DNA from: Alphaproteobacteria bacterium
GTDB lineage: Bacteria > Pseudomonadota > Alphaproteobacteria > MPNO01 > UBA830
Assembly: GCA_965243135.1 (NCBI GenBank)
Contig: OZ251539.1
Span: forward strand, 32,001-96,000
DNA: 64,000 bases
Direction: 5' to 3'
Shown: piece by piece, positions 1 through 64,000 of the stretch
How the letters are laid out: each line of letters opens with the position of its first letter
Numbering within the stretch: position 1 is the first letter of the stretch
Made by a program: the position numbers and the translations under genes
The notes under the pieces: generated by a model
What the model was told of the DNA's origin: nothing
Seen by the model: only the letters and a program-made list of their open reading frames with translations
Databases searched by the model: none

Positions 1-765
1 CGACGGCGCGTCGCCGCAGAGCGGGCACGCCGGGTCGCGCGGCAGCCTCATCTTGCGGATCGAGGTCGCGAGGGCGTCGTAGACGAGCAGCGATCCGGCC
101 AGGCTGTCGCCGATATCCATGATTTCCTTGAGCACCTCCACCGCCTGCAGCGTTCCCGCGGCGCCCGCGACGGCGCCCAGAACTCCGCCCTCCGCGCAGC
201 TCGGCACCAGTCCTTCCCGCGGCGCCTCGCGATAGAGGCAGCGATAGCACGGTTCGCCTTTTCCGCGCCCCGACCTGAAGGTCGCCACCTGTCCCTCGAA
301 GCGCAGCACGGCCGCCGACACCAATGTTCTTCCGGCAAGGTGGCAGGCGTCGTTGACGAGAAATCTCGTCTCGAAGTTGTCGCTGCCGTCCGCGACGACG
401 TCGTAGTCGCGAACGAGGGCGGCGGCATTGGCCGCGGTCAGGCGTTCCCGGTGCGCGACGAGATCGATTTCGGGGTTCACGCCGCGCACGGATTCGCGCG
501 CGCTTTCCACCTTCGGCCGGCCGACGCGATCCGTCGTGTGGATCACTTGCCGCTGCAGATTCGAAAGGTCGATCTCGTCGTCGTCCACCACCCCGATCGT
601 GCCGACTCCCGCGGCGGCGAGGTAGAGCAGCAGCGGCGCTCCCAGCCCGCCGGCGCCGACGACCAGAACGCGCGCCCGCAGAAGCCTTGCCTGACCCGCG
701 CCGCCCACCTCCGGAAGAACGATATGCCGCGCGTATCGATGCAGCTGGTCTTCGGAAAACTCCAT
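1..765 (-). CDS. moeB: Molybdopterin-synthase adenylyltransferase MoeB/ThiF family (3' end runs off window)
   Basis: Manual translation from ATG at 765: MEFSEDQLHRYARHIVLPEVGGAGQARLLRARVLVVGAGGLG...DLSNLQRQ...PCYRC...RDPACPLCG. No stop within window, so absent from the ORF track. Confidence 0.9.
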   Translation of the reverse strand, partial: MEFSEDQLHRYARHIVLPEVGGAGQARLLRARVLVVGAGGLGAPLLLYLAAAGVGTIGVVDDDEIDLSNLQRQVIHTTDRVGRPKVESARESVRGVNPEIDLVAHRERLTAANAAALVRDYDVVADGSDNFETRFLVNDACHLAGRTLVSAAVLRFEGQVATFRSGRGKGEPCYRCLYREAPREGLVPSCAEGGVLGAVAGAAGTLQAVEVLKEIMDIGDSLAGSLLVYDALATSIRKMRLPRDPACPLCGDAPS

Positions 766-809
766 CCTGGCACCCCTAACGCAGGGCCGGCCCGGCCGGC
801 TTCCCGCCG

Positions 810-1259
810 TCAGATCCCGGTCGAGCCGAACCCGCCGGCGCCGCGCGCGGTCTCCGGCAACTCGTCGACTTCCGCGAGGGTGGCGCGCGCGACCGGCGCG
901 ATCACCATCTGCGCGATGCGCATTCCGCGTTCGACTTCGAACGCGGCCTTTCCAAGGTTGATCAGGGGGACCTTCACTTCCCCCCTGTAGTCGGCGTCCA
1001 CGGTGCCCGGCGCGTTGAGGACGGTCACGCCGTGCCGGGCGGCGAGCCCGGATCGCGGCCGCACCTGCGCCTCGTAGCCGTCGGGCAGGGCGAAAGCGAG
1101 GCCGGTCGGCAACACGGCGCATTCGCCCGGCGAAAGGATGACGGGTTCTTCGACCGCGGCGGAGAGATCCATGCCCGCGGCGAGCGCGGTTCGATATTCC
1201 GGCAAAGGCATATCCAGGCCGTGCGGCAACCGGACGACGGCGATTCGCACGCCGTTCAA
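810..1259 (-). CDS. dut: dUTP diphosphatase
   Basis: C-terminal part of ORF 810..3779 has [20 protein letters not shown] and [10 protein letters not shown] motifs. TTG start overlaps the coaBC stop (TTGA). Confidence 0.95.
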
Positions 1260-2458
1260 CCTGCCGCTTCCAGGCGGCGCGAAATCCGTTCCGCCAGGCG
1301 GGCGGCCACCTCGGTCTTGCTCATTCGCGGCCAGTGTTCGACGCCCTGCGCCGACACGAGATGAATCCTGTTCGAATCGCCGCCGAACGTTCCGGCGCCG
1401 GGCGAAACGTCGTTGGCCAGGATCCAGTCGCATCGCTTGCGCGAGAGCTTGTCGGCGGCGTGTTCGACGACGTCGTTCGTTTCCGCCGCAAATCCGATCA
1501 CCAGCTCCGGCCTTCGATCGCCGGCGCCGGAGAGGGCGGCGAGGATGTCGGGATTTTCCGTCAGTTCCAGCCGGGGCGGCTTTCCGCCCGGTTCCTTCTT
1601 GATCTTCTCGACGCCGGAGTCGGTCGGGCGCCAGTCGGAGACCGCGGCGGCGCAGACGGCGATGTCCGCGGGAAGCGCCGCGACGCAGGCGTCCAGCATC
1701 TGACGCGCGGTTTCGACGCGAATCACGTCGACGCCGGCGGGCGGGGGTTCCGGCGAGGGTCCCGCGACGAGCACCGTCTCCGCGCCCATGCCGGAGAGCG
1801 CCGCCGCGATCGCGTGCCCCTGCTTGCCGGACGAGCGGTTGCCGATGTAGCGAACCGGATCGATCGCCTCGTGGGTCGGGCCGCTCGTGACGATCGCGCG
1901 GCGGCCCGACAGCGGCGCAGCGAAATACCGTTCGATTTTCGCGACGATTTCCCCGGGTTCGGCCATGCGGCCCATGCCGCGCTCGCCGCAGGCCATCGGT
2001 CCTTCCTCCGGTCCGGCGAACATGACGCCGCGGGACTGCAGAAGCGCGACGTTGGCGCGGGTTGCCGGGTGCTCCCACATCCGGACGTTCATCGCCGGCG
2101 CGGCGATCACGTCCTTGTCTGTGGCGAGCAGCACGGTCGTCGCGAGGTCGTCGGCGATGCCGCCCGCCATCTTCGCGAGCGCGTTCGCCGTCGCCGGCGC
2201 TACGACAAGGACGTCCGCTTCGCGCGACAGCCGGATATGGCCCATTTCGGCTTCGTCGGTGAGGGAAAAGAGGTCGCAATAGACCTTTTCCTCGCTGAGG
2301 GCGGACGCCGACAACGGAGTCACGAACCGGGTTGCGGCCTCGGTGAGCACGCAGCGCACGGAGGCGCCGCATTCGCGCAGGCGGCGTATCAGCTCGAGAC
2401 TCCTGTACGCGGCGATGCCGCCGGAGACGATCAGGAGAATGCGTTTGCCGTGCAGCAT
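1256..2458 (-). CDS. coaBC: Bifunctional phosphopantothenoylcysteine decarboxylase/phosphopantothenate-cysteine ligase
   Basis: [42 protein letters not shown] and GFAAET motifs; adjacent to dut. Confidence 0.97.
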
Positions 2459-2683
2459 GCGTCAGCGCCGGAGCGGTTCGCGGCGGCGATTGTCCGCCGG
2501 ATTTCGAGAAAATCGCGCGGGACGGCGGCGCGAAGCCCGCGCTCCGTTTTCCCGGCCCGTCAGCCGCGCCGCCTTCCGGCCGGGCCGAGCGGCGCGGACG
2601 GCGGCGAGGCGGACCGGACGAGATCTTCCGGGCGGCCGCGTCACGACGACGTTTCCGCTTTTCCGTCGCGGGCGGCTCCGGCG

Positions 2684-3742
2684 CTATTCCGCCGCAATTC
2701 GTTTCTCCCCGGCGCGCATCCGGCGCAGGGCGCGGCGCGCCAGAGCGACCGCCTCGTCGTGCCGCCGGAATTCCAGCCGGCGGCCCGGTTCCTGCGACAC
2801 CGCCGCCTGCTGCGCCTCGATCATGGCCTTGTCTTCGGTGAAGGCGTGGGCGATGTCGGCGTAGAACCGCTCTCCGGCGGGCGTGTCGTCGCGGCAGCGC
2901 CGGTTCGCGACCGACCAGAAATAGTGGCAACTGGTCCGGGTTTCCGGGGTCGCGTGATGAAACAGCCGCAGCGAGACGCCGCCGTCCTGGAGGCGGTTCT
3001 CCGTGGCGCCGCGCCCGGTTTCGAGCGCGCCGCCCCATTGAAGCACGGAACTCGGCGCCACGTACTCGAACTCGGACCAGCGGTCCACCTTGCCTTCGAA
3101 TCCGGCGACCTCGACGAAGGAAGGCGGCGGCGGGGAGGCCAGCATCCATCTGAGGTACTTCACGCCGTTGTCGGTCGGCGTGGTGTCGAGCGTCGCGTCG
3201 ACGTGGGACTGGGGAAATCCGCCGATGGTGGAGCCGTGGACGTAGCCGAGATGCGTCAGGTCCATCAGGTTGTCCATCACGAACATGTAGTTCGCTTCGA
3301 AACGGTAGCGGCCGTACTGAAACGGCCATTCCTCGTCCAGATCGTGAAACGGATAGTCGATGACCGCATCCCGGTCGGCGAGGGCGGGATCGCCCGTCCA
3401 GATCCACACGAAACGCTGGCGCTCGACGACCGGATAGGCGCGAACCCGATAGAGCGCGCGGTCCTCCTCTTCGCCGGGATTCCCGGCGCAGGCGCCCTCG
3501 CGGTCGAAGACCATCCCGTGATAGCCGCATTGAAGGCCGGTTTCGATCACGCTTCCGAGCCTCAGGGGCGCTCCGCGATGGCAGCACCTGTCCTCCAGTG
3601 CGCCGACCTGGCCCGAAGCGTCGCGGAAAAGAACGACGTCCCGGTCCATGATCCTGCGGGCGAGCGGCTCCGTTCCCACCTCGTGAGACCATGCCGCGAC
3701 GTACCAGGCGTTGTAAACGAGAGGTTCGATCGCATCCGTCAT
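2684..3742 (-). CDS. Rieske non-heme iron oxygenase alpha subunit (VanA/O-demethylase-like)
   Basis: Rieske CCHRG...CGYHG motif and mononuclear iron motif [13 protein letters not shown]. Confidence 0.9.
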
Positions 3743-3862
3743 GACTGTTCCTTTCCCGCGAACGTCTGGATCCTGCCAACGACCGGCGCCGGATTCAAGG
3801 CTCGGAGCGGCCGGCTCATGCGGTCGCGCATTCGGACCGGCGCCGCGCTCGGGTCCGCGCGT

Positions 3863-5359
3863 TCAGAGCGCGGTCAGTCCGGCGAACGCGACGGCCGCCG
3901 CCGCCGCGACCCACAGCGGCCATGCGGGCTTGCGCCGCGGCGCGGCGGGAGCCGTCCCGGCTTTTTTTTCGAGTTCGTCCATCAGGCGCGGCAGCCGTTC
4001 CAGCCGGTCCAGAAAGGCGCCGGCGGTTTCGCGGACCCGCGCTTCCGGTCCCGCGTTGCGGCTCATCCAGTCCTCGATCAGCGGCCGCGCCAGTTCCCAC
4101 ATGTTCGCGTCGGGACAGAGTTCGCGGCCGACGCCCTCGGCGACGAGCATGGTCTTCTGCAGCAGAAGCAGTTGCGGTTGCGTCGGCATGTCGAATCGCT
4201 CCGTCACGGCGAACAGTTGGGCAAGCAGCCGCGCGAGCGAAATGCGGTTCAGCGGCAGGCCGAGAACGGGCTCCGCGATGGCGCGCGCCGCCTGCGCGAA
4301 CTCTTCGGCGGAATGGTGCGCGGGAACGTATCCGGCGCGAATATGGACGTTCGCCACGTGCGCGTAGTCTCTCGTCAGGAAGCCGTACAGCATTTCCGCG
4401 AGATAACGGCGAGTCGGGCGGTCGAGGCGGCCCATGATTCCGAAGTCGACCGCATGGACCACGCCGTCCGGATCGACGAACAGGTTTCCCGGATGGAGGT
4501 CGGCATGAAAGAATCCGTCCCGGAATACCTGCAGGAAGAACACCCTGGAGAAGTTGGCGACGACCGCGCGGGGATCGGGCGCGCCGGGCGTCGTCGGCAG
4601 GTCGTGGATCGGCGCCGCCTCGACCCAGCGCGTCGTAAGCACGCGGCGTCCGCTGCGCGACCAGTCGACTTCCGGCACGCTGAAGCCGGGTTCGTCCGCC
4701 AGGTTCTCGCGCAATTCGTCGGCGGCGGCGGCTTCCAGCCGGAGATCCATTTCGATTTCCACCGTCCGGACGATCGTGTCCGCCACGTCCAGCGGCCGCA
4801 GCCTGCGGAGGCCCGGAAAGAATTTCTCCGTCGTCCCGGCGGCCCAGCGAGCGAGTTCCAGGTCGCGCGCGAAGGCGGCCTCTACGCCCGGCCGGAGCAC
4901 CTTGACCGCGACCTCGACGCCCTCCGTCGTCACGGCCCGGTGAACCTGAGCGATCGAAGCCGCAGCGACCGCCTCGTCGTCGAAGGACGAGAATCGTTCG
5001 GACAGCCTTTCGCCAAGCTCCGCCTCCACGGCGGACCGCGCCTCCGCGCCGTCGAACGCGGGCATGCGGTCCTGCAGCGAGGAGAGGTCGTCCGCGATCT
5101 CGTTTCCGATCAGGTCGGGCCGAACCGACAACGCCTGGCCGATCTTGACGAAGGCCGGCCCGAGTTCGGTCAGCGCCGCCTTCAGCCGCTCTCCGGGGCG
5201 GGAAGCCGTTCCCGAGCGGCGAACCAGCAAGAACGCCGCCGCGCAGCGCAGCAACGGCCGGGGCGCGCCGAGGCGTTCGAGCGGAAAGAGCGCGTCGTGC
5301 CGCGCCAGCGCGCGCGCGATGACGATGGCGCGCCGAAACTGTCTCAGCCCGCCGGACAC
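3863..5359 (-). CDS. ubiB: Ubiquinone biosynthesis ABC1 kinase UbiB
   Basis: LGPAFVKIGQ, AAASIAQVH, VAVKVLRP, FFHADLHPGN and DFGIMG motifs. GTG start at 5359 inferred. Confidence 0.95.
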   Translation of the reverse strand: MSGGLRQFRRAIVIARALARHDALFPLERLGAPRPLLRCAAAFLLVRRSGTASRPGERLKAALTELGPAFVKIGQALSVRPDLIGNEIADDLSSLQDRMPAFDGAEARSAVEAELGERLSERFSSFDDEAVAAASIAQVHRAVTTEGVEVAVKVLRPGVEAAFARDLELARWAAGTTEKFFPGLRRLRPLDVADTIVRTVEIEMDLRLEAAAADELRENLADEPGFSVPEVDWSRSGRRVLTTRWVEAAPIHDLPTTPGAPDPRAVVANFSRVFFLQVFRDGFFHADLHPGNLFVDPDGVVHAVDFGIMGRLDRPTRRYLAEMLYGFLTRDYAHVANVHIRAGYVPAHHSAEEFAQAARAIAEPVLGLPLNRISLARLLAQLFAVTERFDMPTQPQLLLLQKTMLVAEGVGRELCPDANMWELARPLIEDWMSRNAGPEARVRETAGAFLDRLERLPRLMDELEKKAGTAPAAPRRKPAWPLWVAAAAAVAFAGLTAL

Positions 5360-5436
5360 GCTTCGCCGCCGGAGGTTGCGACCCCGCCCGGCGGCGCGGA
5401 GGGGCTTGGCCGTCGGAACGCCGCCCGGATCATGCC

Positions 5437-6171
5437 TCAGACGCGCCAGCCGGAGTGAATCCAGACGATGCCGCCGGTCAACGAAGTCTGGGTGACGTTG
5501 CCGAAGCCTGCCGCCCGCAGTTCCGCCGTCAGCGCGTCGGGATCCGGGAAGCGGCGGATGCTTTCGGCGAGATAGCGGTAGGCGTCGGCGTCGCCCGCGA
5601 CGCGGGCGCCCAGCCACGGGAGCGCTCGGAAGGAGTAGGCGTCGTAGAGCGGCTTGAGGGCCGGCAGCACGGCCGGGCTGAATTCGAGGCAGAGAAAGTG
5701 TCCGCCGAACGCGAGAACGCGCCGCATTTCCGCCAGCGCCGCCCGCCGCCGGGTCACGTTGCGCAGACCGAACGCGATCGTGCAGATATCGGCGCACCCG
5801 TCGCCGAACGGCAGGTCGGAGGCGTCGCCGCAGACCCGCGCCGGTCCTTCCGTTATCCCGCGGTCGAGCGCCCGGTCGAGGCCGGCTTGCAGCATGCGTT
5901 CGCTGATGTCGCAAATGGTGGCGTCGATGCCGCCGCGTTCGATGAAGCCTGCCGCGACGTCGCCCGTGCCTCCCGCGACGTCGACGAGCCGTCCGCGCGC
6001 GCCCGCTCGGTCGAGCAGCGCAGATTTCCAGAGGCGGTGAAGGCCGCCCGACATGAGATCGTTCATCAGGTCGTAGCGCCGGGCGACGCTGTCGAAGACG
6101 CCCCGGACGAGGTTCGAGTGCTCGGACCCGCCGACGCGCCGGAATCCGAACCGGTAGTCTTCCGCATCCAT
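5437..6171 (-). CDS. ubiE: Ubiquinone/menaquinone C-methyltransferase UbiE
   Basis: VFDSVARRYDLMNDLMSGGLHRLWK, DVAGGTGD, AFGLRNVT and YRYLAESIRRFP motifs. Confidence 0.96.
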   Translation of the reverse strand: MDAEDYRFGFRRVGGSEHSNLVRGVFDSVARRYDLMNDLMSGGLHRLWKSALLDRAGARGRLVDVAGGTGDVAAGFIERGGIDATICDISERMLQAGLDRALDRGITEGPARVCGDASDLPFGDGCADICTIAFGLRNVTRRRAALAEMRRVLAFGGHFLCLEFSPAVLPALKPLYDAYSFRALPWLGARVAGDADAYRYLAESIRRFPDPDALTAELRAAGFGNVTQTSLTGGIVWIHSGWRV

Positions 6172-6216
6172 GCCGGAAAGATAGCGCGGGCGCCGGTTTG
6201 TTGCTACCGTCTCGGC

Positions 6217-7059
6217 ATGCCGGAATTGCCCGAAGTCGAAACGGTTCGCCGCGGACTGGCGGCGGTCATGGAAGGGCGGCGCATCGAGCGCGTCCTCGTG
6301 CGCCGCGCGGATCTCCGGCGGCCGGTGCCGGCGGATTTCGCCGACCGCTTGCAGGGACGCACGCTGATCCGTCTGGGACGGAGGGCGAAGTATCTCGTCG
6401 GCGAGTTCGACGACGATACCGTGCTGCTCGCCCATCTCGGAATGTCGGGACGGATCGTCGTCGATTCCCCCGGCGGGCCCGCGCCGCCCGCCCGGCACGC
6501 GGCGCACGAGCACATCGTGTTCGAGGTCGGCAACGGCACGGTCGTCCGATTTTCGGATCCGCGCCGCTTCGGCCTCATGGTGCTGACCGACAGGGAGCGG
6601 TTGCCATGCCATCCGCTGATCCGGCATCTGGGGCCGGAACCCGTCGCCGAAGCGTTTACGGGGCCGGTTCTCGCCGACCGCCTGAAGCGCCGCGACGCGC
6701 CGGTGAAGTCGGCCCTGCTCGATCAGAAGGTGGTCGCCGGCATCGGCAACATCTACGCTTGCGAAGCGCTGTACGTCGCCGGCCTGTCTCCGCGGCGCAG
6801 GGCGGCGACGGTGCAGGGCGCGCGGGCGGCGAGACTGGCGGAAGCCGTCCGGCGGGTGCTTGTCGAGGCGATCGAGGCCGGCGGCTCGTCCCTGCGCGAT
6901 CATGTCGCTCCGACCGGCGAGGTCGGGTATTTCCAGCACAGCTTCAAGGTGTACGGACGCGAGGGGCAGCCTTGTCCCGGGTGCGACTGCGGGAGCGCGA
7001 TCAGGCGGACGGTCCAGGCGGGCCGGTCCACCTTTTACTGCGCGGCGCGTCAGAAATAG
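6217..7059 (+). CDS. mutM: Formamidopyrimidine-DNA glycosylase
   Basis: Starts MPELPEVE; HLGMSG, DPRRFG, GIGNIYACE motifs and C-terminal zinc-finger region. Confidence 0.97.
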   Translation: MPELPEVETVRRGLAAVMEGRRIERVLVRRADLRRPVPADFADRLQGRTLIRLGRRAKYLVGEFDDDTVLLAHLGMSGRIVVDSPGGPAPPARHAAHEHIVFEVGNGTVVRFSDPRRFGLMVLTDRERLPCHPLIRHLGPEPVAEAFTGPVLADRLKRRDAPVKSALLDQKVVAGIGNIYACEALYVAGLSPRRRAATVQGARAARLAEAVRRVLVEAIEAGGSSLRDHVAPTGEVGYFQHSFKVYGREGQPCPGCDCGSAIRRTVQAGRSTFYCAARQK

Positions 7060-8352
7060 GGCAGGCGGCCGCCGTCAAGGCGGAAGACCCGGAGCGGGTT
7101 TCGGCGCGAGAACGGCGTCCGGAATGCCGCTTTCGCCGCGCTGCGGCCCGCTCGATTCCCTGCTTCCGGTTGTCGCGATCGTCGAACCAGGGGTCCGCGT
7201 TGCGGCGTCCGTTTGCGGCAGGGAACGGCGCGGCGAGACCGTCGCCCCGCCAAACGCGACGATTCCTTCCGTTCGCTGCGGAGAACGCCGACCGGAACGT
7301 CCGAACGCAGAGCTGGACGAGCTGCCGACAGCGTTTCGCTCTCCCGGGCCGCCGGCCGTCGGCGCCGGGACGCGACTTGAGGGACTACTCGCCGCCATGC
7401 CCTCTCCGGGAGAAGCGAGAGGCCGAAGGCCGCCCCCCTGTCTTCGCTGGCCAAACCGCCCTCGCGATGGAGAGTGCCGACCCCTGCGCCGCGCTTCGGA
7501 AGAGGGGTTCTGTGTAGCCTGCAGTTCGTGGCTAATTACGCAACAAACGCTCATGGCCTGCTCACCCCGTAGCATGTAACTCTGGATATGGTTCTCTCGG
7601 CCTCGCGCCGTTGCGCCGACATAACCGTTCCGCGTTCGGGCGTCGCGGCGCGGAGACAGGGCTATACGGGGCAGCCCTCAGCGTCACGCTCCTCTCGAAC
7701 GGCAAGCGCCGCCGCGAAAAAATCTCGCGGAACGGTTTTGTGCGGCCATCGGGGTTAGTTACGCAACAACAAACGGCAGACCGCCGTAGCCAAGCCGCAG
7801 GCATGTCCGGTTCACCGGTTGGGATCAGCGCGACGCACAAAAAATAGCGTAGGATAGGCCGCACAGCGGGTCGAGTGGTGCGTTGCGTCTTGAAGGCGCT
7901 GCGGCGAGACGGACGAAGGCGCTCTTGCCCGGCATGACCGGCGCGACGCCGTACAGGCAGCGCCGGGCGTCTCCGCTGCACAGCCCCCGCAAGCGGCACG
8001 ACGAAGACATCGCCCGGGAAGCGGGGACAGGACGTCACGTCACCCTTCCTGAGCGTGTTCTCTCATGTCGGCGGCCGACCGAAGACGCGCTCCGACGGCC
8101 GCGACAGTTCCCGCGGCGGCGTTCCGGGGCTGCCGACAGGCGAGAGGCAGCCGCAGGAATCTTCCCCGCCGAAATGAATTTTCTCGCCCTCTCAAGCCTC
8201 GCTTCCCGGCGCGCGAGCGCCTGCAGGGAGACGCCGCCGGACGCGGCTTCCTCGGCCGGGCGGCTCGTCAAGCCATGCGACGAACCGGCTACCGCCGCAG
8301 GCCGGACCCGCGGCGGCGTTCTTTCGCGGAGGCGGCCGTGACGGGAAGCCGC

Positions 8353-9882
8353 TCAGGCGGCCTCGCAGTCGAAGCCGACGACGTTGCGCTCTTCGCGACT
8401 GAACTCCACCCCGATCAGGTGGACCGAACGCCCGAGACGGCGGTACTTGTCCGCGTAGCCCTTCTCCCGCAACTGCGCGAGCGCGGTCCCCTCCCGCCCG
8501 CGCTCCACCACCTTGAACTCGAACAGGTAGACGCGCCCGCCGGCGCGGATCGCCATGTCGGCGCGCCCCCGGCTGCCGCTGTCCTCGGCGACCGGCTCGA
8601 CGCCCTCCATCAGGAAGCAGCTGTGGATGACGCTTGCGTAGTGGGCCTCGTACTTCGCGACCGGGCTGCTCGCGTACCACTGGTGCGGAATGGCGGCGAA
8701 GACGCCGCGGAACAGGGTCTCGATGCGCCCGAAGTCGCTCGCTTCCAGCAGTTCGCCCAGCCGCAGGCGCGCCGTCTCCTTGCGGGCCTCGACCGGGAGC
8801 AGTTCTCCCAGCAGGGCCTCGCCCAGGCTCTGGCGCACCTCGAGGTTCGGGTAGTCCAGCCGGTAGCGCCCGTCCTCCTCGCCGGCGATGGTCAGGTAGC
8901 CGGTCTGGAACAGAAGCGCCTCGACCGAGATATTGTCCACGTCGAAGGCAGAGAGCAGGCTCTCGCTGCCGGCCATGCCGTCCAGGTCGGGAGTGGGCAG
9001 GTCGCGGCGCGTCAGCGTCTCGATCAGGAAGGTCGGCGTGCCGCTATGGAACCAGTAGTTGCCGAACTTGCGTTTGTCGAACAGCAGCAGGAGGCCGAAC
9101 GGGTTGTAGACCCTCTCCGGTCCGAGCCAGTTGTAGCCGTTGTACCAGCGGCGGATCTCGTCCCGGTCCAGGCCCTCGAGTTCCGGGGCGAAGACCGCGT
9201 CCAGTTCCGCGTCCGTGCAGCCGCAGATGGCGCCGTAGCGCTCGTCCAGCGTGATGTCGTTCAGGTTGTTCAGGCCCGAGAACAGACCCGATAACTTGCT
9301 CACCCCCGTCAGGAAAACGAAACGAAGCTGCTCGTCGCACTCCTTGATCATCGCGTAGAAGCCGCGCAGGAAGTCGCGATTGGCCAGCGCCAGTTCCCGG
9401 TTGCCGAGCGCATCCAGAATCGGCTTGTCGTATTCGTCGACCAGAACGACCGTCCGCTGCCCGGTGCGTTCGTGCAGCGTCCTTATCAGGCGCCGGAAAC
9501 GGACCGCCGCCCCGGCGGGACCCGGTTCGAGGCCGGCCAGCCGCTCCGTTTCCTCCAACTGGTCTTCCACGTTTCCCCGAACGAGGTCCGGGGAGTCGAA
9601 ATTGCCCCCGCCGAAGCTGATCCGCACGACCGGATGGCGCGTCGACCAGTCCCACTTGCCGTGCACGGCGAGGCCCCGGAACAATTCCTCGCTTCCCTCG
9701 AACAGCTTCTGCAGCGTGTCCACCAGGAGGGTCTTGCCGAACCGGCGCGGACGCGACAGGAAATAGTACTTGCCCCTCTCGACGAGGCGGCGCGCATGGT
9801 CCGTCTTGTCGACGTAGTAGCAGTCCATCCCCCGGATCTCCCGGAGGGAGGAAAAGCCGATCGGAAGCATGCGTTGCGTCAT
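8353..9882 (-). CDS. AAA-ATPase-like domain + C-terminal PD-(D/E)XK nuclease protein (paralogue 1)
   Basis: YYVDKT, SRPRRFGKT (Walker A), LVDEYDKP (Walker B), QTGYLTI, YPNLEVR and GRADMAI...LFEFK nuclease motif. Confidence 0.9.
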   Translation of the reverse strand: MTQRMLPIGFSSLREIRGMDCYYVDKTDHARRLVERGKYYFLSRPRRFGKTLLVDTLQKLFEGSEELFRGLAVHGKWDWSTRHPVVRISFGGGNFDSPDLVRGNVEDQLEETERLAGLEPGPAGAAVRFRRLIRTLHERTGQRTVVLVDEYDKPILDALGNRELALANRDFLRGFYAMIKECDEQLRFVFLTGVSKLSGLFSGLNNLNDITLDERYGAICGCTDAELDAVFAPELEGLDRDEIRRWYNGYNWLGPERVYNPFGLLLLFDKRKFGNYWFHSGTPTFLIETLTRRDLPTPDLDGMAGSESLLSAFDVDNISVEALLFQTGYLTIAGEEDGRYRLDYPNLEVRQSLGEALLGELLPVEARKETARLRLGELLEASDFGRIETLFRGVFAAIPHQWYASSPVAKYEAHYASVIHSCFLMEGVEPVAEDSGSRGRADMAIRAGGRVYLFEFKVVERGREGTALAQLREKGYADKYRRLGRSVHLIGVEFSREERNVVGFDCEAA

Positions 9883-9888
9883 TCGAAG

Positions 9889-9917
9889 AGGGTAGGCCGC
9901 CGCGCCGGAGCCGTCAA
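9889..9917 (-). promoter_or_regulatory. Putative sigma70 promoter (TTGACG-N17-TACCCT), leaderless arrangement
   Basis: -35 at 9917-9912, -10 at 9894-9889, ATG only 6 nt after the -10, no SD. Same layout at the paralogue. Confidence 0.6.
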
Positions 9918-10047
9918 GAAGTCGGCGGCGGCAGGCGCGTCCCCTGGCGCGGCAAGCAGCCGGCAGTTTTCGCAGCGGTACGGCGGGGAAAAGCGCGGGG
10001 GCGAGCGAACCTGTCGCTCCGCGGAAGCCCGCCCGCAGTAGGCGACC

Positions 10048-10300
10048 ATGGTTGCAAGCACGTTCGACGCGCTCAACGCGCGGCCAGGAGGCCGCGGGCG
10101 GAAGCGAACGCCGACGGCCGGCGCCGCCAGCAAAGGCGACGCGAGTCGACAACGACGCCGGCTTCGCGAGCCTCGACGGCAAGGTCGACGTCCTCGCCGC
10201 GGAAACCAGGGCCGGCGCAACGCGACGGCAAGCGCTCTCCACCGCTTCGCCATGGCTCAACACCACGGTGCGACACCTCCTTCCTCAGTTCCTGTCGCTG
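10048..10300 (+). pseudogene. Possible decayed DUF1640/CCDC90-like coiled-coil protein
   Basis: Fragments MVASTFDALNAR / ...AGFASLDGKVDVLAAETRAG in different frames resemble the 'FDTL..ARRL...ATKADL' family. Frameshifted. Confidence 0.3.
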
Positions 10301-10748
10301 TTCCGTCCGCCGCCACCTCCTTGGTCTGGAAGCGTTCCAAGAGATCATTTGGTACATGGACCGGACATATCATCTGTTACTGACACGGACTCCGCCTTCT
10401 CCTTGAGCCGCGTGCGCTGTTCGTAACGTCTTGAATTGCGGACAGATTTCCGGGGTGCGGAAATTTTTTACCCCGATTGGGGTACGGAAAACTGCGAATT
10501 CTCCGCGCCGAGGTCGTGATTGTCGCAGATTCCACCCCACGGCCGGCCGGGTGCCGCCCCTGGCCGCCTGCGTTCAGGCTACGGCCCGGCTTGCACCGGG
10601 TTTGCGGCGCGGCAACACTCGCCTTTTGTTCTGAAGACTGAGCACCCGCGAGGCCCTTGCGGGCCGCTGGCGAGCGGGCGGAGCGGTTCGCGGGGTGCCG
10701 GCCGGGCGGCAGGCCGACAAAAAAATGGCACAGCGCAAACGGCTTTCC

Positions 10749-10777
10749 TTGACGGCTCCGGCATGGCGGCCTACCCT
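10749..10777 (+). promoter_or_regulatory. Putative sigma70 promoter (TTGACG-N17-TACCCT), leaderless arrangement
   Basis: TTGACG 10749-10754, TACCCT 10772-10777, ATG at 10784. Confidence 0.6.
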
Positions 10778-10783
10778 CTTCGA

Positions 10784-12316
10784 ATGACGAGACGCATGCT
10801 TCCGACCGGCATGTCCTCCCTCCGGGAGATCCGGGGGATGGACTGCTACTACGTCGACAAGACGGACCATGTGCGCCGCCTCGTCGAGAGGGGCAAGTAC
10901 TATTTCCTGTCGCGTCCGCGCCGGTTCGGCAAGACCCTGCTGGTGGACACGCTGCAGGAGTTGTTCGAGGGAAGCGAGGAGTTGTTCCGGGGCCTCGCCG
11001 TGCACGGCAAGTGGGACTGGTCGGCGCGCCATCCGGTGGTGCGGATCAGCTTCGGTTCCGGCAATCTCGGCGACCCCGACCGGCTGCACAGGAACGCGAT
11101 GATGCAGCTCGACGCCGCCGAAAAGCGCGCCGGCGTCCGATGCGGCTATCCGGACGCTTCCGATCGCCTTCACCATTTGATCTCCGAACTGCACGGGCGG
11201 GCCGGGCGGCGCGTGGTCGTTCTGGTGGACGAGTACGACAAGCCGATCCTGGACGCGCTCGGCGACCGGGAACTGGCGCTGGCCAATCGCGACTTCCTGC
11301 GCGGCTTCTACAGCGTCGTCAAGGACTGCGACGCGCATATCCGGTTCGCCTTCCTTACCGGCGTGAGCAAGTTCTCGCAGGCGGGCCTGTTCTCGGGCCT
11401 GAACAACCTGCGCGACATCACCCTCGATCCGCGTTTCGGCGCCATCTGCGGCTACACGGACGACGAGTTGGACGCCGTCTTCGCCCCGGAGCTCGAGGGC
11501 CTGGACCGGGAGAACGTCCGGCGCTGGTACAACGGCTACAACTGGCGCGGGCCGGAGAGGGTCTACAACCCGTTCGACATTCTCCTTCTCTTCGAAACGC
11601 GAGAGTTCGAGGAGCACTGGTTCCAGACCGGCACGCCGACCTTCCTCGCCGACCTTCTGGCGCGCCGCCGGGTCGCGGCGCCGGCCCTGGAGGGCGCGGT
11701 CGCGAACGCCGCGCTGCTGTCGGCCCTCGACGTCGACCGCATTCCCGTCGAGACGCTTTTGTTCCAGACCGGCTACCTGACCATCGTCGATGAGAAGCGG
11801 GACGACGACGCGCTCCTCTACCGGCTGGACTACCCGAACCAGGAGGTGAGGCGGAGCCTGAACGAGCTCCTGCTGCAGACGATGGTGCCGGACGTCGCGG
11901 TCGCGGCGGAGAGCCAGGAGTTGCGCCGCCTGATGCGCGTGAACGACTTTGCGGGCCTCGAGCGGCAGTTCCGGGCGTTGCTGGCGAGCATCCCGAACGA
12001 GTGGTACGCGAACACGGGCCTGGCGGGTTACGAGGCGCACTACGCGAGCGTGCTCTACTCGCACTTCGTGGCGGCGGGGATGGACGTCCGCGCGGAGGAG
12101 AGCACGGCGCGCGGCCGCCTGGCGGTTCTGTACGGCGGCGGCGTCTACCTGTTCGAGTTCAAGGTCGTGGACGGGAAGCCGGAAGGGCGGGCGTTGGCTC
12201 GGGAACGCGGCTATGCGGACAAGCACCGGCGTCCGGGCGTGCCGGTCCACCTGATCGGCATCGAGTTCGGCCGGGAAGAGCGCAACATCGTCGGGTTCGA
12301 GTTCGAGACCGTCTGA
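10784..12316 (+). CDS. AAA-ATPase-like + PD-(D/E)XK protein (paralogue 2; nuclease motif degenerate)
   Basis: Same ATPase motifs as paralogue 1. C-terminus reads RGRLAVLYGGGVYLFEFK, lacking the Asp of GRAD. Confidence 0.88.
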   Translation: MTRRMLPTGMSSLREIRGMDCYYVDKTDHVRRLVERGKYYFLSRPRRFGKTLLVDTLQELFEGSEELFRGLAVHGKWDWSARHPVVRISFGSGNLGDPDRLHRNAMMQLDAAEKRAGVRCGYPDASDRLHHLISELHGRAGRRVVVLVDEYDKPILDALGDRELALANRDFLRGFYSVVKDCDAHIRFAFLTGVSKFSQAGLFSGLNNLRDITLDPRFGAICGYTDDELDAVFAPELEGLDRENVRRWYNGYNWRGPERVYNPFDILLLFETREFEEHWFQTGTPTFLADLLARRRVAAPALEGAVANAALLSALDVDRIPVETLLFQTGYLTIVDEKRDDDALLYRLDYPNQEVRRSLNELLLQTMVPDVAVAAESQELRRLMRVNDFAGLERQFRALLASIPNEWYANTGLAGYEAHYASVLYSHFVAAGMDVRAEESTARGRLAVLYGGGVYLFEFKVVDGKPEGRALARERGYADKHRRPGVPVHLIGIEFGREERNIVGFEFETV

Positions 12317-12492
12317 AGCCGGGAGCCGTCCCGTCCGTACCTTTCGGACGGCGGCGCCTCCGCAAAAGGCGCCGGTAGACCGCGTCGCCGAGAGGAGGCG
12401 CATGAACCTCGGCCCGGCGTTCGGCCGGCGGACTTCGCGCCTTGACGGGCGATAATTTTCCGCTTAAACAGGCGCCGTTCGAGAGGAATCCG

Positions 12493-12753
12493 ATGGCCAA
12501 CACGACATCCGCGAAGAAACGGGCGCGCCGCGACGCCCGCAAGGTTCGAGTGAACGGCGCCCGCAGGGCGCGAGTCCGTACCTTCGTCAAGAAGGTCGAG
12601 GCGGCGATAGCGGCTGGCGACCGCGAGGCGGCCGGCGAGGCTCTCAGAAAGGCGCAACCCGAGCTGATGCGCGGCGTGACGCGCGGCGTGGTCAAGAAAA
12701 ACATGGCCGCCAGGAAAATCTCCAGGCTGTCCCGGCGCATCAAGGCGCTGTAG
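12493..12753 (+). CDS. rpsT: 30S ribosomal protein S20
   Basis: [13 protein letters not shown]...[12 protein letters not shown]...[17 protein letters not shown] upstream and a TTGACG -35 at 12442. Confidence 0.97.
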
Positions 12754-12902
12754 CCGGCCTTTCCGACCCGCAGGCGGAATGACGCCTGCGCGACGCTCCC
12801 AACCCGATTTTGTCCTGCGGACGCGCTGCGCGGTTCCGGCGGCGGGCCGTTCGCGCTTTCGCCGCGGGTTCTCGCCGAGCCTCTCTTCGTCGAGTCCGAT
12901 AG

Positions 12903-12911
12903 TTTTCCACA
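12903..12911 (+). promoter_or_regulatory. DnaA box (TTTTCCACA) in AT-rich rpsT-dnaA intergenic region
   Basis: Exact match to TTWTNCACA, flanked by GANTC sites at 12892 and 12916. The region 12900-13200 is markedly AT-rich. Confidence 0.55.
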
Positions 12912-13206
12912 AAACGAATCGAATAGTGGCTTGTCAAGTAAATAAGTTTATCCGCCGCTAAAAATTTTTCGTCATTTGGCCCTCGAAACCCGTTGTACCG
13001 GGTTGCCGGTATGGTTACGCTTCAGGCTTCGAAGGCAGGGCGTTCAAGTATTGACGGCCCGGTTTCCAACTAATTCGCAGGTGTTCCATGTAAAAACGGG
13101 CAAACTTCAGTTTTTCTTGTTAATGTTCCGTTGCATTCGGGAAAAAATGAAGCAATGTCTAGGCATATATGACACTTTACCTTCAACCGAGTTACGGGAA
13201 TTACTT

Positions 13207-13668
13207 ATGGAACAGTCATCTTTACTTGGAAATGGAGCGCAACGACGGGCGGACGGTTACGCTGGCGACATAAGCGCCGCTCATGCTTGGGAAAGGCTTC
13301 GCTCCGATCCGGGCGCAGTTCTCGTGGACGTGCGAACCCGTGCCGAGTGGACTTTCGTCGGCGTTCCGGACCTGTCCGAGCTTGGCAAGAAGGTCGTTTT
13401 CGCGGAATGGCAATCGTATCCGTCGATGGACGCCAATCCGGCGTTCGTCGAAGAGGTGAGCGCGGCGGCGCCCGACCGGCAGGCGCCGCTTTATTTGCTC
13501 TGCCGGTCGGGCGCCCGCTCCAGAGCGGCGGCGGTCGCGTTGACCAGGGCCGGCCATGCGGAGTGCTACAACGTCAGCGGCGGTTTCGAGGGGCCGCATG
13601 ATGAGCGGAAACGCCGGGGCGTCACGGACGGGTGGAAGGCTTGCCGCCTCCCCTGGGTTCAGGGGTGA
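13207..13668 (+). CDS. Single-domain rhodanese-like protein
   Basis: YAGDIS, LVDVRTRAEW, active-site loop LCRSGARS, GGFEG and GWK...LPW motifs. Start uncertain. Confidence 0.88.
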   Translation: MEQSSLLGNGAQRRADGYAGDISAAHAWERLRSDPGAVLVDVRTRAEWTFVGVPDLSELGKKVVFAEWQSYPSMDANPAFVEEVSAAAPDRQAPLYLLCRSGARSRAAAVALTRAGHAECYNVSGGFEGPHDERKRRGVTDGWKACRLPWVQG

Positions 13669-13674
13669 TCGGCG

Positions 13675-15000
13675 ATGGATAAGGACGTTCAGGCGGGATG
13701 GGCGCGCGTTCGGGGATTGCTGCGCGCGAGCGTCGGGGAATCGACCTACAGGAACTGGCTGAAGCCCCTGACGCTGGTGGAATGCGTCAACGGCACGGTC
13801 AGGCTGTCGTTGCCGACGAGGTTCATGCGGGACTGGGTCAACAATCACTTCGGCGAACGGTTGAACGATCTGTGGATCGACGACGCCGCGCCGGTGTCGG
13901 CGGTCGAGATATTCGTTCTCGCCGGCAACGAGAAGGCGAGGGTCGCCGAGCCGCGCGTCCCGGAGGCCGCCGACGCCGGCCTGAGACTCGACCGGAAGTA
14001 CAAGTTCGAGAATTTCGTGGTCGGCAAGCCGAACGAGTTCGCCTACGCGGCCGCCCGCCGCGTCTCGGATTCGCCTGCCGCCAACTACAATCCGCTTTTC
14101 CTTTATGGCGCGTCCGGGCTCGGCAAGACGCATTTGATGCACGCCATCGCATGGCAAATCCACACGCAGCGTCCCGGCGATTCCGTCGTCATCCTTTCCG
14201 CCGAACGGTTCATGGAGCAGTTCGTCCGCGCCCTGAAGGCGAAGGAGATCATGGCGTTCAAGGAACGCTTCCGATCGGTCGACGTGCTGATGATCGACGA
14301 CGTGCATTTCATCGGAGGCAAGGAAGCCACCCAGGAGGAATTTTTCCATACCTTCAACGATCTGATGAGCAACGGGCGGCAGGTCGTGGTCTCGGCCGGC
14401 AAGCCGCCTTCCTCTCTGGAAGGAGTCGAGGAGCGGCTGCGCTCGAGGTTCGGATGCGGCCTCGTCGCGGACATCGCCGCCACGACGTACGATCTGCGCC
14501 TCAGAATCCTCCAGGCCAAGGCGGAAGCGGCGAAGCTCGACGTGTCCGGGAAGGTGCTGGAATTTCTCGCCCACGAGATCACCGCCAGCGTGCGGGAGCT
14601 CGAGGGAGCCCTGAACCGCGTCGCGGCGCAAAAGGAACTGGTCGGTCGCGACATCACCCTCGACAACTGCCGGGAGCTCCTGCGCGATCTGTTGCGGCCG
14701 AGCGAGCGGCGGGTCACCATCGAGGAGATCCAGAAACGGGTGGCCGCGCATTTCAACATCAGGATTGCGGACATGCATTCGGCGCGCCGGTCCCGGGCGA
14801 TCGCCCGCCCGAGGCAGGTCGCCATGTACCTTTCGAAACAGCTTACGACCCGTTCGCTGCCGGATATCGGCCGCAAGTTCGGCGGCCGCGACCACACCAC
14901 GGTCATTCACGCCGTGAGGAAAATCGAGGAACTGCGCGCCGGCGACGAAACTTTCGCCGAGGACGTCGATTTTCTGCGAAGAATGCTGGAGGGGGATTGA
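13675..15000 (+). CDS. dnaA: Chromosomal replication initiator DnaA
   Basis: YNPLFLYGASGLGKTHL, IDDVHF, EEFFHTFN, RELEGAL and RDHTTVIHA motifs. Confidence 0.99.
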   Translation: MDKDVQAGWARVRGLLRASVGESTYRNWLKPLTLVECVNGTVRLSLPTRFMRDWVNNHFGERLNDLWIDDAAPVSAVEIFVLAGNEKARVAEPRVPEAADAGLRLDRKYKFENFVVGKPNEFAYAAARRVSDSPAANYNPLFLYGASGLGKTHLMHAIAWQIHTQRPGDSVVILSAERFMEQFVRALKAKEIMAFKERFRSVDVLMIDDVHFIGGKEATQEEFFHTFNDLMSNGRQVVVSAGKPPSSLEGVEERLRSRFGCGLVADIAATTYDLRLRILQAKAEAAKLDVSGKVLEFLAHEITASVRELEGALNRVAAQKELVGRDITLDNCRELLRDLLRPSERRVTIEEIQKRVAAHFNIRIADMHSARRSRAIARPRQVAMYLSKQLTTRSLPDIGRKFGGRDHTTVIHAVRKIEELRAGDETFAEDVDFLRRMLEGD

Positions 15001-15154
15001 CGGCGAAGGCGCGGCCGCTTGCGCCGCGTTCCGCGAGCCCTCTGCGCCGCAAGGCGCACCCGGATGATTCGGCGATTCCGCTCCTTACTCGTAACTCGCT
15101 GATAACGCTTGCTTTTCGGTGACGCGACATGCGTTGCGGCGGAGACTGCTTTTC

Positions 15155-15182
15155 TTGAAAATTCAATCACTTGTGATATAAT
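15155..15182 (+). promoter_or_regulatory. Putative sigma70 promoter for dnaN (TTGAAA-N16-TATAAT)
   Basis: Near-consensus -35 and perfect -10 about 90 nt upstream of the dnaN ATG. Confidence 0.55.
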
Positions 15183-15270
15183 CTCCCGCCTTGCGGGCAA
15201 CGTCGCGGCCGTGCCGTTCGGCTCGTTCGCGCGCCGCAGGGTCCGCAACCAACCGAGCTGGCCGGAAATC

Positions 15271-16389
15271 ATGCAACTTACAATCGAGCGCAACACCCTT
15301 CTGAGCTCCCTGACGCACATCCAGAGCCTCGTCGAACGCCGCACGACCATACCGGTCTTGTCCAACGTTCTCCTGAAGGTGGAGGAAGGCAGGCTTCGCC
15401 TCAACGCCACGGACATGGACCTGTCGCTCGTGCAGGGAGTCGGCGCGGATATCGTACAGGAGGGCGCGACCACGGTTCCCGCCCATACCCTTTACGACAT
15501 CGTCCGCAAGCTGGCCGAGGGGGCGCAAGTGGAGATCGACACCGGCGGCGAGGAGGGCAAGCTCGATATCAAGTCGGGCCGGTCGAAGCTGAGCCTCAAG
15601 ACGCTGCCGAGCGAGGACTTCCCGGTCGTGGCGGAAGGGGATTTTCCGCATGCGTTCAGCCTGTCCGCCCAGACGCTTCGCCGTCTGATCGACCGGACGC
15701 GCTTCGCCATGTCCGTCGAGGAGACCCGCTATTACCTCAACGGACTTTATTTCCACGCCGTCGAAGCGGAGGGGAAGCCGGTTTTCCGCGTCGTCGCGAC
15801 CGACGGGCACCGTCTCGCCCGGGTCGAGATACCCATGCCCGACCGGGCGGCGGAAATTCCGGGCGTGATCGTGCCCCGCAAGACGGTGAACGAGGTCAGG
15901 AAGCTGATCGAGGACGCGGAGGACGAAATCGAGATCGCCCTGTCCGATTCGAGGATCCGCTTCGCTTTCGGCGACGTCTCGCTGACCTCCAAGTTGATCG
16001 ACGGAACTTTCCCCGACTACAACCGGGTCATTCCCTTCGGCAACGACAAGACGCTCGAGGTGGAGCGCGCCGAGTTCGTCATGGCGGTGGACCTCGTTTC
16101 GACGATTTCGACCGACAAGTCCCGGGGCGTGAAACTGGCCCTCGATTCGGGAAACCTCGTGCTTTCCGCCACCAGTCCGGAGTCCGGCAGCGCGCAGGAA
16201 GAACTCGACGTCGAATACCAGCACGGAAAGCTCGAAATCGGCTTCAACTCCCGCTATCTCCTCGACATAGCGCAGCAGATCGAAGGCGACCGCGCCAGTT
16301 TCCATCTCGCCGACGGAAATTCGCCGACGCTTATCCGGGAAGTGGGCGACGAGGGCGCATTGTACGTGCTGATGCCCATGCGCGTCTGA
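15271..16389 (+). CDS. dnaN: DNA polymerase III beta clamp
   Basis: MQLTIER, ETRYYLNG, ATDGHRLA, GTFPDY, GFNSRY and C-terminal LMPMRV. Confidence 0.99.
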   Translation: MQLTIERNTLLSSLTHIQSLVERRTTIPVLSNVLLKVEEGRLRLNATDMDLSLVQGVGADIVQEGATTVPAHTLYDIVRKLAEGAQVEIDTGGEEGKLDIKSGRSKLSLKTLPSEDFPVVAEGDFPHAFSLSAQTLRRLIDRTRFAMSVEETRYYLNGLYFHAVEAEGKPVFRVVATDGHRLARVEIPMPDRAAEIPGVIVPRKTVNEVRKLIEDAEDEIEIALSDSRIRFAFGDVSLTSKLIDGTFPDYNRVIPFGNDKTLEVERAEFVMAVDLVSTISTDKSRGVKLALDSGNLVLSATSPESGSAQEELDVEYQHGKLEIGFNSRYLLDIAQQIEGDRASFHLADGNSPTLIREVGDEGALYVLMPMRV

Positions 16390-16391
16390 CC

Positions 16392-20004
<3,613 letters not shown>

Positions 20005-20022
20005 TTCGACGCGGCCCTCGCG

Positions 20023-20505
20023 TCAGGCGGCGAGCTCCGCGATTCGGTCGAATTCCGGACCGAAGGCCGCGCACACGATCACGTTTCGGAGTTCCGGAAC
20101 GAACTTGCGATAGAAGCGCCGCGCCGCTCGGTTGCGCCTGACGACGGACCAGAACATCCAGCGGGCGCCCTCGGCGCGGGTTTTGCGCGCGAGGCCCGAA
20201 ACGAGGGCGCGTCCTCCTCCGCGGCGGCGGTAGTTCGCGTCGACGAAGAGGTCGGAGAGATAGACGCCGCGAGTCGCGCTGTCGGTGTCGTAGCCCCAGT
20301 AATAGAGGGCGTAGCCGCGCGGCGCGCCCTCGATCTCGGCGATCAGCGCGCGAAAGGCGGGATCTTCGCCGAAGCCGTCTTCCAGATAGGACCGCGCCGT
20401 GAACTTCGACGGGGGCGCGTCGGTTTGGAGGGATTTCGCCATTTCGGCGACCGCGGCGGCGTCTTCCCGGACTGCGGGACGAACGAGGATTCCGGGACCG
20501 ATCAT
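20023..20505 (-). CDS. GNAT family N-acetyltransferase
   Basis: YLSDLFVDANYRRRGGGRAL acetyl-CoA motif and NRAARRFY. ATG at 20505. Confidence 0.85.
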   Translation of the reverse strand: MIGPGILVRPAVREDAAAVAEMAKSLQTDAPPSKFTARSYLEDGFGEDPAFRALIAEIEGAPRGYALYYWGYDTDSATRGVYLSDLFVDANYRRRGGGRALVSGLARKTRAEGARWMFWSVVRRNRAARRFYRKFVPELRNVIVCAAFGPEFDRIAELAA

Positions 20506-20570
20506 TTCGAGACGCTCCTGAGCGTGAATGCAGGGTTGATTTTCTGGGGGACAATACTGCATATAGCGGC

Positions 20571-22505
20571 ATGGTGGAAAAAAAGCACAAATCGGGAAAG
20601 AAATCCGGGAACGCGAAAGGGACTCGCCGAGCCGCTCCGAGGAAGGCCGCCGCCGGGGCGAAGGGGCCTGCGCGAACCGCGGCGAAAAAGAGCCCCCGCG
20701 GCGCAACCGTCCGCAAGGCGAGGAAGCGCCGCGCGAGAAACTGGTCGCGAGGCGCTCGCGTCGCGGGGTTGACGCTCCGCTGGTTTCTGATCTTCATGGT
20801 CTGGATCGGAGTCGCGGTTTCAGCGGTCGTGGCCTGGTACGCGTACGATCTTCCCGACATAGACAATCTCAAGGTTCCCGAGCGCCGGGCGAGCCTCACC
20901 CTGACCGATGCGGGGGGGCGGTCGATCGCGGTCTACGGCGACCTCTACGCCGGGTCGCTTCAACTGAAGAACATGCCCGCTCATCTGAAGCAGGCGATTC
21001 TCGCCACCGAGGACCGGCGCTTCTTCGAACACGGCGGCTTCGACCCGTTCGCCCTCGCCCGCGCCCTCGCCGTCAACCTGTACGCGGGCCGCATTCGTCA
21101 GGGCGGCAGCACCCTGACCCAGCAACTGGCGAAGAACATCTTTCTGAAGCCCGATCGCACGGTGCGCCGAAAGGTGCAGGAGCTGCTCCTGACCTTCTGG
21201 CTCGAGGCGAACTTCACGAAGGAGCAGATATTCACCCTGTACGTCAACCGCGTCTATCTCGGCTCGGGAGCCTACGGTTTCGAGGCGGCGTCCCGGCGCT
21301 ATTTCGGCAAGTCGGCGCGCCGCGCGACCCTGCTTCAGGCCGCCGTTCTGGCGGGGCTTCTAAAGGCGCCGTCCCGCTATTCGCCGCTGCGCGATCCGGA
21401 AGCCGCCCGGAAACGCGCCGGCACGGTGCTGAAAGCCATGGTCGACGCCGGCTTCATCGACGGCGCGGCGAGGAAGCGCGCCCTGCGCCAAAAGCTGAAC
21501 GTGGTCGCCATCGCCGGCGTCGGCAGGCATTTTTCCGACTGGGTTCTGGAAAGGGTCGCCGGGTTCGTCCGCCGCGACGGCCAGGACCTGATCGTGCGGA
21601 CGACGCTCGACCTGAGATTGCAACGTCTCGCGGAGGCCCGGCTGCGGGCGACGATCGCGAAAAACGGGAAGGCGGGGAACGTCCGTCAGGGCGCGCTGGT
21701 CGCGCTGTCCCACGACGGCGCCGTGCGGGCGATGGTCGGCGGCAGGGACTATTCGGCGAGCCAGTTCAACCGCGCCAGTCAGGCGCTCCGGCAGCCTGGC
21801 TCCGCCTTCAAGCTGTTTGTCTATCTGGCGGCCCTCGAAAGCGGGCTGGCGCCCGACGACATATTCGCCGACCGACCGTTCCGCATCGGAAAATGGCAGC
21901 CGCGCAATCACGAAAAAACGTATCGCGGCGACATCGACATGCGCGAGGCGATGGCGCACTCGATCAACACCGTCGCCGTGAGGATATCGGAGAGGGTGGG
22001 GCGGCGGAAGGTCATCGAAGCCGCGCGGCGGCTCGGCGTTACGTCGCCGATCAGAGCGCATCCCAGTCTCGCGCTGGGCGCGAGCGAGGTGACGCTGCTC
22101 GAACTGACGGGAGCTTATTGCGTGATCGCCAATGGCGGGATCGCCGCGTGGCCTCACGGAATCGCGGAAATCCGCCGCAGCGACGGCACCGTGCTCTACC
22201 GGAGGAAGCGCGGCGAAGGGAGCCGGGTGGTGTCGCGCGGCGTCGCCCGGGATATGCGCGAGCTTTTGCGCGGGGTCGTCGCGGACGGAACCGGCAAGGC
22301 CGCGAATCCCGGCTGGACGGCGGCCGGCAAGACCGGGACCAGCCAGGGCTTCCGGGACGCCTGGTTCGTCGGCTACGCCGGCGATCTCGTCACCGGCGTA
22401 TGGATGGGGAACGACAAAGGCGCCCGCATGAAGGGCGTAACCGGCGGCCAATTGCCGGCGCGTCTGTGGCGGGATTTCATGACGGCGGCTCTCGGAGGAT
22501 CGTAG
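20571..22505 (+). CDS. Class A penicillin-binding protein (PBP1A family)
   Basis: TM anchor; EDRRFFEH, GGSTLTQQL, RKVQE (transglycosylase); SAFK, SIN, KTGT (transpeptidase). Confidence 0.95.
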   Translation: MVEKKHKSGKKSGNAKGTRRAAPRKAAAGAKGPARTAAKKSPRGATVRKARKRRARNWSRGARVAGLTLRWFLIFMVWIGVAVSAVVAWYAYDLPDIDNLKVPERRASLTLTDAGGRSIAVYGDLYAGSLQLKNMPAHLKQAILATEDRRFFEHGGFDPFALARALAVNLYAGRIRQGGSTLTQQLAKNIFLKPDRTVRRKVQELLLTFWLEANFTKEQIFTLYVNRVYLGSGAYGFEAASRRYFGKSARRATLLQAAVLAGLLKAPSRYSPLRDPEAARKRAGTVLKAMVDAGFIDGAARKRALRQKLNVVAIAGVGRHFSDWVLERVAGFVRRDGQDLIVRTTLDLRLQRLAEARLRATIAKNGKAGNVRQGALVALSHDGAVRAMVGGRDYSASQFNRASQALRQPGSAFKLFVYLAALESGLAPDDIFADRPFRIGKWQPRNHEKTYRGDIDMREAMAHSINTVAVRISERVGRRKVIEAARRLGVTSPIRAHPSLALGASEVTLLELTGAYCVIANGGIAAWPHGIAEIRRSDGTVLYRRKRGEGSRVVSRGVARDMRELLRGVVADGTGKAANPGWTAAGKTGTSQGFRDAWFVGYAGDLVTGVWMGNDKGARMKGVTGGQLPARLWRDFMTAALGGS

Positions 22506-22636
22506 CCGGGCGGGAGGGACGGTTGCCGAATCGCCGCCCCCGCAGAGTCCCGGCGGCCGTCCGGACGCCGGTTCGGCGGCCCGGAGGCGGCTTCGGTTCG
22601 CGCGAAAACCTTCGCGCGCGGATTGCCCACGACGGC

Positions 22637-22681
22637 TTGACTTCGATTCGCCGCGACAATATCTTTGTTCACGGAAAGTTC
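22637..22681 (+). promoter_or_regulatory. Sigma70 promoter (TTGACT-N17-TATCTT) with overlapping alphaproteobacterial LexA box GTTC-N7-GTTC
   Basis: -35 at 22637-22642, -10 at 22660-22665, GTTCacggaaaGTTC at 22667-22681 across the expected TSS. Confidence 0.75.
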
Positions 22682-22736
22682 GTCCGTCGAGCGGCAAGCG
22701 GCCGCTAATCCCGTCGCCACAGAAGGAAGACGCGGA

Positions 22737-23456
22737 ATGCAGGTTACGGTAGACCGCCAGGAAAGGGAAATCCGGCGCGGGTTGGTCAGTGCAAGCGAAC
22801 TTTACGATCTTGCCGATTGCGGCGAGGAGAGGCTTTTCTTGCATATTGGCGATGACGAGAAGATACCGCTTCTTCCCATGGATCACATGGTCATTCGGGG
22901 CGGCGAAGCCTTCGTTACCGGCGGAGTCGAAATCCAGGACGATGCGCCGTTGAAAAATGCGATTTGCCCGCGTTTCAATGGCGAGCCCGGTCCGGCTCTG
23001 CAGACGGCGAAAATAACGGGAGCGGCTCTGAAGGCGTTGGACAACGAGTTCCCGCGCGGACGCCTGTTCGTCGATGTCCAAGGCGACGTCGACGCGGAGA
23101 TTGTCGACGACATGATGATCGTCGTCCAAAGCGCGGATTCGTTTTTCGTGATTCCCGATGGCGACGACGGCGCGATCGATATCGAAAGCTGCGGCAAGCA
23201 TGATCGTCAGCCTCCGAAAGGGTACCGCTATCGAATCCGGATCGACGGGGAAAAGTACGTCGTGCAATCCGGCAGGATATCGGGCGCGGAAATACTGGAC
23301 ATGGCCGGCAAGAATCCTGACGAATGGTCGCTGAACCAGAAACTTCATGGAGGGAAAAGGGTCAGAATCGAAATCCGCGACGCAGTCGACCTTACCTTGA
23401 AGGGAATAGAGAGATTCGAAACGGTACGCCGGCAGGCGCAGCAGGGCCATGAATGA
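22737..23456 (+). CDS. Multi-ubiquitin (tandem beta-grasp) ubiquitin-like protein
   Basis: About three beta-grasp-like repeats. The last reads YRIRIDGEKY...ISGAEILDMAG...VDLTLKGIERFET and the protein ends QAQQG-HE. First gene of the E2/JAB/E1 operon. Confidence 0.85.
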   Translation: MQVTVDRQEREIRRGLVSASELYDLADCGEERLFLHIGDDEKIPLLPMDHMVIRGGEAFVTGGVEIQDDAPLKNAICPRFNGEPGPALQTAKITGAALKALDNEFPRGRLFVDVQGDVDAEIVDDMMIVVQSADSFFVIPDGDDGAIDIESCGKHDRQPPKGYRYRIRIDGEKYVVQSGRISGAEILDMAGKNPDEWSLNQKLHGGKRVRIEIRDAVDLTLKGIERFETVRRQAQQGHE

Positions 23457-23838
23457 TCCTTTCGAACTGCTTCCGGAAGATGCAGAGTATCTGGACGCGA
23501 ATCATCCCGGAAAATGGCGGAAGGTGAGCGAGGGAAACGGAAAATTCGGTTTGCTTATCGAAGAATTTGCCGTTCCGAAGGGATATCGTCCAGAGAATTC
23601 CTGCCTGATGATTCTGGTTCCGGCAGGCTATCCGGCATCGCCTCTCGACATGTTCTATTTCGACCCCCCGCTCGGGAATGCCGACGGCGCCGCACTCGCC
23701 GCGATCGCTTTCGAGGAGCATTTCCGGAGACGATGGCAAAGATGGTCGCGCCATTATCAATGGAACCCGGGAGAGGACAATCTGGCAAGCCATGTCGAGT
23801 ACGTCCTTAACGAGCTTCGGACGCGAGCGCTGCAATGA
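23449..23838 (+). CDS. Prokaryotic E2/UBC-fold protein (Prok-E2 family E-like)
   Basis: LPEDAEYL, VPKGY, VPAGYPASPLDMFYFDPPL and WQRWSRH motifs; overlaps both neighbours. Confidence 0.85.
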   Translation: MNDPFELLPEDAEYLDANHPGKWRKVSEGNGKFGLLIEEFAVPKGYRPENSCLMILVPAGYPASPLDMFYFDPPLGNADGAALAAIAFEEHFRRRWQRWSRHYQWNPGEDNLASHVEYVLNELRTRALQ

Positions 23839-25226
23839 GACGCCCGATCCTGGCAATGACGAAAACCATGCATAAGACGGTTTTCGATTATCTGTTTCCG
23901 GGAGACGGGCTTGAGGCGGCTGGCGTTCTGCTTTGCAATCAAGGAACGGGTAAGCGTTGCCAGCGGCTTCTTGCTGCGGAATTTCTGCATTTGCCTCATA
24001 ATCTGTCGGAAAGAAGACCGGATTTCGTTTCCTGGCCTTTCAGCGAGCACATGACGCCGGATCGGATCGGAGAGGCGGACCGAAAGGGTCAAACGATCAT
24101 CGCCATTCATTCGCACCCGAAGGGCGGCGGTCATTTTTCGGAGATTGACGACAAGAACGATCTGGAGCTGCTCAAATCGATAAATGGATGGTTTGACGAT
24201 GAGCGGACGAACGGAGTCGCGGTCATGACGCCGGACGGGGCGATTGCCGCCAGAACGATGGGTGAAGATCGAGGTTTCAGGAATGTCGAGGCAGTCTCGG
24301 CAGTAGGAAGCAGCATTCGAATATGGAAGTCCCGTCGGGAAGATCAGCATACTGCGTATGAAGCGAAGATGTCGCAGACCTTCGGGCAGGGAACCCTCGA
24401 ACTTCTGAAGTCGATGAGAATCGGAGTCGTTGGATGTTCGGGAACCGGCAGCATCGTGATCGAATTGCTGGCGCGAAACTGCGTGGGGGAACTTGTCATT
24501 GTCGACGACGACGTTCTGGAAGAAAAGAATCTCAATCGCGTTGTTGGCGGCACGATGAAGGATGCGCGCGCAGGGCGTCCGAAGGCGGCCGCGATACGGG
24601 ACGCTATCGGCGAGACGGGACTCGAAACTCGAGTCGAAGCGTATCGCGGCGTTACCGATTCGCCGGAGGTGATTTCGGCGTTGATCGATTGCGACGCGAT
24701 TTTCGGATGCGTCGATTCCGCGTTCGGCAGGTATCACCTGGACTGTCTGGCCAGCGCCTATCTGATTCCGTATTTCGACGTCGGCGTCCACATCGAGGCT
24801 GACGGAACCGGCGGGATCCGGGCGGCCGACGCCGTTGCGCACTATGTGCATCCGGACGGGCTCAGCCTGATCTCGAGAGGCGCCTATACGATGGAACAGG
24901 TCGCGGCCGAAGACTGGAGAAGGACCGATCCGGCGCACTATCGGAGACAGCGCATGGCGGGGTATCTGGCCGAAGTGGGCGAAGAACAGCCTGCGGTCAT
25001 GTCGGTCAACATGCAGGCGGCGTGCATGGCGTTCAACGACTTCATGGCGCGCATTCACGCCTTCCGGCTGGACGGCAATCACGAGTTCGGAACGCAAAGG
25101 TTCAGACTGGTGCACGGTTGCTATGAAAACGAGGCCGACGCCGGAGCTCCGCATCCGCTTCTCGGACGTTATGCAGGGACCGGGGACGGCAGCCTTCTGG
25201 TTCGGAACAATACCCGTCGTGATTAG
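23835..25226 (+). CDS. JAB peptidase-ThiF/E1 fusion protein
   Basis: N-terminal JAMM motif E...HSHx7SxxD (HSHPKGGGHFSEID). ThiF domain has VVGCSGTGS, DDDVLEEKNLNR, FGCVDS and PYFDVG. Confidence 0.9.
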   Translation: MRRPILAMTKTMHKTVFDYLFPGDGLEAAGVLLCNQGTGKRCQRLLAAEFLHLPHNLSERRPDFVSWPFSEHMTPDRIGEADRKGQTIIAIHSHPKGGGHFSEIDDKNDLELLKSINGWFDDERTNGVAVMTPDGAIAARTMGEDRGFRNVEAVSAVGSSIRIWKSRREDQHTAYEAKMSQTFGQGTLELLKSMRIGVVGCSGTGSIVIELLARNCVGELVIVDDDVLEEKNLNRVVGGTMKDARAGRPKAAAIRDAIGETGLETRVEAYRGVTDSPEVISALIDCDAIFGCVDSAFGRYHLDCLASAYLIPYFDVGVHIEADGTGGIRAADAVAHYVHPDGLSLISRGAYTMEQVAAEDWRRTDPAHYRRQRMAGYLAEVGEEQPAVMSVNMQAACMAFNDFMARIHAFRLDGNHEFGTQRFRLVHGCYENEADAGAPHPLLGRYAGTGDGSLLVRNNTRRD

Positions 25227-25584
25227 GTGGCTGTTCAACGCGATGGCGTTCCTGCATCCCTACGGAACCGAATGGGTGGAAAATCCGCCCGAGGAAATCC
25301 GGCGAAATACGGTGTATGTCGTCGGCGGCCGCGAACATCCATTCCAAGCCGGGGTCGCGTGCCCGCGAAAGAGGTGCAAGCACGTCATTTACCTGGATAT
25401 CGCGCCGGAGATAACCCGACGTTGGTCTCTGACGGAACACGATGACGGGCGCGTTTCGCTGTCTCCGTCGGTGCATGTGACAAGATTGCCTTGCAGATGC
25501 CACTACTGGATAAAACGAGGACGCATATGTTGGAGCGAAACGCCGCGTTTGCGCGTGCCGAAGGAGAATACAAGTGATCCGTAG
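25219..25584 (+). CDS. DUF6527-like Cys/His-rich (metal-binding) protein
   Basis: ACPRKRCKHVIYL...WSL...VSLSPSVH...CRCHYWIKRGRICW. GTG start overlaps the E1 stop. Confidence 0.8.
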   Translation: MIRWLFNAMAFLHPYGTEWVENPPEEIRRNTVYVVGGREHPFQAGVACPRKRCKHVIYLDIAPEITRRWSLTEHDDGRVSLSPSVHVTRLPCRCHYWIKRGRICWSETPRLRVPKENTSDP

Positions 25585-25672
25585 GATAATCATTGAGAAT
25601 TTCAAGAAGTTCGGTCGGCTGGAGTGCGACGACATTCCGGATAATTGCATCATTGTTGGCCCCAACAATTCC
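25574..25672 (+). pseudogene. 5' fragment (33 codons) of ABC-ATPase/TOPRIM (OLD-like) nuclease gene, interrupted by IS66
   Basis: AAGGAG SD, GTG start, MIRRIIIENFKKFGRLE...IIVGPNNS. Joins in frame to GKTT at 28475 after removing the IS and one target-site duplication (TSD) copy. Confidence 0.9.
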
Positions 25673-25923
25673 GTAAGCGTTCGGTCGTGGGGTGGCGACG
25701 TTGAGGCCTGCCTCCAGGCAGGGGCTTCAACCAGACGTCCTTGACCGGGAGGGCGCGTTCGTTTCGGGTACTGCCGCGGCCTACGCCGCCCCTCTGGTTG
25801 GCACCCGGCAACAGGTTTCTCGCGAAGTCCCGGAGAGTAAGCGTTCGGTTGCGAAGCGGGCTGTCGAGCCAGGCGAATCGCCCAGGCCTGGACACTCTTC
25901 TTTTGTTCTTGTATACGGCTGCC

Positions 25924-27570
25924 ATGGCGGTCGAATCTGCACGCACGCTTTCCGGGACCGAGCTGTCGGGCGACGGCCAAGCTCTGGCTGCGGCATGCCG
26001 AGCGAATGCGGCTCTCTGCCAGGCGCTGGAAAGCGCACTCGATAAAGCGGAGAAGTTTCGCCGCGACGCCGAGAGGTGGCAGGGAGCTTTCCACCGGGCG
26101 ATGGCGCTGATTAGAATCCTGAAAAAGAGACGCGAGGCGCCGCCCCGAGAGACGGCAGAGAACGAGAGTCTGAAGTCCCGCAGCCGCAGGTTTGCCCGGG
26201 AGTTGTTCGGGCGCCGCAGCGAGCGGCAGCCTACGGCAACCGGTCGACGCCGGGGGCGCAGTCAGGGAACGCCGTCGCACGGCCGCACGCCGCACCCCGA
26301 GCTGCCCGTTCGCGAGGAGGAGTCGCTTCCGGACGAGCGCACGTGTCCGGACTGCGGCAAGGCCTGGGTCTCGAACGGTTGGAAGGACACGGATCTCATC
26401 GAGACCAGGACCGTCACCTATGTCCGGAGGATTCGACGGAAGCGGCTGCGCCCGACCTGTACCTGCCGACCGGAAAAGGAGGCCGTCGGCCCGGCTCCGG
26501 CGCGGCTGTTTCCGAACACTCGGTACGGAGTTTCCGTCTGGGCGTACGTCCTGGCGGAGAGGTACGGCCTGCACCGTCCGTTGCGCTCGGTCTGCCGCGC
26601 GCTGGGTCAGCACGGGCTTGCCATTGCGCCCGGCACGTTGGCGGACGCTCAGCGGGGATTCCTGCGACTGTTCGAGCCGCTCGACGATGAGATCTCCCGG
26701 CGCCTGTCGGAGGCGCCGGTCGTTCACGGCGACGAAACAGGGTGGTGGATACGGGAGTTGGGCGAAGAAGACGGCGGCAACGCTCGCGCCTGGGCATGGA
26801 TCGCCCGGTCGGCGGACGCGGTTCGCATCGTTATTCTGCCGTCGCGCAGCGCGGAAGCCGCCCTTGAACTGTTCAGGGGGCTCGGCTCGCCCGAACAGGC
26901 GGCTCACCTGGTCTGCGACCGCTACTCCGCCTACCGGAAGCTGGCGCGCGTCATGGAAGGGTGCATCGTCCTTTCATATTGTTGGGTCCATGCCAGACGG
27001 GACTTCATCAACCTTGAGACCGGCTACCCGAACCTCGCGAAGTTCGCCCAAAAATGGCTTCGTCACATTGCGGCATTGTACCGACTCAACGCCAGGCGTC
27101 TGGCGTGTCCGGGCAACGCCGCCGCCCAGCGGCGGCTCGCGAGATTCGCCGGAGCGTTCTTCGCGGCGGCGAAAAAGGCACGGGACGCGCTTCCGGAGAG
27201 CGCGGCGCAACGCGGCCCTCTGGACTCCCTGCTACGCCACCGCGACGGCCTGACAGTGTTCGTCGACAACGCAGACGTTCCCATGGACAACAACCCCGCC
27301 GAACGCGGCCTGCGCGGCCTCGCGATCGGCCGGAAGCTCTCGTTCGGGTCGCATAGCGTGGACGGAGCGCAGTTGGCGGGCATGCTCTATTCCATCTTCG
27401 GCACGCTCGAGATGGCCGGCGTCTCGCCGTACCGCTGGCTACTCGGTTATCTCGATGCCTGCGCCCGGCATCGCGGTCCGCCGCCCGAAGGCCCTGCTGC
27501 CTGGCTGCCGTGGGGCGCAGGCGAGGAGCGTCTCCGCTCCTGGCGTCCCGCTCTCCCCCAAGGACCGTGA
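25924..27570 (+). CDS. IS66 family DDE transposase (TnpC-like)
   Basis: LFGRRSE, CPDCG zinc finger, HGDETGW, VCDRYSAY, CWVHARR and DNNPAERGLR motifs. Confidence 0.95.
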   Translation: MAVESARTLSGTELSGDGQALAAACRANAALCQALESALDKAEKFRRDAERWQGAFHRAMALIRILKKRREAPPRETAENESLKSRSRRFARELFGRRSERQPTATGRRRGRSQGTPSHGRTPHPELPVREEESLPDERTCPDCGKAWVSNGWKDTDLIETRTVTYVRRIRRKRLRPTCTCRPEKEAVGPAPARLFPNTRYGVSVWAYVLAERYGLHRPLRSVCRALGQHGLAIAPGTLADAQRGFLRLFEPLDDEISRRLSEAPVVHGDETGWWIRELGEEDGGNARAWAWIARSADAVRIVILPSRSAEAALELFRGLGSPEQAAHLVCDRYSAYRKLARVMEGCIVLSYCWVHARRDFINLETGYPNLAKFAQKWLRHIAALYRLNARRLACPGNAAAQRRLARFAGAFFAAAKKARDALPESAAQRGPLDSLLRHRDGLTVFVDNADVPMDNNPAERGLRGLAIGRKLSFGSHSVDGAQLAGMLYSIFGTLEMAGVSPYRWLLGYLDACARHRGPPPEGPAAWLPWGAGEERLRSWRPALPQGP

Positions 27571-28439
27571 GCGGCAGCCCCCGCCGCTACTGCGGGCGCG
27601 ACTTCTCCGAGGACGAGGTCGACATGATCCGCGGCCTGATCGCGAGGGGCGGCCTCCACCGCCGGGCGCTGTCGCGGGAGGTCTGCCGCCGCCTCGACTG
27701 GCGCAAGCCCGACGGCGGCCTAAAGGATATGAGCGCGCGCGTCGCCATGTTGCGCATGCATCGCGACGGCGTGATCGTCTTGCCGCCGCCAAGGCGCGCG
27801 CCGGTCGTCCGCCGTCCGCTCGTGCCCGGTCCCGCGACCGACAGGCCCCCGTTCCCGACCCCCGAGCGTCTCGCCGATATCCAACCCGTCGCCGTTGAGC
27901 CCGTCCGGAACGCGGGCGAAGGCCGCCTCTGGAACGAGTTCGTCGCTCGCTACCACTATCTCGGCTATTCGACGCTGCCCGGCGCGCAGATGCGATACTT
28001 CGTTCGGGCCGCCGGAGGCGAACCCCTCGCCGTCCTCGGCTTCGGCGCCGCGGCCTGGAAGATCGCGCCGCGGGACAAGCTTGTCGGGTGGGATCCCGAG
28101 ACCCGCCGCCGCAACCTGCCTCTCGTGGTCAACAATGCAAGGTTCCTGATCTTGCCGTGGGTCCGGATCAAAAACCTCGCGTCCTGCATCCTTGCCATGG
28201 TTGAATGTCGCCTGCCCGACGATTGGGAAGGCCGCTACGCGTTGCGCCCGGCCCTGATGGAGACCTTCTGCGAGAGCACGCGCTTCGAAGGAACCTGCTA
28301 CCGGGCCGCCAACTGGACCAAGGTCGGCAAAACGCAGGGCCGCGGCAAGCTCGATACCCGGAAAGAACGCGCTCTCCCGGTCAAGGACATCTGGCTGAAA
28401 CCCCTGCGCCGGGACTGGAGGCGGCTCCTCAATGAATAG
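27567..28439 (+). CDS. DUF4338 (DruA-like) domain protein, IS passenger
   Basis: WNEFVARYHYLG, RDKLVGW, VVNNARFLILPWV, ETF, GTCYRAANW and TQGRGK motifs. GTGA overlap with the transposase stop. Confidence 0.88.
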   Translation: MSGSPRRYCGRDFSEDEVDMIRGLIARGGLHRRALSREVCRRLDWRKPDGGLKDMSARVAMLRMHRDGVIVLPPPRRAPVVRRPLVPGPATDRPPFPTPERLADIQPVAVEPVRNAGEGRLWNEFVARYHYLGYSTLPGAQMRYFVRAAGGEPLAVLGFGAAAWKIAPRDKLVGWDPETRRRNLPLVVNNARFLILPWVRIKNLASCILAMVECRLPDDWEGRYALRPALMETFCESTRFEGTCYRAANWTKVGKTQGRGKLDTRKERALPVKDIWLKPLRRDWRRLLNE

Positions 28440-28474
28440 GCCATCACCCCACGACCGAACGCTTACACAATTCC

Positions 28475-29998
28475 GGAAAGACCACCCTGCTGCAGGCGAT
28501 CGCCGCATGGTCGGAAATCGGATATTTGTGGCGCAACTCCTCTCCCGATTTGACGCGAGACGATTCTGGAAAGTATCACTTTTTGAAACTTGATCTGGCG
28601 AATTTTGGAACCATCTCGTCGCCAAATTTTTCCGAAATTTGGAAAGATAAAGAAGTTTCAAATCCGGCTTCCGTGTCCATTGAAACGGAAAGCTGGACCG
28701 TGGGATTCGAATTCGTCTATGAAGAACTCGGGACCGCTTCCATAAGGCCGAATTCGGACGTCAAAGAAGACGATCTGGAAAAATATCTGCATGAACCTTT
28801 CTCGGTCGGGTATATCTCCGCGCTGTCGAGTATGGACGCAAAAGAATCGATATATGGTCGCGAGGTTGTTTCGTCCCGTCTCGCACGCGGCCGAGGCGGC
28901 GAGGTAATCAGAAACATGTTGCGTACAGTCTACGAACACGACAATAAATGGAACAGTTTGCAGGCGACGATCAGAGATCTGTTCGGCTATGAAATTCAGC
29001 CGCCAAGCGGCGCGGATCCAATCTTCGCCGGTTATCGGCACTCGAAAGGCGGTGTATGGCACGATCTTTCGAGCGCAGCTAGCGGGTTTCTCCAGATCCT
29101 GATGGCTCATGCGGCGCTTTTGTACGAGGAATCTGATATTTTGTTGTTCGACGAACCCGATACCCACCTGCATAATTTATTGGAAGAAAGAATATACCAC
29201 AGTCTTAAGGATCATGCCAAGGGACGTCAGCTAATCATAGCGACGCATTCAAGACAGTTGATCGACGCAGCAGTTCGGGAGAATTCCGACCGCTTATTGA
29301 TCGTCACTTCCGAGGGATTGAAGAAGATCAAGAAGCAGGATGCGAATGAAATTAACAGAAGAGAAACGATCGAAATAGTAAACGCAGAAACGGAACGCGC
29401 CGTTCTGTATCTTGAAGGGCAAACGGATCTCAATATTTTGAAGGGATGGGCCAACGTTCTAGATCATTCATCGCGGCAACTTCTTGAAGCTCCTTTTTTT
29501 GTAGCAACGGCAGGGAAAGCGAACAAGCAGGCATTTTCCAAAAAGCACTTTGGTTCTCTGAAAGCTATAGTTCCAAATCTTCGCGGATTGGAGATACGTG
29601 ACGGAGACGGCAAGGAGCATAGTACGCCTAAGACGCCTCAAGGTTTTGCAATTATGTATTGGAAATGGTACGAGATCGAGAATTATTTGATTCACCCTGA
29701 ATCGCTCCTTCGCTATATTAGGGATGAAATTGGAATAGCAGAGAAAAGAGCTGCGGAAGAATATATGACAAAGAATCTTCCTCAAAGTAAATTTGAAAAA
29801 CCGTTTGATGACAGTTTTGTAGACAAGACAAAGGGAAAAGATATAATCAAAGATATTTTTGATAAGGCAAATTGCAATTTGCCTGCAACTGAATATTACC
29901 AGATCGCGAAACGGATGAGAGGCGATGAGATTCACCCGGAGGTTAAAGATAAATTAGACAAAATCGCCGATCTGAAGTCAGCCGATCTGAAGTCATAG
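28475..29998 (+). pseudogene. 3' part of ABC-ATPase + TOPRIM (OLD-like) ATP-dependent nuclease
   Basis: GKTT (end of Walker A), SGFLQ signature, LLFDEPDTHLH, ATHS, TOPRIM LEGQTD...RDGD and EIENY. Visibly lower GC. Reconstructed protein is about 540 aa. Confidence 0.88.
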
Positions 29999-30294
29999 GA
30001 CGAGAGCTACAGTATCGGCCATGCTAGGTCGGTCCTAACTGGACGGTATCTTCAACGCCTGCGCCGTCTGAGAACCCATGGAGCGTGCGTCGGCAGCCCC
30101 GGCTCCCTTCGCTCTGCGTAATTCAGGAGGCGCAGCCGAGGCGCGGCGCGCTTGCGGAGAAAGTTCGTTTCGTCGCCGGACGTTCGGCGGGGAGTGCGCG
30201 CCGCTGCGGTTTCGCCGGTCATGCGGGAAGCGATCCGCCAGATCCGGCGGTGCCAAGCGAAGTTGCGAGCGGATTTTTCGGCGGAACCTCCCGT

Positions 30295-30729
30295 CTATTC
30301 CGGCCAGGAAACGATCCTGTCTTCGGGATCGATTCTTCGAGACTCTCGAACCACCTTGCCCCGAACCGAGATCCCGGCGCGATGGACCGTTTCGGGGTCG
30401 CCGGAAACCAGCGGGTGCCACCAGAACAACTCCTTTCCTTCGGCGACCAGCCGATAGGCGCAGGTCGAAGGCAGCCATCCGCCGCTTCGCGCGAGTTCCG
30501 GAGTTATCCGGACGCAATCGGGCACGCGGTCGTTGCGGTTGCGGTAGTCGCCGCATCTGCAACTGTCCCGGTCGAGCAACCTGCAGGCGACGTCGGTGTA
30601 CGCGACCTCGCCCGTATGGACGTCTTCCAGCTTGAGCAGGCAGCACCGTGCGCACCCGTCGCACAGCGATTCCCATTCGTCGCCGCTCATCTCCTCGAGC
30701 CGTTTCCTGGTCCAGAAGGGATCGGTCAA
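30295..30729 (-). CDS. YcgN (UPF0260) cysteine-cluster protein
   Basis: [19 protein letters not shown]...WLPSTCAYR...WHPLVSG. Confidence 0.9.
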
Positions 30730-31304
30730 CCGCGGACGTGCTCCCTGAGCTTCTCGGCGAGGCGTTCGGGCGCGGTCGCGTGCGTGAAATGCGTGACGTA
30801 GCCGCCCTTCGGATCCATGAGGAAAATGATCGACGAATGATCCACAAGGTAGTCGTCGCCGCTTCCTTCGCCTTTGCCGTAATAGACCCGGTAGGCCCGC
30901 GCCGCGGACGCGATCTGCTTGTCCGAACCCGTCAGGGCCACCATGCGCGGGTGGAAGTTCTCGACATAGGTCGCGAGATGCTCCGGCGTGTCGCGTTCCG
31001 GATCGACGGTGATGAAGATCGGCGTGACCCTGTCCTGACGCGGCTTTTCGAGCTGGTTCATCGCCGCGGTTATGACCTGGAGCGCGGTCGGGCAGATGTC
31101 GGGACAGTACGTGTATCCGAAATACACCAGCATGTAGCTGCCGCGATAGTCCGCGTCGGTGCGCGGCCGGCTTTCGTGATCGACCAGCGCGAACGGCCCG
31201 CCGACCAGCGCCGACCCTTTGCCGCCGCCGTAGAGGCCGTAGGCCGCGAGCGCGGCGAGGACGATGCCCGTCGCGGCGATCAAGACGACCTGATACTTGC
31301 GCAT
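30726..31304 (-). CDS. SCO1/SenC family copper chaperone
   Basis: [19 protein letters not shown] and VDHSS motifs; N-terminal TM segment. Confidence 0.93.
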
Positions 31305-31401
31305 CGCTTCTCCTGCGTCCGTTGCCCGCAGATTACGGGACGCCGCCGCGATTGGCCAGAGGACGCTTGACGCGAACCCCGAAGCCCACCAAATTTCCTG
31401 C

Positions 31402-31965
31402 ATGTTCGCACGCTTTTCAACGCGCGTTCTTCTCGCGGCCCTGCTGGCGGCAACCGCGTCGTCGGCGCCGTCCCGGGCGGAGATAAACCTCCTGTCGGGC
31501 GGTCCGCTCGTCGTGGCGGCCGAGGGCAACAGCGTTTCCGACGCGGAGGCGCTGCTGGCGCGGGGCGCCAACCCGAACGCGCTCGGCGCCGAAGGCAGGA
31601 CGGCGCTGATTATCGCCGCCGCCAAGGGGTACGAGGACATGGTGGAACTGCTCGTGCGCCGCCGCGCCGCGCTCGATCGCAGCGACAAGTTCGGGAATAC
31701 CGCTCTCTTCTATGCCGCCGCGGGAGACCATTCCGGAGTCGTGGAAATCCTGATCGAAGCCGGCGCCAGGAAAGACAAGGCCAATCGCCGGGGCGTCACG
31801 CCGCTCATGGTGGCGGCTTCCGAAGGGGGGCTGGCGACGATCCGGGCGCTGCTCGACGCGGGGGCGGACCCCGCGGTCACGGATTTCACCGGCCGCACGG
31901 CGTATCACTGGGCGGAGCGCGGCCGGCGCGGCGACGCGATGCGGCTTCTGGCGGTCCGCCCGTAA
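31402..31965 (+). CDS. Secreted ankyrin-repeat protein
   Basis: Signal-peptide-like N-terminus; repeats GRTALIIAA, GNTALFYAA, GVTPLMVAA and GRTAYHWA. Confidence 0.9.
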   Translation: MFARFSTRVLLAALLAATASSAPSRAEINLLSGGPLVVAAEGNSVSDAEALLARGANPNALGAEGRTALIIAAAKGYEDMVELLVRRRAALDRSDKFGNTALFYAAAGDHSGVVEILIEAGARKDKANRRGVTPLMVAASEGGLATIRALLDAGADPAVTDFTGRTAYHWAERGRRGDAMRLLAVRP

Positions 31966-31977
31966 GGCGGCGCAGGA

Positions 31978-32799
31978 CTATTCGCCCATATGCAGCAGTT
32001 TGCCGCGGTCGCGGGCAAGTTCGAACGCGATCAGGAATACGCTGAGACCCAGCGCGAGATAGATCGCGTTCAGGGAAAGCGACCAGACGAGCCGGTCGAA
32101 CAGGAAGACGCCGTCGATGGCGGCCGCCCGCATGCCTTCGAACACGTGCGCCGACGGAAGGGAATAGGCGACCGGCTCCAGCCAGTCGGGCAAGGTGGAA
32201 ACGGGATAGTAGATTCCGCTGAGCGGCGCGACGGCGAAGATCGCCGCCCATGTCAGATTTTCCGCTCCAAGCCCGAAACGCAGGACGAGACTCGACACCG
32301 CGAGGCCGATCGCCGAACCGAATATCAGTAGGTTGACGAAGAACGCGATCAGCGGGAGGCCCATGTCGAAGACGGAATAGTGGTAAAGGGGAATGGCCAG
32401 CAACGCGGCGGGCAATACGCCGATCGCGGTTCGTATGGCGCTGATCGCGAGAAGCGAAATCGCCCATTCGTAGGGGCGGAGCGGGCTGGCGAAAAGCTGG
32501 CCGAGATTGCGCGCCCACATTTCCTCGAGAAAGGAAATGCATACGCCGGTATTCGACCTGAACATGACGTCCCAGAGCAGCACGGCCGCGATCAGGATCC
32601 CGCCGGCGCGAACGAACCACTCCGAATGCGCCATGAGGAACTGCGACATAAAGCCCCAGATCAGCATTTGCATCGTTGGCCAGTAGGCCAATTCGATCAC
32701 CCGCGGCCACGAACTGCGAAGAACGTAGAAGTAGCGCCTGACCATCGCCCCGATGCGTCTCCACGATGGGCGCCGCCCGGCCCGGCGGAGGCTCGTCAT
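31978..32799 (-). CDS. ABC-2 type transporter permease
   Basis: Six hydrophobic segments, SGIYYPVSTLPDWL; overlaps the ATPase gene. Confidence 0.9.
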   Translation of the reverse strand: MTSLRRAGRRPSWRRIGAMVRRYFYVLRSSWPRVIELAYWPTMQMLIWGFMSQFLMAHSEWFVRAGGILIAAVLLWDVMFRSNTGVCISFLEEMWARNLGQLFASPLRPYEWAISLLAISAIRTAIGVLPAALLAIPLYHYSVFDMGLPLIAFFVNLLIFGSAIGLAVSSLVLRFGLGAENLTWAAIFAVAPLSGIYYPVSTLPDWLEPVAYSLPSAHVFEGMRAAAIDGVFLFDRLVWSLSLNAIYLALGLSVFLIAFELARDRGKLLHMGE

Positions 32800-33527
32800 T
32801 CGGCGGCGCGCGCGATGTCGAGGAAAACGTCCTCCATGTTCGCGCGTTCGTATTTCGACAGGAGTTCGGCGGGGCTTCCGCGGTCGATGACGCGGCCCGT
32901 CTTCATCATGAGCACGTGGTCGCACATCCGCTCGACTTCCAACATGTTGTGCGAGGCGAGCAGGATGGTTGCGCCCCGGCGCTGCCGGAATTCCAGGAGA
33001 AGGCCGCGGACCCAGTCGGCGACGTCCGGATCGAGCGAGGCGGTCGGCTCGTCCAGCAGCAGCAGCTCCGGCTCGTTCAGCAGCGACTTGGCCAGAGAGA
33101 CTCGGGTCTGCTGGCCCGAGGAAAGCTCGCCGAACGGCCGGTCCAGAAAATCGTCGAGCGCCAGACCGGCAGTCAGCTCCGCGACCTTGCCGTCCGGTTC
33201 CGGCACCCCGTACAGCCTGGCGTAAACCTGCAGGTTCTCGCGCGGCGTCAGGCGTTTGGGAAGATCGACGTAAGGCGAGGAAAAATTGATGCGGGGCAAC
33301 GCTTCGTAGCGGTTTCGCCACATGTCGACGCCGAGGACCTCCAGCGACCCTGCGGTCGGCGTCAACAGGCCCAGAAGCATGGAGATCGTCGTGGTCTTGC
33401 CGGCGCCGTTTCCGCCGAGCAAGGCGACGACCGCGCCTTTCTCCACTTCGAAACTCACATGGTCGACGGCCACGATGTCGCCGAAGCGCTTCGTGAGCCC
33501 TTTCACGCTGATGGCAGGATCGAACAT
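32796..33527 (-). CDS. ABC transporter ATP-binding protein
   Basis: GGNGAGKTT, LSSGQ, LLLDEPT and ASH motifs. Confidence 0.95.
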   Translation of the reverse strand: MFDPAISVKGLTKRFGDIVAVDHVSFEVEKGAVVALLGGNGAGKTTTISMLLGLLTPTAGSLEVLGVDMWRNRYEALPRINFSSPYVDLPKRLTPRENLQVYARLYGVPEPDGKVAELTAGLALDDFLDRPFGELSSGQQTRVSLAKSLLNEPELLLLDEPTASLDPDVADWVRGLLLEFRQRRGATILLASHNMLEVERMCDHVLMMKTGRVIDRGSPAELLSKYERANMEDVFLDIARAAE

Positions 33528-33699
33528 GCCTATGAAATGCCCGCAGGAGAAACGCCAGTCAATTTCCTTTTGCCGGCGGCTGGGTGTAGAACGCCCCTTC
33601 AAGTTGGATGCTGAAGGAAAGCGGCTCGGCCGCCCGGCCGCGAACTGACCCGCAACGCGGGCCGGCGCGGCTTCGAGCAAGCCCGTCGGCTGCGACCGA

Positions 33700-34025
33700 A
33701 TGCCGCAGCGCGGCCGAACCGGCGGTTGCGCGCCGCCCCGACGCCGTTCTCGGGTCGGGAAATCCGGGGTAGAACGCGATACAGTTCGCGCGCGAATAAA
33801 GCGGCTTGGAATCGGGAGGCTGCGACCATACGCGACGACGGGCCCCGTTTTCCTGGGGCGCTGTTGGAGCGGCCGGGGAAGCCCTGCGTTTCGGCGCGCG
33901 GCGGGCGAGGGGTTCGCCCGGACGCTGTTGCAGAGATCCGGCGAGTGCGTCACTTTCGAGAGCGATGCGCAGGGCGGCGGCGCGGTCGTCAGGGCGTCCT
34001 GGCGGCGGAAGCTGCGACGAAGACG
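33700..34025 (+). pseudogene. regB: Remnant of RegB/PrrB/ActS histidine kinase C-terminus
   Basis: Fragments GNPG*NAIQFA, TIRDDGPRFPGALLERPGKPCVS and FARTLLQRSG...GGAVVRASW match the HATPase boxes of RegB. Stops and frameshifts present. Confidence 0.6.
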
Positions 34026-34031
34026 GCGGAG

Positions 34032-34571
34032 ATGAACGCTATCGACAAACATGACGGCAGGACGCTGCTGGACGACGGGCCTCCGTTTCGCTCGCGTCTC
34101 GCGCGGGCGATGCGGTGCCGAGGTTTCGAAGTGTCGACGGCCGACCCGGCGGCCGCGGGAAGCGACAGCGTAAAGAGGCATGCCTTCGCCGTTCCGAGGC
34201 CGAAAGACGGCAACCGGCTCGACGCGGTCGCGGCCGGCGAGCGCCCGGACTCCCGGATCGCGACGCTGGCCGGGTGCGCTGCGGCGGCGACCGCGGCCGG
34301 AAAAGCCGGCGCGGTCGACTGTCTCGCCAGGCCGACGGACGCCGACGCCGCTCCGCTGGTCACCGGGTCGGAGTTGCCGCCGCCGCCCGAACTCCCGTTG
34401 TCCGCCGAACGCGTAAGGCGGGAACGCACCCTGAGAGTCTACGAGCGGCGCGGCGGAACCCGCGTCGTCGAACCCTGCGACGCGTCCTGGCCAGGCGCGC
34501 GCCTCGCGAAACCGGCGATGCATAGGGTTCCGCGCAGCCGGCGCGCGAGGCGGGAGACGCGGCCGTGCTGA
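34032..34571 (+). pseudogene. regA: Degenerate RegA/PrrA/ActR response regulator
   Basis: LLDDGPPFRSRLARAM.RGFEV, KAGAVDCLARPTDAD, PPPPELPLSAERVR.E...RVYE and MHR motifs. Phospho-acceptor region and HTH disrupted by deletions. Confidence 0.75.
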
Positions 34572-35233
34572 CGCTCTATCACGACTGGCTGTCGCCCTTC
34601 TGCAGGAAGATTCGGGTCGCGCTCGCCGAGAAGAAGCTGGATTTCGAGCTCGAGCTGGAGGACGCCGCGCTGCGGCGTCCCGAGTTTCTCGCCATGAATC
34701 CCGCCTGCGACACGCCGGTGCTGGTGGAGGACGGGGGACCGGTGGTTTCGAGTTCCGGCGCGATCTCGGAATATCTCGAAGAGAGGCATCCGGATCCGCC
34801 GCTGTATCCCGGCGACGCGGCGGACCGCGCGGAAATCCGCAGGCTGATCGCGTGGTTCGACCTCAAGTTCGATCACGAGGTGACCGGAAACCTGCTCGGG
34901 GAAAAAGTGGGCAAGCGAATGGCGGGCGGCGGGTCGCCCGACACCATGGTCATGCGCGCCGGGCGGGAGAACTTCCATATCCACCTGGACTACATCGCAT
35001 GGCTGACCGAGCGTCGGCATTGGCTGGCGGGCGAAGCGTTCTCCATGGCGGATATCGCGGCGGGCGCTCATCTGTCCTGCCTCGACTACATCGAGGAAGT
35101 GCCCTGGAGCGATCACGCGCAGGCCAGGGAGTGGTACGCCCGTCTCAAATCCCGTCCGTCCTTTCGCGACGTTCTGACCGACCGCGTACCGGGAATGCAG
35201 CCGCCCGACCACTACGCGGACCCGGATTTCTGA
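34565..35233 (+). CDS. Glutathione S-transferase family protein (FzlA-like)
   Basis: LSPFCRKIR, MNPA, WFDLKFDHEV, HLSCLDY, LKSRPSFR and C-terminal HYADPDF. Confidence 0.88.
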   Translation: MLTLYHDWLSPFCRKIRVALAEKKLDFELELEDAALRRPEFLAMNPACDTPVLVEDGGPVVSSSGAISEYLEERHPDPPLYPGDAADRAEIRRLIAWFDLKFDHEVTGNLLGEKVGKRMAGGGSPDTMVMRAGRENFHIHLDYIAWLTERRHWLAGEAFSMADIAAGAHLSCLDYIEEVPWSDHAQAREWYARLKSRPSFRDVLTDRVPGMQPPDHYADPDF

Positions 35234-35476
35234 ATCCGGCGGGCGGCGCGCCCGCCGCGGCGGCCGCGAGGCCGCCTGCGCGCAAACCGCGCCGGACGGC
35301 GGCGGCGCTTCCGGCCGCTTCGCCGGGCCGCCAGGGAAACGGCGGGCTTCGGCGCTCTCGGCGAAGAGCCGGTCGGCGGGGCCGTTCGCCGATTGTCAGG
35401 CGGCGCGCGCGTAGTAAGATTCCGGGACTTCGCGCGGAAGAGCCCGGGGAGCGGACGGCGTCGTCGAGGGGAAGCG

Positions 35477-36760
35477 ATGGTCAGGGTCAGTCACATGCTG
35501 GGAGCGCTGGTCGAGCTCGGCAGGCATTATCTCGAACGATCGCCCGCGGGCGGCGATGTCGAGGCGTTGGCGTCGGGATGCCGCGACCTCGTTTCCGTCG
35601 TCGGAGAAGCGTCGGGGACGGCGCTGGCCGGCGACATCGTGCAGCGCTATCTGGCTCTCGACGACGACGGCAGGTTGGACGTTCTGAAGAGACTCGACCG
35701 CGAATTCGCACCCGATGCGGACAAGGTCGCCGCGGCGTGCCGCGGCTTTCTGTCGACGCCCGCGCAAGAAGCGTATCTGGATCTCGCGCAGGCCATCGAA
35801 GCGCCGCGCCAGGAGCTATTTCGGCGCCTGAACATGGCGCCGGGCGGCACGGCGGCCATCGTCGGCATGCGCGGACTCCTGCTCTCCCGGCGGGAAACTG
35901 GAGCGGCGGGGTTGGAATACGATCTGCTGCACTTGCTGTCGTCCTGGTTCAATCGCGGGTTTCTGCAGTTCGAACGCGTCGACTGGCGAACGCCGGCGGT
36001 CGTTCTCGAAAAGCTCATCGCCTACGAGGCCGTGCACGCGATAACGGGATGGGACGATCTCCGGCGCCGCCTGGCGCCGGATCGCCGTTGCTTCGCGTTC
36101 TTTCACCCGGCCTTGCCGGACGAGCCCCTGATATTCGTCGAGGTGGCCCTCACCCGCGGCCTCGCCGGCCGGATCCGCGATCTGATCGACGCGCCCGAAA
36201 AGGCGGACGAAAAGGCCGACACCGCGATATTCTACTCGATCAGCAATTGCCAGAGCGGACTGGCCGGGATCAGTTTCGGGAACTTTCTGATCAAGCAGGT
36301 GGTCGACGCGATCCGGGACGAACTTCCCGAGATCAAGCGGTTCGCGACCCTCTCGCCGATACCGGGGTTTCGGCGCTGGCTGGACGAGACGCTGGTCGAC
36401 GAATTGCCGGTGACCCTGGCGGAAGAGGACGTGGAGGCGCTGGACAGGGGCGACTGGCAGCGCGACGAGGCGTCCCGGCAATCGCTTCGACCGGCCTTGA
36501 TGCAGCTTTGCGCCGCGTATCTCCTCGAGCCGGGCGGTCCGGACCCCGTCGCCCGCTTCCACCTCGGCAACGGAGCGCGCGTCGAGCGGATCAACTGGGA
36601 CGCCGACCCGTCCCCGAAAGGCGTCGAACAGTCCGCCGGGATGATGGTCAACTACCTTTATGCGCCTCAGCGGATCGTCGCCAATCACGAGGCGTTCGCG
36701 CGGCACGGCGCCGTCGCGGCCTCGAGCGGGGTTTCGAGGCTGGCCGCGGGGCGGAGCTGA
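35477..36760 (+). CDS. Malonyl-CoA decarboxylase
   Basis: SWFNRGFL, YEAVH, EPLIFVEVAL, FYSISNCQ, TLSPIPGF and DPVARFHLGNGA motifs. Confidence 0.95.
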   Translation: MVRVSHMLGALVELGRHYLERSPAGGDVEALASGCRDLVSVVGEASGTALAGDIVQRYLALDDDGRLDVLKRLDREFAPDADKVAAACRGFLSTPAQEAYLDLAQAIEAPRQELFRRLNMAPGGTAAIVGMRGLLLSRRETGAAGLEYDLLHLLSSWFNRGFLQFERVDWRTPAVVLEKLIAYEAVHAITGWDDLRRRLAPDRRCFAFFHPALPDEPLIFVEVALTRGLAGRIRDLIDAPEKADEKADTAIFYSISNCQSGLAGISFGNFLIKQVVDAIRDELPEIKRFATLSPIPGFRRWLDETLVDELPVTLAEEDVEALDRGDWQRDEASRQSLRPALMQLCAAYLLEPGGPDPVARFHLGNGARVERINWDADPSPKGVEQSAGMMVNYLYAPQRIVANHEAFARHGAVAASSGVSRLAAGRS

Positions 36761-36866
36761 ACGCCGCTCCGCGGCGGGCGTCCGTCGCCGGAGGGGAAAG
36801 GGGATCCCGCGAAAAAAAAGCGTTCGCGACGCGTTTTCGATGGTAAAATGTTCGAGGGAAAAGGAC

Positions 36867-37580
36867 ATGCAGCTGAACGACGAACGCTGGCGCGCCCCGG
36901 AAGGCGCGACGATATACGCGATCGGCGACATTCACGGCCGGGCCGATCTCCTGCGCGATCTGCACGCCAGGATACGCGCCGATTTCGCCGAACGCCGTCC
37001 GGACCGGGCGAAGATGATTTACCTCGGCGATTACGTCGACCGCGGCCCGGCATCCCGCGAGGTGATCGACCTCATTCTGAACGAACGGCCCGAGGGCGTG
37101 GAAACGGTCTGCCTTCTCGGAAATCACGAGGATCTCATGCTGTCCTTTCTGGACGGCGGATCGATGGCGCTGGATTGGCGGCCGAACGGCGGCGGCGAGA
37201 CGATGCGGAGCTACGGCGTCGATCCCGAATCGCCGTACAGCCGAAGCGAACTCGAGAAGCGGTTGCCGGAAGCGCACATGGAATTCCTTCGATCCCTCGA
37301 ACTCTACCATGTCGAGGGCGATTACCTGTTCGTGCACGCGGGTATCGTGCCGGAGATGCCGCTGTCGGAACAGTTGCGCTTCGATCTGACCTGGATTCGG
37401 GAGGAATTCCTCGAATCCGACGTGGACCACGGCAAATGCGTCGTCCACGGGCATACCATTCGCAAGGAGGTGGACGTCCGGCCGAACCGGATCGGCATCG
37501 ACACCGGCGCGTTCTTCACCGGCAAGCTGACCTGCCTGGCGCTCGAAGGGAATTCGCGATCCCTGATTCAGACGTCGTGA
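36867..37580 (+). CDS. Calcineurin-like metallophosphoesterase (Ser/Thr protein phosphatase family)
   Basis: GDIHG, GDYVDRG, GNHE, VHAG, HGHT and IDTG motifs. Confidence 0.93.
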   Translation: MQLNDERWRAPEGATIYAIGDIHGRADLLRDLHARIRADFAERRPDRAKMIYLGDYVDRGPASREVIDLILNERPEGVETVCLLGNHEDLMLSFLDGGSMALDWRPNGGGETMRSYGVDPESPYSRSELEKRLPEAHMEFLRSLELYHVEGDYLFVHAGIVPEMPLSEQLRFDLTWIREEFLESDVDHGKCVVHGHTIRKEVDVRPNRIGIDTGAFFTGKLTCLALEGNSRSLIQTS

Positions 37581-37635
37581 GCCGCGGCCCGCGCTTCGGC
37601 CCGGGCCGCGCCGCCGGGACGGGCGGCGAAGAGCC

Positions 37636-37827
37636 TTGAAGGCTCTCGCGTTCTTTCTGAGCGCGTTGCTGGCGCTCGCCGTGGCGGGCGCCGTGCATGT
37701 CTGGAACGAAATCGGCGACGTCGAGATGAGCGCCCTCGGCGTTTTCGCGATGGCGGGCGGCGCGCTCGCGACCCTCGGTCTCGGAATCGGCCTGATGCGA
37801 CTGATATTCAGGAGCGAACGCCGGTAA
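37636..37827 (+). CDS. Small membrane protein, hypothetical
   Basis: 63 aa with two hydrophobic helices and GLMRLIFRSERR tail. Confidence 0.6.
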   Translation: MKALAFFLSALLALAVAGAVHVWNEIGDVEMSALGVFAMAGGALATLGLGIGLMRLIFRSERR

Positions 37828-37884
37828 CCCCGGCCGGACGTTCGCGGACGAAGCGCAGAAACGAGCGCGCGGGCGGCCCCGCGT

Positions 37885-38994
37885 TCAGAAAGCGATCACG
37901 CTCCGGATCGACTTGCCTTCGTGCATCAGGTCGAACGCGTCGTTTATGTCGTCGAGCGGCATGGTGTGGGTGATCATCGGGTCGATCTCGATCTTCCCGT
38001 CCATGTACCAGTCGACGATGCGGGGCACGTCGCGGCGGCTCCTGGCGCCGCCGAAGGCCGTTCCTTTCCAGACCCGCCCGGTAACCAGCTGAAACGGACG
38101 GGTCGAGATTTCCTGGCCTGCGCCGGCGACGCCGATGATGACGCTGACTCCCCATCCCCGGTGGCAGCATTCGAGCGCCTGGCGCATGGTGTCGACGTTG
38201 CCGATGCATTCGAAGGAGTAGTCGGCGCCGCCGTCCGTCAGGTCGACCAGGTAGGCGATCAGGTCGCCGTCGACCTCGGACGGATTGACGAAGTGGGTCA
38301 TGCCGAACCGCTCGGCCATTTCCTTCTTCGCGGGATTCAGGTCGATGCCGACGATCGTTCCGGCGCCGGCGAGGCGGGCGCCCTGGATTACGTTCAGCCC
38401 GATTCCGCCGAGGCCGAAGACGACCACGCTGGCGCCGGGCTCGACCTTCGCCGTGTTGATGACGGCTCCGATGCCTGTCGTCACGCCGCAGCCGATGTAG
38501 CAAATCTTGTCGAACGGCGCGTCCTCGCGGACTTTCGCGAGGGCGATTTCGGGCACCACGGTGTGGTTCGCGAACGTCGAGGTGCCCATGTAGTGATGGA
38601 TCTTCTCTCCGCCGAGCGAAAACCGGCTGGTGCCGTCGGGCATGACGCCCTGTCCCTGGGTCGCGCGGATCGCGGTGCAGAGATTGGTCTTGCCCGAGAG
38701 GCAGGACTTGCATTGCCGGCATTCCGGAATGTAGAGCGGAATCACGTGGTCGCCCTTTTCGAGGGCGGTCACGCCGGGTCCGGCGTCGACCACGACGCCG
38801 GCGCCCTCGTGTCCGAGAATCGCGGGGAACAGGCCTTCCGGGTCGGCGCCCGAGAGCGTGAACTCGTCGGTATGGCAGACGCCGGTCGCCTTGATCTCGA
38901 CGAGTACCTCGCCTTCCCGCGGGCCTTCGAGGGTGACGGTTTCGACGGCGAGGGGCTTGCCCGCTTCGGCGGCGATCGCGGCGCGCGTTTCCAT
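37885..38994 (-). CDS. frmA: S-(hydroxymethyl)glutathione dehydrogenase / class III alcohol dehydrogenase
   Basis: GVCHTD, GHEGAG, four-Cys zinc loop, GLGGIG and [14 protein letters not shown] motifs. Confidence 0.95.
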
Positions 38995-39175
38995 ATCGTG
39001 AATCCTTCCGTTGTCCGACGCGCGGCATGTTTTCAGCAGAGCGGCTCCGATGCAAGCGGAATCGCGCGGCGTCCCGCCCGCGCCGCCGGTTTCGCGCCGT
39101 CGACCCAGGCGGCCTTGCCCGGCCGTTCCCTCCCGGGCGCCGCGAGCCGGGTCGCCGGGCGGCGAACGGGTTTCC

Positions 39176-40018
39176 CTATCCCGCCCCGGCGATCGCCGCG
39201 AGCACCGGCATGAGGTACTCGCGGAACTTCGCCGGATTCTCCGACATCGGAAAATGCCCGAGCTCTTTCATGATGACCGCTTCGACGCCGATTCTGCGGG
39301 CCGTCCGCAAGGTGTCTTCCGGCGTGCAGGAGAAGTCGTACTCCCCCGTCATCAGGTAAACCGGGCACCGCGCCGGATCGATTTTCAGATCGCGGTAATC
39401 GGAATCGGACCGGTAGAAGTGAAGGTCTCCCTTGAATATCCCGGGTCCGCCGGCCAGATAGCCCCAAAGCGTTTCCCAGCGGCGCTCTTCCGGGCTCTGC
39501 GGCGCGACGAGGCCCGAGATCAGGGCCGCGCAGACTTCGCCGCCGTGCACGTCGGGACGATGCAGCCAGTCGCGGTCGTACCACGGTTCCTGATGATCGG
39601 CCGCCTCGACGCCGATCACCGCCCGGAATTCGTCCGGCCGGACGCCGGCGAGGCGAAGGGCGATTCGGCCGCCCATCGAGCAGCCGAGCAGGACCGGCCG
39701 GTCGAGATCCAGCGCCGCGCAGAACGCCCGGACGGTCTCTTCGTAGAGTTTCGCGGTCAGCCGGTACTCCTCCTCGTGATATCCGGAGGGCGGCAGCGAC
39801 TTGCCGTGCCACGGCATGTCGAACGCGACGACGCGGAACCTTCCGGCGATCGCGTCGTCGTTCAACATATGCCGATACTGCGTCGCGTCGGATCCCGCCG
39901 TGTGAAGGCACAGCAGCGGAACGCCGGAGCCGGCTTCCTCGAAGTAGACGCGATGCGCCCGGCCGCCGATGTCGAAATGCACGTAGCGGCCGACGACCGG
40001 TTCCAGGCGGCCGGTCAC
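39176..40018 (-). CDS. Alpha/beta hydrolase
   Basis: [19 protein letters not shown] nucleophile elbow and GHFPMSE. Confidence 0.88.
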
Positions 40019-40380
40019 GGTTCCGGCTCCCGGCGCAGCGACGCGAGAACCTCCTTGAAGTAGCGGAGATTCGCCATGAAGGGTTGAAGATCGCCCTCGA
40101 TCGCGGCTTCGCCGGATTTCGTCATCGCGAAGATGTCGTGGTAGCCGGGCCGCGGCGTCGGCGCCGTAAACTCCCGCCACGCCTCTTCCGTCACGCGGAT
40201 CGCGAACCGCCATGACGCCATGACGTGCGGGCGCTCGCGAGCCGCCGCGACTCTGCCTCGCAAGATTTCGATCAGCCACTCGTCGCCGCCGACGCCGAGA
40301 AGAAACGTCACGGTCAAGCGCCTTCCGCGCCGGACGAGGCTCGCGTTTTCGTTTACGGCGCGGGGCAGGGCGTCGAACAT
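40015..40380 (-). CDS. Small SCP2-like hypothetical protein
   Basis: 121 aa with IEGDLQPFMANLRYFKEVL tail; translationally coupled to the hydrolase. Confidence 0.65.
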   Translation of the reverse strand: MFDALPRAVNENASLVRRGRRLTVTFLLGVGGDEWLIEILRGRVAAARERPHVMASWRFAIRVTEEAWREFTAPTPRPGYHDIFAMTKSGEAAIEGDLQPFMANLRYFKEVLASLRREPEP

Positions 40381-40418
40381 CGGCGGGCGCGGCGGAAGCT
40401 CGTTCGCGCGCGCGGCGT

Positions 40419-41192
40419 CTACGGGGCGACCCCGGCGGCTCCGGCGATCAGCCCCCAGAACGCGGAGGGATCCTCCGCATGGGCATTGTGGCCGAGGCCG
40501 CCGAGCTCGACCGCGCCGGGGTCGAGCGTCCGGAGGTCGGTTACCGAGACCATCCGGTCGCGCTCGCCGGCCGCCAGGATCACCGGCGCGCCGGCGACGG
40601 CGTGAATTTTCCTCGTGTCGGCGCGGGCAACCATGGCGGCCCGGTTGTCCGCCGCGAGCCGCCAGCGGCCCGCCTCGGCGGCGACGCCGGAGGCCGCGGC
40701 GTCGGAGGCGGGGTCGACGATGCCCTTGAGGCCGGTCACCAGAACGAAGCGTTCGCGCGCTTCCCGCTCGGTGTCGAACCAGCGCGCCGGCGCCTCGACC
40801 AGCCTGTCGATCGCGGAACGCTCCTCTTCTTTCCAGTCGACCTTGACGCCGACGGCGACGACCGCGGCCGGCGTCACGCCGAACCATCCGCTGGCCATCA
40901 GAATGCCCACGAGTCCACCCATGGAATGGCCGGCCAGGTACGGCGCATCCGCGCCGTCCAGAAGCGCCGCCATGTCGGCGGCGTGGCGGCCGATGCCGTA
41001 GTCGCCGCAATGCGCCGAACGGCCATGTCCCCGCATGTCGGGAACGATCCAGCGTCCCGGCCATTTCTCCCGCAGGATGTTCCGCAGGCCGGTCCATACC
41101 TCGCCCGTGCCCGACAGCCCGTGCATCAGCAGGAGCGCCGGGTCCCCGCCGGTCCCGCCCTCCTCGACCCAAAGCCCCGAGCCGGTTCTCAT
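40419..41192 (-). CDS. Alpha/beta hydrolase
   Basis: HGLSG, DMRGHGRS, GHSMGG and GHNAHAE motifs. Confidence 0.88.
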   Translation of the reverse strand: MRTGSGLWVEEGGTGGDPALLLMHGLSGTGEVWTGLRNILREKWPGRWIVPDMRGHGRSAHCGDYGIGRHAADMAALLDGADAPYLAGHSMGGLVGILMASGWFGVTPAAVVAVGVKVDWKEEERSAIDRLVEAPARWFDTEREARERFVLVTGLKGIVDPASDAAASGVAAEAGRWRLAADNRAAMVARADTRKIHAVAGAPVILAAGERDRMVSVTDLRTLDPGAVELGGLGHNAHAEDPSAFWGLIAGAAGVAP

Positions 41193-42046
41193 CTTCCGGT
41201 CCAGACGGGCTTGCGCTTTTCGCGGAACGCCGCGTTGCCCTCGCGCGCGTCCTGCGACTGGATCAGAACGGACTGGCCGAGCCGCTCGATCAGGCGACCG
41301 GTTTCCGTGTCGGCGTTCTGGCAGGTGTTGATGACGTGCTTCGCCATGCCCAGCGCCAGCGGCGCCCGCTCCCGCAGCACTCGCGCGAACCCCAGCGTTC
41401 CTTCCATGAGGTCGTCCGGCGCGAACACGCGATTGACCATGCCCCACCGCTCGGCCGCGGCCGCTCCGACGGGGAGCGTCGTCATCATCATCTCCTTCAG
41501 CCGTCCGATGCCGATAAGCTGGATCATGCGCGAGGCCGCCCCCGACGCGGGAATGACGCCGATGTTGTTCTCGGTCAGAACGAATTCGGCGTCTTCGGAC
41601 GCCGTGCGGAAATCGCTGGCGACCGCGATCTCCACGCCGCCGCCGGCGCATATCCCGTTGACCATCGAGATCACCGGCTTTTCCATGTTCTCGACGTCGT
41701 CCAGCATTTCGTGGTTGGCCCGGACATAGGCGCGGTACTGCGGCGACGGCAGGTTGTTCTCGTAGTCGAGGCCGAGAATGTCGCGTCCCGAGCAGAAACC
41801 GCGCCCCGCGCCGGTCACGACGAGCACGCGGACCGCGTCGTCGAAATTCGCCTTCCAGATCGCCGATCGAATCTCGCGGATCATGCGTTCGTCGAAGGCG
41901 TTGAGCTTTTCCGGCCGGTCGAGCGTCAACACGGCGATTCCCTCTTCGGCCGTTTCGAACCGGATGGTTTCGTATTCTTCCGGGTGATCGATGAAACCGA
42001 GCGGCTTGCCGCCGCCATCGAGCCGGACTCTCTGTGCTTTCGACAT
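41189..42046 (-). CDS. Enoyl-CoA hydratase/isomerase family protein
   Basis: LDRPEKLNAF, FCSGRD, VNGICAGGG and AFREKRKP motifs. Confidence 0.92.
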   Translation of the reverse strand: MSKAQRVRLDGGGKPLGFIDHPEEYETIRFETAEEGIAVLTLDRPEKLNAFDERMIREIRSAIWKANFDDAVRVLVVTGAGRGFCSGRDILGLDYENNLPSPQYRAYVRANHEMLDDVENMEKPVISMVNGICAGGGVEIAVASDFRTASEDAEFVLTENNIGVIPASGAASRMIQLIGIGRLKEMMMTTLPVGAAAAERWGMVNRVFAPDDLMEGTLGFARVLRERAPLALGMAKHVINTCQNADTETGRLIERLGQSVLIQSQDAREGNAAFREKRKPVWTGR

Positions 42047-42105
42047 GTCCCCGCATTCCGCGCGTCCGGGCATCCTGTCGTTTCTCCCGATTGTTATCAA
42101 CCGGC

Positions 42106-42576
42106 TCAGAGCGGTACGCAGATGCCGTTCATTACGCTGTCGCAGTCGACGAGTTCGACCTTCTTCCAACGGATGAGAAAGCTGCCTCCGCCGGGCTCCA
42201 GCCCGTGCCATTGCGTGCCGCCGAACAGGCGTTGCCGGTCGCTGCGGTATTCGATCGCCTGGAACTTCGACCGGACGGTTACGATGCCGTCGGCCTCGCT
42301 CTCGATCGTCGGGTTGGCGACGATGCGGCTGGTTCGGGACTGCGGCGTTTGGGCATGCGCCCGCGCGGCGGCGAGTCGGCGCACGCGGGTTTCGAGAAGC
42401 CTCCGGTCGTCGTAGATCAGCGAGACCGTGTTCCTCGGGTCGGCTTGACCTTCTTCCACGGGCATCCAATACCACGCCTTCTCGCCGAACAGCGCCAGCC
42501 ACTCTTCCCATCGCCGTTCGTCCAGGAGACGGGCTTCGCCGACGAGAAACGCCTCTATGGACGCGGCGAGGGACAT
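42106..42576 (-). CDS. Aromatic ring-hydroxylating dioxygenase beta subunit
   Basis: EARLLDERRWEEWLAL, YWMP, RVRRL and KKVELVD motifs; coupled to the alpha subunit. Confidence 0.92.
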   Translation of the reverse strand: MSLAASIEAFLVGEARLLDERRWEEWLALFGEKAWYWMPVEEGQADPRNTVSLIYDDRRLLETRVRRLAAARAHAQTPQSRTSRIVANPTIESEADGIVTVRSKFQAIEYRSDRQRLFGGTQWHGLEPGGGSFLIRWKKVELVDCDSVMNGICVPL

Positions 42577-43877
42577 CAAAGCTCAGTCATGTAGCCGAGC
42601 CAGGCGTCGTACATGTTGCGGATATAGACCTCGCTCGTGGAATCGCGCCCTTGCAGGCCGCCGTGATCGTCGGGGCGGTCGCTGGCGTAGCCGCGTCCGA
42701 TCTGGATCCAGTCCGCGCCTTCGCTGGTCACGCCGGCGCCGATCCGTCCGTAGGTTTCAAGGTCGTCCGTCAGCACGAGGGAGCCGGTGCCGTTGGTCAC
42801 GTTGGCGAAGGCGATCGTGTCCTCGAACATCTTCGCGGGCGCGCCCTTCAGGCGGAACGAATAGGTGTAGACTTCGGTCCGGTCGACCGCGACGGGGTGG
42901 ACCACCCGCAACTGGCGAAACTGACTCATGAAGGAAAGGTTGGGATAGACGTTCGAGTTCCAGCGCGTTCGCTCGAGGATTCGCCTGGTCTCCGCCGCGC
43001 CCTTCTTCGCTTCCATCGCTGCGATGTAGTCCGCGAAAACGGGGTCGCGCCCCGCGGCGACCAGCTTTTCGTCGTCGTGATAGTCGCCCAGGAAGGAATG
43101 ACCGTTGGGGTAGGTCCAGATGCCCACCCGGTCCTGCCAGAATTCGTAGGATGCGCCGTTCTGGCGCATCTGGCGGATGGCGACCTCGCCCGACCCGTCG
43201 CTGTGCGCCGCATCGTCCTGGCGGCGCGCCGCGTCGATCGACGACCGGTGGACGAAAATCGGGTGCGCGGCGTCGCACAGGTTTTCGAGGTAGAGCTTCC
43301 AGTTGCCGTCGTAGCCGTGCTTGAAGACGCCGCCCGCGACCTCGATCTCGCCGTCCGGCGCGCGGTCGATCATGTCGTCGAACGATGTCGTCATGCGGCC
43401 GAGGAACTCCGTCAGCGACGGCCCCGCGGGGGCGAGGGAGGCGAACACGAAGCCGCGATAGCTTTCGACGCGCGGCGCGCGGACCATTGCCGTCTCGGCC
43501 GGATCGAACTCTTCCGGATAGCCGTGCCGCAGCGGAACGTCGATGAGCCGTCCGTCGGTATCGTAGGTCCAGCCGTGATAGCAGCATACGAAGGCGTCCG
43601 CGCGGCCGCTTTCTCCGGGAACCACCATGGCGCCGCGGTGCGCGCACTGGTTGTGCAGAACATGGATTTCGCCGTCGCGGTGACGCACCATCACCATCGG
43701 CCTGCGGCCGATGCGGACCGTCACGAAATCGCCCGGCGTTCTCGCCTGACTCTCGTGTCCGACGTATATCCAGGCGCGGCCGAATATTCGTTCCATCTCG
43801 AGTTCGAAGAGTTCCCGGTTCGCATAGACGCTGCGATGGACGCGGCCGGGTCGGACGAGATCGGCGATCGGGGTCAT
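42576..43877 (-). CDS. Aromatic ring-hydroxylating dioxygenase alpha subunit
   Basis: CAHRG...CCYHGW Rieske motif, NWKLYLENLCDAAHPIFVH and DDLE. Confidence 0.94.
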   Translation of the reverse strand: MTPIADLVRPGRVHRSVYANRELFELEMERIFGRAWIYVGHESQARTPGDFVTVRIGRRPMVMVRHRDGEIHVLHNQCAHRGAMVVPGESGRADAFVCCYHGWTYDTDGRLIDVPLRHGYPEEFDPAETAMVRAPRVESYRGFVFASLAPAGPSLTEFLGRMTTSFDDMIDRAPDGEIEVAGGVFKHGYDGNWKLYLENLCDAAHPIFVHRSSIDAARRQDDAAHSDGSGEVAIRQMRQNGASYEFWQDRVGIWTYPNGHSFLGDYHDDEKLVAAGRDPVFADYIAAMEAKKGAAETRRILERTRWNSNVYPNLSFMSQFRQLRVVHPVAVDRTEVYTYSFRLKGAPAKMFEDTIAFANVTNGTGSLVLTDDLETYGRIGAGVTSEGADWIQIGRGYASDRPDDHGGLQGRDSTSEVYIRNMYDAWLGYMTEL

Positions 43878-44552
43878 GAGCCTGACGGAACGCTTTGCCC
43901 TGTGTGTTTCGGGACAGTATTCGCGCGCTTCGCCGACGTCAATCGCCGCTGCACGCGCCTGCACGCAAGACCGGGCGACCGGCCGGAGGAGGCTCGGATG
44001 CGAACCTGGCGAACGACGTTGCCTTGGTTGCCCCGGTCATGCGGCCGGGCATCCGGCACTGACCGGCGGGAGTACGGCGCGAGTCGAGCGGGGTCAGGCG
44101 CGCGTTGCGAAGCCGGGCGGATTGCCGGAAGGCGTGGGCGAAACTGCCGCCGGAAAGCGCGCATGCGGAACGAACTCCATCCAAAGCCCGAACCTGCACG
44201 CGCGTTGCGTTTCGCCTGCTTTCCCGAGCGGCGAAGCCATGACGCCGAGCGAGATTTCCGATTTCGAGGAGTTCGTGCCGGAGGGAGGTCGTTTGGCGAG
44301 ACCGGACGAGCGACGGGACGGTTCCGCAGATACCCGAAGAGTATTGCCGGTCGAGACAGCGGCGAAGCGGCGGAAGCGCTGGCTGACCGCTTGCGGTTCG
44401 CGAGACGGGCTGAGCATGCAGTTTTGCCTCGGCGCTCGGCAACGTCGGCCTCGCGCCGCTGACGAAGCGGCAAGTCGGCGGCGCGCACCGAACCGATGCG
44501 AGACGACCTTACCCGCTACGGACTGCATTGTCCGGTCGTCGGGGACGATCGC

Positions 44553-44732
44553 TCAGGTGAGGAAGCCCAGCACTACGAGCGACACTACGAGCCACACCAC
44601 GGTACCGAAAGCGTCCGACAGCTCGTCCACAATGTTCGGCTTCTTCGGGTTCGGGCCCGGCGCGCCGCAGTGCGGGCACGTCTGCGCCGATTCGGCGATC
44701 CGGCCGGAGCATTCGCGGCAATCGACCAGCGC
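44553..44732 (-). pseudogene. Zinc-ribbon membrane protein fragment lacking a start codon
   Basis: ALVDCRECSGRIAESAQTCPHCGAP followed by a TM helix. No in-frame start before the upstream stop. Confidence 0.55.
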
Positions 44733-44947
44733 CCCTCCGTTTCGTGCGTCGCGGCGATGGCCTCACGCGTACTGTACTTCCGTCGGCGCTTCAATCTCGA
44801 CTCCGAAGGGCCAAAGTTGAGCGCGGGACATCGCGGCGACGGAAATCGCCCCGTTCCCCCGACATGCGTTCTCCTTGCCGACGGCAACGTTTCTCCGGTC
44901 GGCGGCCTTGTGCTAAGCTGAGCGGACATACGGAGGAGACCGAATTC

Positions 44948-45709
44948 ATGACCGCTACCGTTACCGCACTTCGCGACCGGATCGGCGACGAGGAATGGAA
45001 GGTTCGGGTCGATCTGGCCGCAGCCTATCGTCTTGCGCATCTCTACGGATGGACGACGACGCTGATCTACAATCACATCTCGGCGCGCGTACCGGGGCCG
45101 GACCACCATTTCCTGCTCAATCCGTTCGGATTGCGCTGGGACGAGGTCACGGCGTCCAATCTCGTCAAGATCGATCTCGAGGGCAATATTCTCGACGACA
45201 CGCCGCACCGCATCAACAACGCCGGCTACACCATCCACAGCGCGATCCACGCCGCGCGCGAGGACGCCATGTGCATCATCCACACGCACACCGAAGCCGG
45301 CATGTCGGTATCGGCGCTGGAGGACGGCCTGATCTACACCAATCAGGACTCGATGATGTTTTACGGGCGCGTCGCCTACCACGAATTCGAAGGCATCGCG
45401 CTCGACCTGTCGGAGCGCGAGCGGCTGGTCGCGGACCTCGGCGACAAGAAGGTCATGCTTCTCAGGAACCACGGACTTCTGACGACCGGCCGCAGCGTGG
45501 CCGACGCATGGGTGCACATGTACTTTCTCGAGAAGGTCTGCTCGGCCCAGTTGGCGCTGATGGCGGCCGCCGGCGGCCGGATTCGCCACCCGTCCCGCGA
45601 AGTGTGCGAGCACACCGCGAGACAGTATGAAAACGAAGGTCAAGGCGATCGGGAATGGCCCGCGCTGTTGCGCCAGCTCGACGGCGTGACGACCGACTAC
45701 AAGCGCTGA
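44948..45709 (+). CDS. Class II aldolase/adducin family protein
   Basis: DLAAAYRL, NHISAR, IHSAIH, HTHT and LRNHGLL motifs. Confidence 0.93.
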   Translation: MTATVTALRDRIGDEEWKVRVDLAAAYRLAHLYGWTTTLIYNHISARVPGPDHHFLLNPFGLRWDEVTASNLVKIDLEGNILDDTPHRINNAGYTIHSAIHAAREDAMCIIHTHTEAGMSVSALEDGLIYTNQDSMMFYGRVAYHEFEGIALDLSERERLVADLGDKKVMLLRNHGLLTTGRSVADAWVHMYFLEKVCSAQLALMAAAGGRIRHPSREVCEHTARQYENEGQGDREWPALLRQLDGVTTDYKR

Positions 45710-45713
45710 GCCG

Positions 45714-46442
45714 ATGGCGGCGACCGTCGACGAAATCGCCCCGGACGTTTTTCGCGTCGCGTGCTTCAACGCGCAGGCGAACTTCCAGTTTTCTTCCTTC
45801 GTGGTGCGCGACGAGGAGCCGCTCCTCTATCACACCAACCTGCGGGGCAATTTCGAGGACGTCGTCGCCGGCGTGCGCGGCGTGGTGGATCCGGCGGCGA
45901 TCCGATGGATCGGATTCAGCCATTTCGAGTCCGACGAATGCGGGTCGCTCAACGAATGGCTCGCGGTCGCGCCGCGCGCGGAGCCGGTGTGCAGCTTCGT
46001 CGGCGCGCGAACCAGCGTCGGCGATTTCGCGGCGCGGCCCCCGCGGGTTCTGGAGTCCGGCGAGCGCATAGAAACCGGGGCGCGCCGGTTCCGCGTGATC
46101 GAGACCGGCCACGTTCCGCACGGCTGGGACGCCAGCCTGCTCTTCGAGGAGACGGACGGAACCCTGTTCTGCTCCGATCTGCTCGGGCACGGCGGCGATG
46201 TCGAGGCGCTGTGCGGCGGCGACATCGTAGGACGGTCGGAGGCGTACAACGCGCGGCAGCAGGAGGGGCCGATGGCCGGATCGGTGCCTTACACGCATCG
46301 GACGCGGCCGATCATAGAGCTGCTTGCCGGCCTCGAGCCGAGAACGCTGGCGTGCATGCACGGCTCCAGCTTCGCGGGAGAGGGCGGCCGCGTTCTGCGG
46401 GAGTTCGGCGACGTTCTGGAACGTTGCTTCGGGCCTCGGTAG
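45714..46442 (+). CDS. MBL-fold metallo-hydrolase (FprA/ODP-like)
   Basis: [21 protein letters not shown] and CMHGS motifs. Confidence 0.85.
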
Positions 46443-46461
46443 CCTTGGAGTGGAGAACGCG

Positions 46462-46866
46462 ATGGCGACCAAGATCAGCAAGACCGAAGACGAGTGGAGG
46501 GCGCTGCTGTCCGAGGAGCAGTTCCGGGTGCTTCGCAAGCACGGCACCGAGCGACCGTTCACCGGCGCGTACGACGGCTGCAAGGAAGAAGGGACGTACG
46601 CGTGCGCCGGTTGCGGCCATCCGCTGTTCTCTTCGGAGCATAAGTTCGATTCGGGCACCGGCTGGCCCAGCTTCTACCAACCGATCGGGGACGGGGCGGT
46701 GGAGACGAAGGCCGACTGGTCCCTGTTCATGCGGCGGACCGAGGTTCATTGCGCCCGCTGCGACGGCCATCTCGGCCATGTCTTCCCGGACGGCCCCATG
46801 CCGACGGGCCAACGTTACTGCATCAATTCCGCGTCGCTGAATCTGGAAGCCAAGGGCGGCGCGTAG
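46462..46866 (+). CDS. msrB: Peptide-methionine (R)-S-oxide reductase
   Basis: [28 protein letters not shown] and RYCINS motifs. Confidence 0.97.
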
Positions 46867-46906
46867 GGACCGCGCTTCGCCCGCGGAAGGCTCGCCGCCC
46901 GGCGGA

Positions 46907-48091
46907 TCAGGTCAGTTCGACCGTCAGCGGATCGTAAGAGTAGAGCCAGGCGTTGCGATCCTCTCCTTCGTCGCGCCCGGCGAAGGCGCGGCGGATCTCG
47001 TCGACGCTGTCCAGATGAAACAGTCGCCGGTTCGCGTCCGAGGCGTCGACGACGCGGGCGGTGCGCGACGCCCGGTTACGCTGGTAGAGCGCGAGCGCCG
47101 AGGCGATGTCGCCGCGCTGCCGGAGCGCTCTCGCCAGCACCGCCCCGTCCTCGATCGCCATGGCCGCGCCCTGCGCCAGATAGGGCAACGTCGCGTGCGC
47201 CGCGTCTCCGAGCAGGGTGGCTCGCGCCGTGCTCCACGCCTCGATCGTCGGCCGGCGGTACAGCGCCCACCGGTAGCACTCGTCGCGGTCGGCGAGGTCG
47301 ATCACCGTGCGGATGTCCCGATGCCAGCCCCGGAAATCCGCGTCGAGGTCCTCCCAGGGGAATTTGAGGGTCCAGGATTCCTCGGACGCGACCGGCGTCT
47401 CGACCGCGCCGACGAAGTTCAGCAGTTCGCCGTTGCGAATCCAGTAGGTCACCGCGTGCTTTCCCGGCCCCATCCAGACCGACATCACCTCTTCCATGAA
47501 ATCGGCCGGCAGCCGGTCGCGGGGCACGGTGATGCGCCACGCCGAATCGCCCGTGTAGGCGGCGGGCACGCGGCCCGCGATGCGGTCGCGGACGACGGAC
47601 TTCACGCCGTCGGCGCCGACCAGAAGGTCGCCTCTTGCGGAGGAGCCGTTCGAGAAGCGCAGCGTGACGCCGGCTTCGTCCTCTTCGAAACCGGTTGCGC
47701 AGCGGTCGAGACGAATCGCGTCGCCCCGGCGCTTCCGCACGGCCTCCGCGACCAGGGCATGCAGGTCGGCGCGATGAATCTGGTTGTAGGGCGCGCGGTG
47801 GAGGCGTTCGTGCTCGGCCGACAACGCGAAACGGTCGACGATCTCGCCGGTATCGTGCAGGCGGAAGACGTAACCCTCCGGCCGCACGGACCTCGCCGAC
47901 ACCTCCTCGCCGACGCCGAGATGGTTAAGCACGTGCATCGCGTTCGCGCTGACCTGGATGCCGGCGCCGACCTCGCCCAGTTCGGGCGCCTGTTCGTACA
48001 CTTCGACCTCGAAGCCGGCCTCCAGCAGGCAGCCGGCGGCGGCCAGCCCGCCGAGGCCGGCCCCGACGACGAGGATCTTCGGTTCGCTCAT
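46907..48091 (-). CDS. FAD-dependent monooxygenase (salicylate hydroxylase-like)
   Basis: GAGLGG, GADG and LLGDAAHATLPYLAQGA motifs. Confidence 0.92.
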   Translation of the reverse strand: MSEPKILVVGAGLGGLAAAGCLLEAGFEVEVYEQAPELGEVGAGIQVSANAMHVLNHLGVGEEVSARSVRPEGYVFRLHDTGEIVDRFALSAEHERLHRAPYNQIHRADLHALVAEAVRKRRGDAIRLDRCATGFEEDEAGVTLRFSNGSSARGDLLVGADGVKSVVRDRIAGRVPAAYTGDSAWRITVPRDRLPADFMEEVMSVWMGPGKHAVTYWIRNGELLNFVGAVETPVASEESWTLKFPWEDLDADFRGWHRDIRTVIDLADRDECYRWALYRRPTIEAWSTARATLLGDAAHATLPYLAQGAAMAIEDGAVLARALRQRGDIASALALYQRNRASRTARVVDASDANRRLFHLDSVDEIRRAFAGRDEGEDRNAWLYSYDPLTVELT

Positions 48092-48104
48092 CCGCCTGCA
48101 GCCT

Positions 48105-48881
48105 TCACGCGGACTCGTACATTTCCCGCATCAGGGAGAGGATGTCGGGCGCTCCGGCGAGAAAGGCATTTTGAACGCGAGAGACCAACTCGTCCGGAAT
48201 TCCGTGCATCGCCTCGGCGATCGGACCGGCGACGGCGGCCAGCGTATCGGAGTCGCCGCCGAGCGACACCGCGTTCCGGACCGCGTCCTCGAAGCTGTCG
48301 GACTCCAGCGCGCAGATGACCGCTTCGGGCACCGTTTTCTGGCAGGTTACGTCGAAGCCGTAGTCCGGGCGGATTTCGTCCACGCTGCGAGCGAGGTCGT
48401 AACCGTACTCCGCCGAAACGGCTTCGCGGATGCGCGCCGCGTTTTCGCCCTGAAAGGCGAGCCAGATCGCATGCACGGTCGCGCGCGCGCCCTTCATTCC
48501 TTCCTCGTGGTCGTGCGTGATTTCGGTGACGCGGTCGGCGGCGGCAAGCGCGGCCGAAAGCTCCTTGCGGCGATTCAGGAACGCGGCGGGAGAGACCCGC
48601 ATCGCCGCGCCGTTGCCGAAGCTGCCGTAAGGCTCGGCCGTGTCCCGGTGTATCCACTGACGGAACATACCGCCGTAGCCGCGTCCGGGATGGTTTCGAC
48701 ACATTCGCTGCAGCGCCGGAGCGGGGGCGAGGCCGTGCAGCAGAATGTCTGCGACCGCCGCGGTGCAGACCGAATCGTCAGTGAAACGGCAGCCCGCGCC
48801 GAAAAGCTCGAACTCCTTGGTCTTGATCCCGTTCCGCTCGTAAACCGAACCGACGATATCGCCGATGATCGCGCCGAACAA
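48105..48881 (-). CDS. ADP-ribosylglycohydrolase family protein
   Basis: GAIIGDIVGS, FTDDS, GNGAAMRVSP, THDH and GGDSDT motifs. TTG start. Confidence 0.92.
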   Translation of the reverse strand: MFGAIIGDIVGSVYERNGIKTKEFELFGAGCRFTDDSVCTAAVADILLHGLAPAPALQRMCRNHPGRGYGGMFRQWIHRDTAEPYGSFGNGAAMRVSPAAFLNRRKELSAALAAADRVTEITHDHEEGMKGARATVHAIWLAFQGENAARIREAVSAEYGYDLARSVDEIRPDYGFDVTCQKTVPEAVICALESDSFEDAVRNAVSLGGDSDTLAAVAGPIAEAMHGIPDELVSRVQNAFLAGAPDILSLMREMYESA

Positions 48882-48940
48882 CGCCGTCCTCCCTTTCTTC
48901 CCTTCCCGCCGGGCGGCGCCGCGCCGCCCGCGCGGCGATT

Positions 48941-49369
48941 CTACAGCGTCATCGCCATCCTGACATGCGGAATTCCCGCGTCCTCGAATTCGCCGCCTTC
49001 CCGGCGGAAGCCGAGCTTTTCGTAGAACGGTTCGGCGTGGGTCTGGGAATGCAGGACCGCCGCCGCGTAGCCGTCCTTTCGCGCGTCCGACAGCGCGCGT
49101 TCGGTCAGCGCCCTTCCGATGCCGCGGCCGCGGTAGGGCCTGAGCACGGCGATGCGCTCGAGCTTGACGATGCCGCCGTCGAGAGGCCTCGAACGCGCCG
49201 TTCCCACGGGCAGGTCGCCGCGCCGCGCCAGATAGTGGCGGCAGAGATCGTCGAGGCCGTCCAGTTCGATGTCGCGGGCGACCTTCTGTTCGCCGCAGAA
49301 CACCTCGACGCGGATGGCGAAGCATGCCGCCCGGTCGTCGGCCTCCAACGCTTCCAGGATCGTCGTCAT
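48941..49369 (-). CDS. GNAT acetyltransferase (ElaA/YjcF-like)
   Basis: IRVEVFCGEQ, RIAVLRPYRGRGIG, FYEKLGF and GIPHVRM motifs. Confidence 0.9.
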   Translation of the reverse strand: MTTILEALEADDRAACFAIRVEVFCGEQKVARDIELDGLDDLCRHYLARRGDLPVGTARSRPLDGGIVKLERIAVLRPYRGRGIGRALTERALSDARKDGYAAAVLHSQTHAEPFYEKLGFRREGGEFEDAGIPHVRMAMTL

Positions 49370-49444
49370 GAGCACCCGATGAACTTTGCGAAAAGACGCT
49401 TAACCCGTAATCGCCCCGCTGTCACCCGTTGCGGACGGGCGGCC
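49288..49444. repeat. ~157-bp direct repeat, copy 1 (GNAT 5' end + upstream region)
   Basis: Aligns by eye at high identity with 53994-54150 (offset 4706), e.g. gttcgccgcagaacacctcgacgcgg...gacgcttaacccgtaatcgcc. Confidence 0.9.
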
Positions 49445-49569
49445 GCCCGTCCCGCCGTTCGCTTGCATAGCTCTGCCCTTCGGATTTGAACGAAGACCGC
49501 ATAGCGACAACGGAATTATGACTGGCGGCGTGGACTGGAGACGCAACGCTGCGCTGCCTTGGTTAGAGA

Positions 49570-52500
49570 TCATTCCTCGGTGGATCGCGGTATCCCCCGG
49601 ACAGTCGGCTCGAGGCTGAGCATATCGCACCATTGCGCGACCTCTGCCGGATCGATCCCCGCCGCCGTTGCCGCGGCTTCGTCCAGCCGCTGCCGGACTG
49701 GATCGACGGGACCGTCGCGCATCTCGGCGAGTTCCATCTGCGACGTCTCTTCCCAAGCCGCCGCCAGCATCCGTCGCGCTGGCGAGTCCCTGCGTATTTC
49801 CTTCGGGACTCCGACCGACCGGAGATGGTCGGCTGACCAGTTCGGATAGGTCAACTTTCGCGATCGGCGATTGAACAGCAGCAACCGGGCAGGAGTGGAA
49901 TTCCACCAGGCGCAAAGCGCCTTTCCAACATGCCCTTCCGTATGCGTGACAGGTATCCACCCAGAGCCGAATGCAGGCTTTTCCGAATAGAGTGCGCTGA
50001 GGCGTCCCGATTGGGTATCCATCCTTGCGGCCAGCATCAGATTGCCGGATTTGAGGGCCGTATCCTTCCAAGGTTTTGGGCCGGGACGTACCCACTGTTC
50101 AGGGGCGCCGGCCATTTTCCGGCGCAATTTCGATGAAATCGAACCGAACATCTTTACGGATCCCGGATGGGTTCCATCTTCGCATTTTATCCAGTTCTTT
50201 TTGCTCCTTATAGCTTGTCCGAGCGCACCCAAGGAGAATAATGATCCCAAGGGTTTCAAAGCTTCGAGTTTTTCCAGTTTTTCGATCACCCAAGCCAGTT
50301 CACCATTGTACCATTGGGCCGGAAACCAGTTGCCCGCCTCGATCAGTAGCCTCGGCCAAACGATTTCATTCCCCAGGTTTTTACAATGGCCTGCCGATAT
50401 GGAATCCGCGATCTCTATTGCTTCTTCCGGGGTGGCTGGCATCTTTCGAAGCGACACGAATTTCGTATCTCCCCGCATTTCTTTGGATCGCCGACGGCAG
50501 ACCAACAGGCTTTCATGTATGGAGGTGTTTTCGGAGAAGTTGATACGGCGCGGATCGTGGGTCGTCACCACAAACTCCACATAAAAGCGGTCCGCGATGA
50601 ACCGGCGCTCCTCGATTCCGGATGCTCCGATGCAGGCCGTTGTCGGCATTACTTTCGCCAATGTTCCATCCTTCTTATCGAGCAATCTTTCCGCAAGCGG
50701 CGTGAAGAATGTGCTTATGCTGTTGGTCGTGATAAGGCTGCCGGCTTGCAGATCCTGGATTGTCACATGGTCGCGGATGAAGATCTCGCGCCTTTGCATC
50801 GCAGCGATAGTTTCGGGCCCGAATTTGCGGCTTCGCTTCGCATTGTCGGTGTAGGGCGGGTTCATGATTACTAGATCGAGATCCTCAAGAGGAAAATCTT
50901 TGTTCTCCGCATCGTCAACTTGCCGAGAATCGAGATGTTCCAGTCCGCGCAACGGTTGGGCCATGCTTTCGAGATCCGTTCCGGCCCTCGTCAGTATCTC
51001 GATCGATCCCGCTCTGGCCTGTCCTCCATCGTCGACTCCGTGCCGCAGGGTATGCAGATTCATGCGTCCATAATCGACCGTGGGCGCGCCCAGGGTCATA
51101 TTGCAGGCCGCAAGCTGGACGGCGTGCCGGTTGATGTCGAGTCCGCACAGTACGTCCTCCACCAGCCGCTTGTGCAAGCTGGCTTCGTCGTTTCCCCCCC
51201 CCCCCCCCCCTCGCCTTGATCGTGTGCAGCGCAGCCATGAGCAAGGTGCCCGTTCCGCAAGCCGGGTCCATGATTCGCAACCTCGCGATAGCATCCGGGT
51301 CCGACCAGTCGACGAAATTTTCGGGCAAAGCCAAGCGCGCGAGCATCAGGGCGGAAAGGTTGTTCGTGTAGAATGCGCCGTCGCTCGGACCGTGCGGCAA
51401 AATCCGATGATAGAGCGGACCGGCGTGGTCCAGACCCAACTCGCTCAACGAGTCCGCAAGACTGTTAGCGCGTTCTGCCAAGATACGGATTGGATTCTTC
51501 GCTTCCGGAACGCCGCAGAGTATCCGAAGCACGGCAAGCGCGGGCTTGAACACCGGTTTGAAGTCTTTTTTCAGAATTGTTTCCCAAGCCTCGTACAGCA
51601 ATTCGGCAGGTTCATTGGCGCCGCCTACTTTATCGAGCCGAAGAACCATTGACATTCCCGGTTCATTGCGCAGCCTGCGGTGAAGCAGGCAAGCGTTGCA
51701 AAGCAGCAATGCGCCGATCGTGCAAGCGTTCCGGGTTTCGCCGGGAGTATCCGTGGGTAGATCCAGCGCATGGCCGATCGCCTCGCCATGGCCCTGCTCC
51801 CACAACGCTGCCGCTGCCTGTTTCACTGTGTCGGTTATCTCGTCGGCGACAAGCTGGCCCGGCTTGCCCAAGCCGGATGCCGAGGCGACATGCGCATAGA
51901 TGCCCTGATCCGCTTCCTTCAGATCAAGCCTCTCCTGTATCGGATCGCCGCTAAAATCGCCATCTCCGTCCGATTGGCTGCCAAGCTGCTTTCCGGCTTC
52001 GTAGACCCTGACGAACCGGACCACATCCTCCGCGAGACGGCCATCGTGCGACTGAAGGGCTCGCAATACCCGCCCGACCGTCTGATAACCTTCAGCTCTC
52101 CGCTCCAGCGCTAAAATGATGTCCTCGCCAGGTTCCATGACGACGGGGATTATGATGTACCCGAACTTCTTGCCTTCGGCGCGGCGCATCACCCGGCCCA
52201 CTGATTGAACGACGTCGACTTGACTGTCTCGGGGATCGAGGAAGGCGACGGCATTCAGCGACGGGACGTCGACCCCTTCCGTGAATAGTTTGACATTGCA
52301 GACGATGCGGCACTCGCCAGCCCGCTCGGCGCCATCGAGTGCCTCCAACTCCCGGTTCCGCACGAAGACGTTATCCGAGGCGTCGAGATGCTTAGCTTCC
52401 ACCTTCATCGCCCGACCATGTTCCATGCGCCGCGTCGTGGCCGCCAGCACTTGCGGTTCGGCGAGAGCGCCTTCGTACCATTTGGACCGCTTGATGCTGT

Positions 52501-53932
52501 TTGCGAACGCCATCGTGCGCGGAAGGGGACCTGGCTTCTCCAGGTCGCTTCCGTCAGTGACGCCGTTGACGGCGAGGGATACGCCCAAGACGCGCGTCAT
52601 TTCGTTCATCGTCGGCGCGGCCCTGCGGTCATTGCTATCGTCCAGCCCGGCCAACCGTCGGCGCAGTCCCGGCGTAACGCTGGACTGACTGACTCCGAGA
52701 ACGATCACCCGGTAGTCCGACAGGATTCCTGCGTCGACTGCTTTGGCGAAAGGCAGCCTGTGAAATTCCGGCCCGTAGACCTCAAGGTCGGTCATGTCTA
52801 CGACCTCGTAGCCTTTCCGCTCAATGCGCGATTTAGAACTCGCTGTGTACATTCTGGGTGTCGCGGTCATGTAGAGACGGCGTTTTGCCCGGATCCGACC
52901 GTTGTCGTGGATTTCCTGAAAATCGACCTTGCCTGCTGCCTGTCCCGAGATTCCCGTCGTGCGGTGCGCCTCGTCCGCAATCACAAGGTCGATCACCGGC
53001 ACGTCATCGCGGTCTTGCGCTTCTCGGACGCGGTCGAGAGAGTGGTAGGTGCAGAAAATCGCCGCCGTTTTCGTTCCGTCGCGCAGGGCCGCGGCGATCT
53101 CTTCAGGCTTCGTGGTCACCGGGCATTCCAGCTCGGAGATTTGAATGTCCTCGTTTTCGTTTCTGCCGCCAGCGTACGGATCCGAACAGACGACCAGACA
53201 CCGCAGGGGTCGGGTCGCGCGGCGCAGCCATTCGCGGCGGGCCTGGGACACCAGGGCGATGGTTGGTGCTGCAAATAGGATCCTTCCACCGTTCTCCACG
53301 ACCTGCTCGGCGATCCGGAGCGACGTAAAAGTCTTTCCGGTGCCGCAAGCCATAACGAGCCGTCCCCGCTCGTGGTTCCGAAGTCCCGCTACCGTGTCTT
53401 CGATCGCTTCGCCCTGGAGGACCCAAGGTTCCTGCACAGGTGGCTCCGCGTCGTCTTCGGCCAGCTGAACATTGTGAAACCGCGCGAAATCCAGGTGGGT
53501 GACCGGCGGGTTCGCGTTAGTGATCGCGGCCTCCGCATTCGCGCTCCATCGGCAGGTGCCGACAATCCAGCGTATATCGAAGACCTCTTGCTGCGATGCG
53601 CCCAGAAACGAATCGATACCGCCTTTCGGAAGAACGCGTTGTTCATCGTAGCACTTGCACTGGATGGCGATATGCCTGCCGTCGGATCGCCGGGCCACAA
53701 GGTCGATGCCGATGTCTCGTCCGTCCAGGCCGGTCCGGTTCTTGCGCTCCGGCCAGTCGGCCCAGCGCCAGATTTCTTCGACTTCCAAATCCGGTTCCTG
53801 CCGTGCGATCCGCATGAAGAGCTGTTCAAACCAGCGGCCCTTTTCGGTTTCGTCGCGGCTCGTTTTCCGGATTCGGTCGAGAATGTGCCTGACCGTGGGG
53901 TTCCCGCGGAGATCGAGTTCTCCCTGTTGCAT
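49570..53932 (-). CDS. Type ISP-like restriction-modification enzyme (Mrr nuclease-SF2 helicase-N6A MTase-TRD), frameshifted at a G17 tract
   Basis: GIDLVA...IQCKCY, MACGTGKT, DEAHRT, TATP, QSVGRVMR and DPACGTGT in ORF 50915..54031. GLDIN and MNPPY in ORF 49570..51294. The frames switch at poly-C 51194-51210. Confidence 0.88.
51194..51210 (-). repeat. G17 homopolymer (simple sequence repeat) inside the RM gene
   Basis: 17 consecutive C on the + strand. Lengths of 1 mod 3 (G16/G19) would fuse the two ORFs. Confidence 0.9.
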
Positions 53933-53993
53933 TTCGCTTGCTCCCTTGGACGCTTGGGCATTTCGCTTAGCAGGCGATTTCTCCAGTTCTTCC

Positions 53994-54150
53994 GTTCGCC
54001 GCAGAACACCTCGACGCGGACGGCGAAGCATGCCGCCCGGTCGTCCGCCTCCAACGCTTCCAGAATCGCCGTCATGGGCGCCCGACGAACTTTGCGGAGA
54101 GACGCTTAACCCGTAATCGCCTTGCTGTCACCCGTTGCGGTCGAGCGGCC
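53994..54150. repeat. ~157-bp direct repeat, copy 2 (truncated GNAT start MTAILEALEADDRAACFAVRVEVFCGE)
   Basis: Near-identical to 49288-49444. Confidence 0.9.
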
Positions 54151-54427
54151 CGTCCGCCCCGTCTGCCGGCCGTCGCGGCCGGACGCCCGCCAATCCGGAA
54201 TTGCCGAACAGGCCGGGTTCGCTTGCGCCGCCCGGAAGAATTGCAGGGAAAGACATTTCCCGCGTCGGCGCGCTCCCGGGGGCGACAGCGGCGCGAATGC
54301 CTGTCTCGCGAAACGCGCTCTCGACGCGAAGGGGCGAAGTTCCGCTTGCAGGCACGACCGCGACCAAATTCGGATAGGTCGTAAAATAGTCGTGACTATT
54401 CGACGACGACATCGATAATGGTCGATC

Positions 54428-55622
54428 ATGAAGTTGCCGCGGATATACGATTCCCTGCTGGTCGAACATCTTGCGAACCATCGGCAAATGGCGTTTGTCG
54501 GCGGTCCCCGGCAGGTGGGCAAAACCGCCACTTGCAGGCTTCGCGCCGACATCTGCATCGACTGGGACGACATCGACGACCGGGAGCGCGTCCTCGCTGG
54601 TCCGGGACGCTTTGCCGACAGGCTCAAACTCGACCGACCGTCCGGAACCGTCCCCGTAGTTCTGTTCGACGGATTGCACAGATTTCCGCGTTGGAAGCAG
54701 TTCCTGAAAGGCTTTTTCGACGTTCATGCCGACCGGGTGCGGGTCGTGGCGACAGGCGACAGTCGAATGGACGTCCACCGCGGCGGCGGCGGCCTGACGG
54801 GACGCTATTTTTCCTATCGAATGCATCCGTTTTCCGTCGCGGAGACCGTAACGCAGGAACTCCCGGACAGCGAGTGGGTTGTCCGTCCGCCGCGGCAGGC
54901 GGACGATTTCGACGTCCTCTGGCGCTACGGCGGTTATCCGGAGCCGTTTATCAAACGCGACGCCCGCTTCAGCCGCCGCTGGCGATCGCTCCGGTTCGAG
55001 CAATTGGCCAGGAACGACATTCGCGACTTCACCCGAGTCCAGCAGCTCGGCCAAATAGAAGTCATGGTCCGGTGGCTGTCCGGACGTTCGGGGCAGAAGT
55101 TGGTCTACGGCAATCTTGCGAAGCAGGTGCGGGTGGCTGTCGACACCGTCCGCCGCTGGGTCGCCGCGCTGTGCGATCTTCATCTGGGATTTATCGTCAG
55201 GCCGTGGTTCAAGAGCGTCCCGCGATCCCTCCGCAAGGAACCGAAGTGGTATCTGCGGGATTGGGCTTCCATCGGAGAGCCGGCCAGCGGGCCGAGACTG
55301 TCGTCGCCTGCCATCTCCTGAAGGCGGTCGAAGGCTGGAACGATATGGGCTTCGGAGTTTTCGAGCTCGGCTACCTGCGCGACAAGGAAAAGCGGGAGGT
55401 CGATTTCCTGGTGGCGCGCGACGGCGCGCCCTGGTTTCTCGTAGAGGTGAAGCTCCGCGACGAGTCGATGAGCGCTTCTTTGAAACATTACCAGGATCAG
55501 GTCGGAGCGCCGTTCGCGTTTCAGGCGACGATGGACGCCGAGTACGTGGACGAAGACTGCTTCGCCAGGCCGGGCCTCCGTTGATCGTTCCCGTCCGCAC
55601 CCTCCTGTCTCAATTGCTGTGA
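54428..55622 (+). pseudogene. AAA_14 + DUF4143 ATPase, frameshifted
   Basis: GPRQVGKT, GGYPEP, RSLRKEPKWYL, then REVDFLV...LVEVK in another frame. Two frameshifts, and Walker B reads FDGLH. Confidence 0.8.
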
Positions 55623-56666
55623 TGGCGCAGGGTCCTTCGGCAGCCGCCCTCCGTCCGGCCGTCGACAAGGGCCGCGGAAGCGGATTCCGCTCGAAGCCTC
55701 GGCAATCGAGGCGAACCGGCGGCACGCCGAGCCGCCGGTCCGAAAGCCGTCCAAGCTGCCGGGTTCGAACGCGTCGGCCAGACTCGCTTCGGTTCGACGC
55801 ATGTTTCGTCCGCACGAGACGCGGCTTGCCGTCGAGGAAACAAAATACGCCGCTTCGTCGATCCCGATGCTCGACAATCGTCGATCTTCTTATCGAAGCG
55901 GGACGACATTCGTCGAAAATCTGAGGAAAGTTGGAATCAGAACTTTGGTTCTCTCTCGAAGGTCCGTGAACGATATTTCTGATGGGTGTACGTCAGATTT
56001 GTTATGCTGCCCGCTGCTCCCAAAAGTTCTCGAAGCGGCAACGCTTGCGCGCTCCGCTCCCGGCGTCTCAGGCGAAGAACTCGTCATCGTGGCTGTGTCC
56101 GCCACTAGCGACGGCCGCAACCTCACGCTTCGATGAAGTGCGGCAGCGCCATCGCCCGCCGCATCGATGCTCCGGTTTTACTCGCCGTGATGGCGACCTC
56201 GATTCACGGGGATCCAGAGGCCGCACGGCCGAACCGCTGGCCGAGGAACCTCGGCTTCATGCGAACGCCCTGCGCGCCGATCCTCCGCGCATCGGAGATT
56301 GTTGCGCTCCATGACCCGGCAAACGGCCGTAGGCGCCCAAACATCGCTCCGCAGCGGATCGACAAGGGCGTCGTCCGTGAAGTCCGGCCGCGCCCATTTC
56401 TTCTTGACGCACGGTCCGCAGTCTCCGCCTGCGTCGCCCTGCGAACGTCGAGACCCTTGCTCCGGCTCTCGTCGGCATACGGCATCGTCTCTCCCGGTTC
56501 GACGCGTAACTCGCTCCGAGCCGCAGGCCGCAAAAATCGTCCCGCGAACCGAAAATTTTTTCGCGACGCCGTATCGCTCATGGGGACGTAGCCTGATTGA
56601 GCGCACCAATCGGTTGGTCCACCGGCAATTCCCGAAGCCGATTAGATTTCCCGATTCCTCGTAAAG

Positions 56667-57668
56667 TCAGATATTCCAGCCGCGAAGCGCGTTTGCGGTT
56701 TCGACAAAGCGATTGGCCGGTCGGTCACGCCTGTCGGGCGGCAAAGAGAGGAGGGGGCGCAGCGTGGTTTCGAACCCGTCAAGACCGCCATCGTGTCTTG
56801 ATTCTCTTAGCTCCTCAACCATGTCTTGATTGACGTGAATCCGATATCGGGAATCGAATGTGACAAAAGCTCGGTCAAAAGCGCGATGATGCAGAACGCA
56901 CAAGGCAACGCCGTTGTCGGTTCCGTCCGTGCTGTCGGGATGTGACGCCGGAAGCACATGCGCTCCGTCAATGAGCCGTAGCTGAATGCCGCACATGGCG
57001 CAACTGTGATTGTAAGCAGTGAGCACCCGCTTTCGAAACCCGATATCCCGTAACGCGCGTTTCGTAGAAATCACGGCATAACTGCGCGGCGCCGCCACCT
57101 CGTCCGTAACTTCACTATCATCGACGTTTTCGGGTTCCTGCCCAATTCGGCTTAGCATTCTTATCTCGCTGTCTTCGTGGCCACAGCCGTGGAGTTCTTC
57201 CAAATTGTCGGCGTAGGAAACGAGAAAATCGGGCCGAAAAGCAATAGCCAATTCGTTGTTGCCCTTGTTATGAGGCGCGAATCCGTCGATAACGGCTTGA
57301 TGCAGTACAGCCTCGCGAAGCTGAATTGAAGGCGAAGCGCCAAGTTCGTCGCGATGTCTGGCAAAGTCGAAACCCGCAAATACGCCCAACTCATCCTGCC
57401 AACCGAGAATCAGCGTTTTGCTTCCGGCAATCCGCCGGAAGCGCTCGACACCGGTTACCTGAATACGCCATTCGTCGTCCGGCCGGTTTCGTCCCCCCGA
57501 AGTCAGGTTCCAAATATAGACGCCTACCTGATAGCTCCGGTCGTCTCGATAAATCTGATATCGCGCTGGATGATCTCCTGGACGAGAAAGGTAGAGAAAG
57601 TTCCACCCGCTTTCGCGGATCGCCCTTTCCACAACGTTGAGCAGCTGTCGTTTGGCGAGCCGCGCCAT
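56667..57668 (-). CDS. HNH endonuclease with N-terminal domain (methylase-associated X1-like)
   Basis: FRKRVLTAYNHSCAMCG...GAHV...NGVALCVLHHRAFD. N-terminal YIWNLTSGGRNRPDDEWRIQ domain. Confidence 0.88.
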   Translation of the reverse strand: MARLAKRQLLNVVERAIRESGWNFLYLSRPGDHPARYQIYRDDRSYQVGVYIWNLTSGGRNRPDDEWRIQVTGVERFRRIAGSKTLILGWQDELGVFAGFDFARHRDELGASPSIQLREAVLHQAVIDGFAPHNKGNNELAIAFRPDFLVSYADNLEELHGCGHEDSEIRMLSRIGQEPENVDDSEVTDEVAAPRSYAVISTKRALRDIGFRKRVLTAYNHSCAMCGIQLRLIDGAHVLPASHPDSTDGTDNGVALCVLHHRAFDRAFVTFDSRYRIHVNQDMVEELRESRHDGGLDGFETTLRPLLSLPPDRRDRPANRFVETANALRGWNI

Positions 57669-57695
57669 GTCATGGAACTCCGAGGAAGCGCAAGA

Positions 57696-58964
57696 TTATT
57701 CCGCCGCAAATCGCGGCACGGGCTTCGCTTCCGGTTTTGTCGCAGGCTGCGGCTTGTCCGATGTCCGCTCACGCCTGATACCGCCATTGTGAATCAAGGG
57801 AACCTCGTCCTCGCTCACAGGGATGGAGCAGGGAGGACTAATCGAGTAAGCCACGGACTTGTTTCTCCCGCTTGGACGCGGATTCGGTTCGAATCGAACT
57901 ACCGCGCCCTTGAGAAACTCTTCTTCCAATTCGCAACAAACCCATCTGCGGCCAAGATGTTCGGCAACGGCGCCGGTGACGCAGGAACCGGCAAACGGAT
58001 CAAGAACCAGATCGCCGGGATCGGTCAACATCCGGATAAAATATTCCGGCACTTCTTCGGGGTAACGCGCGGGATGGATCGGATAATCGTTCTTTCGACA
58101 GTAATCTTGATAGCGTCCATTCGATTCGGTGTTGGCTACTGCGAGCAGATTTGGCGGGACGGAACCGCCGTTATCTCTGCCAAACTTGTCCGAGATATGA
58201 TGTCCGGAAGGACGAAGTTTAGCCGTGTAGCCGTTCTTCAGCAAATCGCGCATGGACGCGCTGTACGGCGCGAGAACGCGGCGGTTACTAGCTTTAGGCC
58301 ATGGCGTAAGGGACAGCCACCAGATGCAATTCACGGCGTCCTTCACTCGTACCCGGCGCACGTTGACCCACTCCGCTGGCGTCGGAAGTTTCGACGGGTT
58401 CCACCAATAGTGTTCCTGACATAAATGGAAACCGTATTCTTCGCATAACATCAGCAGCAATTCAAAGTGATAGAGCGAACGAGTCGGCGTTCCTGGCCTC
58501 CACGCGCCGCCGATATCGATCACCAAGCTTCCGCCTTTCTTGAGCACCCTCCGGAAACCTTCCGCAAACGGACGAAACCAGTCGCAGTAACGGTGAGAAT
58601 CCTCATTGCCGTAGGTCTTCTTGCGAACAAGGCCGAAAGGCGGCGAAGTCATGATCAGGTCCACCGAATCTTCGGCGGTCCCGTTGAAAAGATAACACAG
58701 AGCTTCGCCGCAAAGTATCGTTCCTAACCGAGTTTCATGGTAGTTCCGGATTCCGTCAGACGGATACGCTTCCGCCACGTCGGATCTTGCGCGCTTTGCT
58801 GGATCGGCGCCCACCATGGCGAGGGCATGCAAATGGCGCAGATACTCGCTAAGGGAATCCACGCCGTAGCGTTCGGCGGCTAATTCCATTTCCGCTCGTT
58901 CGTCAGCGGTCAAACGAACATTAACAAACGCGTTTCCCCGATTACCGGCTTTCAGTCGAGACAT
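57696..58964 (-). CDS. Beta-class N4-cytosine DNA methyltransferase (M.PvuII-like) with N-terminal ribbon-helix-helix domain
   Basis: TSPPF motif IV precedes DPFAGS motif I. NPSKLP..EWVN...RVKDAVN, RPSGH, DNGGSVPPNLL and HPAR match M.PvuII as I recall it. N-terminus VNVRLTADERAEMELAAERYG..LSEYLR. Confidence 0.88.
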   Translation of the reverse strand: MSRLKAGNRGNAFVNVRLTADERAEMELAAERYGVDSLSEYLRHLHALAMVGADPAKRARSDVAEAYPSDGIRNYHETRLGTILCGEALCYLFNGTAEDSVDLIMTSPPFGLVRKKTYGNEDSHRYCDWFRPFAEGFRRVLKKGGSLVIDIGGAWRPGTPTRSLYHFELLLMLCEEYGFHLCQEHYWWNPSKLPTPAEWVNVRRVRVKDAVNCIWWLSLTPWPKASNRRVLAPYSASMRDLLKNGYTAKLRPSGHHISDKFGRDNGGSVPPNLLAVANTESNGRYQDYCRKNDYPIHPARYPEEVPEYFIRMLTDPGDLVLDPFAGSCVTGAVAEHLGRRWVCCELEEEFLKGAVVRFEPNPRPSGRNKSVAYSISPPCSIPVSEDEVPLIHNGGIRRERTSDKPQPATKPEAKPVPRFAAE

Positions 58965-59299
58965 GCACCCTCCAGTATCGTATCGGCACACTAGCGCAGC
59001 GGTTTTCGTGCGACAAGTAGAATCTGCGCCGATGGCCGCAAGAATTCTGTGAATAGGCGCAATGTCTCGCCGCCCCTCGCGCGCATTTGGAGCATCCGCA
59101 AGAGATGCGGAGGTCGCAGCCTTCCTAGTGGATTGCTCGGGGTCGGCGGCAACGGGAGCGGAACGCCGGCAACCGTTTCAGCCTCCAGCCGATCGCGGGA
59201 CGGAACGGCGTTGAGCATCGCGACAACCGGTTTCGCGGTGACCGGCGCCGGCGGCGATCGCGCGCGGGCCGAACGGCGCCAGCCTGCAAGGGATGAGGA

Positions 59300-59638
59300 A
59301 CAGTTCCGCCACCCGCTCAGCCGCCGCTCGTTGCGCCGCACCTGCAAGACTTCCAGCCGCTTCGCCGCCGCCTTGACCGTCAGGTAGATGATCGGCCGGT
59401 TGCCGCGCGTCCAATCCTCGTCGCGGGTGAATTTCAGGAACATTCGGAAATGCGCCGGCAGCGCATCGGCCCAGCCCCTCCTTCCTCCCGACTTCGTCCA
59501 GGCGTTCCGTGAGGTCGAACCACGGGACAGCGGGCCGTCGAACGAATCGGCCGCGCGCTCGGCCATGTAGCGAGGCTTCGACTGTCCGCGCCGGGCGCTC
59601 GGGTTGTCGCTGCGCACCGCAGCGTCGCTTGTTTTCAT
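59300..59638 (-). pseudogene. Remnant of plasmid replication initiator RepC (repABC type) N-terminus
   Basis: FTRDEDWTRGNRPIIYLTVKAAAKRLEV.QVRRNERRL resembles the RepC 'DW...RPIV...QVRR' winged-helix segment. The rest is missing. Confidence 0.55.
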
Positions 59639-59666
59639 GGTCGAATAAAGCGAGACGTCTCCTTGA

Positions 59667-60391
59667 TCACGAATGAGCGATCCGCAAGCGTTTCGAGTCG
59701 GGGAATTCGTCCCAGGTTCTGCCGTCCAGCCTTCTCCCGCCCGACTTGGGGCGCGCGCCGCCCCACTGCTTGAAGAAGAACGCGGTTTCGCGGCCGCTGC
59801 ATTGATCGCGCAGCTCTCGCGCCCATTCGGGTTCCATCGGCCGCGCTCCCGGACCGCTTTCGCCTCCGACGATCGCCCAGGCGATGCCGTCGAGATCGAT
59901 CGGACCGACAGGGTCGAGCAGCGGCTCGAACGAAACGAACCGGACGGCCGCCGGCGTTCGTTTCAAGTGCTCCAGCCGCCCGGCGCGCTCGCGGTTCTCG
60001 ATCGACGCGCCGAGCCTGGCCCGGCGCTCCGGTTTCGCCGTACCGCCGACGGACATAGCCGCGCATGCGGGACGAACGCTTGGTCAACGCCTGATAGACG
60101 TGTCGCGATGTCCGCTCCATGGCTTCGAACACCTGGTCCACGAACGCCTCCGGCACCCGCTTGTGGAAAAGGTCGCTCATCGAGTTGACGAATATCCGCT
60201 TCGGCTTGCGCCAGCGTTCCGGCGCAGCGAGCCGGCCATAGCTTCAGATCGAAACCCTGCTGATGGCCCTCGACGCCGCGCCAGCGCTCGGCGAATCGGG
60301 CCGCGTAGCAATTGTCGCAGCCGGGGCCGATCTTCGTGCACCCCGTCATCCACGTCGCGTCGGTCCATTCGATTTGCGTCGCTTGCGCCAT
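59667..60391 (-). pseudogene. Phage Gp37/Gp68 (DUF5131) family protein, frameshifted
   Basis: TQIEWTDATW..GCTKIGPGCDNCYA; FVNSMSDLFH...LTKR; SFEPLL, WAIVGGESG and FFFKQWGG, spread over three frames. Confidence 0.88.
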
Positions 60392-60401
60392 TTCGATGTT
60401 T

Positions 60402-60416
60402 GTTCTATGTTTGTTC
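60402..60416 (-). promoter_or_regulatory. Alphaproteobacterial LexA box (GAAC-N7-GAAC on the coding strand)
   Basis: + strand GTTCtatgtttGTTC, 10 nt upstream of the DUF5131 ATG. Confidence 0.7.
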
Positions 60417-60724
60417 TCTTCCGGCGCCAACGGTATTTTATCGCCGCCCTCCTGACTGTCGGGACGACGAACCCGGCGGCCGAACGGGCCGACGGCCCGG
60501 GAACGCGCTCGTCCGCGAAATTTTCCGGGCGCGGACCAGTGAGCGAAACCGGGCGCCGGGAATGACGTCGGCGCCGGAAAACAGGGCGTCTTGCGCGCGC
60601 GCCGGAGCTTGCTCCGCCGGTTCCGACGCGGCGCTCGCGGCCGGCGGGCGGGACTCGTTCGTATCGTGGACGCGGCGCGGCGGCGCGGCTATGTTCTCGC
60701 TCGGACAATCGCTACGGGATTCCA

Positions 60725-61282
60725 ATGAAGCTTTTCGTATTTTCCGCATCCCTGCGCCGGGAATCGCTCAACGCCCGGCTCGCGCGGCTGATCGCCCGCA
60801 TCGCCCGGAACGGCGGTCACGAGGTCGATCTGGCGCGCATCGGCGAATTCGACATGCCGTTCTACGATTTCGACGTCCAGCAGGAATCCGGCATTCCCGC
60901 GGCTGCCGCCGCGCTTGCCGACCGCATGACCGCCGCCGACGGAATGGTCCTTTGTTCGCCCGAATACAACTGGCTGCCGCCGGCCGCCGTCAAGAACGCG
61001 GTCGACTGGCTGTCGCGCATTCAGCCGATGCCGCTTGCGGGTTTGTCGCTCCTCCTGGCCGCCGCTTCGCCGTCGCCGGTCGGCGGCGCGCGCGGCTTGA
61101 TGAGTCTTCGGACGTCGTTCGAGGCGCTCGGCGTCTGGGTCTATCCGAAGACTTTCGCGCTGGCGCAGGCGGGTTCGGCGTTCGACGGCGACGATGGCCT
61201 CGCGGATCCGGACCTCGCGAAGATGCTCGAAGCGTTGACGATGGATTACTGCTCCGGCGCGGCTGCGCTCGCGAACCGTTGA
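60725..61282 (+). CDS. NADPH-dependent FMN reductase
   Basis: SASLRRESLN, SPEYN and KNAVDWLSR motifs. Confidence 0.92.
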   Translation: MKLFVFSASLRRESLNARLARLIARIARNGGHEVDLARIGEFDMPFYDFDVQQESGIPAAAAALADRMTAADGMVLCSPEYNWLPPAAVKNAVDWLSRIQPMPLAGLSLLLAAASPSPVGGARGLMSLRTSFEALGVWVYPKTFALAQAGSAFDGDDGLADPDLAKMLEALTMDYCSGAAALANR

Positions 61283-61298
61283 TCCCCGCCGCCGCAGG

Positions 61299-64000
61299 AT
61301 GACAGCCGAAGCCTGGATCGGCGCGCGCTATCCGCGCAAGGAGGATGCCGCCCTGCTCACCGGCGGCGCGCGCTTCATCGACGACCTGGCGCCGGTCGCG
61401 GGAATCCGGCACGCCGCCATCCTGCGATCGAGCCACGCTCATGCCCGAATCGCGTCCGTCGACGTCTCGAAGGCTGCGGCGTTCCCCGGCGTCCGCGACG
61501 TCGTGACCGGCCCCCGGATCGCGGAAGCGATAAAGCCGATTCCCAGCGCCGTTCGCGTGCCGATCGCGTTCTATCCGATCGCGGTGGACAAGGTTCGGTA
61601 CGTGGGGGAGCCGGTCGCGGTGGTCGTCGCCGAGGATCGCTACGTCGCCGAGGACGCGATGGAACTGATCGACGTCGAGTACGACCCGCTGCCTCCGGTC
61701 GCCGATCCGGTCGCGGCGCTGGATGAAGGCGCTCCCCTGCTCCACGAAGAGGTCGGATCCAACCTGGTGCACCGCCGGACGTTTCGCTACGGAGATCCCG
61801 AGGCGGCTTTCGCGCGAGCCGACAGGGTCGTCCGGCTCGACTGGCGCTTCCCCCGCTATTCGTCGACGCCGATGGAGACCTACGGACTCGTCGCGCAGTT
61901 CGAGCGGCATCCCGACCGCTACACCATATGGTCCAACTTCCAGGGTCCGTTCATTCTGCACGCGCTGATGACCGGCGCGCTGGGCGTGCCGGGCAACCGG
62001 CTCCGCCTGGTCACCGCGCCGAACTCCGGCGGCAGCTTCGGCATCAAGCAGGCCATGTTCCCGTACATGGTGCTCATGGCCGCGTGCGCGAGGCTGACGG
62101 AACGGCCGGTGAAGTGGGTCGAGGATCGGCTGGAGCACCTCGTCGGCTCGTCGTCGGCGTCGGACCGGGCGGACTCGGTGGAAGCGGCGTTCGCCTCCGA
62201 CGGCGAACTTCTCGGCCTCAGGTACGGCAATCTCGTCAACGTGGGCGCCTATGTCCGCGCGCCGGAACCGGCGTCGGTCTACCGCATGCATTCCGCGTCC
62301 AACGGTTGCTACCGGGTTCGCGACATCGCCGTCGAAAACCGCCTCGCGGTGACCAACGCCACCCCCGTCGGCCTCAATCGCGGCTACGGCGGACCGCAGT
62401 TCTACTACGCCCTCGAACGCGCGATGGACGCGGGCGCGAAGGAATTGGGGATCGACCCGGCCGAAATCCGCCGGCGCAACTTCGTCCCGCCGGAAGCGTT
62501 TCCCTACGAGGCGCCGGCCGGCGCGACGTACGACTCCGGCGATTACCCGGCGGGCATGGACAAGGCGCTCGAACTGGCGGACTACGAGGCGCTGAAGGCC
62601 GAGCGCGAACGCGCCCGCGCCGAAGGACGGCTGTTCGGCATCGGCCTGGCGGCGGGCATCGAGCCCTCTGGCTCGAACATGGCCTACGTGACTCTCGCCC
62701 AGACCCCGGAGGAACGCAGCCGGGCCGGCGGGCGTTCGGGCGGACTCGGCTCCGCGACGGTCGCCGTCGACCCTTCCGGGTCGGTGACGGTGAGAACCGT
62801 CTCGACGCCGGCGGGACAGGGACACCAGACGGTGGCCGCCCAGGTGGTCGCCGACGCCCTCGGGCTGCGCCCCGACCAGATCGACGTGGTCACCGAAGCC
62901 GATACGCTGACCAGCGCCTGGTCGCTCGCGTCGGGCAACTACGCCAACCGTTTCTCGTCGGTCGTCGTCGGCGCGATCGCGGAGAGCGCGGAAAGGGTCG
63001 CGCGAAAGATTCGGCGGATCGCCGCCGAGAATCTCGAGGTCGCGCCCGAGGACATAGAGCTTGCGGGAGGCGAGGCGCGGGTGGTCGGCGTTCCCGGCAA
63101 GGCGCTGCCGTTGCGCCGCGTCGCCTCGCAGACCCACTGGCACCCTGCCGGCCTGCCCGACGGCATGGAGCCCGGGCTGTTCGAGACCGCGATCCTGAAC
63201 CCGCCCATGCTGGGGGCGCCGGACGACGCCGACCGGGTGGCGAGCGCCGTCACCTTCGGCTACGTGTTCGACCTCGCCGCGGTCGAGATCGACGGGGCGA
63301 CGGGCCGAATCGACGTGCGCAAATACGTTTCCGTCCACGACGTCGGAAACGTGCTGAACGAGCTCGTCGTCGACGGACAGATCTACGGCGGGTTCGCGCA
63401 CGGCCTCGGCGGCGCTCTCATGGAAGAGTTCGTCTACGACGCGGGGGGCAATCCGCAGACCGGCACGTTCGCCGATTACCTTTGCATTACCGCGCCGGAG
63501 GTTCCCGAGCTTGTCGTCGGACACGCCGGCACGCCGTCGCCTCATAACCGGCTCGGCGCGAAGGGGATGGGGGACGGGTCCTCCATGCTGGCGCCGACGG
63601 CCATCGCCAATGCCGCGGCGGACGCTCTCGGACGCTTCGATATCGAGTTGCCGCTTACGCTCGCCAGGACGTGGGCGTTGGCCAACGGCCTGCCCTACGC
63701 GCGGGACGGCGCCGCCCGCGACGCCGCCGCGCCGGCCGGCGGCCTGACCGGCGAAGGGGAGGTGGAGCTGGCGGCGGCGCCGGGCGACGTATGGCGGCTG
63801 CTGCTCGACGCCGAAACGCTGGCGGCCGTCGTGCCCGGTTGCGAAAAGCTCGAACGAACCGGCGAGGACAGCTACGCGGCGCAGGTGACGATCGGCGTCG
63901 CCGGCGTGCGGGGCCGCTACGAGGCGCGGATCGAACTGCGCGACAAGCGGGCGCCGGAGAGCCTGCGGCTGGTCGGCGGGGCGTCGGGCGCGCTGGGTTT
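61299..64000 (+). CDS. Xanthine dehydrogenase/CoxL-family molybdopterin large subunit with C-terminal CoxG/SRPBCC domain (HmfA-like), partial
   Basis: MTAEAWIGARYPRKED, GGSFGIK, RGYGGPQ, GQGHQT, DGQIYGG and GAKGMGDG, then in-frame VWRLLLDAETLAAVVPGCEKL. No stop before the window end. Confidence 0.88.
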   Translation, partial: MTAEAWIGARYPRKEDAALLTGGARFIDDLAPVAGIRHAAILRSSHAHARIASVDVSKAAAFPGVRDVVTGPRIAEAIKPIPSAVRVPIAFYPIAVDKVRYVGEPVAVVVAEDRYVAEDAMELIDVEYDPLPPVADPVAALDEGAPLLHEEVGSNLVHRRTFRYGDPEAAFARADRVVRLDWRFPRYSSTPMETYGLVAQFERHPDRYTIWSNFQGPFILHALMTGALGVPGNRLRLVTAPNSGGSFGIKQAMFPYMVLMAACARLTERPVKWVEDRLEHLVGSSSASDRADSVEAAFASDGELLGLRYGNLVNVGAYVRAPEPASVYRMHSASNGCYRVRDIAVENRLAVTNATPVGLNRGYGGPQFYYALERAMDAGAKELGIDPAEIRRRNFVPPEAFPYEAPAGATYDSGDYPAGMDKALELADYEALKAERERARAEGRLFGIGLAAGIEPSGSNMAYVTLAQTPEERSRAGGRSGGLGSATVAVDPSGSVTVRTVSTPAGQGHQTVAAQVVADALGLRPDQIDVVTEADTLTSAWSLASGNYANRFSSVVVGAIAESAERVARKIRRIAAENLEVAPEDIELAGGEARVVGVPGKALPLRRVASQTHWHPAGLPDGMEPGLFETAILNPPMLGAPDDADRVASAVTFGYVFDLAAVEIDGATGRIDVRKYVSVHDVGNVLNELVVDGQIYGGFAHGLGGALMEEFVYDAGGNPQTGTFADYLCITAPEVPELVVGHAGTPSPHNRLGAKGMGDGSSMLAPTAIANAAADALGRFDIELPLTLARTWALANGLPYARDGAARDAAAPAGGLTGEGEVELAAAPGDVWRLLLDAETLAAVVPGCEKLERTGEDSYAAQVTIGVAGVRGRYEARIELRDKRAPESLRLVGGASGALG

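Follow-up and report, generated by a model that had tools for sequence, protein, structure and literature searches.

An OLD-family ATPase-TOPRIM gene accompanies a Type I Bub conjugation operon in one BubCD clade

Type I Bub operons and the first four genes of the locus

The closest described systems are the Type I Bub operons, formerly '6e/DUF6527', which are presented in a preprint (10.1101/2024.11.21.623953) and in structures (PDB 9ea4, 9eae, 9eav). In the preprint's account of the chemistry, the JAB domain of BubCD trims BubA to a C-terminal Gly, and the E1 domain of the same protein adenylates BubA and holds it on a Tyr. BubB then receives BubA on a Ser for transfer to target lysines, and the DUF6527 protein BubE, a Ser/His protease carrying a C4 zinc site, strips BubA conjugates (10.1101/2024.11.21.623953). 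The preprint's description of operon structure gives all Type I operons a bubA-bubB fusion, and its report on Bub operons tested in E. coli states that the authors saw no phage protection. The '6e' polyUbl operons of Iyer, Burroughs and Aravind (2006; PMC1779556, Table 1 row 6e) match our locus in a polyUbl, a Cys-less E2/RWD-like protein, a JAB-E1 fusion and a small metal-binding protein, and fused and unfused Ubl-E2 forms are both noted there; unlike our locus, they have four components only. Neither Bub preprint uses the words ATPase, nuclease or effector in its main text. In the text of PMC1779556 'nuclease' occurs 0 times and 'ATPase' 3 times, always for other systems, and we found no mention of a Bub operon paired with an OLD nuclease in the literature searched.

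The window analyzed here is a stretch of 64,000 nucleotides from an alphaproteobacterial contig, and it contains five genes (Table 1) in which the start codon of each overlaps the gene before it. The overlaps measure 8 nt for bubA/bubB and 4 nt (ATGA) for bubB/bubCD. GAAGGAAG stands 5' of the bubA ATG, an alternative bubA start is the TTG at 22665, and no plus-strand terminator-like site was found between 22737 and 25672. ORF calls, Pfam, PDB matches and fold all agree with the preliminary description, which had placed five same-strand genes with these domains at these positions.

Table 1. Features of the cassette and of the insertion sequence within it (window coordinates)
Feature	Position	Strand	Details
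Promoter-like site 5' of bubA	22637..22665	+	TTGACT-17-TATCTT, 9/12 matches, consensus match only
Cassette (bubA, bubB, bubCD, bubE, ABC-ATPase/TOPRIM gene)	22737-29998	+	all co-oriented
bubA, multi-ubiquitin Ubl	22737..23456	+	239 aa from ATG; Pfam Multi_ubiq 4.9e-15
bubB, E2-like, Ser-type	23449..23838	+	separate gene; Pfam Prok-E2_E 1.4e-26
bubCD, JAB peptidase-E1 fusion	23835..25226	+	463 aa; Pfam Prok-JAB 1.9e-07, ThiF 7e-23
bubE, DUF6527 Ser/His protease, Cys4 site	25219..25584	+	121 aa from GTG 25219; Pfam DUF6527 1e-14
OLD-family ATPase-TOPRIM gene, 5' piece	25574..25672	+	33 codons, to GPNNS of Walker A; GTG start within bubE; PADLOC AriAB 1e-05
Target-site duplication, left copy	25665..25672		8-bp direct repeat ACAATTCC
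IS66-family insertion sequence	25673..28466	+	2794 bp; Pfam DDE_Tnp_IS66 2.4e-50; NCBIfam transpos_IS66 7.6e-79
Terminal inverted repeats	25673-25694, 28445-28466		perfect, 22 nt; 2 matches in window, 0/100 shuffles reached 2
Subterminal inverted repeats	25718-25770, 28355-28407		53 nt
IS66 transposase gene	25741-27570
DruA/DUF4338-like ORF in IS66 element	27510-28439		Pfam DruA 4.7e-43
Target-site duplication, right copy	28467..28474		8-bp direct repeat
OLD-family ATPase-TOPRIM gene, 3' piece	28475..29998	+	507 codons and stop; Pfam AAA_21 4.6e-14; PADLOC AriAB 9.7e-17

Judged by their sequences, the first four genes form a Type I Bub operon with all of the published catalytic residues, and they share with Type I Bub the four protein families and the C-terminal Gly of BubA. 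The BubA C-terminus reads ...RRQAQQG-HE, the conserved Gly being followed by a 2-residue tail; a (Q/Y)G terminus, mostly QAQQG, was present in 77/77 loci with BubA and BubB matches. BubA matched 8u38_A (2.2e-06) and Citrobacter BubA (9ea8_B, 0.0048). In BubB, the active site has Ser/His/Asp (D67, S100, H102) in place of Cys, and its WSRH and LDMFY motifs align with S333/H335/D299 of the Citrobacter protein, residues named in the preprint (10.1101/2024.11.21.623953; 9eae_C, 6.5e-18). BubCD matches Citrobacter BubCD (9ea4_A) at 1e-68 across residues 6-438 and carries the JAB residues E27, H92, H94, S102 and D105, the adenylation Arg R235 and the crossover-loop Tyr Y377, equivalent to Citrobacter Y370, all of them invariant in alignment A1. 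S84, H95, C48, C53, C92 and C94 are all retained in the window BubE, and they are conserved in at least 71 of 73 sequences. Residues for trimming, adenylation, transfer and deconjugation are thus all present. The preliminary description had cast the DUF6527 protein as an adaptor or E3-like component; given the preprint's description of a deconjugating Ser/His protease and the retention of its residues here, we do not uphold that assignment.

The longest bubE ORF runs from ATG 25123 and would overlap bubCD (stop TAG, 25224-25226) by 104 nt, as opposed to 8 nt from GTG 25219. BubE homologues are 114-140 aa long and have ~17 residues ahead of the conserved TEWVEDLP motif, making GTG 25219 the probable start. 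The locus differs from published Type I Bub in three respects. BubCD shares only ~35-43% identity with its Type I relatives on plasmids, bubA and bubB are not fused but stand as two genes (21/77 loci fused, 56/77 split), and a fifth, overlapping gene of the OLD family follows bubE.

The fifth gene and its IS66 insertion

The fifth gene begins within bubE, as the preliminary description had recognized. The two overlap by 11 nt, GTGATCCGTAG, with AAGGAG 7 nt 5' of GTG 25574. The gene is split between the GPNNS and GKTT codons of its Walker A motif by an element whose NCBIfam transpos_IS66 match scores 265 bits against a cutoff of 180. The 3' piece runs from GKTT through the signature, Walker B and H-loop to a TOPRIM and helical domain (~29339-29995) with the motifs LYLEGQTD, EIRDGDG and WYEIENYL. 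The reconstruction proposed earlier, 25574-25672 joined to 28475-29998, proved exact. A family profile aligned to both pieces, positions 2-32 on the 5' piece and 31-533 on the 3' piece (684 bits), in a single frame each, and therefore we see no decay beyond the insertion. Together these features indicate that a recent IS66-family insertion has knocked out the OLD-like gene in this genome; the nuclease is predicted to be dead and the conjugation module intact.

No Pfam TOPRIM or DUF4435 match was obtained in the fifth protein, even at E <= 10; by its modeled fold, it is a member of the OLD family. The best match of the family profile was the OLD nuclease 6p74 (1.4e-13). A full-length model (pLDDT 87.7) matched GajA, Ts OLD and retron Eco8 over 620-740 alignment columns, and an AF2 model of the C-terminal domain (pLDDT 93) led Foldseek to the OLD C-terminal regions 6njv and 6nk8 (probability 1.00, TM ~0.5), followed by 306-residue chains of PARIS complexes (TM 0.32-0.34). 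Forty sequences show no variation in Walker A, Walker B, the H-loop or five TOPRIM acidic residues (E26, D30, D88, E112 and E114 in alignment A3). In the Bub-linked clade, the alignments thus show both predicted active sites, ATPase and TOPRIM, to be conserved.

Recurrence and co-inheritance of the cassette

An ATPase sequence lies directly 3' of bubE in 55/57 species-representative loci of the closest BubCD clade, which span 8 named phyla, and is full length in 47 of the 55. Its start falls within bubE in 48/49 loci, with a conserved Shine-Dalgarno-like sequence, and the 11-nt junction type of the window occurs in 18 of these 49. Because dozens of other genomes show the same order and overlap, the arrangement exceeds chance. 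Distances between BubCD proteins and between ATPases were strongly correlated (Mantel r = 0.87, a value reached in 0/2000 permutations), and presence of the ATPase requires 3 changes on the BubCD tree (0/500 label shuffles had as few), on which the ATPase-bearing clade has 99% SH-aLRT support. The top-120 homologue lists of BubCD and ATPase have 29 same-size contigs in common. In this one BubCD clade only, the operon almost always includes the OLD-like gene, which is inherited and translated together with it. This upholds the earlier proposal that the ATPase-TOPRIM gene and the Ubl operon belong together; the contrary outcome considered there, that homologous operons never carry the nuclease, is not what the closest clade shows.

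Beyond this clade, the Type I Bub operons inspected lack the gene. It was found in 0/23 loci of the sister BubCD clade. The plasmid collection, in which 144 records have BubCD relatives, gave no more than 3 ATPase matches, all weak and partial; the gene was missing from each of the 3 plasmid Bub loci inspected. Fourteen of the 23 sister loci have a different, non-homologous ABC ATPase (PADLOC NsnB 5.5e-50) and a PIN-like protein just 5' of bubA, and sister-clade Bub operons stand among restriction-modification genes. Within the ATPase-bearing clade, the flanks are unrelated across the 8 named phyla and no other conserved neighbor gene was found. Restriction-modification genes adjoin the cassette in several loci, CapP and CapH-like regulators lie upstream and divergent in 11, and insertion sequences strike it repeatedly. 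The ATPase is broken or lost with Bub kept in the window and in seven other loci (L008, L009, L017, L021, L031, L032, L051) and absent from two (L014, L025); in two more (L053, L073) a full-length ATPase accompanies a Bub operon that lacks its 5' half. In P0256, a singleton (1 member on 1 contig), BubA(...QAQQG) is fused in frame to ATPase-TOPRIM.

The nuclease gene is indeed AT-rich, as noted earlier (46% GC, versus 55-58% for the Bub genes and 66% for the flanks). Its separate recruitment in this genome, which had been raised on that basis, is not borne out, since the ATPase gene is lower in GC than the Bub genes in 44/47 loci and low GC is a family-wide trait. GC is below that of the flanks in 41/47 loci for BubCD and in 47/47 for the ATPase gene.

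Possible roles of the pairing and comparison with known systems

We consider it somewhat probable that this is a mobile five-gene cassette in which a Bub conjugation operon and a translationally coupled OLD nuclease form one defense system with a Bub-controlled effector. The five genes would then constitute a phage-defense system of abortive-infection type, in which the OLD-like protein would be the effector that cuts nucleic acid and the Bub module would control it. Most likely, BubA would be conjugated to the nuclease, or to a partner or target read by the ATPase domain, and this would license cleavage, while removal of the mark by BubE and BubC would keep the nuclease silent in uninfected cells. 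We count the P0256 fusion and the sister-clade NsnB-like ATPase and PIN-like pair as parallels for a Bub-gated effector. Counting against it are the breadth of the ATPase family, the relatives that lack the gene, decay in both directions, the lack of phage protection in E. coli and the fact that the fusion is a singleton. The family is wider than the Bub-linked clade, with 543 representatives at E <= 1e-30 and no fewer than 150 at E <= 1e-72, and OLD Class 1 proteins act alone, such that the protein may work independently of Bub.

A less probable but substantial alternative is that two independent defense systems travel together, a four-gene Bub system and a single-gene Class-1-like OLD or fused PARIS-like AriAB without Bub input; overlap and co-divergence would then reflect long co-inheritance in a compact mobile cassette and shared transcription. 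OLD Class 1 and fused AriAB proteins are single-gene systems in a review's account of them, the best PADLOC match is AriAB, and the Bub-linked clade is only part of a much larger protein family. Decay of one module can leave the other whole, other Type I Bub operons lack the OLD gene, and the restriction-modification genes around sister-clade Bub suggest a defense-island habit. Against this stands a start within bubE, kept with its SD-like sequence in 48/49 loci across 8 phyla, which unrelated island neighbors seldom keep. No other neighbor is conserved across the clade, the Mantel correlation and the 3 presence changes tie the ATPase to BubCD, and a second, non-homologous ABC-ATPase and nuclease-like pair is operonic with Bub in 14/23 sister loci.

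We regard as improbable a role in DNA damage or stress, in which Ubl tagging and an ATP-dependent nuclease would process damaged DNA or stalled complexes. CapH/CapP-type regulators, described as DNA-damage responsive, occur in the 11 loci above and in 31% of Bub operons in the preprint; the Bub preprints leave a stress role open and report no phage protection; and Cran1, one OLD class, acts in the cell cycle rather than in defense. However, the patchy spread over 8 phyla, GC below that of the flanks, adjoining restriction-modification genes and repeated insertion-sequence strikes suggest accessory defense cargo rather than housekeeping repair. That the nuclease gene lies beside the Ubl operon through a local accident of island assembly, as its 12-point GC gap to the Bub genes might suggest, is scarcely credible, being contradicted by clade linkage (order and junction recur in 55/57 related loci, and the nearest relatives of the window BubCD and ATPase share contigs, of sizes 346036, 30150 and 10669), by the GC gap being a family trait (44/47 loci), by the Mantel test and by the start-in-bubE overlap.

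Recurrence of the cassette in many unrelated bacteria points to a possible effector for the Bub tagging pathway, and described systems resemble parts of it. The best sequence and fold matches are to OLD Class 1 (Thermus scotoductus OLD, 6p74) and Class 2 (GajA; the Xanthomonas and Burkholderia OLD C-terminal regions 6njv and 6nk8), although the fold TM-scores are only ~0.5. The OLD classes are defined by gene context; unlike them, the window gene is without a UvrD-like helicase, a retron or a split AriA/AriB, and its partner is a Ubl conjugation operon. PARIS supplies the best PADLOC model, AriAB, which the intact protein of locus L004 matches at 2e-22; these matches are weak and partial (59-78 bits on a 694-position model, positions 330-552), and unlike PARIS the window protein has no DUF4435 Pfam match and its gene is embedded in a Bub operon. 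By analogy with PARIS, the ATPase would restrain the TOPRIM nuclease until a trigger arrives. Type II CBASS Cap2/Cap3 and Bil are bacterial E1/E2/JAB protein-conjugation machineries tied to phage defense. In CBASS, as summarized in the Bub preprints, conjugation primes the signaling enzyme and Cap3 reverses it, and we take this as the model for conjugation that gates an effector. Unlike CBASS, the locus has no cyclic-nucleotide synthase, and Bil lacks a nuclease effector. PADLOC E1-E2 models match only the adenylation core of BubCD (best 7e-12), and whereas CBASS and Bil use thioester E1/E2 chemistry, Bub uses Tyr and Ser oxyesters.

Identity and layout of the Bub genes

The first four genes of the plus-strand block fall to the Pfam families Multi_ubiq (bubA), Prok-E2_E (bubB), Prok-JAB plus ThiF (bubCD) and DUF6527 (bubE), and the fifth encodes an AAA_21/AAA_15 ATPase. 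The G+C content of the block is 41-62%, versus 65-70% in its flanks. The bubB start overlaps the bubA stop by 8 nt, the bubCD start overlaps the bubB end by 4 nt, and the ATPase gene begins at a GTG (25574) within bubE, an 11-nt overlap, with AAGGAG 7 nt ahead of this codon. The longest bubE reading frame starts at 25123, 104 nt within bubCD. Given that BubE homologues (114-140 aa) begin about 17 residues ahead of the conserved TEWVEDLP motif, the bubE start corresponds to GTG 25219, which overlaps the bubCD stop by 8 nt. A promoter-like site was predicted ahead of bubA, and we found no plus-strand terminator-like site between the cassette genes in the window. No tRNA gene was found in positions 15000-36000, and no Rfam family reached its gathering score in positions 20000-31000.

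Coordinates of features in the window and in related BubCD loci (window positions unless a locus is named)
Feature	Coordinates	Strand	Description
Five-gene block	between 20571-22505 (+) and 30295-30729 (-)	+	penicillin-binding-protein gene on one side, CxxCxxCC gene on the other
bubA	22737-23456	+	multi-ubiquitin
bubB	23449-23838	+	E2-like
bubCD	23835-25226	+	JAB-E1
bubE	to 25584	+	DUF6527
IS66-family element	25673-28466	+	inserted in the window ATPase-TOPRIM gene; TnpC-type transposase of 609 aa and DruA/DUF4338-like ORF of 309 aa (Pfam 4.7e-43)
IS110-family insertion	L017 12627-14095		in the ATPase-TOPRIM gene
IS4/5-family insertion	L031 12730-13596		in the ATPase-TOPRIM gene
Sister-clade block (L054, L056-L058, L061, L062, L064, L065, L067, L069-L072, L075)	about 7000-14600 in each	one strand	type III methyltransferase, ABC ATPase, PIN-like, bubA, bubB, bubCD, bubE, ResIII helicase (~920-966 aa)
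CapP-like Peptidase_M78 and CapH-like HTH_3 genes (L001, L002, L005, L008, L010, L013, L018, L019, L022, L028, L076)		-	upstream of bubA
ATPase-TOPRIM copies, some Longimicrobiales loci	L029 7000-8634 and 11421-13055; L051 2626-4344		second copy upstream of bubA
972-aa ORF	L014 14671-17589	-	downstream; Cas9-like N-terminus by eye

Operons of the "6e/DUF6527" type were renamed Bub in the Bub preprints. As set out in the available text (bioRxiv 10.1101/2024.11.21.623953), BubCD joins a JAB domain to an E1, trims BubA and bears it on a Tyr; in the E2, BubB, Ser, His and Asp take the place of the Cys; and conjugates are stripped by BubE (DUF6527), a Ser/His protease with a Cys4 zinc site. The window BubCD combines a JAB peptidase and an E1 adenylation domain with a crossover-loop Tyr and no catalytic Cys, and it matches the solved Citrobacter BubCD at 1e-68. 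Its residues E27, H92, H94, S102, D105, R235 and Y377 align with the published E28, D104, R227 and Y370 and are invariant across 25 homologues. BubB matches Prok-E2_E at 1.4e-26 and the solved BubB chain 9eae_C at 6.5e-18; in the alignment to this chain S100, H102 and D67, whose roles follow the preprint text, fall on the WSRH and LDMFY motifs. BubA, with matches to Multi_ubiq and to Ubl entries in the PDB, has the one to three beta-grasp Ubl domains of its family and the C-terminal Gly that BubC would expose. It ends in ...QAQQG, then HE-stop, and a (Q/Y)G motif, mostly QAQQG, is present in every one of the 77 related loci where both BubA and BubB gave hits. BubE matches DUF6527 at 1e-14, and S84, H95, C48, C53, C92 and C94 are each conserved in 71 or more of 73 sequences.

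Judged by their sequences, the first four window genes are a Type I Bub (6e.1) operon. They encode the residues for oxyester conjugation of the Ubl to a target, a predicted activity whose chemistry we take from the preprint. The preliminary description had cast the DUF6527 protein as an adaptor or E3-like component; that role gives way to the deconjugating protease of the preprint's available text, and the window BubE carries the Ser/His dyad and the Cys4 residues of this predicted enzyme. Every Type I operon is said, in the same text, to encode a BubAB fusion (10.1101/2024.11.21.623953). bubA and bubB are separate overlapping genes in the window, are split in 56 of the 77 related loci and are fused in the other 21. 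Since fused and split Ubl-E2 forms are both already listed in row 6e of Iyer et al., 2006 (PMC1779556), we treat the split as variation within Type I. Neither PADLOC nor NCBIfam holds a model for BubA, BubB or BubE.

An interrupted gene for an OLD-family ATPase-TOPRIM protein

The ATPase reading frame loses sense after 25672 and picks up again at 28475. The intervening 2794-bp element has perfect 22-nt terminal inverted repeats beginning GTAAGCG (two matches in the window, a number reached in 0 of 100 shuffles), an additional 53-nt subterminal inverted repeat and an 8-bp target duplication, ACAATTCC, on both sides. Such termini and an 8-bp duplication are typical of IS66. Together with these features, a DDE transposase matching an IS66-family model (NCBIfam 265 bits, cutoff 180) places the element in this family. 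We found neither tnpA nor tnpB in it, and the window holds one copy. The 3' end of its DruA-like ORF falls in the right subterminal inverted repeat; relatives of this ORF lie among other transposase genes in two plasmid records, one of them annotated as an ISAs1-family transposase.

The insertion point lies between the GPNNS and GKTT codons, inside the Walker A motif, and the window copy of the cassette is nuclease-dead. The reconstruction proposed in the preliminary description (25574-25672 joined to 28475-29998) proved exact: the ATPase family profile aligns with the 5' piece over positions 2-32 and with the 3' piece over positions 31-533, in a single frame on either side, which indicates no further decay of the gene. 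Intact natural homologues were used in place of the joined window sequence.

Searched against PDB sequences, a profile of 41 homologues gave as its best match the Thermus scotoductus OLD nuclease (6p74, 1.4e-13), followed by PtuA, GajA and AriA, always via the ABC motifs. An intact homologue, P0122, is 82% identical to the window ATPase; its AlphaFold2 model (pLDDT 87.7) has GajA, Ts OLD and retron Eco8 effectors among its structural matches, with alignments of 620-740 columns. The ABC motifs Walker A, signature, Walker B and H-loop are all present (AAA_21 and AAA_15), and G33, K34, D262, E263 and H296 are invariant in the ATPase alignment. Pfam at E <= 10 assigned no TOPRIM or DUF4435 family to the C-terminal half, and the TOPRIM domain was therefore identified by fold. 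With 35 homologues, the C-terminal 219 residues of the window protein were modelled at pLDDT 93. Three entries for the Xanthomonas OLD C-terminal region are the model's only matches at E <= 0.001; Burkholderia OLD and then the 306-residue chains of PARIS complexes come next. Matches to OLD C-terminal regions reach TM 0.49-0.50 at a probability of 1.00. In the TOPRIM alignment the acidic residues E26, D30, D88, E112 and E114, candidate metal ligands, are invariant. Altogether, Walker A, Walker B, the H-loop and the five acidic residues are invariant in 36-40 sequences with a mean column identity of 45-51%. On the strength of the fold models and these residues, the fifth protein is an OLD-family ATPase-TOPRIM protein.

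Linkage of the ATPase-TOPRIM gene to the Bub operon

A BubCD alignment search of one-genome-per-species contigs returned 173 relatives, and the best 80 of the 173, all from metagenome-assembled genomes by their record titles, were used. A tree of the window BubCD and 78 of these loci (L073 and L078 were left out as short matches) separates two clades, each with 99% SH-aLRT support. The window's clade comprises 57 loci with BubCD at least 59% identical, and a profile search placed ATPase sequence directly 3' of the Bub genes in 55 of them, versus 0 of 23 loci in the sister clade; none was found in L014 and L025. On the tree, the presence of the ATPase needs three changes, and 0 of 500 shuffles needed as few. 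Of the 49 loci in which both bubE and the ATPase start could be located, 48 have this start codon within bubE; 18 loci show an 11-nt overlap and 17 an 8-nt one. Distances between BubCD sequences correlate with those between ATPase sequences across 46 loci (Mantel r = 0.87, reached in 0 of 2000 permutations), a correlation to which relatedness alone contributes. In a large protein collection, the top-120 homologue lists of BubCD and the ATPase have 29 contig sizes in common, the window's three closest relatives included.

This pairing is not universal among Bub relatives. BubCD relatives occur in 144 plasmid records of 72,556 plasmids, at 34-43% identity; the ATPase gives only three weak partial matches (25-27% identity) in the plasmid collection, and no ATPase gene was found in three inspected plasmid Bub loci. 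The ATPase-TOPRIM family is broad, with 543 representatives at E <= 1e-30. In L053 and L073, bubA and bubB are lost and bubE contains a stop, yet the ATPase gene is full length.

Besides the ATPase gene, only divergent Peptidase_M78 and HTH genes of the CapP/CapH kind recur as neighbours, in 11 loci, which agrees with the available text of the preprint, where CapH and CapP accompany 31% of Bub operons (10.1101/2024.11.21.623953). Such a pair is absent beside the cassette in the window, and no flanking gene common to the window and any of the 80 loci was found. Some Longimicrobiales loci carry a second ATPase-TOPRIM copy upstream of bubA (Table). In one of these, L029, bubE was undetected and the downstream copy begins 29 nt after bubCD. 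L014, which lacks bubE and the ATPase gene, has the 972-aa ORF downstream.

The window's clade covers eight named phyla. Near-identical BubCD proteins in different phyla, for example in L043 (Dehalococcoidia) and L048 (Longimicrobiales), with end branches of 0.017 and 0.047, point to recent inter-phylum transfer. Some candidate genus names of the loci allude to sponge hosts. In 44 of 47 loci bubCD exceeds the ATPase gene in G+C (median gap 2.9 points, 12 in the window), and the flanks exceed the ATPase gene in all 47. A suggestion that the AT-rich nuclease gene was perhaps recruited separately here is not borne out by this family-wide pattern, which indicates that the AT-richness belongs to the gene family and to a mobile cassette.

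Among the 55 ATPase genes, 47 are full length, the L043 copy runs off its contig end and seven are damaged. Insertions of the IS110 and IS4/5 families interrupt the L017 and L031 copies, respectively; those of L008 and L021 lie in two frames, that of L032 is fragmented, that of L051 is truncated, and L009 keeps a 31-residue remnant. With the window, this makes three independent insertions of three families in three genomes, all in the ATPase-TOPRIM gene, and no insertion sequence was seen inside bubA, bubB, bubCD or bubE. By our own arithmetic, the chance of all three falling in the ATPase gene by gene length alone is about 0.045. This is a hint that selection favours the silencing of a costly nuclease, and the cross-phylum spread together with the repeated knock-outs suggests costly, mobile immune cargo.

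Fourteen of the 23 sister-clade loci have two plus-strand genes directly upstream of bubA. The first encodes an ABC ATPase (AAA_15/AAA_21; PADLOC NsnB 5.5e-50, also PDC-M55A-like) and the second a PIN-like protein of ~181 aa (weak Pfam PIN match of 6.7e-4, below cutoff; IAIDTN and TNDRRD by eye). The ResIII gene starts at or within the bubE end in several of these loci. The sister-clade ATPase matches the window ATPase only from the signature to the H-loop region (hhalign, 97%), and the PIN-like protein was rejected as a TOPRIM relative (hhalign probability below 1% against the window TOPRIM domain). These comparisons imply that the pair would be an analogous, not homologous, partner. The block may be a composite system; alternatively, a Bub module may have been inserted between mod and res. 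Other candidate partners were considered upstream of Bub operons. An "ATP-binding protein" on a Citrobacter koseri plasmid was rejected for lack of a Pfam match. Two neighbour clusters conserved upstream of bubA in four Bdellovibrionota loci matched nothing in Pfam or PADLOC, and no Walker A was evident in them by eye.

A candidate Bub-controlled nuclease among known OLD systems

We lean, by a modest measure, towards reading the five genes as a single system whose effector is the OLD-like protein, under the control of the Bub module. The main rival, less probable, would be two independent systems, Bub and OLD, locked together by inheritance. The full-length ATPase genes of L053 and L073 belong with that account, and the start codons nested within bubE with a single system. 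A complex prediction for the intact L004 ATPase and BubE scored 0.11 against a mark of 0.32 and has no bearing either way.

Under the one-system reading, attachment of BubA, or else recognition of BubA-tagged proteins, would turn the OLD-family enzyme on, and the peptidases BubE and BubC would turn it off. Even within that reading, licensing of cleavage by attached BubA, with reversal by BubE or BubC, is a tentative proposal. We similarly regard it as possible, though rather doubtful, that Ubl conjugation licenses the nuclease directly and that the OLD-family enzyme is the Bub pathway's missing output in the window's clade.

One library protein offers a lead. A search for Ubl-OLD fusions matched 32 proteins, and in P0256 alone (806 aa, from a 1.84-billion-protein library) is there a Ubl part: a BubA-type Ubl ending ...ETVRKQAQQG, fused in frame to a full ATPase-TOPRIM. 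P0256 is a single member on a single 86,227-nt contig and is for that reason a lead only. It could be a pre-protein processed like BubAB, or a deletion product without bubB, bubCD and bubE.

Bub operons are proven conjugation machines that lack a known target, output and phenotype, and none of those tested in E. coli gave phage protection, according to the available preprint text (10.1101/2024.11.21.623953). A translationally coupled, conserved nuclease provides a concrete, testable hypothesis for what Bub conjugation controls, and nuclease-bearing operons are a better choice for tests than three-gene versions. If the proposal holds, this would be the first effector-coupled Bub system; the ABC ATPase and PIN-like pair of the sister clade would serve as an exchangeable effector module, and P0256 would be a pre-protein processed as BubAB is.

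The components are known, and their pairing, a Type I Bub operon with an OLD gene, was not found in the literature. The words ATPase, nuclease and effector were not found in the available main text of the Bub preprints, and row 6e of the 2006 survey has four components (PMC1779556). We found no paper that describes an OLD or TOPRIM gene in a Bub/6e operon, and supplementary tables (Table S1 of the Bub preprints, Dataset EV1 of PMC12796447) may list such loci.

OLD nucleases are classed by partner (helicase, retron or split PARIS) in the accessible portion of the OLD-class literature, which makes no mention of ubiquitin. In Class 2 (Gabija), the UvrD/PcrA-like helicase gene gajB is adjacent to that for GajA. 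There is none in the window, where the next gene, on the minus strand, encodes the CxxCxxCC protein, and no conserved downstream neighbour of the ATPase gene was found across the window's clade. Class 3 has an adjacent reverse transcriptase and a retron ncRNA, whereas no reverse transcriptase was found among the window ORFs or the neighbour clusters of the loci, and positions 20000-31000 are free of Rfam matches. PARIS, or Class 4, pairs AriA with the DUF4435 TOPRIM protein AriB or fuses them as AriAB. AriAB is the best PADLOC model for the fifth protein, but the match is partial (59-78 bits, positions 330-552 of 694), PARIS chains reach only TM 0.32-0.34 against its TOPRIM domain, and there is no DUF4435 Pfam match. 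A Ubl-conjugation partner would be a new context for OLD nucleases and, if the proposal is correct, would define a further context-based class of these enzymes.
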